Notes under the pieces: generated by a model | Database searches by the model: none | What the model saw: only the letters and a program-made list of their open reading frames with translations | What the model was told of the DNA's origin: nothing | Shown: piece after piece, positions 1 to 47,979 of the stretch | How the letters are laid out: each line of letters begins with the position of its first letter | Numbering within the stretch: the first letter of the stretch is position 1 | Translations under genes and position numbers: made by a program | Origin: an uncultured Rhodospirillaceae bacterium | Lineage (GTDB): Bacteria; Pseudomonadota; Alphaproteobacteria; GCA-2731375 | Assembly (NCBI GenBank): GCA_964462145.1 | Contig: CAYWYB010000002.1 | Span: 1 to 47,979, forward strand | Reading direction: 5' to 3' | DNA: 47,979 nucleotides

Positions 1-38
1 AGCGGGCGGCTCGGCGTTCGATGACAATCGAAAATGGC

Positions 39-458
39 CTAGCCGCCCAGCACCGCCTGAGTCTGGGTTACCCGGGCCACCCGTTTTCCGGCATCATCGG
101 TCAGTTCCGTATCGAGCACGATGGTGCTGCGGCCAACATGCAGCGGCGTTGCCATGGCGAAGACATAACCATCACGAACGGCACGAAAGAAATTTGTCTT
201 GCTTTCGATGGTCGAGGTCGCCGTCGCGCCCTCGGGCAGGTTCAGAAAGGCCAAAAAGCCACCCAGGCTATCCGCCAGGGCCATGATGGCGCCGCCGTGC
301 AGAATACCGGCGGCCGTACAACGTTCCGGCGCCCACGCCATGCGGGCCCGGATGCCGTCGGGCGCGGCCGAATAGAACTCAATCCCAAGCGTCCCCACCA
401 GGGGCATGCGCGTCTGCAGGGTGTCCGTCAGATCCTGATCAATTTCGCTAGTGCTCAT
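39..458 (-). CDS. PaaI/hotdog-fold acyl-CoA thioesterase (139 aa)
   Basis: The translation has the typical PaaI-family core (GILHGGAIMALADSLGG, then a C-terminal beta-sheet region). Its start overlaps the stop of the upstream gene by 4 nt (ATGA). Confidence 0.8.
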   Translation of the reverse strand: MSTSEIDQDLTDTLQTRMPLVGTLGIEFYSAAPDGIRARMAWAPERCTAAGILHGGAIMALADSLGGFLAFLNLPEGATATSTIESKTNFFRAVRDGYVFAMATPLHVGRSTIVLDTELTDDAGKRVARVTQTQAVLGG

Positions 459-2497
459 GCCGCCGCCACTTCCACACGCGTGTCGTTGTAGCAGGCACCC
501 TCGGACAAATCGGCCTTGCTGGCCGGGGCCAGGGCGGAAACCGTCTGGCCATTGCTGGTCGTGCGCATCCAGGCGCCCTTGTATGACAGCAGCACACCCT
601 TGGCGACACTGTCGGTAATGCGAAGCGGCAGGAAGACCTCGCCCAGTTCGTTATGGACACGCACCTGCTGACCATCCGCCAGATTCCGGGTGGCGGCGTC
701 ATCGGGATGCATTTCCAGAAATGGTACCGGGTCGGACTTGGCCAGGCCGCCAAACATGGAATTGGTGCGCCAGTTGGACGACGGCGTAATCAAGGCAAAC
801 GGATAGGTAGCCTCCTTGTCCTCGTCCGCCGCCAAGGGTTGGAACAGGGGCAACGGGGCATCGAAGCTGTCCGTCAGGTAAGCCGACTTCAATTCGATCT
901 TGCCGCTTTTGGTCTTAGGCCGCCGCTCGAAGCCAATGCGCGGGCCCATCTCGGACATTGACAGCACGGTGGCGATGGGCAATTCGCTGGGCCGTCGCCC
1001 GCCCAGGCGGGGATCGGTACCGTCGATGGCATCATCCATCAACTCGGCGTCGCTGGCCTGAAAGATCGGATCGTTGAAGCCGAAACGGCGCGCCAGGCGG
1101 CGGAATATTTCCGTGTTCGGCAAGGCCTCGCCAACAGGCGCGATGACCGGCTCGGCACGCTGGAGATATTGCTGGCCATAGGCGCAAAAAATCTCGTCAT
1201 GCTCGAAATGGCTGGCCGCCGGCAATACGATATCGGCGTAGTCCGCAGAGTCCGTCTTGGCCACGTCGATAACCACGGTGAAAACATCTTCCCGCGCCAG
1301 ACCCCGGCGCATGGTGTTCTGATCCGGGTGCACCACCAGGGGATTATGGTTGTAGACCACCAGGCCGCGGATTGGCGGGTCGACGTCGTCATCGGCCAGA
1401 TGCCGGCCCACATCGAGGATATTCAGGGTCCGGGTGCCCTCCGGAATCAAATCCGGACGCTGTAGCTTTTGCATGGTCTTGGGGAACAGACTGCCCGAGC
1501 CGCCCACCAGGCCGCCGGCGGTGTCCTTGAATTTTCCGGTCAGGGCCGGCAGGGCGAATATGGCGCGGCAGCCCGAACCGCCGTTGCGGTTGCGCTCCAA
1601 GCCATTGCCCGCTGCTATTACCGCCGGCTCGGCCAGATGATACCATTCCGCCAGTTGTCTGATATCGTCAGCCGGAACGCCGGTAATCCCGGCCGCGCGT
1701 TCCAGGCTGTAGGGCCGCGCCTCGGCCATGAAATCCTCGGCGCCCTCGACCATATCGGCGATGAACTCCGTATCGAAAGCACCACGCCGCTCCAGCTCGG
1801 CCGCTAGGGCAAAGGCCAAAACAACGTCCGTGCCCGGGCGCGGTGCCAGATGCAGGTCCGCCTGCTCGGCAATCTTGATGCGCTTTGGGTCGACCACCAC
1901 GACCTTGCCGCCCCCATCGCGGATGCGCTGGATCACCGGGGCCAGATGCAGATTGGAGAATGTGACGTTGTTGCCCCAGACCACGATCAGCTTGGCACTT
2001 TCAACTTCCGTCATCTGGGCCCCGGCGATGGCGCCGAAAGTGCCCAGCCAGGCCTCGGTCTTGATGCCGCCGCACATGGGCCGGCGCGAGAGGATGGAAG
2101 CCCCCAATTGGTGGAAAAAGCGCAGATCCATGGAGCCCATGGCCAACAGGCCATGCGGGCCGGCATAATTCAGGGGCAAAATGGCTTCCGGCCCGTGTTC
2201 GGCGATGGCATCAGAAAAGTTTTCATGGATCAGATCCAGGGCTTGCGGCCAGGAAATCACCTCGAACTTGCCTTCGCCCTTGGCGCCGACACGGCGCAAC
2301 GGCTGGGTCAGTCGGTTATCGCCATGAACGAAATCGGGATACAACTTTGATACCTTGCCGCAGATCGCGCCCTCGGTCAGGGGATTGACGCGGGAACCAC
2401 GCACTTTTTCGATCCGCCCGGCGTCGTCAACCGTAACACTCAACGAGCAGGTATCAGGGCAATCAAGGGGGCAGACACTCGGCAATTCCACGCTCAT
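455..2497 (-). CDS. Cytoplasmic molybdopterin-dependent oxidoreductase (680 aa) with an N-terminal 4Fe-4S motif
   Basis: N-terminal motif CPLDCPDTCSLSV (a Cys-cluster motif of the MopB superfamily). The length and conserved blocks are typical of molybdopterin oxidoreductases. No signal or TAT peptide. Confidence 0.85.
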   Translation of the reverse strand: MSVELPSVCPLDCPDTCSLSVTVDDAGRIEKVRGSRVNPLTEGAICGKVSKLYPDFVHGDNRLTQPLRRVGAKGEGKFEVISWPQALDLIHENFSDAIAEHGPEAILPLNYAGPHGLLAMGSMDLRFFHQLGASILSRRPMCGGIKTEAWLGTFGAIAGAQMTEVESAKLIVVWGNNVTFSNLHLAPVIQRIRDGGGKVVVVDPKRIKIAEQADLHLAPRPGTDVVLAFALAAELERRGAFDTEFIADMVEGAEDFMAEARPYSLERAAGITGVPADDIRQLAEWYHLAEPAVIAAGNGLERNRNGGSGCRAIFALPALTGKFKDTAGGLVGGSGSLFPKTMQKLQRPDLIPEGTRTLNILDVGRHLADDDVDPPIRGLVVYNHNPLVVHPDQNTMRRGLAREDVFTVVIDVAKTDSADYADIVLPAASHFEHDEIFCAYGQQYLQRAEPVIAPVGEALPNTEIFRRLARRFGFNDPIFQASDAELMDDAIDGTDPRLGGRRPSELPIATVLSMSEMGPRIGFERRPKTKSGKIELKSAYLTDSFDAPLPLFQPLAADEDKEATYPFALITPSSNWRTNSMFGGLAKSDPVPFLEMHPDDAATRNLADGQQVRVHNELGEVFLPLRITDSVAKGVLLSYKGAWMRTTSNGQTVSALAPASKADLSEGACYNDTRVEVAAA

Positions 2498-2689
2498 CAG
2501 CCTATTCCTTCCTGCAGAATTCAGAACCTGAAAGATCAGCTAAAATTGGCAGGAATAAAAGGGCCATTTTCAACAAATTCATAGGGCCAATAAAATGCCA
2601 AAAAATATGCCGCCTGCGACAATGTAGCACTGGACGAGCGGGGCTTGGTTTGGGACACCTCGGACAGGATTTTAGCCAAGGAAATTGCC

Positions 2690-3256
2690 ATGAGTCATCC
2701 CATCAGCCGCTATCCGGTTCCCGAAATCAACGATCTGCCCGAGGACATCAAGGAGATGGCCCTGGGCATTCAGGAAAAGATCGGCTTCGTGCCCAATGTC
2801 TTTTTGGCGCTGGCCCACCGTCCGGAGGAATTCCGCGCCTTTTTTGCCTATCACGATGCCCTGATGGAGAAAGACAGCGGCGTCTCCAAGGCAGACCGCG
2901 AGATGATCGTGGTCGCCACGTCCGCCGACAACGGCTGCCAATATTGCGTCATGGCCCATGGCGCCATTCTGCGGATCAGAGCCAAGAACCCGCTGTTGGC
3001 CGATCAGGTCGCGGTTAACTACCGCAAGGCCGATATCACGCCGCGGCAGATGGCGATGCTGGACTTCGCCATGAAAGTCTCTAACGACAGCAAATCGATC
3101 TGTGACGAAGACTTCGAGATCCTGCACAGCCATGATTTCTCGGACGAAGACATCTGGGACATCGCTGCCATCACAGGCTTTTTCGGCCTTTCCAACCGCA
3201 TGGCCAGCTTCACCAGCATGCGCCCCAACGATGAATTCTTCGCTATGGGGCGCTGA
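2690..3256 (+). CDS. AhpD-like / carboxymuconolactone decarboxylase family peroxidase-related protein
   Basis: CxxC-containing core (NGCQYCVMAHG) typical of AhpD-fold proteins. I place the start at the ATG at 2690 (MSHPISRY) rather than at the TTG-extended ORF at 2645. Confidence 0.8.
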   Translation: MSHPISRYPVPEINDLPEDIKEMALGIQEKIGFVPNVFLALAHRPEEFRAFFAYHDALMEKDSGVSKADREMIVVATSADNGCQYCVMAHGAILRIRAKNPLLADQVAVNYRKADITPRQMAMLDFAMKVSNDSKSICDEDFEILHSHDFSDEDIWDIAAITGFFGLSNRMASFTSMRPNDEFFAMGR

Positions 3257-3265
3257 ACGGCACGG

Positions 3266-3520
3266 CTAAAGCTTGCCGTACAGCGTGAACAGCCGTTCCC
3301 AGTGGCGTTCGGCGGCCGGTTTGTCGTAGACCTTCCGGCCGGGGAAGGCGAAACCGTGATGCACGCCCGGATGCACCGTCAACTCACCCGGTGATCCCGC
3401 CGCCGCCCCTATTTCGCGCTCGGTATATGGAAAACCCCAATTCAATGGCATACTGGCCGCAACAAGAATTTGGGAGGATGGGCGCATGGGACATACGGAT
3501 GACTGGCTGGCACTAACCAC
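3266..3520 (-). pseudogene. C-terminal remnant of a dienelactone hydrolase family gene
   Basis: Only about 70 aa resemble the C-terminus of a dienelactone hydrolase (HPGVHHGFAF...AAERHWERLF, carrying the catalytic His region). The roughly 150 aa N-terminal part with the nucleophile is absent. The ORF runs into the oppositely oriented amidohydrolase gene. Confidence 0.5.
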
Positions 3521-4529
3521 GGAAGAAACCCTGGAGCCGGATTTGCCGATCTGTGACCCGCATCATCATTTGTGGGATGCGGGATTTGATCCTTCCGCCA
3601 AGTTCCGCACCGAGCAGGTGGAAACCCGCTATCTGTTCCACGAAATGCTGGCGGAGGTGAACAGCGGCCACAACGTCACCTCGACGGTGTTTATCGAATG
3701 CGGCTCCATGTACCGGGGCGACGGGCCGCGCCATATGAAACCCGTGGGCGAGACCGAATTCGTCAACGGCATCGCCGCCATGAGTGCCTCGGGCCAGTAC
3801 GGCGACTGCCGCATCGCCGCCGGCATCGTCGGTCTGGCGGATCTAAACCTGGGCGCCGGCGTAAAAGAGGTGCTGGAAGCGCATATCGCCTGTGGAGCTG
3901 GGCGCTTTCGCGGCATCCGTCATGCGGCCTCCTGGGATGCCTCGGACGAGATCCGCAATTCCCATACCCGGCCGACGCAGCACATGATGGCGGACGCTAC
4001 CTTCCGTGAAGGCTTTGCCCAGTTGGCACCCCTGAACATGAGCTTCGAGGCCTGGTGCTATCACCCGCAAATTTCAGAGGTCACGGATCTGGCCCGCGCT
4101 TTTCCCGATACCACTATGATCCTGAACCATTTCGGCGGCCCCATTGGCACCGGGCCATATGCGGGCAAGCGGGACGAGATCACGGCGCAATGGAAGCTGG
4201 ATGTCGCCGAACTGGCGAAATGCCCCAACGTGGTGGCCAAACTGGGCGGCATCAACATGAAGATCAATGGCTATGACTGGGATCTGCAAAGCCGGCCGCC
4301 ATCCAGCGAGGAACTGGCAGCGGCGACGCGGGTCTATTACGACCATTGCATCGAACATTTCGGGGTCGAGCGTTGCATGTTCGAATCCAATTTCCCGGTC
4401 GATAAACGGACCTGCAGCTATCATGTGCTGTGGAACACCTTCAAGCGCATCGCATCGGGCTGTTCGCCGGCGGAAAAAGCCGCGCTGTTCCATGATACCG
4501 CCGCGCGGGTCTACCGCATCGACGCCTGA
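3486..4529 (+). CDS. Amidohydrolase-2 family metal-dependent hydrolase (347 aa)
   Basis: N-terminal ICDPHHHLWD metal-binding motif of the amidohydrolase_2 (TIM-barrel) family. A GGAGG Shine-Dalgarno sequence lies 7 nt upstream. Confidence 0.8.
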   Translation: MGHTDDWLALTTEETLEPDLPICDPHHHLWDAGFDPSAKFRTEQVETRYLFHEMLAEVNSGHNVTSTVFIECGSMYRGDGPRHMKPVGETEFVNGIAAMSASGQYGDCRIAAGIVGLADLNLGAGVKEVLEAHIACGAGRFRGIRHAASWDASDEIRNSHTRPTQHMMADATFREGFAQLAPLNMSFEAWCYHPQISEVTDLARAFPDTTMILNHFGGPIGTGPYAGKRDEITAQWKLDVAELAKCPNVVAKLGGINMKINGYDWDLQSRPPSSEELAAATRVYYDHCIEHFGVERCMFESNFPVDKRTCSYHVLWNTFKRIASGCSPAEKAALFHDTAARVYRIDA

Positions 4530-4556
4530 TCAAGTTACACAGAGTAGGACGAGACA

Positions 4557-5441
4557 ATGACCGAGAAAATCGCCGTCATCGGCATGGGGCAGATGGGCTC
4601 TGCCATGGCCAGCCGCCTGAGCGAGGCCCAATACGACGTCATGGGCTATGACATCAATGAGGCCACGCGCCAGGCCCTGGAGGCGCAGGGTGTCAACATG
4701 GCCGACAGCCTGGCCGCCGCCCTGGCGGGCCGGACCACTGTCCTGACCTCCCTGCCCGATCCGGCGGCGGTGAAAGGTGCGTGGCTGGGCGACGGCGGCA
4801 TCATCGCCCTAGCGGAAGTAGGCAGCATGCTGATCGAATTGAGTACCATTGACCCCGATTGCATGAAGGAGGTTGGTGCCGCGGCGGCCGCCAAGGATCT
4901 GGCCGTGCTCGACTGCCCCGTCAGCGGCAGCCCGAACGAGGCCGGCACCGGCAAGCTGGTTCTATTGGTCGGCGGCGAGGCCCCGACGTTGGAGCGAGCC
5001 GAGCCCCTATTCGATTTGCTGGGGCAGACCTGGCAGCATACGGGCGCCGTGGGCACGGCCAAGGTTGTCAAGCTGGTCAACAACATGATGTCCATGGGCA
5101 ACGTGCTGGTGGCCTCCGAAGCCTTCGCCCTGGGGGTCGCCGCCGGCGTCGAGCCGCAAAAGCTGTTCGATGTGATTTCGGTCAGCGGCGGCCGTTCGCA
5201 CCATTTCACCAAACGCTTCCCCAACGCCCTGGCCGAGGATTTCGCCCCCGGTTTCAAGATGGAACTGGGCGAAAAGGATCTCTCCCTTGGCGTCGACCTG
5301 GGCCGGGCCATGAAAATGCCCACTCCGGCAGCATCCCTGGCCCGCGAGATGTACGCCCTGGCCGTGGCGGAAGGCTACAAGGGCCAGGATATCGTCGCCC
5401 TGATGGACATGTACCGGCAATGGGCAAATAGCCGGGAATAG
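4557..5441 (+). CDS. NAD(P)-dependent beta-hydroxyacid dehydrogenase (3-hydroxyisobutyrate dehydrogenase family)
   Basis: Rossmann motif IAVIGMGQMGSAMA, the central KVVKLVNNMM block and a C-terminal 6PGDH-like helical domain. It lies 27 nt downstream of the amidohydrolase, so it is probably in the same operon. Confidence 0.85.
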   Translation: MTEKIAVIGMGQMGSAMASRLSEAQYDVMGYDINEATRQALEAQGVNMADSLAAALAGRTTVLTSLPDPAAVKGAWLGDGGIIALAEVGSMLIELSTIDPDCMKEVGAAAAAKDLAVLDCPVSGSPNEAGTGKLVLLVGGEAPTLERAEPLFDLLGQTWQHTGAVGTAKVVKLVNNMMSMGNVLVASEAFALGVAAGVEPQKLFDVISVSGGRSHHFTKRFPNALAEDFAPGFKMELGEKDLSLGVDLGRAMKMPTPAASLAREMYALAVAEGYKGQDIVALMDMYRQWANSRE

Positions 5442-5566
5442 GTACGGGAAGTGCACGAAAGAGTGAGGCAAGAACGCTTGGAAGACTTTGTTGACTTTGC
5501 GCCCGCTAGCGCAATATCAGGGTAACACACGGATTCTTGTCACAAATGGTCACGGCGGGAATGTGC

Positions 5567-6463
5567 ATGAAATATATTTTGGTTTTTTTGCTGGCCTGCA
5601 TTGGTTTAATTGTCGGCACCGACCGAGCCGATGCCGATGATGGGGATCGCTACCTCTATATTTATAATGCACCCGAATCCGCCACCGACCGGCGCTACGA
5701 CTATCAGTGGGAAATTCTGCGGACGGCCTTGGAAAAAACCAAGGGGAAATACGGCGCATACAAACTGCAGCCATCCGCGCCCATGAGCGAAAAGCGCCAG
5801 ACGATCGAGTTGACCAAGGGGTCCGGCGCACTCACCGTGATGCATTTGGGAACGACGCCGGAGTTTGAAAGAGACTTGCTGCCGATCCGCATTCCCGTCG
5901 ACAAGAATCTGTCGGGATACATGGTTTATCTGATCCGCCAGGAAGACCAGGCCAAGTTCAGCGCCGTACAAACCCTTGATGATCTGCGCAGATTCTCAAT
6001 CGGCCAGGGGCTTGGCTGGATTGATGTGGATATTCTGCAGCACAACGACTTCGACGTTGTGACCGGTTCCGATTATGACGGCCTCTTCCACATGCTTCTG
6101 GCGAAACGATTTGATGCCTTTCAACGATCGGCGGCGGAAATCATTGACGAGTTTGAGCAACGAAAAGACAAAATGCCCGACCTGCATATCGAGCAGGACA
6201 TTCTTTTTTACTATCCTCTGCCGATGTACTTTTGGTTTTCCAAATCAGAACAAGGTGAACGCATTGCCGCCCGCGCACGGGAAGGCATGATGGCAATGAT
6301 CGAAGATGGCACCTACGACGCCATATTCAGCAAGTACAACGAATACAAGATTGATCGCCTGCACCTGAGACAACGGCGCTTGTTCAAGATTGAAAACCCG
6401 CTGCTTGTGCCCGAGACCCCCTTTGGTGACAAACGGCTGTGGTTTGACCCCCTAAAAGATTGA
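5567..6463 (+). CDS. Secreted protein with a periplasmic solute-binding-like (family 3) fold, function unknown
   Basis: Signal peptide MKYILVFLLACIGLIVG. Overall resemblance to type-3 SBP-like orphan proteins. Codon usage is noticeably AT-richer than in the neighbouring genes. The start is uncertain (5561 or 5567). Confidence 0.5.
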   Translation: MKYILVFLLACIGLIVGTDRADADDGDRYLYIYNAPESATDRRYDYQWEILRTALEKTKGKYGAYKLQPSAPMSEKRQTIELTKGSGALTVMHLGTTPEFERDLLPIRIPVDKNLSGYMVYLIRQEDQAKFSAVQTLDDLRRFSIGQGLGWIDVDILQHNDFDVVTGSDYDGLFHMLLAKRFDAFQRSAAEIIDEFEQRKDKMPDLHIEQDILFYYPLPMYFWFSKSEQGERIAARAREGMMAMIEDGTYDAIFSKYNEYKIDRLHLRQRRLFKIENPLLVPETPFGDKRLWFDPLKD

Positions 6464-6514
6464 CTTGATGGCGAAATGCCCAGTTCTGGCCACGGACGAC
6501 CGCCGACAGGCAGC

Positions 6515-7321
6515 CTAACTATTCAAACCATCCAGGAATGCCCGCAGTGTCTGGCTGCACGCCCCGGCATGGGAAAACGGCAGACCGTGCTTGGCGTGGG
6601 GGAATATGTGCATTTGCGCATTGGGCAGCCGGTCGTACAGATCGGCCATAGTGGGCACATCGATAAAGGGCGAGGAATCCGGATGCATCAACAACGTCGG
6701 CACCGCCATATCAGCCAACCTTGCGCTTAGATCCGTGCCCACCAGGGCCGCCAACAGGGCCAGAACAGTGCCCGGATCAGCACTGGCCTGCTGGGCCCGG
6801 TACCAGGCGGCCATATCCTCGGACAGGGCGCCGGGGAAAAAGCGATGCTCCATCATGCGATCGGACCAGGCCCCCATGCCCTCCCCCGCACCGCCAATCA
6901 TGTCATGCCAGAAATCCAGATTCCGGATGCCGCCGCCCACATGGGCGCCGTTACTGACCGTCAGGCTGGACAGACGTTCGGGATGCTCAATCGCGGTTTG
7001 CAGGGCCACGGTGCCACCGACGGACTCGCCTACCAGATGGAACTTGGCGCAATCCACCGCATCCGCCAGGGCGATTGTATCCCGCACCATGTCCTTGATC
7101 GAAATCTCGTCGTCGCCGGGTTGTGAGGCGCCATGGCCTGGCAGATCGAACGCCACCAGGCGGTAGCGATCCTGCAAGGCCGCCGCCCAGCCCAGCCAGC
7201 ACCGCCAATTAGCGCCCACGCCATGGTGAAACAGGATGGTTTCCGGCGCCTCGACCCAGGGCGCCGTCAGATCAATGATTTCATAGTGCAGATTGTGTCC
7301 GCCGCTCTTCAGCTCTGGCAT
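6515..7321 (-). CDS. Alpha/beta hydrolase (268 aa)
   Basis: HHGVG oxyanion region, nucleophile elbow GESVGG and a C-terminal His (HAKHGLP). It resembles enol-lactonases and esterases. Confidence 0.85.
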   Translation of the reverse strand: MPELKSGGHNLHYEIIDLTAPWVEAPETILFHHGVGANWRCWLGWAAALQDRYRLVAFDLPGHGASQPGDDEISIKDMVRDTIALADAVDCAKFHLVGESVGGTVALQTAIEHPERLSSLTVSNGAHVGGGIRNLDFWHDMIGGAGEGMGAWSDRMMEHRFFPGALSEDMAAWYRAQQASADPGTVLALLAALVGTDLSARLADMAVPTLLMHPDSSPFIDVPTMADLYDRLPNAQMHIFPHAKHGLPFSHAGACSQTLRAFLDGLNS

Positions 7322-7323
7322 GG

Positions 7324-8214
7324 TTATCCTCCTGCCCGCATGGGCAGATCGTGATTATTGGCCCATTCCGAAAGAGAATTGTCATAGATAGCCGCGTTTT
7401 CGTGCCCCAGCAGGGCCAGGGCAAAGGTATCCACCGTGGCCGCGACGCCGCCGCCGCAATAGGCCAGGACCTGCTGTTCCATGCCGACGCCGGATGCCGC
7501 GAACCTCGCGCGCAGGCCGGCAGCATCAAGAAATGTACCATCGCCGGGGTCCACAAGATCCAGAGCCGGCAGACAGACGCTGCCCGCGATGCCGCCGGGC
7601 CGGCCATAGTGGCGCTCCGACGTCCCTTCATGCTGCTCCCGCGCCAGAGCGTTGACCACCACGGCATCGCGGTCATCCAACGCCGCCAGAACCGCGCCGC
7701 TGTCCACGATCAGCCCTGGCCGCGCCTGGGCGCTGAAGCTGGTAGGGGGATAACGGCAATCGTCTTCCGTACTGACCGCGCGCGCCTCGGCCCGCCACTT
7801 TTGCCAACCGCCGTTCAAAATCGCGGCGTTTTCGAAGCCAAAGGCATACAGCATCCACCACACCCGCGTGGCCCAGGACACCGCGCCCGTGCTGTACAAG
7901 ACAACTCGGCTGTCATCGCCAATACCGCGCGCGGCCACGGCGGCCGCGAAGTCTTCGGCGCTGGGCGTGGTGAAACGAAATGCGCCGGCGGGGTCAGACA
8001 GCTCCGCCTGCAAATCCAGATAACCCGCGCCGGGGATATGCCCCGCCTGGTAGTCCGACAGCGCACTTTCGGCCCGCAGCGTACCGTCCGCATTTGGCAC
8101 CAGATGGGTGGTGCAATCGAACACCCGCACCTTTGGATCAGTCAGGTGATCCGCCAACCAGTCCGTTTCCACCAGAAATTCCGGCCGCGCATATTCGCTC
8201 CCAGATCCACTCAT
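7324..8214 (-). CDS. Tandem-rhodanese sulfurtransferase (thiosulfate/3-mercaptopyruvate type)
   Basis: Two rhodanese domains with the active-site loop YCGGGVAAT in the second. An AAGGAGG Shine-Dalgarno sequence lies 7 nt upstream of the ATG at 8214. The gene ends 2 nt before the start of the hydrolase gene. Confidence 0.85.
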   Translation of the reverse strand: MSGSGSEYARPEFLVETDWLADHLTDPKVRVFDCTTHLVPNADGTLRAESALSDYQAGHIPGAGYLDLQAELSDPAGAFRFTTPSAEDFAAAVAARGIGDDSRVVLYSTGAVSWATRVWWMLYAFGFENAAILNGGWQKWRAEARAVSTEDDCRYPPTSFSAQARPGLIVDSGAVLAALDDRDAVVVNALAREQHEGTSERHYGRPGGIAGSVCLPALDLVDPGDGTFLDAAGLRARFAASGVGMEQQVLAYCGGGVAATVDTFALALLGHENAAIYDNSLSEWANNHDLPMRAGG

Positions 8215-8279
8215 ACTCTCGCCTCCTTGGCCATTTGCCCTTAGCATAGGGCAAACTATCAATGAGGCGAGAGTTGAAC

Positions 8280-9257
8280 ATGAAAATCTGTGTTATTGGC
8301 GCCGGCGCCATGGGCGGCCTGTACGGCGGTCACTTGTTACTGGCCGGCAAGGACGTGCAATTTATTGAAATCCGCCAGGCAGCGGTCGATGCCCTGAACA
8401 ACGGCAGCTACATCTTTGACGGCATTGATGGCGAGCACCGCCTGAAGGCGTCAGCCGCGACCTCCGCCGATGGCCTGCCCGCCGCCGATATCGCCTTCAT
8501 CCATACGGATACCAACAATACCCAGGCGGCCGGCGAACATGCCAAGGCGGTGCTGAAGCCCGAAGGCTGGGCCGTGACCTTTCAAAACGGCGTCGGCAAT
8601 GTGGAAACCTTGTGTGAAATTCTGGGGCCCGAACGGGTGGTCGGCGGTATCAGCTATCACTCCGCCGCCTCGCCCAAGGCGGGCCACGCCACCCATACCA
8701 ATGCCAACAAGACCTGGATTGGCGAATTGCCCGGCGGCGGCAGCGCCCGGGTAGAACAATTGCGCGATCTGCTGGCGGAGGCGAATTTCGACCCGCATAT
8801 CGCCGACGATATCCAATCGGTAATCTGGACCAAGTTCATGCTGAACTGCGCCGTCAATCCGATGTGCGCCATAACCGGTTTACGCTCGGGCGAGGTCGGT
8901 TCGGATGCGGCGGCGGCTGAGATGCAGGAGCTGATCCTGGATGAAACCCTGGCCGTGATCGCCGCCAAGGGCATCACCTTGATGGACCCGGACCCCAAGG
9001 CATCCATAAAGCGTATCCTGGGCCGGGCCTTTAACAAGCCATCGATGCTACAGCATATGGAAGCAGGCCAGCGAACCGAGATCGATAGCCTGAACGGCGC
9101 CGTGGTCCGCGAAGGCGCAGCCTTGGGCATTCCCACGCCCTACAATCATGCCCTGACCATGCTGATCAAAGCCCGCAATGCCAACATGGTCCGGCAAATG
9201 CACGAACCGCCCATTGATTACGCGGCCCTGGAAGCGGCCCTACAGGCGGAACAATAG
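8280..9257 (+). CDS. 2-dehydropantoate 2-reductase (ApbA/PanE) family oxidoreductase
   Basis: N-terminal MKICVIGAGAMGGLYGG dinucleotide fold and the C-terminal ApbA_C-type helical domain (PSMLQHMEAGQRTEID). Confidence 0.8.
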   Translation: MKICVIGAGAMGGLYGGHLLLAGKDVQFIEIRQAAVDALNNGSYIFDGIDGEHRLKASAATSADGLPAADIAFIHTDTNNTQAAGEHAKAVLKPEGWAVTFQNGVGNVETLCEILGPERVVGGISYHSAASPKAGHATHTNANKTWIGELPGGGSARVEQLRDLLAEANFDPHIADDIQSVIWTKFMLNCAVNPMCAITGLRSGEVGSDAAAAEMQELILDETLAVIAAKGITLMDPDPKASIKRILGRAFNKPSMLQHMEAGQRTEIDSLNGAVVREGAALGIPTPYNHALTMLIKARNANMVRQMHEPPIDYAALEAALQAEQ

Positions 9258-9261
9258 CAGT

Positions 9262-9966
9262 ATGGGAAAATTCGTGTACAAAGACGAAGCCGGCGAATTC
9301 ACCGCCTATCTTGAACCCGGCGCAACGGTCGAGAGCAGCCATCCCGATATCGTGGCATTCGCCGAAACAGCCGCCGGCGATGCCGCATCGCCAAAGGAGG
9401 CTGCCGTAAATCTGTATTACGCGGTACGGGATCAGATCCGCTACAACCCCTATATCTCGGCCATTGAGGTCGAGGCGTTCCGCGCCACCACAACCCTGAC
9501 CGCCAAGGAAGGCTATTGCGTGGCCAAGGCGATCCTACTGGCGGCGGTCTGCCGGGCCAAGGGCATACCAGCGCGGCTTGGATTTGCCGATGTGCGCAAT
9601 CATTTATCGACGGAGAAAATGCGCCAGCGCATGCAGACCGATCAGTTCTATTGGCATGGCTACACGGACATCTATCTGGATGGCAAATGGGTCAAGGCGA
9701 CGCCGGCCTTCAATGTGGAGCTATGTGAAAAATTCGGACTGCGCCCTCTTGAGTTCGACGGCGAGGAAGATTCCATCTACCACCCCTTTGATGTCGCCGG
9801 CAGTCGGCATATGGAGTATTTGAAATTCCGTGGCGAATTCGCCGAACCGCCCTTGGAGCAGATCCATGCGACCTTCGTCCGCGAATATGCCCATTGGCGC
9901 AACAGAACCACCGAACCCATCGGCGATTTCGAAGCCGAAGTCGAAGAAGATTTGGGCGCGAGATAA
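9262..9966 (+). CDS. Transglutaminase-like cysteine peptidase superfamily protein (234 aa)
   Basis: Cys motif EGYCVAKAILLAAVCRAKGIPAR, followed by WHGYTDIYLDGKW (His) as in the transglutaminase core. It starts 4 nt after the stop of the upstream reductase gene. Confidence 0.8.
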   Translation: MGKFVYKDEAGEFTAYLEPGATVESSHPDIVAFAETAAGDAASPKEAAVNLYYAVRDQIRYNPYISAIEVEAFRATTTLTAKEGYCVAKAILLAAVCRAKGIPARLGFADVRNHLSTEKMRQRMQTDQFYWHGYTDIYLDGKWVKATPAFNVELCEKFGLRPLEFDGEEDSIYHPFDVAGSRHMEYLKFRGEFAEPPLEQIHATFVREYAHWRNRTTEPIGDFEAEVEEDLGAR

Positions 9967-9992
9967 AGAACCCGGCCAAGGATGGCGAACAC

Positions 9993-11024
9993 ATGCCAGG
10001 CGACGCAAATTTGCTTGCGACCATTCTCACCGATTTATGCGCGGCTATGGGGGCGGAACTTACCCTTGAGGCGGATTATGGCCGCGCCGGGTTCGTGACC
10101 TTCAAGAATGGCCGGCGCTGCTTTTTCAAAAACGCCTGTTTTGACATCAACGGCATGGGCGCGGCACAGATAACCAAGGACAAGGATTACTGCGCCAAAT
10201 TCCTCGACAAAGCCGGCCTGAACACACCCGCCAGCCGGATTATTTTCTCACCCAAGGCAGTTGCGGAATTCGCACTGAAAAACCCGGCCCTAGGCAAGCA
10301 GTTGGCGGCCCAATCGGACACTGCGAATGCGGTCGCGGAATTTGGCTTTCCCCTTTTTGTCAAACCCAATGAAGGCGCCGAGGGCCAGGGTGTCCTGCTG
10401 GTCCACACCGACGATGAATTGCAAAGCCATCTGAATCACCTGTACCTGGTGCATGATCAGGTGCTGCTGCAAAAACCCGTTCCCGGCAAGGACTACCGCG
10501 TTATCGTATTGGATGGCGAAGTGATCGCGGCCTATCTGCGCCAGCCCCTTGCCGTCATGGGCAATGGCAGGGATACAATCGCGCAATTGCTCTTGAAACG
10601 GCGGGACGAAGTGGCTCTCATGGGGCGGCCATCAGCGATTACGCCCGATGATCCAAGACTGCGACAGCATCTCGGCAGTCAGGGCCTAGATATCGACAAC
10701 GTTATCGAGGACGGCGTATGCGTAAGCCTGCTGGCGAACGCGAATTTATCTTCAGGTGGTGATGTGGTTGATATGACCGATACGATTGCTGCCGGCTACA
10801 AAGATGTTTCCGTGCAGGCGGCCAACGCCGTTGGGTTGAGGTTCGCGGGCGTCGATATCATCTGTCCATCAATCGAACATTTCGATGCTGCCTACGCGGT
10901 GCTGGAATTAAATGCGGCGCCGGGCTTAAACAACTATGGCGCAACGGGAGAGCGGGAGAAGCAGACCGTCATCGGCCTTTATCGGAAACTTCTGCTGGCA
11001 ATGGAAATGGGAGAGCCGGCATGA
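9993..11024 (+). CDS. ATP-grasp ligase resembling the cyanophycin-synthetase G-domain or glutathione-synthetase (343 aa)
   Basis: It has KDKDYCAKFL...FPLFVKPNEGAEGQGV...YRVIVLDGEVIAAY...ANLSSGG...AGVDII...LELNAAPGL, the canonical ATP-grasp motif order. The only in-frame ATG after the TGase stop is at 9993. Confidence 0.75.
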   Translation: MPGDANLLATILTDLCAAMGAELTLEADYGRAGFVTFKNGRRCFFKNACFDINGMGAAQITKDKDYCAKFLDKAGLNTPASRIIFSPKAVAEFALKNPALGKQLAAQSDTANAVAEFGFPLFVKPNEGAEGQGVLLVHTDDELQSHLNHLYLVHDQVLLQKPVPGKDYRVIVLDGEVIAAYLRQPLAVMGNGRDTIAQLLLKRRDEVALMGRPSAITPDDPRLRQHLGSQGLDIDNVIEDGVCVSLLANANLSSGGDVVDMTDTIAAGYKDVSVQAANAVGLRFAGVDIICPSIEHFDAAYAVLELNAAPGLNNYGATGEREKQTVIGLYRKLLLAMEMGEPA

Positions 11025-11974
11025 AAAATTCCGCACGGCAGTTTGTCTCCATCATCAAATCATATTGCGAGAGGAACAGGATCGAAATCGTCTCGCTGTC
11101 CCATGACTGGATCTTCGTGTTGCGGGGGCCCGCCGGCAACAAGATTATTTTCGGCTATGATCTGGGCCTCAATTCATCCTCCGTTCAGTCAACCGCGCGG
11201 GACAAGGCCGCGACCTTCGATGTCCTGAGCGCCTTGGGTATTCGGGCGGTACCGCACAGAATGTTTCTTGCACCGCGCTTTCTGAAACATATTGAACAGA
11301 ATGGAAACTGGCAGCGCATCATCGACTGTCACGAAGAAAATAACCGTGCCAGCGTCGTCAAGCCCAACGAAGGCACCGGCGGACTGGATGTCTTTCTGGT
11401 CCACGGCGCCGATGAATTGGAAGGCGCCGTGCACGAGGTCCTGTCGCGGGAGCGCAGCGTGGCACTGTCGCCGTATCTGCCGATTGCGCGCGAAGTCCGG
11501 GCCTATATCGCCTTCGATGAAGTGCCGCTGTTATATGAAAAAGTCCGCCCCTTCGTCACCGGCGACGGCAACGCCCGGGTGGCGGAACTGGCATGGAAAA
11601 AATTCGGTGCCGATGCCTTGGGCGGTATTGTTCAGGACCGCCGGCCGGACGAGAGACGGGAACTGCTCGCGCGCGTACCGGCGGCGGGCGCCGATGTGCC
11701 TCTCGGCTGGAAGCATAACCTGGGCCAGGGCAGCAAACTCCGCGCCTTGAATGTCGCCGAGCACGAAAAAGAGGTGCAACTGGCCAAAGGCACTGCTGCC
11801 GCCATGGGACTGAATTTCGGCGCCGTCGATATTGTCGAAATTGACGGTCGGCTGCAGATCCTTGAGGTCAACAGCGGCGTCATGTTCGAGAACGCCATTC
11901 GCAGCGGCGACATTGAATACGAAGCGGTCTACGGCATATATGCCCGCGCCCTCGATAGGCTGCTGGCGGATTGA
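11021..11974 (+). CDS. Second, paralogous ATP-grasp ligase (317 aa)
   Basis: Same motif order as the first ligase (RDKAATFDVL...VVKPNEGTGGLDV...VRAYIAFDEV...HNLGQGS...GAVDIV...LEVNSGV). Its ATGA start/stop overlaps the preceding ATP-grasp gene. Confidence 0.75.
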   Translation: MKNSARQFVSIIKSYCERNRIEIVSLSHDWIFVLRGPAGNKIIFGYDLGLNSSSVQSTARDKAATFDVLSALGIRAVPHRMFLAPRFLKHIEQNGNWQRIIDCHEENNRASVVKPNEGTGGLDVFLVHGADELEGAVHEVLSRERSVALSPYLPIAREVRAYIAFDEVPLLYEKVRPFVTGDGNARVAELAWKKFGADALGGIVQDRRPDERRELLARVPAAGADVPLGWKHNLGQGSKLRALNVAEHEKEVQLAKGTAAAMGLNFGAVDIVEIDGRLQILEVNSGVMFENAIRSGDIEYEAVYGIYARALDRLLAD

Positions 11975-11981
11975 GGCGTGC

Positions 11982-12476
11982 TTAGGTATTCCGGTCAATA
12001 AAGACCTGAAAAACCGCCACCATATCGTCCGCCATCATCTGCACCGCGGGCATGCTGCGCTGCTCGACCGGCAGGCCGACCTGTTCGCGCAATTCCTGAT
12101 TAGACATGCTGCGAGCCCATTTCGGATCGTGCTCCGTCAGGCGTCCAAAGAAATCCGCGCTGTCGCTGGCCGCACCGGCATAAAACATGCGCGCGATGCC
12201 GACCTGATACATGGTCGCCACGCACATGGAACAGGGCTCGCCGGAGGTATAAAGATCGGCACCCTTAAGAGAGATGACACCGAGCCGGCGGCAGGCATCG
12301 CGGATCGCCTCAACCTCACCATGGGAGGTCGGATCGTGCTCCGCGGTCGCCCGGTTCAGCCCTTCGCCGACGATCTTGCCATCCATGACGATAACGGCGC
12401 CATATGGCAGGGTGCCGGGGGCATCGACGCTTTCAGCGGCAATCTCAATAGCGCGGGCCATGAATTTCTCATGCAT
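11982..12476 (-). CDS. Zinc-dependent nucleoside/guanine deaminase (CDA fold)
   Basis: HGEVEAI and PCSMC zinc-binding motifs. A GGAGG Shine-Dalgarno sequence lies 7 nt upstream of the ATG at 12476. Confidence 0.85.
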   Translation of the reverse strand: MHEKFMARAIEIAAESVDAPGTLPYGAVIVMDGKIVGEGLNRATAEHDPTSHGEVEAIRDACRRLGVISLKGADLYTSGEPCSMCVATMYQVGIARMFYAGAASDSADFFGRLTEHDPKWARSMSNQELREQVGLPVEQRSMPAVQMMADDMVAVFQVFIDRNT

Positions 12477-12536
12477 GGGTGGTCCTCCAACCTGGTTTAG
12501 CCGGCGCGCCATCAGACCGGCGGGGTCACAATGATG

Positions 12537-12971
12537 TCACGCCTCGCCAAATCGTTCCTTGATGCGCCGTTGCAAATCATCACGGACCTTGCGAAATGCG
12601 TCAAGTACGACCTCGCGGCTGCCATCAATGCCGGTGGGGTCCAGGCTGGGCCAGTATTCCAGATCGACGGCCATGGTCCGGGTCAATTCCACCGCCTTGT
12701 GCTGGGCCTCCGGTGTCAGGCTGACCACCAGATCAAACGAGGTATCTTCCAGATCATCGAAGGTCTTGGCGTCGTGATAGGAAATATCAATATCGATCTC
12801 CGCCATGGCCGCGATGGCGAAACCATCGACACTGCCCTGACGCACGCCGACGGAATCGAAATAGATCGTCTCACCAAACAGCTTCTTGGCCAGGCCCTCG
12901 GCCATGGGCGAACGTACAGAATTGAAGTTACAGGCAAACAGCACGCTGGTGGGGCGGCGGACCGTTTCCAT
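12537..12971 (-). CDS. Low-molecular-weight protein-tyrosine phosphatase / ArsC-like family protein
   Basis: N-terminal P-loop VLFACNFNSVRS (C-X5-R-S). Confidence 0.85.
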   Translation of the reverse strand: METVRRPTSVLFACNFNSVRSPMAEGLAKKLFGETIYFDSVGVRQGSVDGFAIAAMAEIDIDISYHDAKTFDDLEDTSFDLVVSLTPEAQHKAVELTRTMAVDLEYWPSLDPTGIDGSREVVLDAFRKVRDDLQRRIKERFGEA

Positions 12972-12973
12972 GG

Positions 12974-13447
12974 CTAACTCCTGATCTGCAGAATACAGAG
13001 CAGGGTAAAGAGGCGCCGGGCGGTTTCATTATCGACCTCGATCTTGCCCTCGAGCCGTTCGCGCAGCAGATCCGAGCCGTCGTTGTGCAGGCCGCGCCGG
13101 CCCATGTCGATGGCTTCGATCTTCGAGGGAGAGGCCGATTTAATAGCCTGAAAATAGCTTTCACAAACCGTGAAATAGTCTTTGATTATGCGGCGAAACG
13201 GCGTCAGGGGCAGCAGCACACGGGTCAGCGGCAGATCGTTTTCGTCATGAATATCCAGCGCCAGGCGGTTTTCCTCCATGCCCATCAGCACATGGTAGGG
13301 GCCCTGGAAATCGCCAATAGGGCGGAAGCTGTTACCTTCCAGTAAATCGAAAATCGCCACCCTGCGTTCATGCTCAATATCGGCGGAGCGGCGAATAACC
13401 GTGCGCTCATCCAGGTTGATCCGGGCGATACGCTGGGACTCGGACAT
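12974..13447 (-). CDS. UPF0262 family protein
   Basis: Its size, sequence character and position immediately downstream of hisD match the conserved alphaproteobacterial UPF0262 gene. The assignment is from memory of the family. Confidence 0.65.
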   Translation of the reverse strand: MSESQRIARINLDERTVIRRSADIEHERRVAIFDLLEGNSFRPIGDFQGPYHVLMGMEENRLALDIHDENDLPLTRVLLPLTPFRRIIKDYFTVCESYFQAIKSASPSKIEAIDMGRRGLHNDGSDLLRERLEGKIEVDNETARRLFTLLCILQIRS

Positions 13448-13456
13448 GGCCCAAAC

Positions 13457-14779
13457 CTAGTCCGGTCGGCGGTTGGATTGCAGGCGCACGGCGATGGCGC
13501 GGGCATGGGCGGACAGGCCCTCGGCCTCGGCCAGGATCATTGCGTCAGGGCCCAAATGGGCCAGGCCATCGCCATCGCAACGGATGATCGAGCTGCGCTT
13601 CATGAAATCAAGTACCGACAGGCCGGAGCTGAAACGCGCGCCCCGCGCCGTGGGCAGGACATGGTTCGGCCCGGCGATATAGTCGCCAATGGGCTCGGGC
13701 GTATGGGCGCCAAGGAAGATCGAGCCCGCATTGCGTATCCGTGCCAGCATGCCTTCGGCATCGGCCAGCGCGATGGCCAGATGTTCCGGCGCGATGCGGT
13801 CCACCAGTTCCACCGCCTCATGCCAATCCTGTACGACGATAACGCTGCCGTAGCGGTCCCAGCTGGCGCGCGCGATCTCGGCCCGCGGCAATCTCGTCAA
13901 ATGATCGGCCACCGCGTCCACGACCTGGCCGGCGAAGGCCTCGTCATCGGTGATCAGGATTGATTGCGCGGCGGCGTCATGTTCGGCCTGGGAGAGCAGA
14001 TCGGCGGCGATCCAGGATGGATTATTGTCCTTGTCCGCCAGCACCAGAATTTCCGAGGGGCCCGCAATCATTTCAATACCGACGGTTCCAAAGACCTGCC
14101 GCTTGGCCGCCGCCACATAGGCATTGCCCGGACCGACAATCTTGTCCACCGGCGCGATGGAGGCCGTGCCATAGGCCAGAGCGGCGATGGCCTGGGCCCC
14201 GCCCATGCGATAGATCTCGTCCACACCCGCGATCCGCGCCGCCGCCAGCACCAGGGGATTGAGCTGCCCATCGGGGCTGGGCACGGCCATGGCCAGACGC
14301 GGCACGCCCGCGACCTTGGCCGGCACCGCATTCATCAATACCGACGACGGATAGGCCGCCAAACCGCCGGGCACATACAGCCCCACCGCCGCGATGGCGG
14401 TCCAACGGTGCCCCAGTTCAATGCCATGATCATCCTGGTAGCGGTCATCCTGGGGCAATTGCCGGCCATGATAGGCCGCGATGCGGTCATGGGCATGGCG
14501 CAGGGCCTGGAACTGTTCTTCCGGCACGTCTTCAAGGGCCTGGTCCATTTCAGCCACGGTCAGGCGGATCTCCGCCGCGCTGTAATCCACCCGGTCGAAT
14601 TTCCGGGTGTATTCCAAAACCGCGTCATCGCCCCGGCTTTGCACCTGGGCCAGGATGTCGCTCACCACCTGGGTGACATCCACGGCGGTCTCGCGCTTGT
14701 CTGCCAGAAAAGCGGCGAAACGCACCTGAAAGTCCGGCTCCCGGCTGTTCAATTTGACGCCGTTCCATTTATGAGGCAT
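13457..14779 (-). CDS. hisD: Histidinol dehydrogenase
   Basis: The 440 aa protein carries HisD signatures ([32 protein letters not shown]). Confidence 0.95.
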
Positions 14780-15431
14780 CGAGGGCCTCTTGAAAGCGCT
14801 CGATCCAGCCAGTCAGATGTTCGGGCCTGGTCTTGGCCGCGGCCCGGTTGATAATCAGGCGCGAGGTCACATCGGCGATGCGCTCGACCTCGACCAAACC
14901 ATTGGCGCGCAGGGTCTCGCCGCTGCTGACAAGATCAACGATACGGCGACACAGCCCCAGGCTGGGCGCCAGTTCCATGGCACCGTTCAGGTGAATACAT
15001 TCAGCCTGCACGCCGCGGGCGGCAAAATGGCGCCGGGTGATGCCGGGATATTTGGTGGCCACGCGAATATGGCTCCAACGGCCGGGGTCGTCCTCGGCCA
15101 GCATTTCCGCCGGCTCCGCCACCGCCATGTAGCAGCCGCCAATGCCCAGATCCAATGGCGCATAGATTTCCGGATACTGGAACTCCATCAGGACGTCATT
15201 ACCGGCGATACCGATCTGTGCCGCGCCAAAGGCCACGAAAGTGGCCACGTCAAAGCTGCGCACGCGGACGATTTCCAGATCCGGGATGTTGGTCTTGAAG
15301 CGCAACAACCGCGAGGACGGATCGTCAAAGGCCGCTTCCGGCTCGATCCCGGCGCCACGCAACAGGGGCATGGCTTCCTTCAAAATACGCCCCTTGGGCA
15401 GGGCAATGACCAGTTTCTGCGACATTTCCAA
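14769..15431 (-). CDS. hisG: ATP phosphoribosyltransferase, short form
   Basis: It has [11 protein letters not shown]...[14 protein letters not shown] motifs and overlaps the hisD start by 11 nt. Confidence 0.9.
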
Positions 15432-15457
15432 ATTTCCCGTGGGCCTGGGCCCTATTG

Positions 15458-15537
15458 CTCAAGCTGCCGATAGCTCAGGCCACCTAAAGTTCAAGCCACC
15501 TATAACTCAAGCCACCTATAGCTCAAGATTGTGGTCG
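15458..15537. repeat. Tandem array of about 5 units of a 16-nt repeat (CTCAAGCCACCTATAG on the + strand)
   Basis: Units begin at 15458, 15474, 15490, 15506 and 15522. The central three are nearly identical. The array spans the stop codon of the DUF2948 gene and fills most of the gap to hisG. Confidence 0.7.
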
Positions 15538-15959
15538 GGTCGGCTCGGCGTTGGCCAACCCTGGTCGATATCACTCATGCGGCAGCTGACGGCCTCGGCC
15601 TCCAGGCGTAGCGTGCCGCCGCCGGCGAATTCCAACTGTATGTCGACGCCGTAATCCGCGTCCTCGCATGTAATTGCCAACAATGGCAAGAGGCCAGTCT
15701 GGTCGGCCATGTCGATACCTTGCGCCTGCACCCGCAGCACATCGTCAAAATGTATGCCGCAGCGCACCCGCACGCCGCCTTCGCTGCCCATTTCGTCAAC
15801 CAACTCCCAGCGGAAGCGGGTCAGAACCAGCGCGAAGCGGCGCAGGCGCTTGTTATAAGACATATCGCCAATACGGGCGATGGCATCCTGCAAACAGCTG
15901 GAGATCACCGCCAGATCGTCCGCTTCCTCGGCCCGCAGTCGCAAAAGTGAATTGATCAT
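15516..15959 (-). CDS. DUF2948 family protein
   Basis: A 147 aa acidic protein between murA and hisG, which is the position and size I associate with alphaproteobacterial DUF2948. Confidence 0.6.
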   Translation of the reverse strand: MINSLLRLRAEEADDLAVISSCLQDAIARIGDMSYNKRLRRFALVLTRFRWELVDEMGSEGGVRVRCGIHFDDVLRVQAQGIDMADQTGLLPLLAITCEDADYGVDIQLEFAGGGTLRLEAEAVSCRMSDIDQGWPTPSRPDHNLEL

Positions 15960-15978
15960 AGCCTTTGCCCAACGGCCC

Positions 15979-17277
15979 CTATTCAGTCAGCCGCACGATA
16001 TCGGCGCCACAGGCGGAAAGTTTTTCCTCCAGGCGCTCATATCCGCGGTCCAGGTGATAGACCCGATTAACCATGGTTTCCCCTTCCGAGGCCAAGCCCG
16101 CCAGGACCAGCGAAACCGAGGCACGCAGGTCGGTCGCCATCACTGGCGCCCCATGCAGGCCGCTGCCGCCAGGGCCGCCACTACCGCGCACCATGGCGGT
16201 CGCGCCCTTTACGGCGATATCCGCCCCCATGCGCATCAGCTCGGGCACATGCTGGAAACGGTTTTCGAAAATCGTCTCGGTGATCATCGCCGCGCCGTCG
16301 GCCACCGCCATCAAGGCCATCATCTGGGCCTGCAAATCGGTCGGAAAACCGGGATAAGGCGCCGTGGTGACATTGATGCCGATAACCCCATCATTGCCGC
16401 CGATCCGGATACCGCATTCCGTTCGTTGCACGCCCACATTCGCTTCGCTCAACGAGGCCAGCACGGCCTCCATGGTCTCCGGCTGCGCGCCAATCAATTC
16501 AACCTCGCCGCCGGTAACGGCAGCGGCGATGGCATAGGTCGCCGCCTCGATCCGATCAGGCAAGACGGCATAATCGGCACCACCCAGCCGATCCACGCCC
16601 TGGATCCGCAAGGTGTCGCTGCCGATGCCTTCGATGCGGGCGCCCATGCGGTTCAAACAGTTGGCCAGATCGCCGACTTCCGGCTCGCGGGCGGCATTTT
16701 CCAGCACCACTTCGCCCTTGGCCAGGCTGGCCGCCATCAACAGGTTTTCCGTCGCCCCGACGGAGACGCGGGGAAACACCACCACACCGCCCTGCAATCC
16801 GTTGGGCACCTTGGCAATAATGTAGCCGTCATCCAGTTCGATTTCCGCGCCCAGGGTTTCCAGACCGCGAATGTGCATATCCACGGGCCGGGTGCCGATG
16901 GCGCAGCCCCCCGGCAGCGAGACACGGGCCTGGCCGCAGCGGGCCAGCAAGGGGCCCAGCACCAGGACGGAAGCGCGCATTTTCCTGACGATGTCATAAG
17001 GCGCCTCGGTCGATGAAATGTCGCCGGCCCGCAGTTTCAGGACATGGCCCATATGGCCGCCGCCAGGATGCTCGCCCGCCATGGAGACCTCCGCGCCATG
17101 CTGGGCCAGCAGATGGGTCATGGTGGCGATATCCGCCAAATGCGGCAGATTGCGCAAAACCAGGGTTTCATCGCTCAACAGACTGGCCGCCAAAAGAGGC
17201 AAAGCGGCGTTCTTGGCGCCGCTTATGGGGATCTTGCCCTGCAGGGGCCGGCCTCCACGTATGCGTATCTTATCCAT
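15979..17277 (-). CDS. murA: UDP-N-acetylglucosamine 1-carboxyvinyltransferase
   Basis: A 432 aa protein beginning [11 protein letters not shown]...[10 protein letters not shown], with the active-site LPGGCAIG loop. Confidence 0.95.
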
Positions 17278-17457
17278 TCAATTCCCAGCAGTTCTGACAG
17301 TGGCCGCCTTGGCCGCGCCAGAATTCGCTCTAACATCAATAGTTGGCGGGGTTTTTATCCTATTGCACCGCGCCTGCAAACCGCCAGATTCCTAAAATCT
17401 TCATTCGTTTTGCCCAACAGGCATGCGGATTGTGGCACCAAGATGACAAATAGGGAA

Positions 17458-17649
17458 TTATTCCCCTTTGCCAGGCGTAGAGGTGCCGGCCGGACCGGAT
17501 GCGGCGGGATCCATGACGTCCCCGCCCACCGGCTTTTGTTTCTTGCGCCGGCGCAGGTTGTCACGCAATGCCTGGGCCAGGCGCAATTTCCGCTGCTCGG
17601 CCGCCTGATTTGAGTTATTGCCCGATTGTTGTGACTTTTTTTCCTTCAT
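17458..17649 (-). CDS. Small basic hypothetical protein (63 aa)
   Basis: It runs from the ATG at 17649: MKEKK...AEQRKLRLAQALRDNLRRRKKQK. The low-complexity, Arg/Lys-rich core resembles small conserved alphaproteobacterial ORFs. This is weak evidence. Confidence 0.35.
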   Translation of the reverse strand: MKEKKSQQSGNNSNQAAEQRKLRLAQALRDNLRRRKKQKPVGGDVMDPAASGPAGTSTPGKGE

Positions 17650-17752
17650 GCACTGATCGGTGCCATATCTCGCTTGCCCTGACAAGGGCACTTGTGGCAG
17701 TTTGCCGGACCGTCGCACAGCGGCGAGCCGCAATAGATGAATGCGGCACCCC

Positions 17753-17827
<75 letters not shown>

Positions 17828-18403
17828 TATTTTCCAATGACTTAGAAGCTTTTACATCCCGTCACATTAGCCAGGACACACAATTTAGCCGAAAATGGCT
17901 AAGAGACGGTTCACTGGAGTGTCATGGGCTCCTTCTGCGCTCCAGACAAGACTTGCCCGACAATGAGCGGCCAACAGCACAAGGGCGTCGGTGTGTCCTG
18001 AGAACGGCACCCGCCCCCACCGCTACTCATGCATTTCTGCCGGGCGCAGCGAAGCACCGATGAAGAACTGCCACGGTGGCATCATCCTGTAACACTTACC
18101 TACGGGAGCGGCGTCTAATTTGCCATCGTGCGCTCCAAATGTCTCGTTTGACTCTAAACCGCATACACATTGTGTCTCGGAATATTGAAAATAACCCTAT
18201 GAAGACATTATTTCTGTCTCGTCTGGCTGACTTGTCGAGGTATAGCTATTCGAGACAATGTCCTGGGAGCCATGTCTGCAATGCATCCGGCAGCGGGCGT
18301 TATAATAGCGAACGCTGACCGTCTCTTCGTGACCCAGAGCTGACGTGGCGGCAGAGATCATTTTGCCATTAATGCCTACGATTGCATGTGCCTTGGAACT
18401 GCT

Positions 18404-21094
18404 TCAGCTGGCCTCTTGTATGCGGGTTTCGCGTAGGATCGCCTTGATTTCCATACGGCAAGAGCCGCAGTTGGTGCCGGCGTTCAGGGCATTACCGATG
18501 GCATCGACCGTGTTGCAGCCGCCCATGGTTGACGCTTCGATGATTTGGTTGCGTCCGACTTCGAAGCAGGCGCAGACTATGGTGCCGGGATCCGGCTCGG
18601 CACCGGCGGACCTGCCAGCCAACAATCGCAACCGCTGGGTGGGATCAGCAAACTCTGCGTCTAACTGTTCACTGGCCCAGGCGCGGGGAACTGTTATAGC
18701 CTCGGCAGCTACGAACAGCGCGCCCAGGAGTTTTTGGCCTTGAAAACAGGCGAAACGGTGCTGCCCCGCCTGTGCGTCATGGTAGGCAAGCAGTTCCGCG
18801 CCGGCGGTGTCGGTGATCTGCAACAAATCTTGGACAAACGCCGTCCAGTCTTCGGGCGGGCGTTTTCCGGCAAGCTCCATACGCCAACCGGTGCCGGCGG
18901 GCGCCATGGACCAATAGTCCCCGAACCGCTGGCTTGGCTTTGCTGCCATGAGGGCAAGACCGTGCCAAGCAGCCGTGAATGGCGCGATGGCGACGTTGCC
19001 CCGCTTGAATTCAGGTTGGCCGGAAACCGGATCGAGGTTGGCCGCGATCAAGGCGTTGACGCGCCCGTCACTGGCAAATTGATCGTTCCAATGCATGGGC
19101 ACAAAGATCGAGCCGGGCCGCTGCCGCGTCGTCTGCCGAACGCGAACTATAATTGACCCATGGGCGCTGCGGACCCGGGCCAGGGCCATATCCCGCAGTC
19201 CGTATTGCGCGGCGTCGTGGGGATGCACATCGACAAAGGGCTCGGACAGATGCTGCATCAAGCGCGCAGATTTGCCGGTCCGCGTCATGGTGTGCCATTG
19301 GTCGCGAATGCGCCCGCTGTTCAGAACCAGCGGGTAAGCGGCTGACTGCGCCTGGCCGGGTTCGGTATAAACCGTCGCCACAAAACGGGCGCGGCGATCC
19401 GGGGTAAAGAAGTTTCCATTGGCAAAAAATCGGCGTGGCTTTGCCTTATGGCCGGCGACCATGGGCCATTGAAACGGCTGCAGGCGATCGTAGTCATCAG
19501 CGGAAATCGTGTCATGGGCGGAGATGTCAAAATCCCGCGTACCGTCGTTGCGGAAGCCGGACAGTGCCGCATATTCCGAATAGATCCGAGACGGTTGTTC
19601 ATGGCCGAAAGCATCGGCAAAGCCCATGCGGCGGGCGACTTCCTGGATGATCCACCAATCGGGCCGTGCCGCACCGGGCATCGGCAGGAACGAACGTTGC
19701 CGCGAAATGCGGCGCTCCGAATTCGTCACAGTGCCGCTTTTTTCGCCCCAGGCGGCGGCGGGCAGCAGAACGTCCGCCTGGGCCGTTGTATCGGTATGGC
19801 GGGTCACGTCTGAGACCACGACAAAGGGACAGGCTTCCAATGCCGCGCGCACGCTATCAACCTCGGGCAGGCTATCCAGCGGATTCGTCGCCATGATCCA
19901 CAGCGCCTTGACGCGGCCATCGCGTACGGCCTCGAACAATTCGACCGCCTTTAGGCCGGGTTGTTCCGCCAGATTGGTGCTGCCCCAGAAATCGCCGACC
20001 AGGGCGCGGTGTGTGTCATTTTCAATATCCATGTGGCAGGCAAGCTGGTTGGCAAGGCCGCCGACCTCGCGTCCGCCCATGGCATTCGGCTGGCCGGTGA
20101 CCGAGAATGGCCCCATGCCGGGGCGGCCAATACGGCCCGTCAACAGATGGCAATTGATGATGGCATTGACCTTGTCCGTGCCGCTGCGGGATTGATTGAC
20201 GCCCTGGGAATAGACGGTGACCACGCGCTCGGTCCCTGCGAACAGATCGTAAAATTCCTGCAGCGCCGTGGGTTCAAGTTCCGTAAGCCGTGCGACATCG
20301 GCATTGCCAAAAGATTGAGCCGCCACCAACGCCGCATCCAATCCATTCGTGTGTCCATCGACATAGCCACGATCCATGGCGCCTGTATCGTGCAGATGCG
20401 CCAGCAGGCCATTAAACAGGGCGACGTCCGAACCGGGCTTCAACGGCAGATGCAGATCGGCGGCTTCCGATGTCGCGGTCTGGCGGGGATCAATGACGAC
20501 GATCTTGGTGTCGGTCTGATCCCGCGCCGCTGCAATGCGCTGAAACAGCACCGGATGGCACCAGGCCAGGTTGGAGCCAACCAGGACAATGACATCTGCC
20601 AACTCAAGATCTTCATAGCAACCCGGCACCGTGTCGGAGCCGAAGGCCCGCTTGTGTCCGGCGACCGAAGACGCCATGCAAAGCCGGGAGTTGGTATCGA
20701 TATTGGCGGAGCCGATGAAACCCTTCATCAGTTTGTTGGCCAGGTAATAGTCTTCGTTAAGCAATTGACCGGAGACGTAGAACGCGACCGAGTCCGGACC
20801 ATGCGCCGCGATGGTCTCCTGGAAGCGGTCCGCCACCTGGCCCAGCGCGGTATCCCAATCGGACGGCGCACCGTCTACAATTGGCTGCAGCAGCCGATCG
20901 TCCAATGACAAGGTTTCGGCCAGCGCAGTGCCTTTGGAGCAAAGGCGCCCGTAGTTTGAGGGATGCTCCGGGTCGCCTGTTATTTCCGTACTGCCATCGG
21001 CTCGAGTGGTGGCCAGAATGCCGCAGCCCACCCCACAATAGGGGCAGGTTGTCTTAACAGTCGTGCCGCACTTGGAACCAGTACCCTTGGTCAT
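18404..21094 (-). CDS. nasA: Assimilatory nitrate reductase catalytic subunit with a C-terminal BFD-like 2Fe-2S domain
   Basis: N-terminal CPYCGVGCG 4Fe-4S motif, a MopB core, and C-terminal CACFEV...CGSCRMEI. The ATG at 21094 lies 4 nt after the nirD stop. Confidence 0.9.
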   Translation of the reverse strand: MTKGTGSKCGTTVKTTCPYCGVGCGILATTRADGSTEITGDPEHPSNYGRLCSKGTALAETLSLDDRLLQPIVDGAPSDWDTALGQVADRFQETIAAHGPDSVAFYVSGQLLNEDYYLANKLMKGFIGSANIDTNSRLCMASSVAGHKRAFGSDTVPGCYEDLELADVIVLVGSNLAWCHPVLFQRIAAARDQTDTKIVVIDPRQTATSEAADLHLPLKPGSDVALFNGLLAHLHDTGAMDRGYVDGHTNGLDAALVAAQSFGNADVARLTELEPTALQEFYDLFAGTERVVTVYSQGVNQSRSGTDKVNAIINCHLLTGRIGRPGMGPFSVTGQPNAMGGREVGGLANQLACHMDIENDTHRALVGDFWGSTNLAEQPGLKAVELFEAVRDGRVKALWIMATNPLDSLPEVDSVRAALEACPFVVVSDVTRHTDTTAQADVLLPAAAWGEKSGTVTNSERRISRQRSFLPMPGAARPDWWIIQEVARRMGFADAFGHEQPSRIYSEYAALSGFRNDGTRDFDISAHDTISADDYDRLQPFQWPMVAGHKAKPRRFFANGNFFTPDRRARFVATVYTEPGQAQSAAYPLVLNSGRIRDQWHTMTRTGKSARLMQHLSEPFVDVHPHDAAQYGLRDMALARVRSAHGSIIVRVRQTTRQRPGSIFVPMHWNDQFASDGRVNALIAANLDPVSGQPEFKRGNVAIAPFTAAWHGLALMAAKPSQRFGDYWSMAPAGTGWRMELAGKRPPEDWTAFVQDLLQITDTAGAELLAYHDAQAGQHRFACFQGQKLLGALFVAAEAITVPRAWASEQLDAEFADPTQRLRLLAGRSAGAEPDPGTIVCACFEVGRNQIIEASTMGGCNTVDAIGNALNAGTNCGSCRMEIKAILRETRIQEAS

Positions 21095-21098
21095 CTTG

Positions 21099-21446
21099 TC
21101 AGGCCGCCCGTGCCGCCGCCAATGCCGCCAGGTCGAGGAGGATGCGGCCCTCGGCAAGTTTGAGCGAAAATGTCTTAACCCGGCCCTCGTCGGCGCCCTG
21201 CGCCTCGCCGGTCTCCAGACTGATGACCCAATTGTGCAGGGGGCATGTCACGGCCTTACCATGCACGATGCCCTGACTCAAAGGACCGCCGCCATGGGGG
21301 CAACGATCTTCAATGGCGAAAACTTCATCCGGGGCACTGCGGAACACCGCCAGGCAACCGGCGGGCGTCTTGATCACCCGGGCGCCGCGCACGGGAATAT
21401 CATCAAGCGGGCCGACGTCGACCCAGTTTTCTTCTTTCAGTTTCAT
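21099..21446 (-). CDS. nirD: Nitrite reductase small subunit (Rieske-like)
   Basis: A 115 aa protein with CPHGGGPL...CPLHNW motifs. It overlaps the nirB stop by 4 nt. Confidence 0.9.
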   Translation of the reverse strand: MKLKEENWVDVGPLDDIPVRGARVIKTPAGCLAVFRSAPDEVFAIEDRCPHGGGPLSQGIVHGKAVTCPLHNWVISLETGEAQGADEGRVKTFSLKLAEGRILLDLAALAAARAA

Positions 21447-23893
21447 TCCGCCGCCTCCAAGGTGACAAGATTGGCAAGTGGGGCAAACTCGCGGCTGCCG
21501 GGACCCATCGTTCGTTCAGCCCAGGGGTCCGACTGCGAGAACTTCTGCGAATGGACGAAGCGTTCGAATAGCGCCTGGCGCCGATCTGCATCTTCCAGCA
21601 AAAGCGTTCGAATGGTGTCGATACCGACTCGGCGGGCCCATTTGTAGATACGCTCGAGATAGTGGCCCTGTTCCCGATAGAGCTGCACCAGGGCAACAAT
21701 CATCTCCAACGCCTCGTCCTCGGTGGCGACCTTACCCAGGACCTCGGTGCCCTTGATGTCCAACCCGGCGGCGCCGGCGAAATGGATCTCGTAGCCGCTG
21801 TCGATGCAGATCACGCCCACATCCTTGCATGTGGCCTCCGAACAGTTTCGCGGGCAGCCCGATACCGCCATCTTGACCTTGGCCGGTGTCCACGAACCCC
21901 ACATGAATTTCTCGATCCGCATACCCAGGCCGGTGGAATCCTGTGTGCCGAAGCGGCACCAATCCGTTCCCACGCAGGTTTTCACCGTGCGCAATGCCTT
22001 GCCATATGCATGTCCCGACACCATGCCGGCGGCATTCAGGTCGGCCCACACGGCGGGCAGGTCTTCCTTTTGCACGCCCAGCATATCAATGCGTTGACCG
22101 CCCGTGCATTTGACCGCTGGAATGTCGAATTTGTCGACCACATCGGCGATGGCGCGCAATTCGTCCGCGCTGGTCATGCCGCCCCACATGCGGGGCACGA
22201 CGGAGTAGGTGCCGTCCTTTTGGATGTTGGCGTGTACCCGTTCGTTGATAAAGCGCGATTGGCCATCGTCGACATATTCGCCGGGCCATGTCGCCAGCAG
22301 ATAGTAGTTCAGGGCCGGTCGGCATTTTGCGCAGCCGCCCGAACTTGTCCATGCCAGCGCCTGCATGACATCGGGGATGGCTTTGAGTTTCTTGGCCACG
22401 ATCAGGTGGCGGATGTCCGCATGCCCCAGTTCCGTACAGCCGCACATGGGCTGGGTGCCGCTGGGATCATAGGCATCCCCCAATGTCGTGGCGAGCAGGC
22501 CTTCGACCAGGCCGGTACAAGTGCCGCACGAGGCGGAGGCCTTGGTATGCGCCCTGACATCATCAAGGGAGGTCAGGTTCTTGCCGTTGATGGCGGTAAC
22601 GATTTGGCTTTTGCAGACGCCGTTGCAGCCACAGATCTCTGCATCATCGGGCAGGGCGGCAACGGCTGCCATAGGGTCGGGCTGTGCGCCCCCAGCGTAG
22701 GCGGGACCAAAAATCAGAGTCTCGCGCATATCCGATATATCGGTGCTGTCCCTGATCAGTTGGAAGAACCAGGCACTGTCCGAGGTATCGCCATACAGCA
22801 CCGCGCCAATGACCGTATTGCCCTCGAGAACCAGGCGCTTGTATATACCGCCCTGGGCATCCCGCAGGACGATTTCGTCGCGATCGTCACCGTCCTCGAA
22901 ATCACCGGCGGAAAACAGATCAACCCCGGTTACCTTCAGTTTCGTGGCCAATGCGGTTTCCGTGAAACCATCGCCTTCAACACCGGCCAGCCGGGCCGAT
23001 AGTACGCTTGCCATGGCATACAGCGGGGCGACCAGACCATAGACGTTACCGCCGAATTCAACACATTCGCCGACCGCGAAAATATCGGGATCAGAGGTCT
23101 GCATGTGCGCATCGACCAGAATGCCCCGATTTGTGTCGATACCCCCAGCCTCAGCCAGGGCGGCGTTGGGCCGGATGCCCACAGCCATGATGACGATCTT
23201 GGCATCGATCTCGGTGCCATCGTCCAAACGCACGCCTTTTACATAGTCATCGCCGATGATCTCCTTGGTATTGGCGGACGTGATGACATTAATGCCCCGC
23301 GCCTCCAACTCACGTTGCAGCAGATGCCCCGCTGTCGGATCCAATTGCCGTTCCATCAAGGTTGGTCCTAGGTGGACCACCGTAACATTCATGCCCCGCT
23401 CTTTAAGGCCGGCGGCGGCCTCCAGCCCAAGAAGCCCGCCGCCGATTACAACGGCGTCGCCACCCGACTGCGCCGCGATCAACATGGCCTTCACATCGTC
23501 CATGTCGCGATAGGTCAGCACGCCCGGCAAATCGTGTCCGGGCACCGGAATGATAATGGGCACGGAGCCCGTGGCGATCAGCAACTTGTCGTAAGGGGCG
23601 GTGGTGCCGTCTTCTGACGTGACGACCTTGGCGTCCCGGTCGATGTTGGAGACCTTTCGCCCCTTTAGAAGGCGGACGCCATGTTGTTCGTACCAAGTGT
23701 CGCCATGGATGACGATTTCCTCGTATGACTTTTCACCGGAGAGTACCGGGGACAGCAGAATTCGATCGTAGTTGGTGCGCTGTTCGGCATTAAAGATTGT
23801 TACGTCGTAGGCATCCGGCGCGCTTTCAAAAAGCCGGTCCAAGACACGGCCCGGGGCCATGCCGTTGCCAATTACCACAAGTTTCTGCGTCAT
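21443..23893 (-). CDS. nirB: NAD(P)H-dependent nitrite reductase large subunit
   Basis: FAD/NAD fold (KLVVIGNGMAPG), a BFD-like CGCNGVC segment and the sirohaem/4Fe-4S motif (TCVGTDWCRFG...SGCPRNC). The start is placed at the ATG at 23893 (MTQKLVVIG). Confidence 0.95.
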   Translation of the reverse strand: MTQKLVVIGNGMAPGRVLDRLFESAPDAYDVTIFNAEQRTNYDRILLSPVLSGEKSYEEIVIHGDTWYEQHGVRLLKGRKVSNIDRDAKVVTSEDGTTAPYDKLLIATGSVPIIIPVPGHDLPGVLTYRDMDDVKAMLIAAQSGGDAVVIGGGLLGLEAAAGLKERGMNVTVVHLGPTLMERQLDPTAGHLLQRELEARGINVITSANTKEIIGDDYVKGVRLDDGTEIDAKIVIMAVGIRPNAALAEAGGIDTNRGILVDAHMQTSDPDIFAVGECVEFGGNVYGLVAPLYAMASVLSARLAGVEGDGFTETALATKLKVTGVDLFSAGDFEDGDDRDEIVLRDAQGGIYKRLVLEGNTVIGAVLYGDTSDSAWFFQLIRDSTDISDMRETLIFGPAYAGGAQPDPMAAVAALPDDAEICGCNGVCKSQIVTAINGKNLTSLDDVRAHTKASASCGTCTGLVEGLLATTLGDAYDPSGTQPMCGCTELGHADIRHLIVAKKLKAIPDVMQALAWTSSGGCAKCRPALNYYLLATWPGEYVDDGQSRFINERVHANIQKDGTYSVVPRMWGGMTSADELRAIADVVDKFDIPAVKCTGGQRIDMLGVQKEDLPAVWADLNAAGMVSGHAYGKALRTVKTCVGTDWCRFGTQDSTGLGMRIEKFMWGSWTPAKVKMAVSGCPRNCSEATCKDVGVICIDSGYEIHFAGAAGLDIKGTEVLGKVATEDEALEMIVALVQLYREQGHYLERIYKWARRVGIDTIRTLLLEDADRRQALFERFVHSQKFSQSDPWAERTMGPGSREFAPLANLVTLEAAE

Positions 23894-23999
23894 TTCCGTA
23901 CCGGCAGCTGCCGTTCCCTGAATTTCACTGCTTTGCCTGGGAGATCTCATCGCGGGCGGCAATATTGCAGCGCACAATGAAATCCCTGCTCTCTTCCAA

Positions 24000-24014
24000 G
24001 CAAGAGCTGTGCCA
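24000..24014 (-). promoter_or_regulatory. Sigma-54 (-24/-12) promoter directed at nirBD-nasA
   Basis: The minus strand reads TGGCAC-AGCTC-TTGC, an exact match to TGGCAC-N5-TTGC. The -12 element lies about 107 nt upstream of the nirB ATG. Confidence 0.7.
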
Positions 24015-24122
24015 ACTCAAGAAAATTCTTAATAGGCTGAAATTAAAGGGAAAAATTTTTCGCGTGGAGAATTGATTAATCTTGCGCCGCATAAAATTCG
24101 TACAAATCGGCATGTTATGATG

Positions 24123-24156
24123 AAAAAATAGGCGAAAATATATGCGCCTATTTTTT
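24123..24156. promoter_or_regulatory. Perfect 12-bp inverted repeat (AAAAAATAGGCG-N10-CGCCTATTTTTT) between the two sigma-54 promoters
   Basis: The arms at 24123-24134 and 24145-24156 are exact reverse complements. Related TAGGCG motifs occur at 24156-24161 and 24245-24250. Confidence 0.6.
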
Positions 24157-24207
24157 AGGCGAAGAATGAAGTCTTTATATTTCAATGCCTTAGCGCGTTT
24201 CAAAAGT

Positions 24208-24222
24208 TGGCACGAATATTGC
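24208..24222 (+). promoter_or_regulatory. Sigma-54 (-24/-12) promoter directed at narK and the kinase gene
   Basis: The plus strand reads TGGCAC-GAATA-TTGC, an exact consensus match, 64 nt upstream of the narK ATG at 24286. Confidence 0.7.
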
Positions 24223-24285
24223 GACGCAACAAAAGACGGGCGCATAGGCGTTCACTTCAGTACCGGCAGTAAATGGGAACACGCA

Positions 24286-25764
24286 ATGTCAGTTAGCAAG
24301 GGCGTACTTAACCCCCTCAATCTGAAAGATCCGAAAATACGCACCCTGCATTTCACCTGGGTCGCCTTCTTCATCTCGTTTTTTGTCTGGTTCAACCACG
24401 CGCCGCTGATGGCCTCGATCCGGGATACCTTCGGGCTGAGCAAGCAGGAAGTCATTGCCCTGCTCATTCTGAATGTGTCGCTTACCATCCCTGCGCGGAT
24501 AATCGTTGGCATGCTGGTGGACAAGCTTGGCCCACGGATCGTCTACTCAGTATTGCTGGTCATTTCTGGTCTGCTGTGCGTTGCCTTTGCCCTCGCCGAT
24601 AGTTTCGAGGCCATGGCGGTAACACGGTTCCTGCTTGGATTTGTCGGGGCCGGTTTTGTCATCGGTATTCGCATGGTGGGCGAATGGTTCCCGGCCAGGC
24701 AGGTTGGTGTTGCCGAAGGCATATACGGCGGCTGGGGCAATTTCGGCTCCGCCGCCGCGGCCATGACCCTGCCGACATTGGCATTCTTCTTCGGCGGCGA
24801 AGACGGCTGGCGCTGGGCCATCGGCTGTACCGGGGCCGTCGCGATTATCTACGCCGGCATTTATTATAAATCCGTGCGCAACACGCCCAAGGGCTCGACC
24901 TATTTCAAACCCAAAAAGACCGGCGCCATGGAGGTCACATCAAAGCGCGACTTCTTCATCTACATTTTCATGCTGGCGCCAATGATGCTGGCCCTTGGCG
25001 TGCTTGCCTGGAAGTTGGGACCGGGCAATCTATCCATGCTGTCTGCGACGGCGACCAATGGGATCTATGGCGTTCTTGCCGCCCTCTACGGCTATCAGGT
25101 CTATCAGGCCTGGAAAATCAACCGGGACGTTTTCAGGAGATCCGTACCGCAGATCCACCGCTACAAATTCAAGCAGGTCGCCGTGCTCGATCTGGCCTAT
25201 TTGGTAACCTTCGGCTCGGAACTGGCGGTGGTCTCCATGCTGCCCCTGTTCTTTATGGACACGTTTGGTCTGTCCACCGTCATGGCGGGACTGTTGGCGT
25301 CGGGCTATGCGTTCATGAACCTTGTTGCCCGACCGGGCGGCGGCCTGCTTTCGGACCGCTTTGGCCGCAAACGAACCTTGTTGATCCTATTAACGGGGCT
25401 GGCCTGCGGCTATCTCGCCATGTCGCAGATCACCTCGAGCACCTGGCTGCCCCTGGCGATCATCACCACCATGGCCTGCTCGTTCTTTGTTCAGGCTGGA
25501 GAAGGCGCGGTGTTTGCCATGGTGCCCATTGTCAAACGGCGCATGACCGGCCAGATCGCCGGCCAGGTCGGTGCCTATGGCAGCGTCGGCGCTGTGACGT
25601 TTCTGACCGTGCTATCGTTCGTGACGCCGCAGCTGTTTTTCCTCATCATTGGCGCCACGGCCATTGTCACCATCGTCGCGACACTGCTGTTCTTGGACGA
25701 ACCAAAAGGCCAGGTGGCCGAAGAGATGCCTGACGGCAGCATAGCCATGATCGACGTGGGATAG
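24286..25764 (+). CDS. narK: MFS nitrate/nitrite transporter (NarK/NrtP type)
   Basis: A 12-TM MFS profile with nitrate/nitrite porter signatures ([20 protein letters not shown]). The start is placed at the ATG at 24286 ([11 protein letters not shown]). Confidence 0.9.
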
Positions 25765-25786
25765 ACGCCATGACCGAGATGCCAAA

Positions 25787-27502
25787 ATGAGCGGCGGGCC
25801 GGACGTCGTCATCGGGCAATGTTCCATTGCCGGGCGTAAGGCGCGCAACGATGATTCCTATGGCGTCTTGATTCCCGAGGGTCCTCTGCTTTTGACCAAG
25901 GGCATCGCCATGGCCATCGCGGACGGCATGTCCTCGTCCGAAGCGGCGAAAGAGGCCAGCGAAACCTGCGTCAAAAGCTTTCTCGACGACTATTTCTCCA
26001 CCCATGAAAGCTGGACCGCGAAAAAATCCGTCGCCGCCGTACTAAAGGCCACCAACAACTGGCTCTATGCCCAGGGACAAACCGTCTATCTTTCGAACCG
26101 TGGCATGGTCACGACGTTTTCGGGCCTCGTCCTGAAGGCCGGCATGGCGCACGTCTTCCATGCCGGGGATACCAGGATATCGTTACTTAGGGATGGCACG
26201 TTGGAGCCTCTGACCCGCGACCACCGGCTCCGCGTCTCGCGCAATCAGGAGTACTTGTCGCGCGCCTTGGGCATCGATCCCGACCTGGAAGTGGATTACC
26301 GCAGCGAGGCGTTGGCCCAGGGCGATGTCCTGGTATTCACCTCCGACGGTGTGCACGACCATGTTGATCCGGGACAAATCTGCAAGATCGTCGGGGGCGC
26401 CGGCGATGATCTGGACGCCGCCGCCCGTGCCATTGTGCAAAGCGCCTTCGACAATGCCAGCGAGGACAATCTCACTTGCCAGCTTGTCAAGGTGCTTGAT
26501 CCAGGCCGAATTGATGAAAACAGTCATCTTCGGCAATTGACGGCGTTGCCGTTTCCACCGGACCTATCGCCGGGCATGACGTTCGAGGGCTATCACATCA
26601 TTGCTGAGTTGCATGCCAGCAAACGCGTTCAGGTCTATTTGGCGGCTGATGTGGCGAGCAAGGCAAGGGTGGTCATCAAAACGCCCTCGGTCAACTACGA
26701 GGACGACCCGGCCTATATCGAAATGTTCACGCGCGAGGAATGGGTCGGGCGCCGCCTGCAAAGTCCCCATGTTGTCCGCGTGGTACAGGATCGGGGGCCC
26801 AAGCGTTTTCTCTACTACGTAACCGAATTCATTGACGGCGATACCTTGCGGATTTGGATGGAGAAGAACCCAAAACCGAAAACATCAGAGGTTCGCCGCA
26901 TCGCCGAACAGATCGCCATCGGTCTTCGCGCCTTTCACCGTAAGGATATGGTGCATCAGGACCTAAAGCCCGAGAACATCATCATTGACGAATACGGTAG
27001 CGCAAAAATCATAGATTTTGGTTCGACGGGCATTGCGGGTTTGGATGAAATTGACAGCCCATCTGATATCCCAACCTTGGTTGGCACCCTGGGTTATACG
27101 GCGCCCGAATACCATCTGGGGGAGAAGCCGACCAATCGTAGCGACATTTTTTCCCTCGGTGTCATCGTCTATGAAATGCTGACCGGCAAGCTGCCCTATG
27201 GTGAAGGATTTACCAGTGCGAAGGCAGCCTCGCGACTGACATCTACCGCCGCTTCCACTCATGATCCGTCGATACCAACTTGGGTCTCGGCAACCTTGGC
27301 CAAGGCAACCCATTGCGATCCTGGCAAACGCTACGATGCGCTATCTGCTTTTATTTACGACCTCGGCCGGCCTAATTCGAACTTGGAACAAGTCTCGGTT
27401 CGCCCGTTGATAGAGCGTCATCCGCTAGCATTCTGGAAATGGCTGGCTGTTGCTTCGTTGTTAATCAATCTTGCTCTTCTCTATGCCCTGAACGCCCTAT
27501 AA
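25787..27502 (+). CDS. Bifunctional PP2C-type Ser/Thr phosphatase plus Hanks-type Ser/Thr protein kinase, C-terminally membrane-anchored (571 aa)
   Basis: The N-terminal approximately 240 aa carry PP2C motifs (RNDDSYG, IADGMSS, VFTSDGVHD, ASEDNLT). The kinase has VIKTP (Lys), HQDLKPENI, DFG and GTLGYTAPE motifs. A terminal TM helix is present (FWKWLAVASLLINLALLYAL). The gene starts 22 nt after narK. Confidence 0.85.
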   Translation: MSGGPDVVIGQCSIAGRKARNDDSYGVLIPEGPLLLTKGIAMAIADGMSSSEAAKEASETCVKSFLDDYFSTHESWTAKKSVAAVLKATNNWLYAQGQTVYLSNRGMVTTFSGLVLKAGMAHVFHAGDTRISLLRDGTLEPLTRDHRLRVSRNQEYLSRALGIDPDLEVDYRSEALAQGDVLVFTSDGVHDHVDPGQICKIVGGAGDDLDAAARAIVQSAFDNASEDNLTCQLVKVLDPGRIDENSHLRQLTALPFPPDLSPGMTFEGYHIIAELHASKRVQVYLAADVASKARVVIKTPSVNYEDDPAYIEMFTREEWVGRRLQSPHVVRVVQDRGPKRFLYYVTEFIDGDTLRIWMEKNPKPKTSEVRRIAEQIAIGLRAFHRKDMVHQDLKPENIIIDEYGSAKIIDFGSTGIAGLDEIDSPSDIPTLVGTLGYTAPEYHLGEKPTNRSDIFSLGVIVYEMLTGKLPYGEGFTSAKAASRLTSTAASTHDPSIPTWVSATLAKATHCDPGKRYDALSAFIYDLGRPNSNLEQVSVRPLIERHPLAFWKWLAVASLLINLALLYALNAL

Positions 27503-27647
27503 ATCAGGCACGGGCGGCCAGAGAGAATGCATTTATCGTAAATATATAGTCCAGAAAACGGGACCCATTCATTTCAACAACAAGCAGATTTGACGGCATC
27601 CCTGCGGGCACCAAACATTTCCCACCAGCGCCGAAGAATCCTGCCAG

Positions 27648-27836
27648 CTAGTTTATCTCGGGATCGAGTTCCTCCAGCTCGATCTGGCTGTCGTTGGGAT
27701 CCGGCTGGCCAAGCCAACGGACGCCCTCCTCGGTTGAAAGTTCGGTCAGATCGCCCAGGATGGCGACGCGTTCAACAACGCTGGCCTGCGGCGCAGTATA
27801 TTTTTCGGCCTTCATTGGAGAGTGTTCTAGCGACAT
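27648..27836 (-). CDS. Small acidic hypothetical protein (62 aa)
   Basis: An ORF from the ATG at 27836 (MSLEHSPMKAEKY...). No recognisable motif, and coding status is uncertain. Confidence 0.25.
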   Translation of the reverse strand: MSLEHSPMKAEKYTAPQASVVERVAILGDLTELSTEEGVRWLGQPDPNDSQIELEELDPEIN

Positions 27837-28019
27837 CTTCGCCCCTGTTTCCGCGGGGCGGGTTGGCGCTGATATGAGAAAGCCAGCGCAGCACCACCCC
27901 TCTGTTTGGTGTTTCTGCGTCTGGCTTGCGTAGGCTCGTTCGCAGGCCAAATCCGCTTTATTAAAGGAGCTTAGGTCGCTTTAACGGTGCTTGGCACACC
28001 CTCTGGCAAGTCCGCTTTT

Positions 28020-28072
28020 CCCTTCGCAAGGGAGAGGCCGTGTGTTCAAATCACACTGCGGGAACCATTTTC
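28020..28072 (+). repeat. Degenerate direct repeat of the tRNA-Thr 3' half (putative attR scar / tRNA fragment)
   Basis: Positions 28020-28071 align without gaps to 17780-17831, from the anticodon stem through CCA and a few nt beyond, at 46 of 52 identities. There is no matching acceptor 5' strand or D arm upstream. Confidence 0.8.
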
Positions 28073-28090
28073 TGCCACTGGACCGCTGCC

Positions 28091-30763
28091 TTACATGGCT
28101 GAATTCTGCGGCAGGCTGAGGCGGAAATAGCTGCTGTCATCGTGATTGAATTCTATCGTCAGGTCGCCGTTCATGGCACGCATGATCGCGCGGCTGATGG
28201 GCAATCCCAGGCCGGCGCCATAGATCAAATCCGTTTGATTGCCCCTGGCAAATTTTTCAAATACCCTGCTGGCGTTCTCGCGGCTGACGCCGCCGCCGTT
28301 ATCAGCCACGTCAATCCGGACAACGCCGGCGAATAAGTCGGTTCGAACAATAATTTTCGGCGCCTCCGCGTCGTTATATTTGACGGCATTGGAAAGGATG
28401 TTGATCAGAACCTGATGCAGCCGGTCCGTATCGGCCAATACGCTTGGGTTGCCCAGACCAGGCAGGAAACTGACATCAATCCCCTGGCTCTGGGTCATGC
28501 CGGAGACCGTATCCAGGGCCGAGGTAATCGCCTTTTCGACCCGCACCGGCGCCAGTTTCAGGTTGCTGCTGCCGCCTTCCAGGCGGTTGAGATCAAGGAT
28601 CTCGTCCAACAGACGGGTGAGGCGGATACTTTCATCGTTGATAATCGACACGTAGTGCTCCCGTCTGACCGGGTCGATCCGGTCATCGCCCATCAGGATC
28701 TCGGAGAATGAGCGAATGGAAGTCATGGGCGTGCGCAGTTCGTGGCTGACCTGGGTGAGGAATTCATCCTTTTGCACATCGACGGCGCGCAGGCGCTCGT
28801 TTACGTCGCGGAGCTGGTGGGCGGTTTGTTCAAGCTCCTCGGATTTTTCCGCCAACTGCCGCGACGTTTCAATCAACTGCAGGGTTTCATCGGCAATATC
28901 GATCAGTTCCGTCATCCCGACAGTTTGCCGGCCGGCAATGCGGGTCACCATGGCGTGGGCGGAAGCGGCCCCGATGGAACCGGCCAACTCGCGCTCCAGC
29001 CGGGCAATAACGGCGTCGGTGGCATGGGGCAGGCCGTCGCCCTGACCTTGCTGCCGCGCCATTTCATCAAACAGCCGGCTGGCGGGACCACCGCCCAATA
29101 TGCGCTGGGCAAGGACGAATAGATCTTCGGTACTGGCCTCGCTGGTGGTCAGGCCCGAAGGGGCGCCGCCGGCAGAGCGATAAACATCAACGAACAGAGT
29201 GCCCTGAAGGCGTTCCAGCACGTCCCGGTCGGTCAATAGGGAAACGATAACAAACGCGAATGCATTGCCCCCGACACTCCAGACCACCGCGTGAACCAGG
29301 GGATCCAGCGATGACAGGCCGAGCAGCGTTTGCGGCCGCAAGGCGGCGATGCCCCACGGTCCATGTTCGATCGACGCCGCGCTCAAGATAAAGTCGCCGC
29401 CGAAACTGGGCAGGAAAAGCGTGTAGGCCCAAAGCACAAAGCCAATCAGCAGACCCGTGATGGCGCCGGCCCGCGTCGCGCCGCGCCAAAAGATGCCCCC
29501 CAGCAGACTGGGCAGAAACTGCGCCACGCCGACAAAGGCGATCAAGCCGATCGCGGCCAGGGCATCGGAGCCGCCGCTAATGCGAAAGTAAAAGAACCCC
29601 AGCGCCAATATCACGGCAATGCTGATCCGCCGCGAGATCAGCAACAGCCGTCGCACATCGCCGCTGACCGCGCGGCTGGAGGCCGACAGGGACAGCGATA
29701 TGGGCATGACGATATGGTTTGAAACCATGGTCGACGTCGCGATGGCGGCGACGATGACCATGGACGTGGCCGAGGAAAAGCCGCCAAGATAGGCCAACAA
29801 GGCAAGCTCGTGGCGCTCCTCGGCCAGCGGCAGGGTCAGCACGAACAGATCAGGGTTCGAGCCTTCGGGCATGACCTGCAAGCCGACCAGGGCAATCGGC
29901 ACGATGAACAGGCACATGCCGAACAGATACAGCGGAAACAGCCAGGATGCGGTGGCCAGATGGCGCTCCTCGATGTTTTCCACCACCGTGACCTGGAACT
30001 GCCGCGGCAGACAGATGATCGCCGTCGCGGAAAGAAATGTCAGGGCAACCCAACGGGGACCGAAAATATCATTCGCGCCCTGCAATTGCTCGATAGGGAC
30101 ATCGGCAAAAACCTGGCCAAGCCCGCCCGCTACTTCAAAGGTGGCATAAACGCCGACCGCAATCAGGGCGACCAGTTTGACAATGGCCTCGAACGCAATC
30201 GCGGCCACGACGCCGTGATGACGCTCGTTTGCGTCCAGGTTGCGGGTACCAAAAATAATCGTGAACAACGCCATGCCGGCCGCGATCCAAAATGCCGTGG
30301 TCGCCGCATCCGCTTCCTGCGCGATGACCTGATAGGAAGACGTCACCGACTGCAGTTGCAGGGCAATATAAGGCGTGGTGGCCATCACCGCGATGACGGT
30401 GACAATAACGGCGAGGCTAGGGCTTTTGCCGTAGCGCGAGGAGATCAAATCCGCGATGGACGTTATGCGGTGGGCCCGCCCGATACGGACCAATTTGCGC
30501 AGCAACCACCACCAACCGATAAAGACCAGCGTTGGCCCCAAATAGATCGTAAAAAATTCCAGGCCATTCCGGGCCGCCGAGCCCACGGCACCGTAAAAGG
30601 TCCAAGAGGTACAGTAGACCGAGATCGATAATGTATAGATGACCGGAGACTGCAGCCAGCGAATGGGCCGGCGCCGGGTTCGCCGGTCAACCACGAACGC
30701 GATGGCGAACAACAGACCGACGTAGCCGAGGCAAACCCCCAGAATTGTGTTTACGGATAACAT
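28091..30763 (-). CDS. Sensor histidine kinase with an N-terminal sodium:solute symporter (SSF/SLC5) domain (890 aa, CbrA/CrbS-like architecture, no receiver)
   Basis: About 500 aa of multi-TM symporter-like sequence, then a coiled-coil region, the H-box SHELRTPMTSI, and HATPase N/G boxes (NAVKYN, DNGGG, GLGL). Confidence 0.9.
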   Translation of the reverse strand: MLSVNTILGVCLGYVGLLFAIAFVVDRRTRRRPIRWLQSPVIYTLSISVYCTSWTFYGAVGSAARNGLEFFTIYLGPTLVFIGWWWLLRKLVRIGRAHRITSIADLISSRYGKSPSLAVIVTVIAVMATTPYIALQLQSVTSSYQVIAQEADAATTAFWIAAGMALFTIIFGTRNLDANERHHGVVAAIAFEAIVKLVALIAVGVYATFEVAGGLGQVFADVPIEQLQGANDIFGPRWVALTFLSATAIICLPRQFQVTVVENIEERHLATASWLFPLYLFGMCLFIVPIALVGLQVMPEGSNPDLFVLTLPLAEERHELALLAYLGGFSSATSMVIVAAIATSTMVSNHIVMPISLSLSASSRAVSGDVRRLLLISRRISIAVILALGFFYFRISGGSDALAAIGLIAFVGVAQFLPSLLGGIFWRGATRAGAITGLLIGFVLWAYTLFLPSFGGDFILSAASIEHGPWGIAALRPQTLLGLSSLDPLVHAVVWSVGGNAFAFVIVSLLTDRDVLERLQGTLFVDVYRSAGGAPSGLTTSEASTEDLFVLAQRILGGGPASRLFDEMARQQGQGDGLPHATDAVIARLERELAGSIGAASAHAMVTRIAGRQTVGMTELIDIADETLQLIETSRQLAEKSEELEQTAHQLRDVNERLRAVDVQKDEFLTQVSHELRTPMTSIRSFSEILMGDDRIDPVRREHYVSIINDESIRLTRLLDEILDLNRLEGGSSNLKLAPVRVEKAITSALDTVSGMTQSQGIDVSFLPGLGNPSVLADTDRLHQVLINILSNAVKYNDAEAPKIIVRTDLFAGVVRIDVADNGGGVSRENASRVFEKFARGNQTDLIYGAGLGLPISRAIMRAMNGDLTIEFNHDDSSYFRLSLPQNSAM

Positions 30764-31029
30764 CAGGTAATCGTTGGCCCGTCTTCGTTTGGCTTCACGG
30801 TTCGGTCGCCGTCGCGAAGCGGTCGCGCCAGCATGGCGGTTCCCGCGATCAACAGGGCCCAGACAACAAATACATAGAGCAGCGGCAGGGGCACGCCGGC
30901 GATCTTGGCGTCGATCAAGGATATCCCCGCGATCGGCGGCAACAGCACCCCGACGCCGAGCAATAGCAGCGCCAACGAACGGCGCCTGGCCTTGCGCGGC
31001 GCATCAAAGGCACCATCGTTTCTTTTCAT
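30763..31029 (-). CDS. Small two-TM membrane protein translationally coupled to the SSF-kinase (88 aa)
   Basis: It has two hydrophobic helices. Its TGA shares one nucleotide with the kinase ATG (TGATG at 30761-30765). Confidence 0.55.
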   Translation of the reverse strand: MKRNDGAFDAPRKARRRSLALLLLGVGVLLPPIAGISLIDAKIAGVPLPLLYVFVVWALLIAGTAMLARPLRDGDRTVKPNEDGPTIT

Positions 31030-31059
31030 GACAATGCGCTCATGACAAAGGCGCCGCCC

Positions 31060-31449
31060 CTATGACGGCCGACCGGCGGCCAGCGTCTTTACCGCATCGG
31101 TGATGTCGGAATTGGAAAATGGCTTTGTGATGAACAAATCAGCGCCAAGGTCGAAAGCCGTCTGCCGGTCTTCCGCCTGGCCTTTCGCGGTCAGCATAAG
31201 AATGGGCAAGTGTTCTGTCCGGCTGTCGGCCCGTAATTGGCGCAGAATTTCGTAACCGTCCAAACCCGGCAGCATGACATCAAGAATGAGAACATCAGGC
31301 GGTTCCAGCCGCGCTGACTCCAGCGCCTTTCTGCCGTCCGTCTCCACGGCAATGGAAAATCCGGCCCGCTCGAGAAGATAACTCAAGGATTCAACAATGT
31401 TAGGCTCATCCTCGGCGAGCAATACACGTTTTGACATCTTCGGGCGCAC
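31060..31449 (-). CDS. Stand-alone receiver-domain response regulator (CheY-like, about 125 aa)
   Basis: It has LLAEDEP...ILDVMLPGLDG...MLTAKG motifs and no output domain. The start is either the GTG at 31449 or the ATG at 31437. Confidence 0.85.
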   Translation of the reverse strand: MRPKMSKRVLLAEDEPNIVESLSYLLERAGFSIAVETDGRKALESARLEPPDVLILDVMLPGLDGYEILRQLRADSRTEHLPILMLTAKGQAEDRQTAFDLGADLFITKPFSNSDITDAVKTLAAGRPS

Positions 31450-31636
31450 CCTCCCGGCGCTAGAGCATATTCCTAATTAATTATGTCCAGACTCTTAAAA
31501 TAAGAGCAATTCAAGCAACCACTTTGCATCGCGCGGGCGACGCCAAATTATTGAAAACTGCTCTACCAATGTGCCTCTCCATGCGGCGGAGCCGATTAGA
31601 AGGCATATGACAAGTTGCCGCAATCCTGTTTTACCA

Positions 31637-33031
31637 TCATTCGGAGAAAGGGTCTTCAACACGATGCGCGCAGGTCGTACGCGGACACAGCCGGCAGCTG
31701 GGGCCAACTTCCTCGACAGGCACAGATGGATCGGGGGAATACACCGTCAGCTGCGCGTCATCTTCCCGCATCGCAATCATATCGGTTAGATAATGCCGCG
31801 GCTTGCCAAAGCCCGTTGGCCCTTGATTGCGGGCCCGCGCCACGAAGACAAACCGCGCGCCCGACGGGAACAAGGCCCGTTGCCGAATGACCGCTTCGGG
31901 GGATTGCTGGGCCCGGTACAAGACCCAGAGCGGGCAGGCAGCGGCATAACGGGGCACGGCCAAGCCATCAAGCTTCAGCATCTCGATGATGGTACCGGCG
32001 GCGTTAGCCCTGAGGTAGCCGAACCTAGGCAGGCCGGCCTGACGCGGCAGGGCGGTCAGGCGGTGGCAGACGGCATCGACTTCCACCGAGAACGCCTCGG
32101 CCAGGGCTTCTATGTCATAGCGCAATTCACTTGCCCGCCGTGTAAAGACCGGCATCGGCATCAGGATCGCGCCCACGGCATAGTTCGCCAAGGATTGCCG
32201 GGCCCGCGTATGCGCCGCCGATGTATTGACCAGGCTGTGTCCATGCACGATGCCGCCGATGGTATCGCCGAAATGTTCCTTGGCGATCACATCCGCCTTT
32301 TGCCGGCGCGAAATGGGATGGGGTTCCGTCAACAGATCGTGCAGGCCGCCCGCACTTTTTTCGATCTGATCGAAATGGTTTTCGTTGGCATCGAATAGGG
32401 CTTCGACCTCATCCAATGGGGTAAGAACGCGATCGGCATCTTCCGCCTTGTCCAAATAGGCGGCCAATGCCTCGGCCACATCCGAGAGAGCGCGCACCTC
32501 CTCGTCAATGATCTGATCGAACCGGTCCCGGCGGTCGGGCGCGATATCGGGATACTCTATGAGGATTTCCACCGCCGATCTGACGGCCGCGATGCGCGAG
32601 AGCATGCGATGGATCGTTTCACTGAGAAAAGGATCGTTAGATAACCGGTCCGACAGGGTCTCGGCCCTTGATATGGCTTCCTGCTCGGACCGCGCCAGGG
32701 CGGCGACCCCTCTGGCCCAGCCCGGAAACCGGCCGATAAATTCGCTGCTGCGCGGTTCCTCAATATCCAGGGATTGCAGGCTCGGCAAACGGGCGATTTC
32801 GGTCAGCGCATCCAGCAACCGTCCTTCCGACGCACTCGCAAGATTATCAATCGACAGGCCCAGGGCCTCGGCCGTCTTGCGCAACAACGTTCCCGCGATG
32901 CGGCGCTTATTCCATTCGATGAGATTGAGATAGGAGGGTGAGATGCCGATCTTTTGGGCAAGCTCGACCTGGGTAATTCCCACTTCGCGCCGGCGCTGGC
33001 GTATACGCGGCCCCAGAATGGTATCCGCCAT
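31637..33031 (-). CDS. XRE-HTH / ImmA-IrrE-like (DUF955) / DUF2083 regulator of the short-chain acyl-CoA responsive ScfR family (RamB/PrpR/PccR-like)
   Basis: N-terminal HTH (LGPRIRQRRREVGITQVELAQKIGISPSYLNLIEWNKR), 464 aa in length, and a C-terminal Cys cluster (AACPLW...CRLCPRTTCAHR) as in the Fe-S/CoA-binding RamB/PrpR group. Confidence 0.75.
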   Translation of the reverse strand: MADTILGPRIRQRRREVGITQVELAQKIGISPSYLNLIEWNKRRIAGTLLRKTAEALGLSIDNLASASEGRLLDALTEIARLPSLQSLDIEEPRSSEFIGRFPGWARGVAALARSEQEAISRAETLSDRLSNDPFLSETIHRMLSRIAAVRSAVEILIEYPDIAPDRRDRFDQIIDEEVRALSDVAEALAAYLDKAEDADRVLTPLDEVEALFDANENHFDQIEKSAGGLHDLLTEPHPISRRQKADVIAKEHFGDTIGGIVHGHSLVNTSAAHTRARQSLANYAVGAILMPMPVFTRRASELRYDIEALAEAFSVEVDAVCHRLTALPRQAGLPRFGYLRANAAGTIIEMLKLDGLAVPRYAAACPLWVLYRAQQSPEAVIRQRALFPSGARFVFVARARNQGPTGFGKPRHYLTDMIAMREDDAQLTVYSPDPSVPVEEVGPSCRLCPRTTCAHRVEDPFSE

Positions 33032-33066
33032 TAATAATTACCTTCTCAATATCAACGACTTGACTG

Positions 33067-33093
33067 CCTATTTGTCAATCTTTGACAAATAGG
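33067..33093. promoter_or_regulatory. 27-bp palindrome CCTATTTGTCAA-TCT-TTGACAAATAGG, a candidate operator of the ScfR-type regulator
   Basis: Perfect 12-bp arms, located 36 nt upstream of the regulator ATG in the divergent gap to the ABC transporter. A third related copy (CTATTTCACAA) lies at 33151-33161, next to the inverted repeat AGTCAAT-N5-ATTGACT (33134-33152). Confidence 0.6.
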
Positions 33094-33284
33094 CTTAGAT
33101 ATTATCGAAATAATTTACAAAATATTCGAATAAAGTCAATGAGTTATTGACTATTTCACAAAACTCTCCCACCGTAGCTAAAGGATGAAACATGCGTCCT
33201 CGGGTCGAAAAGGCGTCGCAAAAGAAGCTGAAGACGCGGGCGTTTCGATCCCATTTTGCTCATCGCACTCAGGGAGACAACATA

Positions 33285-34625
33285 ATGAGTAAGTTCGAAA
33301 TTAGCCGTCGGGGTCTGCTGAAAAACTCGACGATCGTAGCCTCGGGCCTGGCCATGCCGACGATTTTGACCAGCAAGGCCTGGGCCGCGGGCTACACCAA
33401 TGAACCAAAGGGCGGCACGGTCACTTTCGGTTTCAATGTACCCCAGACCGGGGCCTACGCGGACGAGGGCGCCGACGAATTGCGCGCCTATCAGCTCGCC
33501 GTTGAGCATATCAACGGCGGCGGCGACGGCGGCATGCTGAACACCTTCAGCTCCAAGGCCTTGAAGGGCAACGGCGTCAACGGCAAGAAGGTCGTGTTCG
33601 TGACCGGCGACACCCAGACCAAGTCCGATGCGGCGCGGGCCAGCGCCAAGCGCATGATTGAAAAAGACGGCGCCATCATGATTACCGGCGGTTCGTCCTC
33701 GGGCGTGGCCATCGCGGTGCAGGGCCTGTGCCAGGATGCGGGCGTGATTTTCATGGCCGGCCTGACCCATTCCAATGACACCACCGGCAAGGACAAGCGG
33801 GCCAACGGTTTCCGTCACTTCTTCAACACCGAGATGTCCGGCGCCGCGCTGGGTCCCGTGCTGAAGAATGCCTTCGGCAGCCAACGCACTGCCTATCATC
33901 TGACCGCCGATTACACCTGGGGCTGGTCCCAGGAAGGCTCCATCAAGAAATATACCGAAGCCATGGGCTGGAAGACCGCCGCCGCGGTACGGACGCCGCT
34001 GGGCGCCGGTGATTTCTCGCAGTACATCACGCCAGTGCTGAATTCCGGCGCCGATGTTTTGGTGCTGAACCACTATGGCCGCGATATGGTCAATTCCCTG
34101 ACCCAGGCGGTGCAGTTCGGTCTGCGCGACAAGCAGGTCAACGGCAAGGATTTCGCCATTGTCGTGCCGCTGTACAGCCGTTTGATGGCGCAGGGCGCGG
34201 GCGAGAACGTTAAGGGCATTTTCGGCTCCACCAACTGGCATTGGTCACTGCAGGATGCCGGCTCCAAGGCCTTCGTTAAATCCTTTGGGCAAAAATACGG
34301 CTTCCCGCCCAGCCAGGCCGCGCACACCACTTATTGCCAGGCCATCCTGTACGCGGATGCCTGCCAGCGGGCCGGGACCTTCAGGCCTGACGGCGTGGGC
34401 GCCGCCCTCGAAGGCTTCAAATTCGATGGCTTGGGCAACGGCCCGACGGAATACCGTGCCGACGATCACCAATGCTTCAAGGATGTGTTGGTCGTGAAGG
34501 GCAAGGAAAATCCGGCGTCCAAGTTCGACGTTCTCGAAGTCGTCGAAGTCACGCCGCGGGCACAGGTCGAATACCAGGCCTCCATGCTCGGCGGTGAATT
34601 GGGTCCGTATAACAACGGCACCTAA
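33285..34625 (+). CDS. ABC transporter periplasmic substrate-binding protein (LIV / type-1 PBP family) with a TAT-like signal
   Basis: It begins MSKFEISRRGLLK...AWA (signal) and continues with a LivK-like fold. An AGGGAG Shine-Dalgarno sequence precedes the ATG at 33285. Confidence 0.9.
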   Translation: MSKFEISRRGLLKNSTIVASGLAMPTILTSKAWAAGYTNEPKGGTVTFGFNVPQTGAYADEGADELRAYQLAVEHINGGGDGGMLNTFSSKALKGNGVNGKKVVFVTGDTQTKSDAARASAKRMIEKDGAIMITGGSSSGVAIAVQGLCQDAGVIFMAGLTHSNDTTGKDKRANGFRHFFNTEMSGAALGPVLKNAFGSQRTAYHLTADYTWGWSQEGSIKKYTEAMGWKTAAAVRTPLGAGDFSQYITPVLNSGADVLVLNHYGRDMVNSLTQAVQFGLRDKQVNGKDFAIVVPLYSRLMAQGAGENVKGIFGSTNWHWSLQDAGSKAFVKSFGQKYGFPPSQAAHTTYCQAILYADACQRAGTFRPDGVGAALEGFKFDGLGNGPTEYRADDHQCFKDVLVVKGKENPASKFDVLEVVEVTPRAQVEYQASMLGGELGPYNNGT

Positions 34626-34708
34626 TACGCAACGTCCTGTCAATTCACCGGTCGCTCCGTTAACTACAAGCAACGGAGCGACCGGATTTTTTCCAAAGCG
34701 GTAAGGCA

Positions 34709-35737
34709 ATGGACGCTATCTTTCTGCAAATTCTCAATGGCCTCGACAAGGGTGGCGCCTATGCGCTGATCGCCCTGGGCCTGACCATAATCTTTGGCGC
34801 CTTGGGCGTGGTGAATTTCGCCCACGGTGCATTGTTCATGCTGGGGGCATTCTGTGCCGTTTCGGTGAAGGCGGTCCTGAGCCTTGAAATGGTTACCCTG
34901 GACCCTCTGAAAAAGACGGCCTGGGGCACGCCGATGGAAATCAGGCAGCCGTATATCGAAGCCTGGTTCGGTGATCTTGGCGCCACCATGCTGAATTTCG
35001 CCGTGCCTATATCGCTGCTTATTGCCATTCCCATCATGCTGCTGCTTGGCATTGCCATGGAGCGCGGCCTGATACGTTTCTTTTATAAACGGCCCCATGC
35101 CGAACAGATCCTGGTGACGTTCGGTCTGGCGATTGTCCTGCAAGAAATCGTTAAAAGCATTTTCGGCGCCAACCCGATTCCCCAACCCGCCCCCGATGTC
35201 GCGAAAGGAATGATCGATTTTGGCATTCTGGTTGGATTTGAAGCGGGCAACGTCGTCTACCCCGCCTGGCGCCTGATCTATTTCCTGTTTTCAGGCGTCT
35301 TGATCGCGGCTGTATTTGCCTTCCTGCAATTCACCACATTCGGCATGGTCGTACGGGCGGGCATGGCGGACCGGGAAACCGTCGGCCTGCTGGGCATCGA
35401 CATCGACCGGCGCTTTACCATTGTATTCGGCATGGCGGCCATCGTCGCCGGCCTGGCCGGCGCCATGTACACCCCGATACTCAGCCCGGACTATCACATG
35501 GGAATGGATTTTCTGGTCCTGAGTTTCGTCGTCGTCGTGGTGGGCGGCATGGGCTCACTTGGCGGCGCGGTCGCGGCCGGCTTCCTGTTGGGTATCCTGC
35601 AAAGCTTCGCCTCCATGAACGAGGTAAAAGACATCTTCCCCGGAATTGACCAGATCATCATTTATTTGATTGCCGTCATCATTCTTTTGGTACGGCCGCG
35701 CGGTCTGATGGGCCGCAAAGGCGTCATGGAGTCCTGA
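34709..35737 (+). CDS. Branched-chain amino acid-type ABC permease (LivH family)
   Basis: N-terminus ILNGLDKGGAYALIALGLTIIFG and a multi-TM profile, with an unusually long periplasmic insert after TM2. Confidence 0.9.
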   Translation: MDAIFLQILNGLDKGGAYALIALGLTIIFGALGVVNFAHGALFMLGAFCAVSVKAVLSLEMVTLDPLKKTAWGTPMEIRQPYIEAWFGDLGATMLNFAVPISLLIAIPIMLLLGIAMERGLIRFFYKRPHAEQILVTFGLAIVLQEIVKSIFGANPIPQPAPDVAKGMIDFGILVGFEAGNVVYPAWRLIYFLFSGVLIAAVFAFLQFTTFGMVVRAGMADRETVGLLGIDIDRRFTIVFGMAAIVAGLAGAMYTPILSPDYHMGMDFLVLSFVVVVVGGMGSLGGAVAAGFLLGILQSFASMNEVKDIFPGIDQIIIYLIAVIILLVRPRGLMGRKGVMES

Positions 35738-35752
35738 GTTATGCACCGAATT

Positions 35753-36901
35753 ATGAGCCAAATAACGAAACGGGCCGACATTTTCCTCCTGCTTGGATTT
35801 GCCGCCGTCATATTGGGCGCGCCGATTATTTTCGCCCCAATCGGTGCTGGCTATCCCGATCTGCTGCAGAAATTCGCGATCTTCGGTATTTTTGCCATGG
35901 GCTTCAACATTCTGTTTGGCCTGACCGGGTATCTTTCATTCGGTCACGCGGCATTCCTTGGCGTCGGTTCGTATACGGCCGTTTGGACGTTTAAGCTGTT
36001 GAGCATGAACCCATTGCCAGCGATTTTCCTGGCGGTGATCGTTGGCGGACTGTTCTCTGCCGTGATCGGGTTTATTTCTCTGCGCCGTACGGGGATCTAC
36101 TTTTCCATTCTCACCCTGGCCTTCGCGCAAATGAGCTACAACCTGGCCTACTCGGTCCTGACGCCCATCACCAATGGTGAGACCGGTTTGCAATTGAGGC
36201 AAGCGGACCCGCGCGTACTTGACGTTTTTTTCGGGCGGGATTATGGCGCGGTTCTGCCGCCATCGGACCTGTTCGGCATCTCCATGACCGGCTATCCCGG
36301 TTACTATTTTTGCGGCGTCATGATGTTCATTTGCTTCTTCATTTCCATGCGGCTGTACCGTTCCCCCTTCGGCATGATGCTGCGGGCGGTTAAGTCCAAT
36401 CAGAACCGCATGAATTACACCGGCCTGAACACAAAGCCCTACGCGCTGACGGCATTCGTAATCTCGGGCATGTATGCCGGACTGGCGGGCGGCTTGCTGG
36501 CAGTCACGGATCCGCTGGCTGGCGCGGAGCGCATGCAATGGACGGCATCGGGAGAAGTTGTCCTGATGACCATACTCGGCGGCGCCGGCACCCTGCTGGG
36601 TCCGGTGATCGGAGCTGGCGCCATCAAATATTTTGAGAATATTTTCTCGGCCTTTAACGAGGGCATATTGATGAAGGCATTCGATTTCCTGCCCGAAATG
36701 CTGCAGCATTTTCTGGTCGCGGTGTCTTCCTTGTTCGTCGGCGAAGGCTGGCATCTGACCCTTGGCGCGCTGTTCATGATCATCGTTATTTTCCTGCCCG
36801 GCGGGCTTATGGAAGGGTTCAAACGGTTGCACGATTGGCTGGGCCGCCGCGGCGGTGGCGGTGGCGCCGCTCCGGAACCTGATCCCGTCAGGGCAGCGTG
36901 A
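35753..36901 (+). CDS. Branched-chain amino acid-type ABC permease (LivM family)
   Basis: It has a [17 protein letters not shown] motif and a multi-TM profile. The start is 35741 or 35753. Confidence 0.9.
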
Positions 36902-36911
36902 GGGGGCGGCC

Positions 36912-37667
36912 ATGAGCATTCTGTCTGTCAAGAACGTGAACAAACACTTCGGCGGCCTGCGCGCCCTGGACGAGGTTAATTTGGAAGTCGAAGCGGGCAC
37001 CGTTCATGCCATCATCGGGCCGAACGGCGCCGGCAAGTCCACATTGTTGAACTGTTTCGTCGGACGGCTTGAGCCCGATACGGGAACGGTAACATTCGAC
37101 GGCCAGTCGCTGCTGGGCATCCCGCCCCACAAGATCAACCAGGCTGGTGTCAGCCGGGTTTTTCAGACCCCCGAAATCTTCGGCGATCTAAGCTTGCTGG
37201 AGAATGTCATGATCCCGGCCCTAGCCAGGCGCGACGGCGCCTTCACCATCAACGCCTGGCGCGCCGTCGCGGGCGAAGCGGAATTGTTTGGGAAATCCAT
37301 GTCCATGCTTTCCGATGTTGGCCTTGAGGCAAAGGCTGGCGAAATCGCCGGGCAGCTATCCCGTGGCGACAAGCGGCGGCTAGAGCTTGCCATGTGCCTG
37401 ATACAGGAGCCAAAGCTGCTTCTGCTCGATGAGCCAACGGCCGGCATGGCCCGCGCCGACACCAATAATACGATCGAGTTGATGAAGCGGATTGCCCAAC
37501 GAGGCGTCACCATGGTGGTGATCGAACACGATATGCATGTTGTCTTTTCCCTGGCGGAAAAGATCAGCGTACTTGCGCAAGGCACGGTGATCGCGGAGGA
37601 TTGCCCGGAAAAAATCAAGGGCAATGCGAAAGTTCAGGAAGCTTATCTGGGTGGGGCCCATCTATGA
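36912..37667 (+). CDS. ABC transporter ATP-binding protein (LivG family)
   Basis: Walker A GPNGAGKST, signature LSRGDKRRLE and Walker B LLLLDEP. The ATG at 36912 follows the permease stop. Confidence 0.9.
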   Translation: MSILSVKNVNKHFGGLRALDEVNLEVEAGTVHAIIGPNGAGKSTLLNCFVGRLEPDTGTVTFDGQSLLGIPPHKINQAGVSRVFQTPEIFGDLSLLENVMIPALARRDGAFTINAWRAVAGEAELFGKSMSMLSDVGLEAKAGEIAGQLSRGDKRRLELAMCLIQEPKLLLLDEPTAGMARADTNNTIELMKRIAQRGVTMVVIEHDMHVVFSLAEKISVLAQGTVIAEDCPEKIKGNAKVQEAYLGGAHL

Positions 37668-38494
37668 GTAACTTGAGATTGGTGGAGGACAGCATGGACA
37701 GCGCCGGCAAGGCAGAACAGGCGCCAGGTGGAGACCCTTTCGCGGGCAGCGCGCCGGGTCAGCCGCCAACGGTGGCCACGGGCGGGCAGCCGGCTTATTT
37801 TTCCTGCTGGGACATCCATGCCTATTACGGCGAAAGCTATATCGTTCAGGGCGTCAGTTTCGATGTCCGCGAGGGAGAGATCATCGCGCTTCTCGGGCGC
37901 AATGGCGCTGGCAAGACATCGACCCTGCGGGCCATCGCCCGGGTTGATGATCCAGCGCTGAGCCATGGCGAACTCTGGCTCGACCACAAACCGCTGCATG
38001 AGATGAAATCATGCCAGGCGGCACAAAACGGAGTAGGCCTGGTGCCCGAGGACCGGCGCATCATCCAAGGGTTGACGGTTGAAGAAAACCTGAAGCTGGC
38101 TCAAATCGCGCCGCCAATGGGTTGGTCAATCTCGCGCATTTACGAATTGTTCCCCCGCCTCGGCGAACGCCGGAATCAAGAGGGCACGACGCTCTCGGGC
38201 GGTGAGCAGCAAATGCTGGCGATCGGCCGCACCCTGGCCCGTGATGTCAAGTTGCTGTTACTTGACGAGCCCTATGAAGGCTTGGCGCCGGTCATCGTGC
38301 AGGAGATCGAAAAAACTCTGGAACAGATCAAGTCGCTTGGCATTACAACTATCATCGTGGAACAAAATGCAATCGCGGCCCTGCATCTGGCGGACCGCGC
38401 GATCATACTCGATATGGGCCAGGTGGTTTTCGATGGAACCGCGCAGGAAGTCCTTGATGATGCCGATCTGCGGCAACAGTATTTGGCTATTTAG
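37664..38494 (+). CDS. ABC transporter ATP-binding protein (LivF family) with an approximately 45 aa low-complexity N-terminal extension
   Basis: Walker A GRNGAGKTS, signature LSGGEQQMLA and Walker B LLLLDEP. An ATGA overlap joins it to the preceding gene. Confidence 0.85.
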   Translation: MSNLRLVEDSMDSAGKAEQAPGGDPFAGSAPGQPPTVATGGQPAYFSCWDIHAYYGESYIVQGVSFDVREGEIIALLGRNGAGKTSTLRAIARVDDPALSHGELWLDHKPLHEMKSCQAAQNGVGLVPEDRRIIQGLTVEENLKLAQIAPPMGWSISRIYELFPRLGERRNQEGTTLSGGEQQMLAIGRTLARDVKLLLLDEPYEGLAPVIVQEIEKTLEQIKSLGITTIIVEQNAIAALHLADRAIILDMGQVVFDGTAQEVLDDADLRQQYLAI

Positions 38495-38518
38495 CGACCA
38501 GTACGGCGGCAGGACAAA

Positions 38519-38857
38519 TCAGTCTCCGACAAACTGACCCGGTTTGGCGATCGGGGTTAGGGGTAAAATCAACCAGGTACCATTAGCCGTCCTCGCGGTC
38601 ACCGCCTGCAGCACCGCGCTGGGATTACGCCGGCGCTGCTGTTCCGCCCTTCCGGACAAGCAGGTCAAGGTCAGTATTTCGCCTGGAAGCATGAAATTTC
38701 GCATACGGTCATCTGGCAGATAGCCGGGCGTCAGGACCTCGGCCAGGCGATCCACAGTGCTGTAGGACCAATGAGAAGCGCGGCTGTTGCCAGCCACGCA
38801 AATCAGATTTGAGGCATCATAGGGCAAGGCCGGATCCTTTGGATGGTCATTATCCAT
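38519..38857 (-). CDS. Hypothetical protein (about 112 aa) downstream of the S24 repressor
   Basis: An ORF with no recognisable motif. Its start is uncertain (ATG at 38857 or TTG at 38887). A 16-bp palindromic operator lies 4 nt upstream of the ATG. Confidence 0.4.
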   Translation of the reverse strand: MDNDHPKDPALPYDASNLICVAGNSRASHWSYSTVDRLAEVLTPGYLPDDRMRNFMLPGEILTLTCLSGRAEQQRRRNPSAVLQAVTARTANGTWLILPLTPIAKPGQFVGD

Positions 38858-38860
38858 GAG

Positions 38861-38876
38861 TATACGATATCGTATA
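38861..38876. promoter_or_regulatory. Perfect 16-bp palindrome TATACGATATCGTATA (operator candidate) with an adjacent TTGCAA box
   Basis: It is self-complementary over all 16 nt. TTGCAA lies at 38882-38887. A related CGTACGTAT lies at 38901-38909. Confidence 0.6.
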
Positions 38877-38938
38877 TTATTTTGCAATAGAATTGATGCG
38901 CGTACGTATTTCAGCAGCCGCTTTTGACGAATCGGAGT

Positions 38939-39595
38939 CTAGCGGTAAACCCGATGGGCGCCGACGATCAAATGCATGGCAGCGACCTCTTCGGGGGCAA
39001 GGCGGATTTCCTTGGGAGGGTTGAATTGCTCCAAGATTATGGCGCGCTGAGTGCGCCGCCGAAGCAACTTGATAAAGGCCCGGTCGTCGGTGGTCTGCAC
39101 CACAACATAATCATCCGGCTGGACCGGTATGGTCGGATCCACTTCGACGATTTCACGCGGCTCGTAACGCGGCCGCATGGAGGAATTATGCACGATCAGA
39201 GCATAGGCGCTGGCCACTCCGATCAAATTCGCCGGCCGGCCCGCATAGCCCGAAACCGTACCATTATCAAGGAATATACCGTCTTCCCCCGCCTCCGCAT
39301 GGCCCAGAATTGGTAAATCCCTGGTCCGCCCCGGTGGTCCGGGCAGCTCAGTCGCGACTAGATGATCCGACATTCCCGGCACCCGCCATGGCTGCTCCTC
39401 CGGCTCGGCGTAAGCCGCCATGGATAGTCCAGCCAAGGCGGCAAGCGCCTGCGCCTGGTCGCGGTCCGGCAACTGCCGCCCCGCCTCCCATCGGGAGACC
39501 GTTGCCTGGGTCGTCCCCATGAACGCCGCGAAACGCGCCTGCGTCTCTTGCCGCTCGCGGCGCAACCGCCGCACGATCTCTGCCCAATCAATCAT
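38939..39595 (-). CDS. LexA/CI-like repressor: XRE HTH plus an S24 self-cleaving peptidase domain (218 aa)
   Basis: HTH (ETQARFAAFMGTTQATVSRWEAGRQ), a candidate Ala-Gly cleavage site (HAEAGEDG), and the S24 Ser/Lys dyad context (NSSMRPRYEP ... FIKLL). Confidence 0.85.
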   Translation of the reverse strand: MIDWAEIVRRLRRERQETQARFAAFMGTTQATVSRWEAGRQLPDRDQAQALAALAGLSMAAYAEPEEQPWRVPGMSDHLVATELPGPPGRTRDLPILGHAEAGEDGIFLDNGTVSGYAGRPANLIGVASAYALIVHNSSMRPRYEPREIVEVDPTIPVQPDDYVVVQTTDDRAFIKLLRRRTQRAIILEQFNPPKEIRLAPEEVAAMHLIVGAHRVYR

Positions 39596-39660
39596 GGGAC
39601 ATAAGATATATCGCATTATATACGAAGGCAAATTATTATACGTATTTTTTTCTTGCAATT

Positions 39661-39676
39661 TATACGAGCTCGTATA
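39661..39676. promoter_or_regulatory. Perfect 16-bp palindrome TATACGAGCTCGTATA (operator candidate) in the divergent repressor / GcrA-like gap
   Basis: It is self-complementary over all 16 nt. It is flanked by TTGCAA (39653-39658) and lies 10 nt before the ATG at 39687. Further partial sites are ATACGTAT (39638-39645) and TATACG (39619-39624). Two TATAAT boxes on the minus strand (39615-39620 and 39635-39640) face the repressor gene. Confidence 0.65.
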
Positions 39677-39686
39677 TTTTAATGCC

Positions 39687-40037
39687 ATGACACAGCACCC
39701 AACCCGTACCGCTTTCCAACCTACTCAGTTAAGTGTTCCAAGCTCAGAGCATCCTGCCCCAGCTTATTCCGACGGCAACCATGAACCTGAACCAGAACTC
39801 GCCACGAATTGGGCAAAACGCCGCCCAGAACAAAACATAGTCGGCTGCCGCTGGATTGATGGCGACGTATCCGACGGGCAATGGCGCTATTGCCAGCGTC
39901 CGCGAATACCCGGCAAATCTTATTGCGCCACGCACCATCTCCGCAGTATCGACCCGGCTCGCGACAGGGAATTCACTGTCGAACAGATCAGCCGCGAATC
40001 ACACCTGACCGGCCGGCCGCTACTGGACGAGGCATAG
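39687..40037 (+). CDS. Protein with only the GcrA C-terminal-like motif (116 aa), lacking the GcrA N-terminal DNA-binding domain
   Basis: The C-terminal segment CRWIDGDVSDGQWRYCQRPRIPGKSYCATHH matches the C-W-P-x-G ... F-C ... G-x-x-Y-C-x-x-H pattern of the GcrA C-terminal region. The N-terminal 50 aa are Pro/Glu-rich with no HTH. Confidence 0.55.
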   Translation: MTQHPTRTAFQPTQLSVPSSEHPAPAYSDGNHEPEPELATNWAKRRPEQNIVGCRWIDGDVSDGQWRYCQRPRIPGKSYCATHHLRSIDPARDREFTVEQISRESHLTGRPLLDEA

Positions 40038-40655
40038 ATGGCCAGCAGCGGGCACGGGATGAAGCCATCCGGCGGTGGAGTACGGAATCGCCGCCAGCGA
40101 AGGCGTCGCCTGAAACTTAGCCCAGGGCAAGCAGATGCGGCGATTGAGCCATCGCGCTGGCGCATGCAGCATCACGCCCTGGACGAAGACCGCCCCGCCC
40201 TAAGCCGTATACAGATCGCCTGCGAAGATGACGGCGGTCCGCCCAGCTATCCCATGCGCGCCGTCGATACCGTTCAAGCCCTGTTGAACAAGGGCCGCAT
40301 CGACAGCCAGGCGGCAGCGGCGGCACAGAAATTCGAGGCAATCTTTCAGCGCGCCAGCCTTGACGGCCTTGCCAGCCGGGATATCAGGCGAACACCTGTG
40401 CCGTTCGACCCCGGAAACAGCGAGCCATATGGTATCTTGCGCGCCCGTGACGACGTTTGGGCGGCCATGCACGCCCTGGGGGGGATCAACACCCCCGGCG
40501 CCAATATTGCCTGGGACGTACTGGGCCTGGGCATAACCATCAAGGCCCATGCGGAACGTTGCCAATTCGGCAACGGCCGCTCCCTCAATCCCATGACCGC
40601 GACTGGTATTCTGGTACAATCCTGCTATACCCTGTCGGTGCATTTTGGCAAGTAA
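40038..40655 (+). CDS. Hypothetical protein with an Arg-rich N-terminus and a C-terminal HTH-like region (DUF6456-like, 205 aa)
   Basis: Its ATG immediately follows the TAG of the upstream gene. The layout is RNRRQRRRR, then LLNKGRIDSQAAAAAQKFEAIFQRASL, then a C-terminal GANIAWDVLGLGITIKAHAER segment. This resembles alphaproteobacterial DUF6456 proteins as I recall them. Confidence 0.4.
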   Translation: MASSGHGMKPSGGGVRNRRQRRRRLKLSPGQADAAIEPSRWRMQHHALDEDRPALSRIQIACEDDGGPPSYPMRAVDTVQALLNKGRIDSQAAAAAQKFEAIFQRASLDGLASRDIRRTPVPFDPGNSEPYGILRARDDVWAAMHALGGINTPGANIAWDVLGLGITIKAHAERCQFGNGRSLNPMTATGILVQSCYTLSVHFGK

Positions 40656-40720
40656 GCAGTTTGGGAAATCGCAGATAGGCCGTATTGCGTCGCGGCGAGC
40701 AGATAACCAGGAATTGAAGC

Positions 40721-42163
40721 ATGTCTGTACGGATAGATCCGGTCATTCTTTCAGGCGGCTCGGGCACGCGGCTGTGGCCGCTATCCCGGGCCGTTTATCC
40801 CAAGCAACTATTGCCCCTGACCGACAGCCATTCCATGCTGCAGGCGACCGTAAAACGCGTTGCCGACCCCGTGCGCTTCAACCCACCAACAATGATCTGC
40901 AACGATGAACACCGCTTCATCATCGCCGAGCAGTTGCGCGCGATCGACGTCGAGCCAACCGACATCGTGCTGGAACCCGTGGGCCGCAATACGGCACCGG
41001 CGGCAGCGGTTGGGGCGCTGCTGGCTTCAGCCCGCTCGCCGGACGCGATCATCCTGATCCTGCCGTCCGATCACCGTATTGCCGACACCCAGGGCTTTCT
41101 GGCAGCAATCGACGTGGCGGCGGAGGCCGCCCACCGCGGCGCCCTGGTAACCTTTGGCGTTACCCCGACGACGCCCGAAACCGGCTATGGCTATATCAAG
41201 CGTGGCACCGCCATTGCCGGCGTTACGGGTTGTCACAAGGTCACCCAATTCGTTGAAAAGCCGCCCCTGGCAAAGGCCCAGGCGATGTTGAAATCCGGAG
41301 AGTTCAACTGGAACAGCGGCATGTTTATGTTTCGCGCCGACCGGTTGCTGGCCGAGATGGAGCGTCTGTCACCAGAAATTGTGCAGGCTTGCCGGGCGGC
41401 CGTCGATGGCGCACAGCAGGACCTTTCCTTCACCCGTCTGGATGCCGCCGCTTTCATGGAAAACCCCAATACCTCGATCGACTATGCGGTGATGGAAAAG
41501 ACCGACGCGGCGGTGGTGGTCAGTGCCGATATGGGCTGGCGCGACATCGGCTCGTGGTCGACATTGTGGGAATTGGGACAGGAACAGGCGCGCGATGCAT
41601 CCAACAATGTCACCATGGGCGACGTGATCCTGGATGATGTGGAAAATTCCTACGTCCGATCCGAAAAGCGTCTGGTCACGGCTCTCGGGGTCAAGGATCT
41701 GGTGATCGTCGAGACCGGCGATGCGGTATTGGTGGCCAACCGGGACAAGGCTCAGGATGTCAAGGCCATCGTCGACCGTCTGAAGGCCGAAGGCAGGGAC
41801 GAAGCCGAACAGAACCCACGGGTCTACCGTCCCTGGGGCTATTACGAAGGCATGGACAGCGGCGAACGCTTTCAAGTCAAACGGATCACTGTCAAACCGG
41901 GGCAAAAGCTTTCCCTGCAGATGCATCACCACCGGGCGGAACACTGGATCGTGGTCGAAGGCACAGCCTTGGTGACGCGTGCTGACGAAACCGTTTTATT
42001 GGAGGAGAACCAGTCCACTTACATCCCCATCGGTGCCTGGCACCGCCTGGAGAACCCCGGCAAGATCGACCTGAAGCTGATCGAGGTGCAGTCCGGCGCG
42101 TACCTGGATGATGACGATATCGTGCGCAGCGAGGATGATTACGGTCGCGATAGCAAGAGTTAG
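40721..42163 (+). CDS. manC: Bifunctional mannose-1-phosphate guanylyltransferase / mannose-6-phosphate isomerase (type II PMI-GMP)
   Basis: N-terminus VILSGGSGTRLWPLSR, a C-terminal cupin with RPWGYY ... QMHHHRAEHWIVV, and 480 aa in length. Confidence 0.9.
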   Translation: MSVRIDPVILSGGSGTRLWPLSRAVYPKQLLPLTDSHSMLQATVKRVADPVRFNPPTMICNDEHRFIIAEQLRAIDVEPTDIVLEPVGRNTAPAAAVGALLASARSPDAIILILPSDHRIADTQGFLAAIDVAAEAAHRGALVTFGVTPTTPETGYGYIKRGTAIAGVTGCHKVTQFVEKPPLAKAQAMLKSGEFNWNSGMFMFRADRLLAEMERLSPEIVQACRAAVDGAQQDLSFTRLDAAAFMENPNTSIDYAVMEKTDAAVVVSADMGWRDIGSWSTLWELGQEQARDASNNVTMGDVILDDVENSYVRSEKRLVTALGVKDLVIVETGDAVLVANRDKAQDVKAIVDRLKAEGRDEAEQNPRVYRPWGYYEGMDSGERFQVKRITVKPGQKLSLQMHHHRAEHWIVVEGTALVTRADETVLLEENQSTYIPIGAWHRLENPGKIDLKLIEVQSGAYLDDDDIVRSEDDYGRDSKS

Positions 42164-42166
42164 CAG

Positions 42167-43699
42167 CTATTGCGCGACGATCTTCAGGCGCTGATTTTTT
42201 CTGATTGGCTGGTTTGGCGCCAAGTCGTTTAGCACCCGGAACCAGCTTTCATTATATTGACCGTAGGGTAGCGTACGGGCCAGTCCGGCAATGTTGTCAT
42301 CGGGCCGGGCCGGCACCACCAAAAGCCGCTGCGCCCGGACCTTGGCCGCCGCTGCCGGGCTAATACGGCGGAACGACAGTCCTGATTGCCGGAATGGCCG
42401 GGCCCAGCGTCCGGCCTGATTTAGGGGCGAAATATACATGAAGCGGTAGAAACGGTCACGGTCGCGGCGGATTGCCAGGGCCCGAATTTGGACCGTGCCG
42501 TTTTGCCCCCGCCCTTCGGCCCAGCCCGTGGCCGCTTCAAGGCCATCGATAACAACGCTTTCCAAATCCCGCAGCCGGGTCTTGGCGGCCCAGACATGGC
42601 GCAGATAATCCGCCGCCGTGCGGGCCCCCTTCGCGGGCGCCATATCGAAAATCATAGCCGCACCCGAGGGGTGGCGCGCCTCGACCCTCGTTGGGCTGTT
42701 GCGCAGATGGAAACCATCGGGTGCCTGGAATTCAAAGCGCAGATCGGGATGGATGAATTTCCACCCGCGGATAACGCCTTGTTTCGGATCATCGCCGAAC
42801 ATCATGCCGTCGAGATGGTTTAAATATTGATCCCGCAGCCAGCGCCCGCCGCCGCGGCCGCTTGCCGCCGACACCTGGGCATGGATCTGGGCCTGTTTCA
42901 CCCGCTCCACCGTGCGCGGATGGGTCGACATGATGTTGAATTCGTCCACTTTGCCCGGCGGCAAGCCCAACACCCGCGCCTCGACCATGGAATGCTCCCG
43001 CAAACTGCCCAGAAACGAGGCCATGGCATCGGCGTTATAGCCGGCCCGGCTCATATAGCGGACCCCCAGGGTATCGGCCTCGAATTCGTGCTCCCGGGAA
43101 TAGCCTTTGATGGCGGCCATGGCGACGGTCTGGCCGATCTGCATCAGGTCCGATGGCAAACCGGCAGCCTGCAAGCCCACCGCCCCCAACAACAAGCCCA
43201 GTTGCGCGATCTGCTGGGCGCCATGACGTTCGGCGCCATGACGGGCGGTGACGTGGGCCAGTTCGTGGCTCAACACACCGGCCAGTTCCGCCTCGGACGA
43301 GGCCAGGGCGAGCAAACCGCGGGTGATATAGATGTAGCCGCCGGGCAGGGCGAAGGCATTGACGATTTGCGTGTTCAAGATCGTGAAACGATAGGGGTAT
43401 TGCTGATACTCGGTCCCCTTGGCCAGGTTCAGCCCGATGTTCTGTACGTAACCCGCCAAGCGCCGGTCTTCATAGGCGCCGCCGAAGGATTTTAGAATTT
43501 TCGGATGATTGGCCCGGCCCTCGGCGATGTCATCCTCGATTGAGCGGAAACCGGTAAAGCTGTCCCGCCCCGACGCCGCGTTGGTCGCGACACAGCCCGC
43601 CGTCCCCGCCAGCGCGCCGGCACTGGCCAAACCCGCCAGAAGCTGACGCCGGTTTAGCAACGTGCGATCAGATTGGCCGTTTGGGTGAGCAAGACACAT
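42167..43699 (-). CDS. Exported M48-family zinc metalloprotease with a C-terminal LysM-like domain
   Basis: TAT/lipoprotein-like leader (RRQLLAGLASAGALAGTAGC), an HELAHV zinc motif, and a C-terminal LysM-like segment (about 45 aa). Confidence 0.8.
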   Translation of the reverse strand: MCLAHPNGQSDRTLLNRRQLLAGLASAGALAGTAGCVATNAASGRDSFTGFRSIEDDIAEGRANHPKILKSFGGAYEDRRLAGYVQNIGLNLAKGTEYQQYPYRFTILNTQIVNAFALPGGYIYITRGLLALASSEAELAGVLSHELAHVTARHGAERHGAQQIAQLGLLLGAVGLQAAGLPSDLMQIGQTVAMAAIKGYSREHEFEADTLGVRYMSRAGYNADAMASFLGSLREHSMVEARVLGLPPGKVDEFNIMSTHPRTVERVKQAQIHAQVSAASGRGGGRWLRDQYLNHLDGMMFGDDPKQGVIRGWKFIHPDLRFEFQAPDGFHLRNSPTRVEARHPSGAAMIFDMAPAKGARTAADYLRHVWAAKTRLRDLESVVIDGLEAATGWAEGRGQNGTVQIRALAIRRDRDRFYRFMYISPLNQAGRWARPFRQSGLSFRRISPAAAAKVRAQRLLVVPARPDDNIAGLARTLPYGQYNESWFRVLNDLAPNQPIRKNQRLKIVAQ

Positions 43700-43706
43700 C
43701 GGCAGC

Positions 43707-44636
43707 CTAAAGCGCTAGAATTTCAGCCGGTTCGGCATGGGGGGCATCATCACCCTCCCGCCACAGCCAGTAGGTTAATTGTTCCTCGGCATTGACCGCA
43801 ACCACTCTGTGATCACCATTACGGTCGATGGCGTGCAGGGTGATGCGTTGGATCAAACCGCCTTTTAGCTGGCGCAGGTCGTCAATAGCTTCATTCACGG
43901 CGGCCTCTAATGACAGGCCCATTTTCATGTACAGCACAATGGCCCGCGAGGTACCAGCCCTGATGGCCATCTCGCCGGTGCCCGTGCAAGCCGCCGCGCC
44001 AAAGCGGGTGTCGGCATAACAGCCGGCGCCGATGATGGGACTATCGCCCAGGCGGCCGGGATATTTCCAGGCCCAGCCGGAGGTGGAAACCCCGGCCATG
44101 ATTTCCCCTTTGCTGTCCAAGGACAGAAAGACGGTGGTATCCATGCCCTTCTCGGGGTCGATTGCCTGATGGCAAAGTTCGGCCAAGGGCACGTCGGGCC
44201 AGTTTTCACGCGCGGCGGCGGGAACCTTGTCTTCAAACCATTCGCGCCAGACCCGTTCAGAATCCGGAATGAGATTGTTCGTGGTTTCAGCACCGATCTC
44301 ATGGGCGAACCGCGCCGCGCCCTCACCCACCAGCATTTCATGGGGCAGTTGCTCCAGCACCGCGCGGGCAATCGAGATCGGATGCAGATAGCCTTTCAGG
44401 GCGCCAACCGCGCCGCTGCGGAAGGTGTTGCCGTCGATCATGGCGGCATCCAGTTCAACCTCCCCCAACAGGTTCGGCCAGCCGCCCCGGCCCACGGTAC
44501 GGATCGTGGTATCTGCCTCGACCTCGCGGATCCCCGCCTCGATCGCATCCAGGCCGCCCGCGCCCTGGGCCAACATCTCGGCCGTGCGGCCCACGCCGGG
44601 GGTACCTTCTGAATTCGTTACCAGTATCCGCGCCAT
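43707..44636 (-). CDS. Ntn-hydrolase of the asparaginase-2 family (isoaspartyl peptidase / glycosylasparaginase-like)
   Basis: It has DTTIRTVGRGG, the autoprocessing-site context (GMDTTVFLSLD) and GAGCYAD motifs. The start is placed at the ATG at 44636 (MARILVTN). Confidence 0.8.
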   Translation of the reverse strand: MARILVTNSEGTPGVGRTAEMLAQGAGGLDAIEAGIREVEADTTIRTVGRGGWPNLLGEVELDAAMIDGNTFRSGAVGALKGYLHPISIARAVLEQLPHEMLVGEGAARFAHEIGAETTNNLIPDSERVWREWFEDKVPAAARENWPDVPLAELCHQAIDPEKGMDTTVFLSLDSKGEIMAGVSTSGWAWKYPGRLGDSPIIGAGCYADTRFGAAACTGTGEMAIRAGTSRAIVLYMKMGLSLEAAVNEAIDDLRQLKGGLIQRITLHAIDRNGDHRVVAVNAEEQLTYWLWREGDDAPHAEPAEILAL

Positions 44637-44747
44637 ATCTATCCTCATACAAACGTCACAGCTAATCGCCGGCCCAGGCTTGACCCCGATCCATACGCAG
44701 TTCACATATAGCATCAATAAATTTCGAAGGAAGGGTTGGGGAAAGAT

Positions 44748-45968
44748 ATGGGCGAGACGGGGCCGTTGATGGGATCGCTGCGGCGCAATTTTTGGTTTTT
44801 GGTGGCGATTGGCGGTCTGATTTCTCTCCTGGGATTTGGCATTCGGGCCAATTTCGGCCTTTTTCTAGCACCCATGTCCGTCGATCTGGGCTGGGGACGG
44901 GAGGTCTTCGCCCTGGCCATCGCCATTCAGAACCTGATGTGGGGCCTGGGCCAGCCGGTGGCCGGTATGATCGCCGACCGCTTTGGCACGGGCCGGGTCC
45001 TTGCCGTGGGCGGGGCGCTGTATGGGCTGGGCATCTATGGCATGGCGCATGCCACCAGCCCAGGCATGTTTCATATCACGGGCGGCCTTGTGGTTGGTCT
45101 TGGCATGTCCGGGGCCTCATTTCCGCTGGTTCTGGCGGCTCTGGGCCGCATGGTGCCCGAAGCCCGACGCAATCTGGCTTTCGGCATCTGTACCGCCGCC
45201 GGCTCCATGGGGCAGTTCCTGCTGGTGCCGATGGGGCAGGCCTTTCTGGCGGCCTATGGCTGGCCTTTCGCGCTGACATTGCTGGCCCTGATGATCGCAC
45301 TGGTAATCCCGTTGAGTACGGTTCTGCGCGGCCGCGCCGCCGAACCGGCGGAAAGCGAAAAGCAGTCCATGGGCCAGGCCCTAACCGAGGCCCGGCAGCA
45401 TTCGGGATATCTATACCTGACCGCCGGTTTTTTCGTCTGTGGTTTTCATATCGCCTTCATCGGCACCCATTTACCGGCCTATATTACCGATCGGGGCCTG
45501 TCGGCGGAGTTGGGCGCCCAATCCCTGGCCCTGGTGGGTTTATTCAACATCTTTGGCGCCATTGGCGCCGGCGTCCTGGGCAACCGGTTTCAAAAGAAAA
45601 ATCTGCTGAGTTTTCTCTACCTGCTCCGTGCCGTGGCCATTGCACTATTCATACTGCTGCCCATCGGTCCAACGACCGTACTGTTATTTTCCGCCGCCAT
45701 TGGCCTGACCTGGCTATCAACGGTGCCCTTGACCTCCGGCATCGTGGCCCAGGTTTTCGGGCCGCGTTATATGGCGACTTTGTTCGGATTCGTTTTCCTT
45801 TCGCACCAGATGGGCTCGTTCCTGGGCGTCTGGCTGGGCGGCAAATTGTTTGACGAGACAGGTTCCTACGACATTGTCTGGTGGCTTGGCGTCGCTTTGG
45901 GGCTGTTCGCCGCCCTGGTGCACCTGCCCATTGATGAGCGGCCGGCGACCCGTCTGGCAACCGCCTGA
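44748..45968 (+). CDS. MFS transporter (12 TM)
   Basis: Hydrophobicity pattern and the MFS loop motif GMIADRFGTGRV. The ATG at 44748 is preceded by AAGGAAGGG. Confidence 0.85.
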   Translation: MGETGPLMGSLRRNFWFLVAIGGLISLLGFGIRANFGLFLAPMSVDLGWGREVFALAIAIQNLMWGLGQPVAGMIADRFGTGRVLAVGGALYGLGIYGMAHATSPGMFHITGGLVVGLGMSGASFPLVLAALGRMVPEARRNLAFGICTAAGSMGQFLLVPMGQAFLAAYGWPFALTLLALMIALVIPLSTVLRGRAAEPAESEKQSMGQALTEARQHSGYLYLTAGFFVCGFHIAFIGTHLPAYITDRGLSAELGAQSLALVGLFNIFGAIGAGVLGNRFQKKNLLSFLYLLRAVAIALFILLPIGPTTVLLFSAAIGLTWLSTVPLTSGIVAQVFGPRYMATLFGFVFLSHQMGSFLGVWLGGKLFDETGSYDIVWWLGVALGLFAALVHLPIDERPATRLATA

Positions 45969-46138
45969 CAGGTCCCGCGACGGAGCCCGCAAAACTCCCG
46001 TTTCAGAGAAAATCTTGATGAAATATTAAGATTTTCAATGGCCTAATATCCAATTATCGAAACTGCCCGGTAGGCGTATCGCCAAATGCCCATATGCATT
46101 GCCGGCATCGCCGGGCAGCAGCACCTTAAGGCTTGAAC

Positions 46139-47248
46139 ATGCCACAGCTAACAGCCGATTTGATTACCCGTCTTCGTGAGGAAGGCTCGCCAGAGGTGCG
46201 CCGTGAAACCGTCACCCTGTTGACGACGGAATTCAATGCCCCAGACGTGCAGCCGGCGGAACAACGTTTGGCCGAAGCAATTTTCCGCATCATGGTGCGG
46301 GACACGGACGTGGCCGTACGCCAAGCCCTGGCCGAAGGTCTAAAGGACAATCCGGCGGTGCCATCGGACCTGGCCATGACCCTGGCCCGGGACGTCGCCG
46401 AAGTAGCGACGCCGATGCTGCACTATTCACTGGTCTTTACCGATAAAGAGTTGATCGAAATCGCCCGCAGTCAGCCGGAAGCCTGGCAGCAAGCGGTGGC
46501 ACGGCGCGAAACCGTCTCGGCCCCGGTCTCGGACGCCCTGGTCGAAGCAGGCAACGAAAATGTTGTTGTCACCCTGGTGCGCAACCACGGCGCCGAGATA
46601 TCAGACGACACCTCGAACAAGGTGATTGACCGTTTCTCGGACAGCGAGGCGGTCATAACCAGCATCGTCCGCCGGCCCTCGTTCCCGCCCAAATTGGCCG
46701 AGCGTCTGATCACTGTGGTATCGGAATCCCTGCGCCAGCGCCTGAGCGCCATGAGCGGACTGTCGCCGGAAGTCGCCGACCGTTTGATCGCCCGCGGCCA
46801 GGAAATCACAACCCTGGATATCGCGGATCCAGAGGAACGCCAGGCGCACCTGGAACAGTTGGTCCGCCAATTGGACACCAAGGGCCGTCTGACACCAACC
46901 TTGATCCTGCGATCCTTGTGCACGGGCCATTTAGGGTTCTTCGAAACGGCCGCGGCCCGGCGCGCCGGCGTCGACCAGGCCAATATCCACGCATTGATTG
47001 CCAATGGCGATCAAAAGGGTGCATTGGCCCTATGCAAGGCGGCCAAGCTGCCCCGCTCCGTCGCCGAGGTGATAGCGGCGGCCAGCAAACTGCGTAACAA
47101 GATCGACGATCCCGACAGCGTCGAAGGCCGGGAAGCTTTTCAAGACCAGTTGATTGAAAGCTGCCGGGAGCGTTATCCGGATCTGGTCGCCGGCAAGCCG
47201 GAGTCCCTGATCGCCAAATTGGCGCCGTTCCTAAGCGGCACCTCCTAG
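46139..47248 (+). CDS. DUF2336 domain protein (HEAT-like repeats)
   Basis: About 370 aa of helical repeat protein with recurrent motifs of the type E.VR..LA..L. Size and composition match alphaproteobacterial DUF2336 as I recall it. Confidence 0.6.
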   Translation: MPQLTADLITRLREEGSPEVRRETVTLLTTEFNAPDVQPAEQRLAEAIFRIMVRDTDVAVRQALAEGLKDNPAVPSDLAMTLARDVAEVATPMLHYSLVFTDKELIEIARSQPEAWQQAVARRETVSAPVSDALVEAGNENVVVTLVRNHGAEISDDTSNKVIDRFSDSEAVITSIVRRPSFPPKLAERLITVVSESLRQRLSAMSGLSPEVADRLIARGQEITTLDIADPEERQAHLEQLVRQLDTKGRLTPTLILRSLCTGHLGFFETAAARRAGVDQANIHALIANGDQKGALALCKAAKLPRSVAEVIAAASKLRNKIDDPDSVEGREAFQDQLIESCRERYPDLVAGKPESLIAKLAPFLSGTS

Positions 47249-47334
47249 AACAGATCGCGTTTCTTCACGACAAAATGATGGGTTGGATTAGCTAACCGCT
47301 GGCTTGTCCGGGCCGCGCTATCTATCATCGTCGC

Positions 47335-47919
47335 ATGATCAGGATCGCACATTATACCAGGGTTATTTTGGCGGTTATTCCGGCAGTCATCCTTGCCTTC
47401 ATGCTGGACGGGGCGGCGGTGGCGCGGGCCGATCAAACCGATCCACGGCTGGATCAGTTGTTTTTCCAACTGCAGGATGTCGACGAACCGCGCGAGGCAC
47501 GGTTGATCGAACAGATGATCTGGGGTGTCTGGCTGGAAAGCAAAAGCCCCACCTTGGAATTGCTCATGGGACGGGTCGTCAATGCCATGGGGCAGCAGAA
47601 ATATGGCGAAGCGCTGGAACTTCTGCACAGCGTCGTCGCCATAGCGCCGGATTATGCTGAAGGTTGGAACAAGCGGGCCACGGTCTATTTCCTAATGGGG
47701 CAATACGATGATTCTATTGCGGATGTGGAACGCACCCTGGATCTGGAGCCCCGGCACTTTGGCGCCCTAAGTGGCTTGGGCCTTATATATATGCGGCTGC
47801 AAAAAGAAGCCGACGCGCTTGATGCGTTCGAGCGTGCCCTGATCGTCAACCCTCACCTGGGCCAGGCCAAGGCGGCGGTCAAACGCCTGCGCCCCGCAGT
47901 CAAGGGCAAGGATATCTAG
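47335..47919 (+). CDS. Secreted tetratricopeptide-repeat protein
   Basis: It has a signal-like N-terminus (VILAVIPAVILAFMLDGAAVARA) and TPR motifs (YAEGWNKRATVYFLMGQYDDSIADVERTLDLEP...). Confidence 0.8.
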   Translation: MIRIAHYTRVILAVIPAVILAFMLDGAAVARADQTDPRLDQLFFQLQDVDEPREARLIEQMIWGVWLESKSPTLELLMGRVVNAMGQQKYGEALELLHSVVAIAPDYAEGWNKRATVYFLMGQYDDSIADVERTLDLEPRHFGALSGLGLIYMRLQKEADALDAFERALIVNPHLGQAKAAVKRLRPAVKGKDI

Positions 47920-47948
47920 TTTTGTTTCGATAAGAATCGAAACAAAAC
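47919..47948 (+). terminator. Hairpin immediately after the TPR gene stop (13-bp stem, AAGA loop)
   Basis: GTTTTGTTTCGAT-AAGA-ATCGAAACAAAAC. It is followed only by a short interrupted T tract (CAGCTGTTTTCG), so intrinsic-terminator status is tentative. Confidence 0.45.
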
Positions 47949-47979
47949 CAGCTGTTTTCGCTCACGCTTGTGCGCCCAG

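Follow-up and report, generated by a model that had tools for sequence, protein, structure and literature searches.

What do two related ATP-grasp ligase genes do in the genome of an uncultured Rhodospirillaceae bacterium, and do the two genes packed tightly in front of them belong to the same pathway? The window analyzed here is a stretch of 47,979 nucleotides, and the four genes occupy positions 8280-11974 of its plus strand, where gaps of 4 nt (9258-9261) and 26 nt (9967-9992) are followed by a 4-nt ATGA overlap. The gene calls and spacing given in the first-pass annotation agree exactly with the ORF list and the junction sequences, and the starts and lengths of the four genes match the gene calls in close relatives. 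The features are the following:

8280-9257, plus strand: ApbA/PanE-type 2-dehydropantoate 2-reductase family gene (325 aa; Pfam ApbA and ApbA_C).
9262-9966, plus strand: stand-alone transglutaminase-core Cys-His protein (234 aa; Pfam Transglut_core).
9993-11024, plus strand: LigA, a free-standing ATP-grasp carboxylate-amine ligase homologous to the G domain of cyanophycin synthetase (343 aa).
11021-11974, plus strand: LigB, a free-standing ATP-grasp ligase, a divergent LigA paralog from a separate widespread family (317 aa).
11021-11024, plus strand: ATGA start/stop overlap of LigA and LigB, read from the sequence.

Because the genes share a strand and are spaced at 4, 26 and -4 nt, co-transcription of all four is likely, and the sequence suggests that it probably takes place in the source genome and its closest relatives; promoter- or terminator-like sites between the four genes were not found above chance expectation. 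At the ligase junction, the 4-nt overlap, which is also present in loci L006, L011 and L013, is at the sequence level a signature of translational coupling between LigA and LigB, and a Shine-Dalgarno-like GGGAGAG lies upstream of the LigB start codon. This layout, kept in several relatives whose LigB is 85-93% identical, speaks for a four-gene pathway in which the ApbA enzyme would supply a 2-hydroxy acid by reducing a 2-oxo acid, the ligases would build a depsipeptide-like or peptide product, and the transglutaminase-fold enzyme would mature or hydrolyze that product.

Comparison of the chromosomal site across genomes argues against such a pathway. The full quartet is limited to metagenome genomes of a narrow, marine, Rhodospirillaceae-like clade, and with identical flanks it occurs only in L011-L015, L018, L019 and L021, the relatives just mentioned. 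Three forms of the site were observed in this close clade. The first has the order seen in the window: ApbA, transglutaminase, LigA and LigB. In the second, found in L006, L007 and L020 (LigB 70% identical), a ParE/antitoxin pair on the opposite strand (a ParDE cassette) takes the place of the transglutaminase gene, both ligases are kept, and the break in DNA homology to the window falls precisely in the interval from the ApbA stop to the LigA start. In the third, seen on the contig of the transglutaminase homolog P0234 (80% identical), ApbA and transglutaminase genes are followed by RidA and glyoxalase genes, and the ligases are absent from the site. Since ligases occur here without the transglutaminase and vice versa, the four genes are not one obligate pathway.

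Outside the close clade, neither an ApbA nor a transglutaminase gene was detected by tblastn immediately next to the ligases in 81 LigB loci (76 of 80 scanned genome loci plus 5 from assemblies), and none stood directly beside LigA in about 45 full-length LigA loci. The sole matches in those 81 LigB loci are weak (28-30% identity, E 1e-7 to 1e-10) and lie 3-7 kb away, in L028, L033, L040 and L082. The first-pass annotation had treated a lack of synteny in other genomes as the result that would overturn its one-pathway quartet, and the ApbA and transglutaminase genes fail that test, being beside the ligases only in the close clade. The neighborhood survey of ligase orthologs that it called for gave a divided answer: the adjacency of LigA and LigB recurs, and the quartet is confined to close relatives. 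The four-gene pathway is already largely refuted by synteny and must be considered very improbable; there is a high probability that the region combines three independent modules on one strand, with the LigA+LigB pair as the real unit.

The ApbA gene is a conserved backbone resident of the site, outside the ligase module. It is common to all three site variants. Relatives retain it at 90-96% identity, as against 66-90% for LigA, and this much slower evolution counts against a shared pathway with the ligases. Its product carries the ApbA N- and C-terminal domains and passes the subfamily-level 2-dehydropantoate reductase model TIGR00745 (233 bits against a cut-off of 141), which places it in the PanE/ApbA family and likewise weighs against the four-gene pathway. 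Every equivalog-level model scores below its cut-off, and the best-matching relatives of solved structure all carry the annotation 2-dehydropantoate 2-reductase (ketopantoate reductase). Nothing was found to link this enzyme to the ligases as a supplier of 2-hydroxy acids, the role first suggested for it, and its adjacency to them is seen only in the close clade.

The transglutaminase-core gene is an independent cassette that comes and goes at the site. Its 234-aa product matches Transglut_core with 63.6 bits (cut-off 23) and belongs to a very large, strongly conserved family with at least 7,999 matches; 23 of the best 120 matches are 57-88% identical to the window protein. C86 and H132 are invariant across 24 homologs, and an Ala, in an invariant K-A-T-P context, stands where the third (Asp) residue is expected. 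The vastness of this family, together with the one distant locus checked (L099 from Minwuia, 12.7 kb), which has neither a ligase nor an ApbA gene, adds to the case against the four-gene pathway. The earlier idea that this protein matures the ligase product could not be upheld, as no link was found and the gene is not conserved with the ligase pair. A lineage-specific functional link between the ligases and the transglutaminase-like protein may nevertheless exist, because the tight spacing makes co-transcription probable in these genomes.

The ligase pair itself has a much wider distribution. LigA directly adjoins LigB in L003/L008, L010, L022, L025, L029, L042, L050, L056, L073, L080 and L090, and further in L117, L132, L136, L142 and L145; both gene orders are seen, and one locus is convergent. 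This adjacency spans at least five phylum-level groups, with hosts that include Alphaproteobacteria, Thermoanaerobaculia, Lachnospiraceae, Christensenellaceae and Pedosphaera. In the LigB tree, with which the LigA tree broadly agrees, LigA-adjacent LigB genes are spread over at least four distinct clades, and the window clade is sister to other paired loci. Fusion proteins with LigB at the N-terminus and LigA at the C-terminus form four representative clusters, one of them with 62 members on many contigs, and their halves score 274-311 bits against their own family profile and 74-90 bits against the other. Related LigB-LigB tandem fusions come from metagenomes and from the transcriptome of a diplonemid eukaryote. 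Adjacency in several phyla and the existence of fusions bear out the early suggestion that the two ligases work together.

LigB relatives were found in at least 569 genome stretches (889 representative proteins at E<=1e-30). A partner gene within 5-10 kb is absent from about 85% of LigB loci and from most LigA loci, so each ligase could work by itself or with a partner encoded far away, and the two need not act in sequence. Neighbor clustering revealed no third conserved gene around the LigA-LigB pair. In L003/L008, an ABC exporter gene follows the ligases. A separate LigA clade, only 31-39% identical to the window LigA, adjoins a CofE-like F420_ligase gene, in place of LigB, in 10 loci and three arrangements.

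Analysis of the proteins showed that LigA and LigB are 25% identical over 286 columns (BLASTP, E 2e-14) and have a common motif order (DK, VKPN-G-G, R, GDG, N-L-G-G, D, E-x-N), which upholds the paralogy noted at first reading. Both exceed the Pfam cut-off of 21 bits for RimK-type ATP-grasp (60.9 and 27.8 bits), and their predicted fold (AF2 pLDDT 93.9 for LigA and 90.5 for LigB, compared by Foldseek), along with the phosphate-binding Lys, catalytic Arg and D/E-x-N Mg ligands, places them in the ATP-grasp superfamily. LigA conserves K64, K124, R169, R183, N251, D288, E305 and N307, whereas the invariant residues of LigB are K62, K114, E158, R160, K174, H232, N233, D270, E282, N284 and E290; the catalytic sets contained in these (K124/R169/D288/E305/N307 and K114/R160/D270/E282/N284, respectively) are invariant in each family. 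The best Foldseek matches of LigA are 3ln6 (GshF; E 1e-23) and 7wae (CphA1), with TMq of 0.67-0.71, and that of LigB is 7wae (TMq 0.72). By sequence and structure alike, both ligases are closest to the CphA1 G domain, CphA2 and the GshF ATP-grasp module, so the initially perceived resemblance to cyanophycin and glutathione synthetases holds, and structure prediction assigns them to the CphA/GshF ATP-grasp clade.

No characterized family contains the ligases, because every NCBIfam match lies far below its cut-off. The scores are 76.6 and 47.9 bits for rimK_fam (TIGR00768; cut-off 143.4), 47 and 35 for MptN (350), 28.9 for CofF (300) and 52 and 23 for LysX (276). GshF/GshAB (NF002688) is matched with 116 bits against 425, by its ATP-grasp part alone and with no GshA-like N-terminal domain. 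LigA and LigB are an uncharacterized pair within a known ATP-grasp kind.

The affinity to CphA raises the prospect of a split, non-canonical poly-amino-acid synthetase making a cyanophycin-like or poly-Asp/Glu-like polymer, in which LigA would elongate the backbone and LigB would add a side chain or second residue type. LigA is close to the CphA G domain (family profile E 5e-51, TMq 0.71) and keeps the equivalents of R309, R323, N394, S396, D431 and E450, a resemblance that fits iterative polymerization equally well, and processive polymerization by a single ATP-grasp enzyme has precedents in RimK and MyfB (PMC8141765). The architecture and specificity residues point elsewhere. CphA1 requires N, G and MurE-like M domains, about 870-930 aa in all, and the ligases have neither the N domain, the polymer anchor in CphA1, nor the M domain. 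LigA, with 343 aa, reaches 147-149 bits against cut-offs of 850-877 (TIGR02068/NF010623), aligning to model positions 231-449 only, and LigB reaches 26.6 bits. In CphA1, H267 belongs to the P-loop, R458 contacts the Asp alpha-carboxylate, and E215' the Arg side chain of the primer (PMC9427784). Mapped through HMMER alignments onto these published roles, none of the three is kept in LigA, where H267 corresponds to E130, R458 to N313 (a variable column) and E215 to Q59 (variable); in LigB, H267 corresponds to G120 and R458 to E290. General, untargeted neighbor clustering yielded no cyanophycinase-like gene among the recurrent neighbors. A polymer synthetase is accordingly an unlikely reading of the pair.

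A RimK-like role, in which the ligases would add residues to a ubiquitous protein, would agree with the Pfam RimK domain matched in both proteins, with RimK, LysX and ArgX as second-tier structural matches, and with ligase genes that mostly stand alone, without biosynthetic neighbors. Like RimK, LigB also has a Glu at the 'PGLE' position. On the other hand, the TIGR00768 scores fall well short of the cut-off, a typical feature of the CphA/GshF clade, the G-omega insertion, is present in both ligases, their structures are nearer to that clade (TMq about 0.7 versus about 0.5), and no carrier-protein gene or conserved small ORF was found nearby, all of which makes this role improbable.

The presence of two ligases is also reminiscent of microviridin clusters, which have two paralogous ATP-grasp ligases (PMC12848669). 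Under a graspetide reading, the pair would macrocyclize a ribosomally made precursor, whose leader peptide the transglutaminase-fold protein would remove; the exporter of L003/L008 and a weak structural match to PsnB would suit it. Yet the surroundings of 12 pair loci contain no conserved small ORF, PsnB is a second-tier match (TMq 0.40-0.46), the Pfam graspetide-type ATP-grasp model is unmatched, and conservation of the pair does not extend to the transglutaminase gene. Membership among graspetide macrocyclases was rejected, and this reading is extremely unlikely.

The best overall explanation, to which we give a probability of roughly 60%, is that of a composite region in which LigA and LigB act as two-step ligases. 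By the usual ATP-grasp mechanism, each enzyme would use ATP to phosphorylate a substrate carboxylate, and the resulting acyl-phosphate would be attacked by an amine to give an amide bond. LigA and LigB would act in succession, perhaps as a hetero-oligomer. To our knowledge, every characterized member of the CphA/GshF clade uses a free amino acid to extend a peptide or N-acyl amino acid at its carboxylate. Two sequential ligases have a precedent in CofE/CofF, and another in MyfA/MyfB (PMC8141765). The product, assembled from common cellular building blocks, might be a short peptide or else a small metabolite whose carboxylate carries an added peptide tail; that the two successive ligations end in such a product is plausible, with somewhat less than even odds. 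LigB may act first and LigA second, a guess modeled on how LigB-LigA fusions and GshF are ordered from N- to C-terminus. More tentatively, LigA+LigB and the LigA/CofE-like pairing could represent a widespread, uncharacterized two-ligase system from the cyanophycin-synthetase/GshF ATP-grasp lineage, yielding a new small peptide metabolite, a cofactor peptide tail or a poly-amino acid. If true, this system would extend from marine Alphaproteobacteria to Firmicutes, Acidobacteriota and Verrucomicrobiota.

Several known systems resemble parts of this arrangement. A comparative-genomic study by Iyer et al. from 2009 reportedly described ATP-grasp/alpha-E/transglutaminase/Anbu systems with circularly permuted ATP-grasp and alpha-E domains. 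As in those systems, an amidoligase gene lies here beside a transglutaminase-fold gene; unlike them, the ligase-transglutaminase adjacency is not conserved, and a Pfam search found neither CP_ATPgrasp nor Alpha-E in any of the four proteins, so that membership was rejected. Ngg, the N-acetylglutaminylglutamine amide synthetase (GNAT plus ATP-grasp), makes a small dipeptide from common amino acids and shares its ATP-grasp clade with LigA and LigB (TIGR03103, E 8.5e-37), but the ligases score 127 bits against its cut-off of 569 and lack both the GNAT domain and an AsnO partner.

With the G domain of CphA1/CphA2, the ligases share the G-core/lid/omega architecture, including the 'V-x-G-D/N-G ... 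A-N-L-S-x-G-G' insertion, and the equivalents of K220, K261, R309, R323, N394, D431 and E450. They differ in being free-standing proteins of 317-343 aa without N and M domains and in scoring 5-6 times below the family cut-offs; in place of G plus MurE-like domains there are two paralogs, encoded separately or fused as LigB-LigA. The C-terminal ATP-grasp module of GshF/GshAB belongs to the same clade and includes a top Foldseek match, 3ln6; its first step is carried out by a GshA-type (non-ATP-grasp) domain, and the ligases, unlike GshF, have no thiol-related gene context, but LigB-LigA fusions would likewise put two successive ligations on one polypeptide. RimK/MptN/CofF, MyfA/MyfB and CofE/CofF are similar in that they add amino acids at a carboxylate on a protein or on a cofactor tail. 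The ligases have no methylofuran, H4MPT or F420 genes nearby, which sets them apart from MptN/CofF/MyfA-type systems, while the joint use of CofE and CofF is mirrored by the LigA clade that is paired with a CofE-like gene.

Four genes on the + strand of the window form a tight quartet (8280-11974), with coordinates and spacing that the first-pass annotation had read correctly, as open reading frames and junction sequences confirm:

8280-9257, + strand, PanE/ApbA reductase (ApbA), 325 aa
9262-9966, + strand, transglutaminase-core Cys-His protein (TGase), 234 aa
9993-11024, + strand, ATP-grasp ligase LigA, 343 aa
11021-11974, + strand, ATP-grasp ligase LigB, 317 aa

Successive genes are separated by 4 nt and 26 nt and then share an ATGA start/stop overlap, and LigB is preceded by the ribosome-binding motif GGGAGAG. 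Pfam and NCBIfam confirmed the domain assignments; ApbA scored 233 bits versus 141 for the 2-dehydropantoate reductase subfamily model. The ligases are paralogues, as had been proposed (25% identity, E 2e-14). A simple scan between the quartet genes revealed no promoter- or terminator-like signal beyond chance, and no transcript of the quartet occurred in RNA runs, the window sequence being present in seawater DNA metagenomes only. GC3 is 0.67 in the TGase gene and 0.64 in LigA, with neighbours at 0.70-0.83, a suggestive sign of transfer that is too weak alone.

The earlier proposal united all four genes in one pathway. Orthologues of LigB, LigA and TGase were followed into public assemblies. 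The quartet with all its flanks was found where LigB is 85-93% identical, in metagenome genomes of marine Rhodospirillaceae or Alphaproteobacteria (loci L011-L015, L018, L019 and L021). These flanks comprise a rhodanese gene on one side and dCMP-deaminase-like, LMW phosphatase, UPF0262, hisD, hisG, DUF2948 and murA genes on the other. Slightly more distant genomes keep the same flanks and differ in site content. In L006, L007 and L020 (LigB 70% identical), ApbA is followed by an opposite-strand ParE toxin gene with a small antitoxin, and then by LigA-LigB. The ParE gene and its 75-aa upstream partner (L006:6370-6869, corresponding to window 9258-9992; likewise in L007 and L020) lie in the exact TGase slot, and DNA homology with the window ends at the ApbA stop codon and restarts at the LigA start codon. 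The cassettes have thus been cleanly swapped, and because the ParE pair fills exactly the TGase slot, the ApbA-LigA interval behaves as a small cassette-exchange site. The contig encoding P0234, a TGase homologue 80% identical to the window protein, carries ApbA and TGase followed by opposite-strand RidA and glyoxalase genes, the ligases being absent at that site. All three combinations thus exist. ApbA is constant across them, and TGase and the ligase pair come and go independently of each other.

Rates of change agree with this modular reading: across four relatives, identities are 100/99/96/95% for hisG, 96/91/92/90% for ApbA and 90/77/74/66% for LigA, the fastest-evolving gene of the neighbourhood. 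Outside the close clade, an ApbA or TGase gene lay directly beside a ligase gene in 0 of 76 other LigB loci from species-representative genomes and in none of about 45 full-length LigA loci from metagenomes; four LigB loci contained weak ApbA or TGase matches (28-30% identity) 3-7 kb away. The synteny check thus failed for ApbA and TGase and held for LigA and LigB, whose adjacency is recurrent. A pathway of all four genes, intact as the quartet is among close relatives, is not supported, since ApbA and TGase orthologues are not syntenic with the ligases beyond that clade, and we regard it as highly unlikely.

The TGase family is huge, with at least 7,999 matches. Twenty-three homologues taken from the best 120 were 57-88% identical to the window protein, and mean column identity was 65% over 24 aligned homologues from several lineages (alignment A3). 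Judged by these alignments, this stand-alone family is unusually conserved. C86, H132 and the ADVRNH and RHMEY motifs are invariant, and Ala occupies the position expected for the canonical catalytic Asp. No ligase or ApbA gene accompanies the TGase gene within a 12.7-kb Minwuia locus (L099).

Elsewhere in the window, a 308-aa ORF with a TTG start and a signal-peptide-like N-terminus (5537-6463, + strand) sits between NAD-binding dehydrogenase and alpha/beta-hydrolase genes. Its G+C content is low, at 0.517 versus 0.593 for the window, and it has no Pfam match. L018, the closest relative, has this ORF, and L011 and L013 lack it, which makes a recent insertion probable. An assimilatory nitrate/nitrite cluster, followed by a fused phosphatase/kinase gene, spans 18404-27502, and one tRNA gene is the sole Rfam/ARAGORN match in the window:

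17753-17827, + strand, tRNA-Thr (GGT)
18404-21157, - strand, molybdopterin oxidoreductase with BFD domain
21443-23977, - strand, NirB-like nitrite reductase
24142-25764, + strand, MFS transporter
25787-27502, + strand, fused PP2C phosphatase/Ser-Thr kinase protein

In a 1-kb profile, AT skew is strong, reaching +0.31 and +0.25 at 29-31 kb (29001-31000), inside a minus-strand gene for an 890-aa histidine kinase, and -0.28 at 45-46 kb (45001-46000).

The association between the two ligases extends well beyond the window. Within the species-representative genome collection, at least 569 stretches encode LigB relatives. Searched by HMMER with the LigB profile, a set of 1.84 billion representative proteins yielded 889 representative clusters at E<=1e-30. 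The genes lie in A-then-B order in L022 (Rhodobacteraceae), L025, L029 (Azospirillaceae), L117 and L145; in B-then-A order in L003/L008, L042 and L050 (Thermoanaerobaculia), L056 (Lachnospiraceae), L073 (Christensenellaceae), L080 (Pedosphaera), L090, L132, L136 and L142; and convergently in L010. Any of a few thousand genes could be the immediate neighbour of a given gene, so chance falls far short of explaining this recurrence. Neighbour joining places LigB genes with an adjacent LigA in at least four deep clades, the window clade is sister to other paired loci, and the LigA tree mirrors that of LigB.

Some of the best LigB-profile hits, in proteins of 640-750 aa, matched the profile twice; scoring the halves of these proteins against both family profiles separated two classes. 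P0352, P0353, P0354 and P0358 are fusions of an N-terminal LigB to a C-terminal LigA, the halves reaching 274-311 bits with the profile of their own family and 74-90 bits with the opposite profile. One such cluster has 62 members from many contigs. The second class comprises tandem LigB-LigB-like fusions (P0347-P0349, P0437, P0441, P0467, P0484 and P0485), P0484 being the one from the EukProt transcriptome of Lacrimia lanifica, a diplonemid eukaryote. Across both classes, the two-module proteins measure 590-818 aa. Adjacency in either order in unrelated genomes, co-phylogeny and natural fusion together show, at the level of comparative genomics, that LigA and LigB act in one process, upholding the original view that the two belong together. 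In about 85% of LigA or LigB loci the partner is absent within 5-10 kb, and therefore each ligase must also be capable of functioning by itself or with a partner encoded at a distance. The locus with the convergent pair (L010:1-13398) looks mobile, with a phage-type integrase, a Vsr endonuclease, a UvrD/PD-(D/E)XK helicase-nuclease and a large ORC/CDC6-like ATPase.

Among curated models, the cyanophycin synthetase G domain (the ATP-grasp part) is the top match for LigA, ahead of N-acetylglutaminylglutamine synthetase and GshAB; for LigB, RimK-family, MptN and cyanophycin synthetase models lead. Every score is several-fold below cut-off, so neither ligase falls within a characterised family. 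Family profiles matched the G domains of the cyanophycin synthetases CphA1/CphA2 at E 5e-51 (LigA) and 8e-12 (LigB). Confident AlphaFold2 models (pLDDT 93.9 for LigA, 90.5 for LigB) have as their nearest solved structures the CphA1 G domain and the ATP-grasp module of GshF, a bifunctional glutathione synthetase (TMq 0.67-0.72), which bears out the suggested resemblance to these enzymes; RimK, Ddl, LysX/ArgX and PsnB fall clearly behind (TMq 0.40-0.57). Both ligases contain the G-omega-forming insertion of CphA ('V-x-G-D/N-G ... N-L-x-x-G'). Residues important in TeCphA1 (PMC9427784) were mapped through HMMER alignments; that of LigB with CphA was mis-registered at E-x-N and was re-registered by hand on the Mg-ligand motif, making E290 the presumed R458 equivalent.

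Counterparts of TeCphA1 residues in LigA and LigB
K220, K261 (ATP lysines): LigA kept; LigB kept
R309 (acyl-phosphate Arg): LigA R169; LigB R160
R323: LigA R183; LigB K174
N394: LigA N251; LigB N233
D431, E450, N452 (Mg ligands): LigA kept; LigB kept
H267 (cyanophycin-specific): LigA E130; LigB G120
R458 (cyanophycin-specific): LigA N313, variable column; LigB E290 (presumed)
E215 (cyanophycin-specific): LigA variable column

It is thus very probable that LigA and LigB are active carboxylate-amine ligases belonging to the CphA-G/GshF/Ngg clade, and neither is a cyanophycin synthetase; the kept residues are uninformative on amino-acid specificity because GshF has them too. Several database records name the LigA family 'cyanophycin synthetase', an identity against which domain content and the key residues H267, R458 and E215 speak. 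A split cyanophycin-like polymerase, to which the G-domain resemblance would point, is accordingly considered unlikely. A RimK-like protein modifier, against which the lower structural similarity to RimK counts, is unlikely to much the same degree.

When the genes flanking 80 LigB loci and about 45 LigA loci were clustered, no third gene proved to be conserved with the pair. LigB is surrounded by lineage-specific housekeeping genes (for example LexA, pyruvate dehydrogenase E1, Lrp, glyoxalase, threonine synthase, dGTPase, PheS and fumarase), and recurrent partners are limited to LigA, an ABC exporter (three loci) and, in one LigA clade, a CofE-like gene. A graspetide (RiPP) system, in which ATP-grasp ligases would act on a small precursor, is extremely improbable: no conserved ORF of 25-100 aa was found within 1.2 kb of 12 ligase-pair loci. 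PADLOC matched 0 of 4 quartet proteins, arguing against anti-phage defence (the L010 region is itself defence-like and mobile), and a MysD role in mycosporine synthesis for cyanobacterial LigA homologues was rejected, the Cylindrospermum locus L016 being without mycosporine genes. Since neither a third gene, a small ORF nor a defence signature emerged, the substrates are probably common metabolites or a ubiquitous macromolecule.

In metagenomes, LigA genes of a large and separate clade adjoin a CofE-like F420_ligase gene (PF01996) in 10 loci (L101, L102, L106, L112, L113, L125, L128, L130, L131 and L134), the latter lying either upstream or downstream, or else on the opposite strand. DHFR, dCMP-deaminase, MazG-like and Vut_1 transporter genes are further members of these loci and LigB never is; their content suggests a cofactor or folate-tail ligase pair. 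LigA-type enzymes, found next to LigB or a CofE-like gamma-glutamyl ligase, thus tend to pair with a second amide ligase.

Once the tempting four-gene reading is corrected, there remain two orphan ATP-grasp ligases, placed by homology in the cyanophycin-synthetase/GshF lineage, that are conserved as a pair and in some cases fused; their predicted chemistry is of a known kind. Full-text literature searches found no paper on the LigA or LigB families. Free-standing CphA G-domain homologues are common yet without assigned function, and adjacency, co-phylogeny and fusion provide a testable handle on two orphan enzyme families. The finding opens no long-standing question. Peptide biocatalysis has a demand for ATP-grasp ligases, which could make a new two-step pair of them useful.

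To our knowledge, all characterised members of the clade attach a free amino acid to a peptide or N-acyl amino acid at its carboxylate. Given this chemistry, the pairing of LigA with a second ligase and the precedents of CofE/CofF and MyfA/MyfB, LigA and LigB may catalyse two successive acyl-phosphate-mediated ligations yielding a short peptide or peptide tail, a tentative reading with a probability of about 0.4. If the N-to-C order seen in the fusions and in GshF is a guide, LigB would perhaps act first. LigA beside a CofE-like enzyme recalls CofE plus CofF of coenzyme F420, and LigA with a second ligase recalls MyfA and MyfB of methylofuran, which are sequential ATP-grasp ligases (PMC8141765).

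What the first reader, a model, noticed from the sequence alone, without database searches (positions are those of the whole stretch)
25787..27502. Membrane-anchored PP2C-phosphatase/Hanks-kinase fusion, apparently co-transcribed with the nitrate transporter
One polypeptide combines a complete-looking PP2C domain, a complete Hanks kinase domain (Lys, HQDLKPEN, DFG and APE motifs all present) and a C-terminal TM anchor. It starts 22 nt after narK and lies downstream of the same sigma-54 promoter. The usual proteobacterial nas regulators, NasS/NasT or NasR, are absent from the block. To my recollection, a Ser/Thr kinase gene of unknown role occupies an equivalent position in some Pseudomonas nas clusters, and no function has been established for it. 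Opposing activities fused next to a transporter suggest a self-resetting phospho-switch. Its target could be NarK, by analogy with phospho-regulation of eukaryotic NRT transporters, or the reductases.
Basis: partly seen in the sequence, partly recalled or inferred. Interest (0 to 1): 0.6.

Follow-up and report, generated by a model that had tools for sequence, protein, structure and literature searches.

The report
Nitrate channel's tethered kinase-phosphatase partner
The gene after the nitrate transporter encodes a membrane-tethered enzyme that can both add and remove protein phosphates; relatives of this enzyme almost always sit beside a nitrate or nitrite channel gene, so it is probably that channel's private regulator, a role proposed before and still untested.

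Summary
ORF 25787-27502 encodes a 571-aa protein with a PP2C phosphatase, a Hanks-type Ser/Thr kinase and one C-terminal membrane helix. It starts 22 nt after narK and lies downstream of an exact sigma-54 -24/-12 match. All PP2C metal ligands and all kinase catalytic residues are conserved. The glycine-rich loop, however, is replaced family-wide by L-H-x-S-x-R-S-x-V-Y.

It belongs to a large, already annotated family: NCBI "bifunctional protein-serine/threonine kinase/phosphatase", the PA1782/ppkB type of Pseudomonas nas clusters. This scan has met the family before on other DNA. I found no functional study.

New here:
- The conserved partner is the channel, not the reductases. In 52 of 61 loci a long NarK, a short NarK or an FNT channel gene is adjacent.
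- About 90% of window-type NarKs and 95% of the paired FNT subfamily have the fusion next door.
- Fusion clades track the channel class, and genomes with two paralogues place each beside its own channel.
- The only catalytically dead clade has lost the channel.

Best reading: a dedicated reversible phospho-switch on the channel (probability about 0.45). Candidate sites are the NarK loop T205 and tail S485. This is a new member of a known kind, of moderate interest.

The parts
24208..24223 (+). Sigma-54 type -24/-12 promoter match (TGGCAC-N5-TTGC) facing narK and the fusion
   Evidence: 1 mismatch to TGGCACNNNNNTTGCW, and exact to TGGCAC-N5-TTGC. It lies inside the over-long narK ORF call, so narK must start downstream.
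23999..24014 (-). Divergent sigma-54 type promoter match facing nirB-nirD-nasA
   Evidence: 0 mismatches.
24286..25764 (+). narK, a long NarK/NNP-type MFS nitrate/nitrite transporter (492 aa from ATG 24286)
   Evidence: TIGR00886 E 1e-97. The start was set from the promoter position and the homologue alignment. The AF2 model has pLDDT 86 and pTM 0.86, with the last helix at 448-469.
24874..24942 (+). NarK central cytoplasmic loop (aa 197-219) with the subfamily-specific [10 protein letters not shown]; T205 (24898-24900) is invariant. Candidate phospho-acceptor or docking element.
   Evidence: Invariant P201, T205 and Y206 in A2. The loop has low pLDDT at 201-210. The motif is absent from the 45-47% identity NarK tier, which is never linked to a fusion.
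25693..25761 (+). NarK C-terminal cytoplasmic tail (aa 470-492), E-P-x-G-x-x-A-E-x-x-x-D-G-[ST]-x-x-x-I-x-V, modelled as a small beta-hairpin with S485 (25738-25740) at the turn. Candidate phospho-acceptor or docking element.
   Evidence: Invariant P473, G475, E479, D483, G484 and I489. The position is Ser or Thr in 91 of 96 distinct long NarKs. The hairpin is modelled as E476-480 and E486-490. The unlinked 45% tier has a different tail.
25765..25786 (+). 22-nt narK-fusion spacer, with no terminator-like or promoter-like site
25787..27502 (+). Tail-anchored bifunctional PP2C phosphatase / Hanks Ser/Thr kinase (571 aa, P0001)
25802..26500 (+). PP2C (PPM) phosphatase domain, aa 6-238; metal ligands D23, D46, D128, D187, D227
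   Evidence: Foldseek matches PppA, Stp1, tPphA and PstP with TMt 0.80-0.84.
26573..27370 (+). Ser/Thr kinase domain, aa 263-528; K298, E317, H390-Q-D392, N397, D410-F-G, A-P-E441, D453, R515; non-canonical P-loop at 274-284
   Evidence: Foldseek matches PknB, Stk1 and PknA with TMt about 0.8.
27404..27499 (+). Conserved juxtamembrane motif (P-L-x-E-R-x-P-x-x-F-W) followed by the C-terminal transmembrane tail anchor (helix aa 546-570, nt 27422-27496)
   Evidence: The tail anchor is present in all 57 family members examined; in 56 of 57 the tail's best 19-aa hydropathy window exceeds any window in the rest of the protein (L070: tail 1.38, rest 1.59). R544, P546 and W550 are nearly invariant. 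Helix in the model.
21443..23977 (-). nirB (NAD(P)H nitrite reductase large subunit); the start codon is uncertain and probably lies downstream of the TTG
   Evidence: TIGR02374 E 1e-271, with the profile starting at aa 33.
21099..21446 (-). nirD (nitrite reductase small subunit)
   Evidence: TIGR02378 E 4e-27.
18404..21157 (-). Assimilatory nitrate reductase (NasA/NasC type, Mo-bisMGD, with a C-terminal BFD-like 2Fe-2S domain)

Best explanation
What it is: the gene encodes a tail-anchored enzyme whose phosphatase and kinase domains both face the cytoplasm. It is transcribed together with narK from an NtrC/sigma-54-type nitrogen-starvation promoter.

What it most likely does: it is dedicated to the NarK channel made from the same messenger. 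Held at the membrane by its C-terminal helix, the kinase phosphorylates a cytoplasmic element of NarK and the fused PP2C removes the phosphate. The candidate elements are the subfamily-specific central loop (T-P-K-G-S-T205-Y-F) and the C-terminal hairpin (D-G-S485). Nitrate and nitrite uptake could then be switched quickly and reversibly after translation, for example shut off when ammonium returns, without waiting for transcription.

Shown: the architecture, the intact catalytic residues, the near-obligate and paralogue-specific pairing with a channel gene, and the channel elements specific to the paired subfamilies.

Inferred: co-transcription, physical contact, NarK as the substrate, the direction of the effect, and the physiological signal.
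For: (1) Architecture and active sites. PP2C plus kinase plus tail anchor. Ten catalytic residues are identical in all 54 family members outside the PPase/PFK-linked clade described under (6).

(2) Counted from the fusion side, over 61 loci from about 45 genera. A NarK-long, NarK-short or FNT gene is directly upstream on the same strand in 45 loci. It is adjacent in another orientation in 7 more. At least 14 loci have a channel (with or without cyanase) and the fusion, with no NirB or NasA within 8 kb.

(3) Counted from the channel side. Of 55 informative long NarKs at 55% identity or more, about 46 have the fusion directly downstream, and 4 more have one porin gene in between. The 45-47% identity NarK tier is never linked. 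Of 39 informative FNTs at 62% identity or more, 37 have the fusion adjacent; FNTs at 51% or less do not.

(4) An independent sample of named genomes. In 57 of 65 informative loci (Hyphomicrobium, Methylocystis, Methyloligella, Rhodomicrobium, SAR324, Shewanella) a long NarK lies directly upstream.

(5) Phylogeny. Fusion clades track the partner class: the short-NarK clade and the FNT clade each have 100% support. Genomes with two fusions place each beside its own channel (G323, G296, G280, G247, G083, G219, G379).

(6) A natural control. The one clade that lost the channel neighbour (next to pyrophosphatase and PFK genes; L051, L053, L060) has also lost PP2C D23 and D187 and kinase E317 and D392.

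(7) Channel elements. Each paired channel subfamily has its own conserved cytoplasmic Ser/Thr-bearing element:
- Long NarK: loop T205, and tail D-G-[ST] with S/T in 91 of 96 sequences.
- Short NarK: R-W-R-T-T-W-G, which is absent from the non-adjacent paralogues in L035 and L036.
- FNT: T-H-[VY]-[KR]-T-x-P-[KS]-R.

(8) Operon signals. A 22-nt gap, no terminator, and a sigma-54 promoter upstream.

(9) No sensor domain exists besides the two catalytic domains and the anchor, so the input must come through a protein partner or through metabolites acting on the catalytic domains.
Against: - There are no phosphorylation, interaction or expression data for any family member; no RNA run holds this DNA.
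- The three partner classes share no common motif, and MFS and FNT are unrelated folds, so one recognition mode cannot hold for all.
- S485 follows a D-G pair at the tip of a predicted beta-hairpin, so its Ser/Thr conservation could be purely structural.
- The glycine-rich loop is non-canonical, so kinase activity, although likely from the other invariant residues, is unproven.
- Four long NarKs and two FNTs of the paired subfamilies are not next to a fusion.
- Many sampled genomes come from one over-represented family (f38), so the percentages overstate independence.
Confidence: 0.45

Rival explanations
1. The channel is the sensor, not the substrate (a 'trigger transporter' arrangement). The fusion reads the transport state of its cognate channel through membrane contact. 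It then phosphorylates or dephosphorylates another protein, such as a transcription or antitermination factor, a PII-type protein, or a reductase.
For: The same pairing evidence applies as for the best explanation. The fusion has no sensor domain of its own. The juxtamembrane motif and tail anchor are conserved whatever the partner's fold. This would explain why no common phospho-motif is shared by MFS and FNT partners. In this genome no NasS/NasT nitrate-specific regulator was found, which leaves room for a different nitrate signal path.
Against: No candidate downstream target co-occurs with the fusion across loci. Two-gene channel-fusion cassettes stand alone in at least 10 loci. The fusion coexists with NasS/NasT in Pseudomonas-type loci (L036, L052, L057, L059), so it is not a general replacement for them.
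Confidence: 0.27
2. The target is an assimilatory enzyme (NirBD or NasA) or a general nitrogen-metabolism protein. The membrane anchor and the channel adjacency merely reflect co-expression under nitrogen limitation.
For: NirB, NirD or NasA lie within 8 kb in about half of the loci, including the window.
Against: At least 14 loci have a channel (with or without cyanase) and the fusion but no reductase gene within 8 kb. The fusion phylogeny tracks the channel class, not the reductase content. Genomes with two paralogues place each one beside a different channel.
Confidence: 0.1
3. It has a non-catalytic role, as a scaffold or assembly factor for the channel. The kinase is a pseudokinase because it lacks the glycine-rich loop.
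For: The glycine-rich loop is replaced family-wide by L-H-x-S-x-R-S-x-V-Y, and about half of the members are non-RD (HQD).
Against: K298, E317, D392, N397, D410, D453 and R515, and all five PP2C metal Asp, are invariant in the 54 members outside the PPase/PFK-linked clade (L051, L053, L060). They decay only in that unlinked clade. The replacement P-loop is itself conserved, which argues for selection rather than decay.
Confidence: 0.08
4. It is a chance or merely syntenic neighbour with no functional relation to nitrate uptake.
For: Nine of 61 loci lack an adjacent channel.
Against: The pairing was counted from both sides in two independent samples, across two proteobacterial classes and SAR324, with three channel classes and paralogue-specific placement.
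Confidence: 0.03

Closest known systems
PA1782 / PpkB-type 'bifunctional protein-serine/threonine kinase/phosphatase' of Pseudomonas nas clusters (nasST-nasA-ppkB-nasDEC-cobA; PMC3596284, PMC8560001)
   Same: It has the same three-part architecture: PP2C, kinase and C-terminal tail anchor. It holds the same position directly after the nitrate transporter gene. Homology is full-length: L058 from Pseudomonas sp. GOM7 and L062 are about 30% identical with E about 1e-77 to 1e-80. Both bear the same NCBI name. Both are functionally uncharacterised.
   Different: The window protein belongs to the lineage partnered with long NarK (492 aa), whereas the Pseudomonas lineage is partnered with a short NasA-type MFS (about 400-425 aa) that carries a different tail motif, R-W-R-T-T-W-G. 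The Pseudomonas clusters also have NasS/NasT, and here none was found. Here narK and the fusion diverge from nirBD-nasA instead of being co-linear with them.
Separate Hanks kinase / PP2C phosphatase pairs of bacteria (PknB-PstP, Stk1/StkP-Stp1/PhpP, PpkA-PppA)
   Same: These are the closest solved relatives of each half, by sequence and by fold. They share the logic of a cognate kinase and phosphatase acting on the same substrates.
   Different: Those pairs are two proteins. Their kinases have an N-terminal kinase domain, a mid-protein TM segment and an extracellular sensor (PASTA, or vWA/FHA partners), a canonical G-x-G-x-x-G loop and an RD catalytic loop. Here both activities sit in one chain in the order phosphatase then kinase, there is no extracytoplasmic domain, the P-loop is non-canonical, and the catalytic loop is HQD.
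Phospho-regulation of eukaryotic nitrate transporters (Arabidopsis NRT1.1 by CIPK23; Hansenula polymorpha Ynt1 by Npr1, as cited in PMC3596284)
   Same: It works like this if the best explanation is right: a Ser/Thr kinase modifies a cytoplasmic loop or tail of a nitrate transporter, and so tunes uptake to nitrogen status. The long NarK here has a conserved Ser/Thr-bearing central loop, which is where Ynt1-type NNP transporters are modified (from my own knowledge of that literature).
   Different: There is no homology of the regulators beyond the kinase fold. Here the kinase is encoded in the same operon, is fused to its own phosphatase and is membrane-anchored. Nothing has been tested experimentally.
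PII phosphorylation control of nitrate uptake in cyanobacteria (PphA/tPphA, a PP2C, dephosphorylates PII-P)
   Same: tPphA is among the best structural matches of the PP2C half. That system also links a PP2C to short-term control of nitrate and nitrite uptake (established knowledge).
   Different: The target there is the soluble PII protein and the kinase is unknown. No glnB/glnK gene travels with the fusion in the loci examined.

Membership tests
PPM/PP2C Ser/Thr phosphatases | Conserved metal-binding aspartates in motifs 1, 2, 8 and 11 (R-x-x-N-E/D-D; D-G; D-G; D-N), plus G-D-S/T-R | tested here: met
   D23, D46-G47, G127-D128-T-R130, D187-G188 and D227-N228 align to Stp1, MspP and PppA. They are invariant or nearly invariant in 54-57 relatives. 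The Pfam PP2C_2 and NCBIfam Stp1 matches lie below the equivalog cut-off but are significant. The fold matches PppA, Stp1, tPphA and PstP with TMt 0.80-0.84.
PPM/PP2C Ser/Thr phosphatases | Mn2+/Mg2+-dependent phosphatase activity | not testable with these tools
   Needs an enzyme assay.
Hanks-type (eukaryote-like) Ser/Thr protein kinases | Subdomain II Lys, III Glu, VIb catalytic Asp and Asn, VII DFG, VIII APE, IX Asp, XI Arg | tested here: met
   K298, E317, D392, N397, D410-F-G, A-P-E441, D453 and R515 align to StkP and PknB. They are invariant in the family.
Hanks-type (eukaryote-like) Ser/Thr protein kinases | Subdomain I glycine-rich loop G-x-G-x-x-G-x-V | tested here: not met
   The window has L-H-A-S-K-R-V-Q-V where StkP has G-R-G-G-M-A-D-V. 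The family consensus is L-H-x-S-x-R-S-x-V-Y. It is therefore an atypical member of the fold, and activity is unproven.
Hanks-type (eukaryote-like) Ser/Thr protein kinases | RD catalytic loop (H-R-D), which implies activation-loop phosphorylation control | tested here: not met
   H-Q-D in the window. Across 57 members Q occurs 29 times and R 27 times. The window protein is a non-RD kinase.
PA1782/PpkB-type bifunctional kinase/phosphatase (NCBI name 'bifunctional protein-serine/threonine kinase/phosphatase') | One chain with an N-terminal PP2C, a central kinase and a C-terminal tail anchor of about 555-600 aa | tested here: met
   More than 7000 near-length relatives carry the same Pfam pair.
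PA1782/PpkB-type bifunctional kinase/phosphatase (NCBI name 'bifunctional protein-serine/threonine kinase/phosphatase') | Full-length sequence homology to the Pseudomonas nas-cluster protein | tested here: met
   L058 (Pseudomonas sp. GOM7, WP_268177798) and L062 align over residues 7-566 at 29-31% identity. They belong to the same blast cluster and the same tree. PA1782 itself was not retrieved, so its identity with this family rests on the locus layout and the literature.
PA1782/PpkB-type bifunctional kinase/phosphatase (NCBI name 'bifunctional protein-serine/threonine kinase/phosphatase') | The gene lies beside a nitrate/nitrite channel gene in a nitrogen-assimilation context | tested here: met
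   In the window narK lies 22 nt upstream. A channel gene is adjacent in 52 of 61 loci.

The most novel reading that the evidence does not exclude
Bacterial nitrate, nitrite and cyanate-type anion channels of two unrelated folds (MFS NarK and pentameric FNT) each carry a private, co-inherited, tail-anchored kinase-phosphatase. This enzyme gates the channel by reversible Ser/Thr phosphorylation of a cytoplasmic loop or tail. It would be the first Hanks-kinase-controlled transporter module in bacterial nitrogen uptake, and the missing mechanism for rapid ammonium shut-off of nitrate uptake in proteobacteria.
Probability: 0.4. Interest if true: 0.75.

Novelty: new member of a known kind. Interest (0 to 1): 0.5.

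Why it matters
Nitrate uptake by heterotrophic and methylotrophic bacteria is a major term in marine and soil nitrogen budgets. Its transcriptional control (NtrBC, NasST, NasR) is well studied. How uptake is switched within seconds is not established for NarK- or FNT-type channels in proteobacteria.

This family is widespread. About a quarter of a 401-genome Pseudomonadota sample carries a full-length copy, and the protein database holds more than 7000 relatives. It is almost always welded genetically to one channel gene, keeps both active sites intact, and has never been tested.

The comparative data gathered here turn a vague 'kinase in the nas cluster' into a specific and cheap experimental programme:
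- The channel, not the reductases, is the partner.
- Each paralogue has its own channel.
- Specific candidate loop and tail residues are named.
- A natural dead-enzyme control clade exists.

For this particular window the feature is an ordinary member of that family.

Tried and rejected
- The Pfam ANTAR family search of the own genome was uninformative, because the control genomes did not ring either. I replaced it with NasT and NasS protein queries. Their negative result is limited by the 88% completeness of the assembly.
I used the single protein instead, which reaches only close relatives.
- Expression: no RNA holder is listed for this DNA, so co-transcription could not be checked and read laying was not used.
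- Literature: 'PA1782' plus 'nitrate' gave 0 papers. 'ppkB' plus 'nitrate' gave only the UW4 genome paper. Searches on FNT with kinase and on nas with kinase found no functional study. Subscription papers, such as the 2012 P. aeruginosa nas antitermination study that I recall, are not in the library.
- My crude gene caller missed the fusion in 4 loci and an FNT in 3 loci (L039, L078, L083). I corrected these with tblastn, Pfam and the genome search coordinates.
- A first regular expression for the NarK tail miscounted and was replaced.
- The careful tree search did not finish, so the quick IQ-TREE tree with SH-aLRT support is what I cite.
I therefore could not test whether the PP2C active site faces the kinase activation loop.
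- I looked for a phospho-motif shared by all three channel classes and found none.
- I considered PII (GlnB/GlnK) as the target, because tPphA is a close PP2C relative. I dropped it to a minor rival because no PII gene travels with the fusion.
Full report
**1. What is in the window**

ORF 25787-27502 (+) is open and encodes 571 aa.
- Pfam finds PP2C_2 at aa 39-237 and Pkinase at aa 282-518. NCBIfam finds an Stp1-type PP2C at aa 18-234.
- The neighbours on the minus strand are an assimilatory Mo-nitrate reductase (18404-21157), nirD (21099-21446) and nirB (21443-23977).
- On the plus strand a NarK-family MFS transporter ends at 25764, 22 nt before the fusion.
- Two of the four best matches to the sigma-54 -24/-12 consensus in the 48-kb window sit back to back in the nirB-narK gap. 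One lies at 24014-23999 on the minus strand and one at 24208-24222 on the plus strand.
- The plus-strand match lies inside the long narK ORF call. The real narK start is therefore ATG 24286, giving 492 aa, which fits the homologue alignment.
- No terminator-like or sigma-70-like site separates narK from the fusion.
- The source is a seawater MAG of 5.3 Mb in 529 contigs, 88% complete. It is an alphaproteobacterium whose closest relatives for this protein are Hyphomicrobiales and Rhodospirillaceae-type MAGs.

**2. Are both enzymes intact?**

Kinase:
- Against solved StkP and PknB, the kinase has the subdomain II Lys (K298), the alpha-C Glu (E317), the catalytic loop H-Q-D392-L-K-P-E-N397, D410-F-G, A-P-E441, D453 and R515.

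Phosphatase:
- Against Stp1, MspP and PppA, the PP2C has R-x-x-N-D-D23, D46-G, G-D128-T-R, S-D187-G and D227-N.

Family conservation:
- Across 57 relatives from about 45 genera, and across alignment A1, all of these residues are invariant or nearly invariant.

Two departures from the textbook kinase are family-wide:
- The glycine-rich loop is replaced by a conserved L-H-x-S-x-R-S-x-V-Y.
- About half the members, including this one, are non-RD (HQD).

Because the replacement loop is conserved rather than decayed, I read the protein as an atypical but probably active kinase. That remains unproven.

Structure:
- AlphaFold2 with 54 sequences gives mean pLDDT 91 and pTM 0.85, with a terminal helix at 546-570.
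- Foldseek returns PknB, Stk1 and PknA for one half and PppA, Stp1, tPphA and PstP for the other.

Membrane anchor:
- In 56 of the 57 members the most hydrophobic 19-aa window lies in the last 45 residues; L070 is the exception (tail 1.38, rest 1.59).
- The segment is preceded by a conserved P-L-x-E-R-x-P-x-x-F-W motif.
- There is no extracytoplasmic or other sensor domain.

**3. What travels with it?**

I fetched about 8 kb on each side of 60 full-length relatives found in an even sample of 401 genomes of the phylum. I called genes crudely, clustered the neighbours and identified the clusters.

The one constant neighbour is a small-anion channel gene of three kinds:
- a long NarK like the window's;
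- a short NarK/NasA-type MFS (TIGR00886, E 1e-69);
- an FNT formate/nitrite-type channel (PF01226, E 1e-61), sometimes with cyanase.

| Position of the channel gene relative to the fusion (61 loci, window included) | Loci |
|---|---|
| Directly upstream, same strand: long NarK | 13 |
| Directly upstream, same strand: FNT | 22 |
| Directly upstream, same strand: short NarK | 10 |
| Adjacent in another orientation | 7 |
| Not adjacent | 9 |

- NirB, NirD, NasA, NrtABC, NasS/NasT and CobA come and go.
- At least 14 loci have only a channel (with or without cyanase) plus the fusion, with no reductase gene within 8 kb.

**4. The reverse count**

Long NarK:
- Starting from the window's NarK, 58 hits at 55% identity or more were found in the same 401 genomes, and 55 are informative.
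- About 46 have the fusion directly downstream.
- Four more have one Alginate_exp-type porin gene in between.
- One has the fusion 6 kb away.
- Four are unlinked.
- A separate NarK tier at 45-47% identity is never linked.

FNT (cross-referenced with the coordinates):
- Starting from a paired FNT, 37 of 39 informative hits at 62% identity or more have the fusion adjacent.
- FNTs at 51% or less do not.

Named genomes:
- In an independent sample, 57 of 65 informative loci have a long NarK directly upstream.
- The genera include Hyphomicrobium, Methylocystis, Methyloligella, Rhodomicrobium, SAR324 and Shewanella.
- A Roseibium locus has an FNT instead.

Caveat: one family of small marine genomes (f38) is heavily represented. 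The linked state is nevertheless seen in 13 families for long NarK alone.

**5. Pair specificity**

- A quick maximum-likelihood tree of 57 fusions shows that lineages track the partner class. There is a 100%-supported clade for short NarK partners, which includes Pseudomonas, and a 100%-supported clade for FNT partners. The long-NarK partners form the basal grade that holds the window protein.
- Seven genomes carry two paralogous fusions, each beside a different channel: G323, G296, G280, G247, G083, G219 and G379.
- The only members with substituted catalytic residues are three proteins on a long branch. They sit next to pyrophosphatase and phosphofructokinase genes and have no channel neighbour. 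They have lost PP2C D23 and D187 and kinase E317 and D392.
- Catalysis therefore appears to be under selection wherever the protein sits in a channel or nitrate-assimilation context.

**6. Possible contact or target sites**

Each paired channel subfamily has its own conserved cytoplasmic element that bears Ser/Thr.

Long NarK:
- A central loop [10 protein letters not shown], with T205 invariant.
- A C-terminal tail E-P-x-G-x-x-A-E-x-x-x-D-G-[ST]-x-x-x-I-x-V.
- The tail position is Ser or Thr in 91 of 96 distinct sequences.
- Both elements are missing from the unlinked 45% tier.
- In the AF2 model of the window's NarK (pLDDT 86) the loop has low confidence. The tail forms a small beta-hairpin after the last helix, with S485 at the D-G-S turn.
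- The Ser/Thr preference may therefore be structural, and I treat S485 only as a candidate.

Short NarK:
- Partners carry R-W-R-T-T-W-G right after the last helix.
- Two short-NarK paralogues that are not adjacent to a fusion lack it (L035, L036).

FNT:
- Partners carry T-H-[VY]-[KR]-T-x-P-[KS]-R.

No motif is common to all three classes.

**7. Mechanism**

The most economical reading is this. The fusion is made from the same NtrC/sigma-54-type messenger as its channel. Its tail anchor holds it at the membrane. It acts as the channel's own reversible phospho-switch, with the kinase writing and the fused PP2C erasing. I put this at about 0.45.

The main rival, at about 0.27, is that the channel serves as co-sensor and the substrate is something else. 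It fits the pairing data equally well and would explain the lack of a common motif. It has no candidate target that co-occurs with the fusion.

Reductases as targets (about 0.1) fit poorly with the stand-alone channel-fusion cassettes. A non-catalytic role (about 0.08) fits poorly with the invariant active sites.

NasS/NasT were not found in this assembly. The fusion coexists with NasS/NasT in Pseudomonas-type loci, so it is not simply a replacement for them.

**8. What is known**

- NCBI already names these proteins 'bifunctional protein-serine/threonine kinase/phosphatase'.
- The Pseudomonas sp. UW4 genome paper describes nasST-nasA-ppkB-nasDEC-cobA. It already suggests, by analogy with Arabidopsis and Hansenula, that the kinase may phosphorylate the transporter (PMC3596284).
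- PA1782 is listed as one of three P. aeruginosa Ser/Thr kinases without a known role (PMC8560001).
- Its neighbours PA1783, PA1781, PA1780 and PA1779 are strongly NtrBC-dependent (PMC7214821).
- I found no functional study.
- This scan has flagged the same family on other genomes, and follow-up notes there reached similar conclusions. I reached the PA1782/ppkB link and the pairing independently, and I tested the pairing from both sides here.

**9. Verdict**

The linkage test it proposed is passed strongly, and the transporter is favoured over the reductases as the partner. Phosphorylation of NarK remains an inference, and the idea is not new.
- The locus is a new member of a known, annotated but uncharacterised family.
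- Interest is moderate. It would be high if the channel-gating mechanism were demonstrated.

Noticed in passing
L128:2193-3635 (+); the same layout occurs in L129, G264:C10 and G145:C47: In several small marine gammaproteobacterial MAGs a 480-aa outer-membrane beta-barrel of the Alginate_exp (AlgE-like) family (PF13372, E 1e-38) is inserted between narK and the fusion. It may be a nitrate- or nitrite-specific porin that belongs to the same operon.
   Followed up: partly
L051:8043-9785 (+), L053:8004-9797 (-), L060:8043-9800 (+): A long-branch clade of the family sits next to inorganic pyrophosphatase and phosphofructokinase genes and has no channel neighbour. It has lost PP2C D23 and D187 and kinase E317 and D392 but keeps the tail anchor. 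This looks like a doubly dead pseudo-enzyme with an unknown new role.
   Followed up: partly
window 24142-24285: The mechanical narK ORF starts at 24142, but the sigma-54 -24/-12 match at 24208-24223 lies inside it. The true start is most likely ATG 24286, preceded by GGGAA. Automatic annotation may over-extend this gene by 48 codons.
   Followed up: yes
L054, L076, L079, L081 (FNT, fusion and cyanase): In four loci the FNT-fusion pair is joined by a cyanase gene (cynS) rather than by nitrite or nitrate reductases. The paired FNT subfamily may therefore carry cyanate or nitrite, and the fusion is not tied to nitrate as such.
   Followed up: partly
G379:C4:125547-126349 (in L083); G346:C1:2017566-2019266; G073:C37:19377-21107: There are signs of decay or sequencing error in some pairs. 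One FNT is split in two frames just upstream of its fusion. One fusion has a single in-frame TAG. One fusion is split into two adjacent pieces.
   Followed up: no
window 28091-30763 (-): An 890-aa histidine kinase whose HisKA/HATPase part occupies only the last 230 residues lies convergent to the fusion. The long N-terminal part has no Pfam hit at E 1e-3. It shows no conserved linkage to the fusion; its cluster C27 recurs in only one other locus.
   Followed up: no
own genome G000: With protein queries I found no NasT (REC+ANTAR) and no NasS/NrtA-type binding protein in the 88%-complete assembly. Nitrate-specific induction of this nas cluster, if there is any, has no obvious regulator. Both arms seem to rely on sigma-54 promoters.
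   Followed up: partly

Follow-up and report, generated by a model that had tools for sequence, protein, structure and literature searches.

A conserved chromosomal cassette of a phage-type S24 repressor, predicted operators and a divergent DUF6456 gene in marine Alphaproteobacteria

Introduction

Judged by analogy, the closest known system to the locus described here is the RogA-GafYZ control of the gene transfer agent (GTA) of Caulobacter crescentus. RogA is a LexA-like repressor with a helix-turn-helix (HTH) and an S24-like domain, whose binding sites are two GGAA-N4-TTCC repeats within the gafYZ core promoter (PMC9632790). GafY binds sigma-70 and GafZ is an antiterminator, and the two proteins form a complex that acts on RNA polymerase (PMC11150451). 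The annotation DUF6456 is carried by GafA (PMC9638019, PMC9765227). The signal that relieves repression by RogA in Caulobacter is an open question in the GTA field.

Here, we describe a cassette of four genes found in a window of 47,979 nt (the whole stretch of DNA that was analysed): a small gene (hyp102), a repressor gene, a gene for a GcrA-SID-like protein (gene 3) and a gene for a divergent DUF6456 protein (gene 4). The cassette looks like the logic of RogA-GafYZ in a more phage-like state, with an intact self-cleavage site, a repressor gene beside the activator operon and operators that can be read from the sequence. As judged from sequence, what is new relative to RogA-GafYZ is that the catalytic residues are kept, that the linkage is in cis and that a GcrA-like protein stands in the place of GafY. 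Our best explanation, to which we give a probability of roughly 55% taken as a whole, is that the cassette is a minimal phage immunity region fused to a late-gene regulator, with the steps of repression, induction and output set out in the Discussion, and that this phage-derived unit has been inherited vertically and long kept in marine alphaproteobacterial chromosomes.

Results

The genes around the cassette in the part of the window that was checked are those for nitrate/nitrite reductase, HisD, MurA, a liv transporter, ManC, an M48 peptidase, asparaginase and an MFS protein. A sequence-only reading of this DNA had reported no phage structural genes in the window, and we likewise found none in the scanned part of the 48 kb (several small ORFs lay outside the scan), the checked remainder being housekeeping. 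Neither the window nor the flanks of orthologous loci, read up to ~6 kb, showed GTA genes or a target for the products of genes 3 and 4. Caulobacter has a GTA cluster; here the cassette is known without one in these regions. We know of no GTA in the widespread deep-water and oxygen-minimum-zone alphaproteobacterial lineage that carries it.

Synteny of all four genes and of their operators extends to 13 further marine Rhodospirillaceae/alphaproteobacterial MAG loci, in which the cassette also adjoins the M48 peptidase gene (and manC). Among the 14 loci, dS in the cassette ranges from 0.8 to >2, similar to that of the flanking housekeeping genes, and dN/dS values of 0.06 to 0.32 over all four genes indicate purifying selection. 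Were the cassette a decaying, nonfunctional remnant, or the margin of an ordinary prophage, the phage type of its parts would also be explained, and a complete phage of analogous layout does exist (L020). We nevertheless regard such an origin as extremely unlikely, because the four genes occupy one chromosomal site in all 14 loci at these dS values, selection acts on every gene and the intergenic operators are preserved. Moreover, no integrase, att repeat, tRNA or structural gene was found adjoining the cassette, and its GC content is host-like except for dips in the intergenic regions. The suggestion that the module might prove to be the edge of an intact prophage is likewise not favoured by the relatives, since no ortholog has phage genes beside the cassette (flanks up to ~6 kb).

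The repressor gene (38939..39595, minus strand) encodes a CI/LexA-type protein of 218 aa, which matched Pfam HTH_3 (E 7e-8, 32.8 bits; cut-off 23), Pfam Peptidase_S24 (E 1e-9, 38.4 bits; cut-off 23.3) and PHROG family phrog_4, "transcriptional repressor" (E 3e-23). The stretches LPILGHAEA/GEDG (A102-G103), NSSM (Ser139) and FIKLL (Lys176) align with A84-G85, S119 and K156 of Escherichia coli LexA, in agreement with the sequence-only reading of a LexA/CI-like repressor with an HTH, an Ala-Gly site and an S24 Ser/Lys dyad. These residues, together with the recognition-helix stretch GTTQATVSRWE, are invariant in 14 orthologs, and the repressor is probably of the self-cleaving type. In architecture and length it resembles RogA (213 aa), as far as the published description of RogA allows comparison, but RogA lacks the cleavage residues and its gene is unlinked to gafYZ, whereas here the repressor and activator genes are divergent neighbours.

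With LexA the repressor shares the S24 domain with its Ala-Gly, Ser and Lys residues, a 16-bp palindromic operator and, by prediction, autoregulation. However, with an NCBIfam lexA match far under the cut-off (E 0.08), it cannot be taken for the host LexA; its DNA-binding domain is HTH_3 rather than the LexA winged helix, and its operators were found at this locus only. Among named proteins the closest relatives come from rhizobial phages, namely the C repressors of Rhizobium phage RHph_Y25 (32% identity over 95% of the length, E 3e-21) and phage 16-3 (37% over the S24 domain, E 7e-19). Their architecture is the same and they too have a divergent early operon, but they lie within complete phage genomes beside a cro-like gene and their operator sequence is another one, that of phage 16-3 being ACAA-N4/6-TTGT. 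Conserved catalytic residues alone are no proof of RecA dependence, and cleavage is not known for RogA itself.

Two exact TATACG-N4-CGTATA palindromes are present in the window: OL1, TATACGATATCGTATA, at 38861..38876 and OR1, TATACGAGCTCGTATA, at 39661..39676, where the sequence-only reading had placed two perfect 16-mers. Not one arose in 100 dinucleotide-preserving shuffles. In position weight matrix scoring, OL1 reaches 29 to 32 bits and OR1 24 to 32 bits, and with a leave-one-out matrix trained on orthologous sites just one further position in the 47,979 bases attains 9 bits or more, namely OR2 (39619..39634; TATACGAAGGCAAATT; 10 to 16 bits), which has a good left and a degenerate right half-site. 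Two partial sites had been proposed in the divergent gap; the one at 39619 proved to be this conserved second operator, whereas ATACGTAT at 39638 scores as no site here. OL1 has the identical position in 14 of 14 loci, OR1 keeps its half-sites while its N4 spacer varies, and OR1 and OR2 are 42 bp (4 helical turns) apart in 11 of the 14. In most orthologs a third site starts 30 bp upstream of OR1 (10 of 14 loci). Sites scoring 9 bits or more in the 14 loci fall nearly all within the two intergenic regions of the cassette, the exceptions being four weak outliers elsewhere (9.8 to 13.9 bits). A search of relatives for the 16-mer alongside these genes, proposed in the sequence-only reading, showed that the two co-occur in the 13 further MAG loci, with a variable spacer. 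Like the RogA sites, the predicted operator OR1 is an N4-spaced inverted repeat in the core promoter of a two-gene operon; its half-site, TATACG, differs from the GGAA of RogA.

Both palindromes lie within the -35 (TTGCAA)/-10 region of sigma-70-type promoters, and the TTGCAA boxes stand 2 nt from the right palindrome (39653-39658) and 5 nt from the left (38882-38887), within the 2 to 5 nt first reported. A promoter scan gave a leftward promoter, P_L (38859..38887, minus strand), with its -35 TTGCAA at 38887-38882, a 17-nt spacer and a -10 TATACT at 38864-38859, kept in orthologs as TTGCAA-17-TATAAT; OL1 overlaps the spacer and the -10. The rightward promoter, P_R (39653..39680, plus strand), has its -35 TTGCAA at 39653-39658, a 16-nt spacer and a -10 TATTTT at 39675-39680, and OR1 extends over the spacer into the first bases of the -10. 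In the 14-locus alignment the -35, operator, -10 (TATTTT/TATTAT) and ATG of P_R are all conserved, with 6 to 7 nt between the -10 and the ATG. In the window, 6 nt separate the end of the -10 from the A of ATG 39687, and this A fits the predicted start site of P_R. Because this geometry leaves no space for a Shine-Dalgarno sequence and the spacing is constant to within 1 nt, the idea that the mRNA beginning at ATG 39687 is leaderless gains support. A TATAAT at 39615..39620 (minus strand), its position kept as TAWAAT, overlaps the left half of OR2 and is tentatively the -10 of the repressor promoter, for which we recognised no convincing -35.

Conservation thus covers the half-sites, -35, -10 and ATG but not the N4 spacer or the coding N-termini. 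Since the half-sites and their exact place in two promoters have been retained in 14 loci despite saturated dS, this phylogenetic footprint supports the proposal that one repressor controls itself, the small gene and the pair of genes 3 and 4.

This layout invites comparison with lambda, in which a repressor gene likewise lies between leftward and rightward repressed promoters (predicted ones here), the right-side operators are graded, with one over the repressor promoter, the S24 repressor is of the self-cleaving type and a late-gene regulator family (Q in lambda) is the downstream output. The cassette, in contrast, lacks N, replication, lysis and structural genes as well as a Cro-like second repressor, its late regulator is directly under the immunity promoter, and the unit stays fixed at one chromosomal locus instead of moving as a prophage. 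Of the lambda-OR-like arrangement first proposed, the several right-side operators of graded strength therefore stand, but a Cro-like gene does not accompany them: no HTH is present in the first rightward gene, nor any further ORF in the 91-bp gap. Without such a gene, nothing indicates a bistable switch.

The small gene hyp102 (38519..38827, minus strand) has no counterpart in the RogA-GafYZ system, in which there is no extra gene under a predicted operator. Its open frame extends upstream to ATG 38857 and TTG 38887, and the first of these had been taken as the start. The reported 3-nt distance from that ATG to the palindrome is right, yet the ATG lies only 1 nt past the -10 hexamer TATACT. 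Gene calls in other loci begin M/L-PYDASNL, and TTG 38827 has a Shine-Dalgarno sequence, AAGGA (38835..38839, minus strand), 7 nt upstream, which appears as GAAGGA in ortholog leaders. Translation therefore probably starts at the conserved TTG 38827, giving a protein of ~102 aa and not 112 aa. Its 19 orthologous matches are confined to its own lineage, it had no informative match in Pfam, NCBIfam, PDB or PADLOC, and its dN/dS is 0.10 to 0.26.

Another reading is an anti-phage defence or toxin switch, in which infection or DNA damage, sensed by the repressor, would free a toxic or abortive-infection effector, either the small protein or genes 3 and 4 as a decoy regulator against incoming phages. 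HTH regulators often stand beside defence systems, the HTH region of the repressor has weak PADLOC matches to RmrA and CapH (E 3e-6 to 6e-3), which are the only ones in the cassette, and a chromosomal phage late regulator could in principle disturb related phages. Against this, no cassette protein matched a PADLOC effector model, the three non-repressor proteins had no PADLOC match at all, no known toxin fold or family was detected, and the site is fixed and syntenic among housekeeping genes rather than part of a variable island. We consider such a switch very improbable, and among the outputs listed in the sequence-only reading we favour a domesticated prophage regulator or GTA-type activator locus over a defence or toxin switch.

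Gene 3 (39687..40037, plus strand) encodes a GcrA-SID-like C3H-motif protein of 116 aa with a variable N-terminus and the core GCRWIDGDV..W.YCQ.PR.PG.SYC..HH.RS., and its dN/dS is 0.14 to 0.32. All 12 of 12 orthologs matched Pfam GcrA at profile positions ~110 to 142 of 155, the best with E 2e-6 and below the gathering score; the gene 3 protein itself scored 20 bits (cut-off 26.9) against this family and 13 bits (cut-off 280) against NCBIfam sig70cofacGcrA. The sigma-interacting domain (SID) of GcrA comprises residues 108 to 173 (PMC7403470). The gene 3 motif aligns with residues 35 to 72 of the crystallised domain (5yix_B) with E 1.2, a match at the level of the motif only. A full GcrA was rejected as an identity for gene 3, given these scores below the cut-offs and a similarity limited to one motif. 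By sequence, what gene 3 retains from GcrA is only the C3H motif of the sigma-70-interacting domain: the pattern C-x-W-x2-G-D...C...Y-C-x2-H, which in GcrA is sited in the sigma-2-interacting domain; sigma binding by gene 3 is putative. We also rejected gene 3 as a GafY homologue; GafY is described as having a DnaA-domain-like HTH, whereas the C3H protein had no HTH match.

The stop codon of gene 3 directly abuts the ATG of gene 4 (40038..40655, plus strand), which encodes a protein of 205 aa whose N-terminal tail is rich in Arg and whose C-terminal domain is helical and HTH-like; its dN/dS is 0.13 to 0.31. The protein had been called DUF6456-like. In the window it has no Pfam match at E<=1, DUF6456 included, but a profile search gave 771 relatives, and of the best 150 of these 107 matched Pfam DUF6456 (PF20057; best E 1.5e-10), as did 4 of 21 clade orthologs (best E 7.5e-5), most of the scores of the relatives being under the 26.3-bit gathering cut-off. 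The name thus fails for the window protein taken singly and holds through its relatives, which supports membership of gene 4 in DUF6456, the GafA C-terminal/GafZ family, at the superfamily or profile level. An AF2 model (pLDDT 83) found uncharacterised phage proteins in BFVD, one of them labelled DUF6456, and nothing significant in PDB (best E 0.66). Two candidate activator genes back to back, the second a profile-level member of the GafA-C/GafZ family, recall gafYZ, a likeness of arrangement and family. Relatives of gene 4 lie directly upstream of terminase genes in three phage contexts: an Azospirillum prophage, a marine phage contig with an S24 repressor and a full GcrA, and another phage contig.

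These relatives bear on a reading in which the cassette is self-contained and its output is host physiology, with a 102-aa effector (for example a division inhibitor or another stress effector) and two RNA-polymerase-binding proteins that would redirect host transcription upon induction, but no particle genes. Phage or GTA genes are not visible near any ortholog, and the small protein has its own predicted repressor-controlled promoter. To our knowledge, RcGTA-type clusters are not established for this lineage, which also counts in favour of such an output. SOS-induced small division inhibitors exist in alphaproteobacteria (didA/DriD; PMC9632790). However, neither homology nor any feature of the small protein points to an activity, and relatives of gene 4 are late-gene or GTA regulators wherever their context or function is known (PMC11150451), and we think a purely host-directed output unlikely.

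Discussion

In the minimal immunity region that we favour, repressor dimers would bind the 16-bp TATACG-N4-CGTATA operators, whose positions are observed. Occupancy of OR1 would shut P_R, the source of a predicted leaderless, translationally coupled, bicistronic mRNA for genes 3 and 4, and occupancy of OL1 would shut P_L and with it the ~102-aa clade-specific protein. The weaker OR2 overlaps the candidate -10 of the repressor promoter, so binding there would make the repressor autoregulatory. Upon DNA damage, active RecA would promote self-cleavage of the repressor at its Ala-Gly bond by the Ser/Lys dyad and the three promoters would open; we infer the RecA dependence from the conserved residues alone. 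Homology and gene position suggest that the products of genes 3 and 4 would then act jointly on RNA polymerase, as a sigma cofactor with a DNA-binding activator or antiterminator. Their targets would lie elsewhere in the genome, most plausibly in phage-derived late-type genes (a GTA or a cryptic-prophage cluster), as with RogA-GafYZ in Caulobacter.

The same cassette and wiring might instead respond to an input other than SOS, such as stationary phase, an anti-repressor or a ligand, the Ser, Lys and Ala-Gly residues serving slow, RecA-independent self-cleavage or turnover. RogA, which comes closest as a functional precedent, shares this domain layout, its description does not include RecA-dependent cleavage, and GTA induction in Caulobacter is tied to stationary phase (PMC9632790). 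In addition, the host LexA box is not enriched at the locus, which thus gives no independent sign of SOS wiring. On the other hand, the Ala-Gly, Ser and Lys residues are, unlike in RogA, invariant in 14 orthologs at saturated dS, which would be hard to explain were cleavage irrelevant, and the closest relatives of the repressor are phage C repressors of the inducible type. We judge a non-SOS input to be on the unlikely side.

A more specific form of the favoured immunity-region model, which we advance only tentatively and think rather unlikely, is that the cassette is a cis-linked, still RecA-cleavable version of RogA-GafYZ, in which SOS would lead to a GafZ-type antiterminator, a GcrA-derived sigma-70 binder would replace GafY, and the pair would drive GTA-like or phage-derived particles. 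The cassette lets one ask whether DNA damage directly licenses GafZ-type regulators, and it suggests a possible origin of RogA-GafYZ from a temperate-phage immunity region and a late regulator. Since its operators, promoters and predicted leaderless start are placed to the base, it offers an experimentally tractable system. If its output is not a GTA, it would still be a clean case of the long-term domestication of phage regulatory parts in an abundant marine lineage.

In two MAGs (L003 and L009) gene 4 is present while the repressor and the two remaining genes are missing, so the cassette need not always be intact, unless these assemblies are rearranged. One natural protein, P0109, fuses the C3H motif of gene 3 to DUF6456, and this motif of the GcrA sigma-interacting domain may be transferable as a partner of DUF6456 proteins. 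A second chromosomal module of an S24 repressor, a small ORF and a DUF6456 gene lies on an unrelated contig (L151), and chromosomal pairings of an S24 repressor with DUF6456 may thus form a recurrent class.

A four-gene cassette with a long vertical history

The repressor gene (38939 to 39595, minus strand, from the gene reading) is followed on the same strand by a small open reading frame ending at 38519 and diverges from gene 3 (39687 to 40037, plus strand, 116 amino acids), whose stop codon is directly followed by the ATG of gene 4 (40038 to 40655, plus strand, 205 amino acids). The parts of the window that we checked carry housekeeping genes, namely those for assimilatory nitrate/nitrite reductase, hisD, murA, a liv-type ABC transporter, manC, an M48 peptidase, an asparaginase-type hydrolase and MFS transporters. 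No att-like repeats were found flanking the cassette, the nearest and sole tRNA gene in the window lies 20 kb away, and no Rfam family was found at the cassette locus.

A scan of the genome collection with the protein 4 alignment returned 17 loci, 16 of them in metagenome-assembled genomes (MAGs) of uncultured marine Rhodospirillaceae or other alphaproteobacteria, and these MAGs came from Saanich Inlet, the Black Sea, the Caspian Sea, the Arabian Sea and the deep ocean. All four genes were present in identical order at 13 of the 17; the M48 peptidase gene adjoined the cassette at 11 of these 13, and manC did so too at 7. Synonymous divergence (dS) from the window ranged from 0.13 to >2 and tracked that of the flanking housekeeping genes, and dN/dS was low for every gene (repressor, 0.06 to 0.21; small gene, 0.10 to 0.26; gene 3, 0.14 to 0.32; gene 4, 0.13 to 0.31). 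Taken together, the synteny, the housekeeping-like dS and the low dN/dS point to long vertical inheritance under purifying selection, establishing in silico that the cassette is ancient and under selection. The sequence-only reading had allowed that the module might be the edge of an ordinary prophage; the same three observations rule out a decaying prophage edge as well as a recent insertion. The cassette is a real, well-defined and evolutionarily fixed regulatory unit.

In two MAGs (L003, positions 1 to 2300, and L009, positions 1 to 3400), gene 4 still lies beside the M48 peptidase gene and the other three genes are replaced, by a helicase-like gene in L003 and by a ParA-like gene and others in L009; the rearrangement may be real or the assemblies chimeric. 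Elsewhere in the window, a single 571-amino-acid open reading frame (25787 to 27502) joins an N-terminal PP2C phosphatase domain to a C-terminal Ser/Thr protein kinase domain, and a 464-amino-acid regulator of the short-chain fatty acyl-CoA regulator type (31637 to 33031; HTH_3, an IrrE/M78-like peptidase domain and a ScfRs C-terminal domain) is divergent from the liv-type transporter operon.

Operators are conserved in sequence, spacing and position

Two palindromes, TATACGATATCGTATA at 38861 to 38876 (OL1) and TATACGAGCTCGTATA at 39661 to 39676 (OR1), lie in the window just as the sequence-only reading had described them. The window has just these two exact matches to TATACG-N4-CGTATA, and 100 dinucleotide-preserving shuffles gave none. 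For each locus to be scanned, we built a symmetric operator weight matrix from the orthologous sites at the remaining loci, and across all 47,979 bases of the window only the sites at 38861 (29 bits), 39661 (24 bits) and 39619 (10 bits) scored at least 9 bits; with an all-inclusive matrix these sites scored 31.8, 32.2 and 16.4 bits, respectively. The third of them, OR2 (TATACGAAGGCAAATT, 39619 to 39634), starts 42 bp upstream of OR1 on the right-hand side, a distance of four helical turns that recurs in 11 of the 14 loci with the full cassette (the window and 13 further MAG loci). Of the two partial sites originally proposed in the divergent gap, this one is therefore upheld by its score and spacing, and the other, ATACGTAT at 39638, was rejected as a window operator by the weight-matrix scans. 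In 10 of the 14 loci there is also a third right-hand site, beginning 30 bp upstream of OR1, which is degenerate in the window, and 3 of the 14 have a weak second left-hand operator-like site.

Among the orthologs, the half-sites are kept and the central N4 varies freely (AGCT, AGTT, TTAG, GATT, AAAT, TATT, TTTT, ATAT, CTTT and others), a pattern characteristic of a dimeric protein that makes contact with both half-sites. The operators are shown in silico to exist, to be nonrandom and evolutionarily constrained, and to sit within two promoters. OL1 and OR1 start exactly 800 bp apart at four loci (the window, L001, L002 and L010) and 794 to 945 bp elsewhere, a spacing that raises the question of OL-OR looping as in lambda.

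A search of IMG/VR and the metagenome collection for TTGCAA-N(1-6)-TATACG-N4-CGTATA, insensitive in that it demands an exact match, found no operator-bearing promoter beyond the cassette itself. The metagenome scan returned 112 loci, 4 of which were of this lineage, and each of the 4 was the cassette (L047, L075, L096 and L110). The remaining matches were rejected as regulon members: they belong to unrelated XRE systems or arise by chance at other GC contents. The repressor regulon appears to be local. Four phage or metagenome contigs (L031, ~2030 to 2100; L034, ~540 to 610; L055, ~560 to 650; L124, ~12060 to 12150) have a near-identical promoter-operator design, with TTGCAA-N5-TATACGATATCGTATAAT, a second TATACGATAACGAATA site upstream and a small HTH gene adjoining. 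These contigs have 46 to 52% GC and are probably of Firmicutes type, and tblastn detected in them no homolog of the window repressor; they may have converged on placing a TATAC-type operator within a −10 element.

Operators overlap the rightward and leftward promoters

The rightward promoter has a −35 element, TTGCAA (39653 to 39658, plus strand), 2 nt before OR1 and, after a 16-nt spacer, a −10 element, TATTTT (39675 to 39680), which is TATTAT in several orthologs. Because OR1 fills the spacer and overlaps the −10 element, bound repressor would exclude RNA polymerase. The −10 element ends 6 nt before the A of the gene 3 ATG at 39687, and this distance is constant to within 1 nt across the 14 loci; the bases between are unconserved and lack a Shine-Dalgarno sequence, and the start itself, ATG-AC(A/x), is conserved. 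The constant distance and the lack of a Shine-Dalgarno sequence support the earlier suggestion that the rightward mRNA would be leaderless. At one locus (L012, ~5595 to 5620), the conserved ATG-ACA of the GcrA-like gene 3 does not share the frame of the conserved open reading frame downstream; a sequencing error is one possible cause and a genuine frameshift another.

On the left, a promoter scan identified TTGCAA-17 nt-TATACT (38887 to 38859, minus strand), which the orthologs keep as TTGCAA-17-TATAAT, with OL1 again lying within the spacer and −10 element. TTGCAA boxes, reported beside both palindromes from the sequence alone, are thus present at both promoters, with one box coordinate corrected. 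The small gene had been read as starting at ATG 38857, a codon one base past the leftward −10 element that therefore cannot be on the transcript. We rejected this start because it is too near the −10 element and because the ortholog leaders share a GAAGGA Shine-Dalgarno sequence followed by TTG or GTG, the gene calls in other genomes beginning M/L-PYDASNL. From these leaders and gene calls, the conserved start in the window is TTG 38827 (minus strand), preceded by AAGGA at 38835 to 38839, which gives a protein of ~102 amino acids. That protein is confined to the lineage (19 matches) and has no family, solved-structure or defense-system match; one weak PHROG match (E = 0.003) is to a family of unknown function. 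Leftward of the repressor and with an operator of its own, the small gene is placed much as the lambda PL operon is.

A positionally conserved TAWAAT (39620 to 39615, minus strand) faces the repressor gene and is overlapped by OR2. It may be the −10 element of an autoregulated repressor promoter, a tentative assignment because no convincing −35 element was found. Although synonymous sites in these loci are saturated, the 91-bp divergent intergenic region averages 71% identity per column, and its conserved blocks are exactly the predicted regulatory elements. We put the probability of the proposed wiring, in which the repressor would bind the operators and so control these promoters, at roughly 80%.

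A promoter-like site inside the 3′ end of gene 4 (40593 to 40620; ATGACC-16-TACAAT, extended −10 with TG) lies upstream of manC. manC was considered as a target of the cassette and rejected because several orthologs lack it at that place, downstream of gene 4.

The repressor resembles phage C repressors and keeps a predicted cleavage site

The repressor matched Pfam HTH_3 and Peptidase_S24 above threshold and phrog_4, "transcriptional repressor," in PHROGs (E = 3e-23). Compared with the sequence of Escherichia coli LexA, LPILGHAEA-GEDG matches LPLVGRVAA-GEP, and S119 and K156 of LexA have their counterparts in NSSM (Ser) and FIKLL (Lys). In the 14 orthologs the cleavage residues are invariant, as is GTTQATVSRWE of the HTH domain, which we take to hold the recognition helix, and the hinge is variable. 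In silico, the predicted S24 catalytic set is thus intact. The protein is not the host LexA, scoring 12.5 bits against the NCBIfam lexA cutoff of 111, and alphaproteobacterial LexA boxes (GTTC-N7-GTTC) were not enriched (25 matches versus 29 expected). Among named proteins it is closest to the C repressors of temperate rhizobial phages, RHph_Y25 (32% identity over 95% of the length, E = 3e-21) and 16-3 (37% over the S24 domain), whose genes adjoin cro-like genes in ordinary phage genomes. RecA would trigger cleavage of the repressor, and we lean slightly toward RecA-dependent induction.

Proteins 3 and 4 as a putative sigma-binding and late-gene regulator pair

The N-terminal half of protein 3 is poorly conserved, and its core, GCRWIDGDV..W.YCQ.PR.PG.SYC..HH.RS, is invariant or nearly so. 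Pfam GcrA was matched by 12 of 12 orthologs (positions ~110 to 142 of 155), with a best E value of 2e-6 and a score below the gathering cutoff, and the motif aligned with residues 35 to 72 of the crystallized GcrA sigma-interacting domain (5yix_B) at E = 1.2. In GcrA, this domain comprises residues 108 to 173 and binds sigma region 2 (PMC7403470). Protein 3 lacks the GcrA DNA-binding domain and so is not a GcrA ortholog; it plausibly retains the sigma-binding module.

Protein 4 alone matched no family in Pfam or NCBIfam, and 4 of its 21 close homologs matched Pfam DUF6456 (best E = 7.5e-5). An exhaustive profile search gave 771 relatives, 339 of them at E ≤ 1e-10, and among the best 150 of the 771 DUF6456 was found in 107 (best E = 1.5e-10), at the C-terminal end. 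In silico profile matches thus place gene 4 within the DUF6456 superfamily, the annotation of GafA, the direct activator of the Rhodobacter capsulatus gene transfer agent (GTA) (PMC9638019, PMC9765227). AlphaFold2 gave an unusable model from the 21 close sequences (pLDDT 46) and a confident one from the 150-sequence alignment (pLDDT 83, pTM 0.72), with a small alpha/beta region, a helical domain at the C terminus and an Arg-rich N-terminal tail predicted to be disordered. The sequence-only reading had recommended fold searches on the cargo proteins. For protein 4 these brought matches in a viral structure library to uncharacterized phage proteins, including one labeled DUF6456 and one from Rhodobacter phage RcRhea, and nothing significant in the PDB (best E = 0.66; we did not rely on weak resemblances to sigma-4/ECF and Q21). 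GafZ is likewise without a significant PDB match according to its authors (PMC11150451). PDB profile searches with protein 3, protein 4 and the small protein yielded nothing useful, tblastn against GenBank phages gave no match for protein 4 or the small protein, and protein 4 had no match among plasmids.

Phage homologs of protein 4 were found on three contigs. In an Azospirillum cavernae prophage (L017, the same as IMG/VR provirus L019), the homolog (45% identity over 141 residues) has a replication-type gene on one side and the genes for small and large terminase on the other. A 46-kb marine phage contig, L020, carries the closest relative outside the clade (43% over 170 residues), in the order S24 repressor, cro-like HTH, RusA, DNA methylase, full-length GcrA, primase, 204-amino-acid protein, protein 4 homolog, small terminase, large terminase and portal. 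On the third, the homolog lies two genes upstream of the terminase large subunit and portal genes. [quoted passage not shown] Protein 4 is probably a late-gene-type activator or antiterminator.

The early operon of the temperate phage on L020 (812 to 8315; JGI 3300025300 Ga0208181_1000159) carries both the DNA methylase gene and the full-length GcrA gene, and the pair looks like a phage-borne epigenetic module. Residues 1 to 40 of protein 4 (window 40038 to 40160) include an Arg-rich stretch, RNRRQRRRRLK, that is present in all clade orthologs and absent from the phage homolog P0025; a resemblance to the arginine-rich motifs with which N-type antiterminators bind RNA is pure speculation.

One relative of protein 4, P0109 (297 amino acids; L153, 595 to 1488), has the GcrA-like C3H motif of the protein 3 core at its N terminus (residues 11 to 40) fused to a C-terminal DUF6456 domain, and BLASTP of protein 3 against it gave E = 2e-5. 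This Rosetta-stone fusion, the sole case among the best 150 relatives, and the stop-start junction of genes 3 and 4 argue that the two proteins are one working unit. They would form a complex acting on RNA polymerase.

Likeness to the RogA-GafYZ circuit

In Caulobacter, RogA binds two GGAA-N4-TTCC inverted repeats in the gafYZ core promoter, and RogA homologs are reported to be enriched in several orders, including the Rhodospirillales (PMC9632790). Compared with the published descriptions of RogA and GafZ, the cassette shares their logic and is built from parts of the same kinds. There are four differences: its repressor keeps all of the cleavage residues, that repressor is linked in cis to the activator operon, a GcrA-SID-like protein occupies the position of GafY, and there is an additional controlled gene. 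The interpretation as a phage-type regulatory switch is supported and can be made more specific, as a domesticated phage module of the RogA-GafYZ kind that combines immunity with a late regulator.

The targets of proteins 3 and 4 would be phage derived and lie elsewhere in the genome; none was identified within ~6 kb on either side of each ortholog. A GTA or cryptic phage cluster is a possible output, which we put forward tentatively. A second chromosomal orphan module, with housekeeping flanks, was found on an unrelated 211-kb contig (L151, 4800 to 6900; ENA ERZ25039521 contig_21176), where an HTH and S24 repressor with Ala-Gly, Ser and Lys is divergent from a 65-amino-acid open reading frame and a 299-amino-acid DUF6456 protein. 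This module suggests that linked S24 repressor/DUF6456 modules, including the window cassette, may be a recurrent class.
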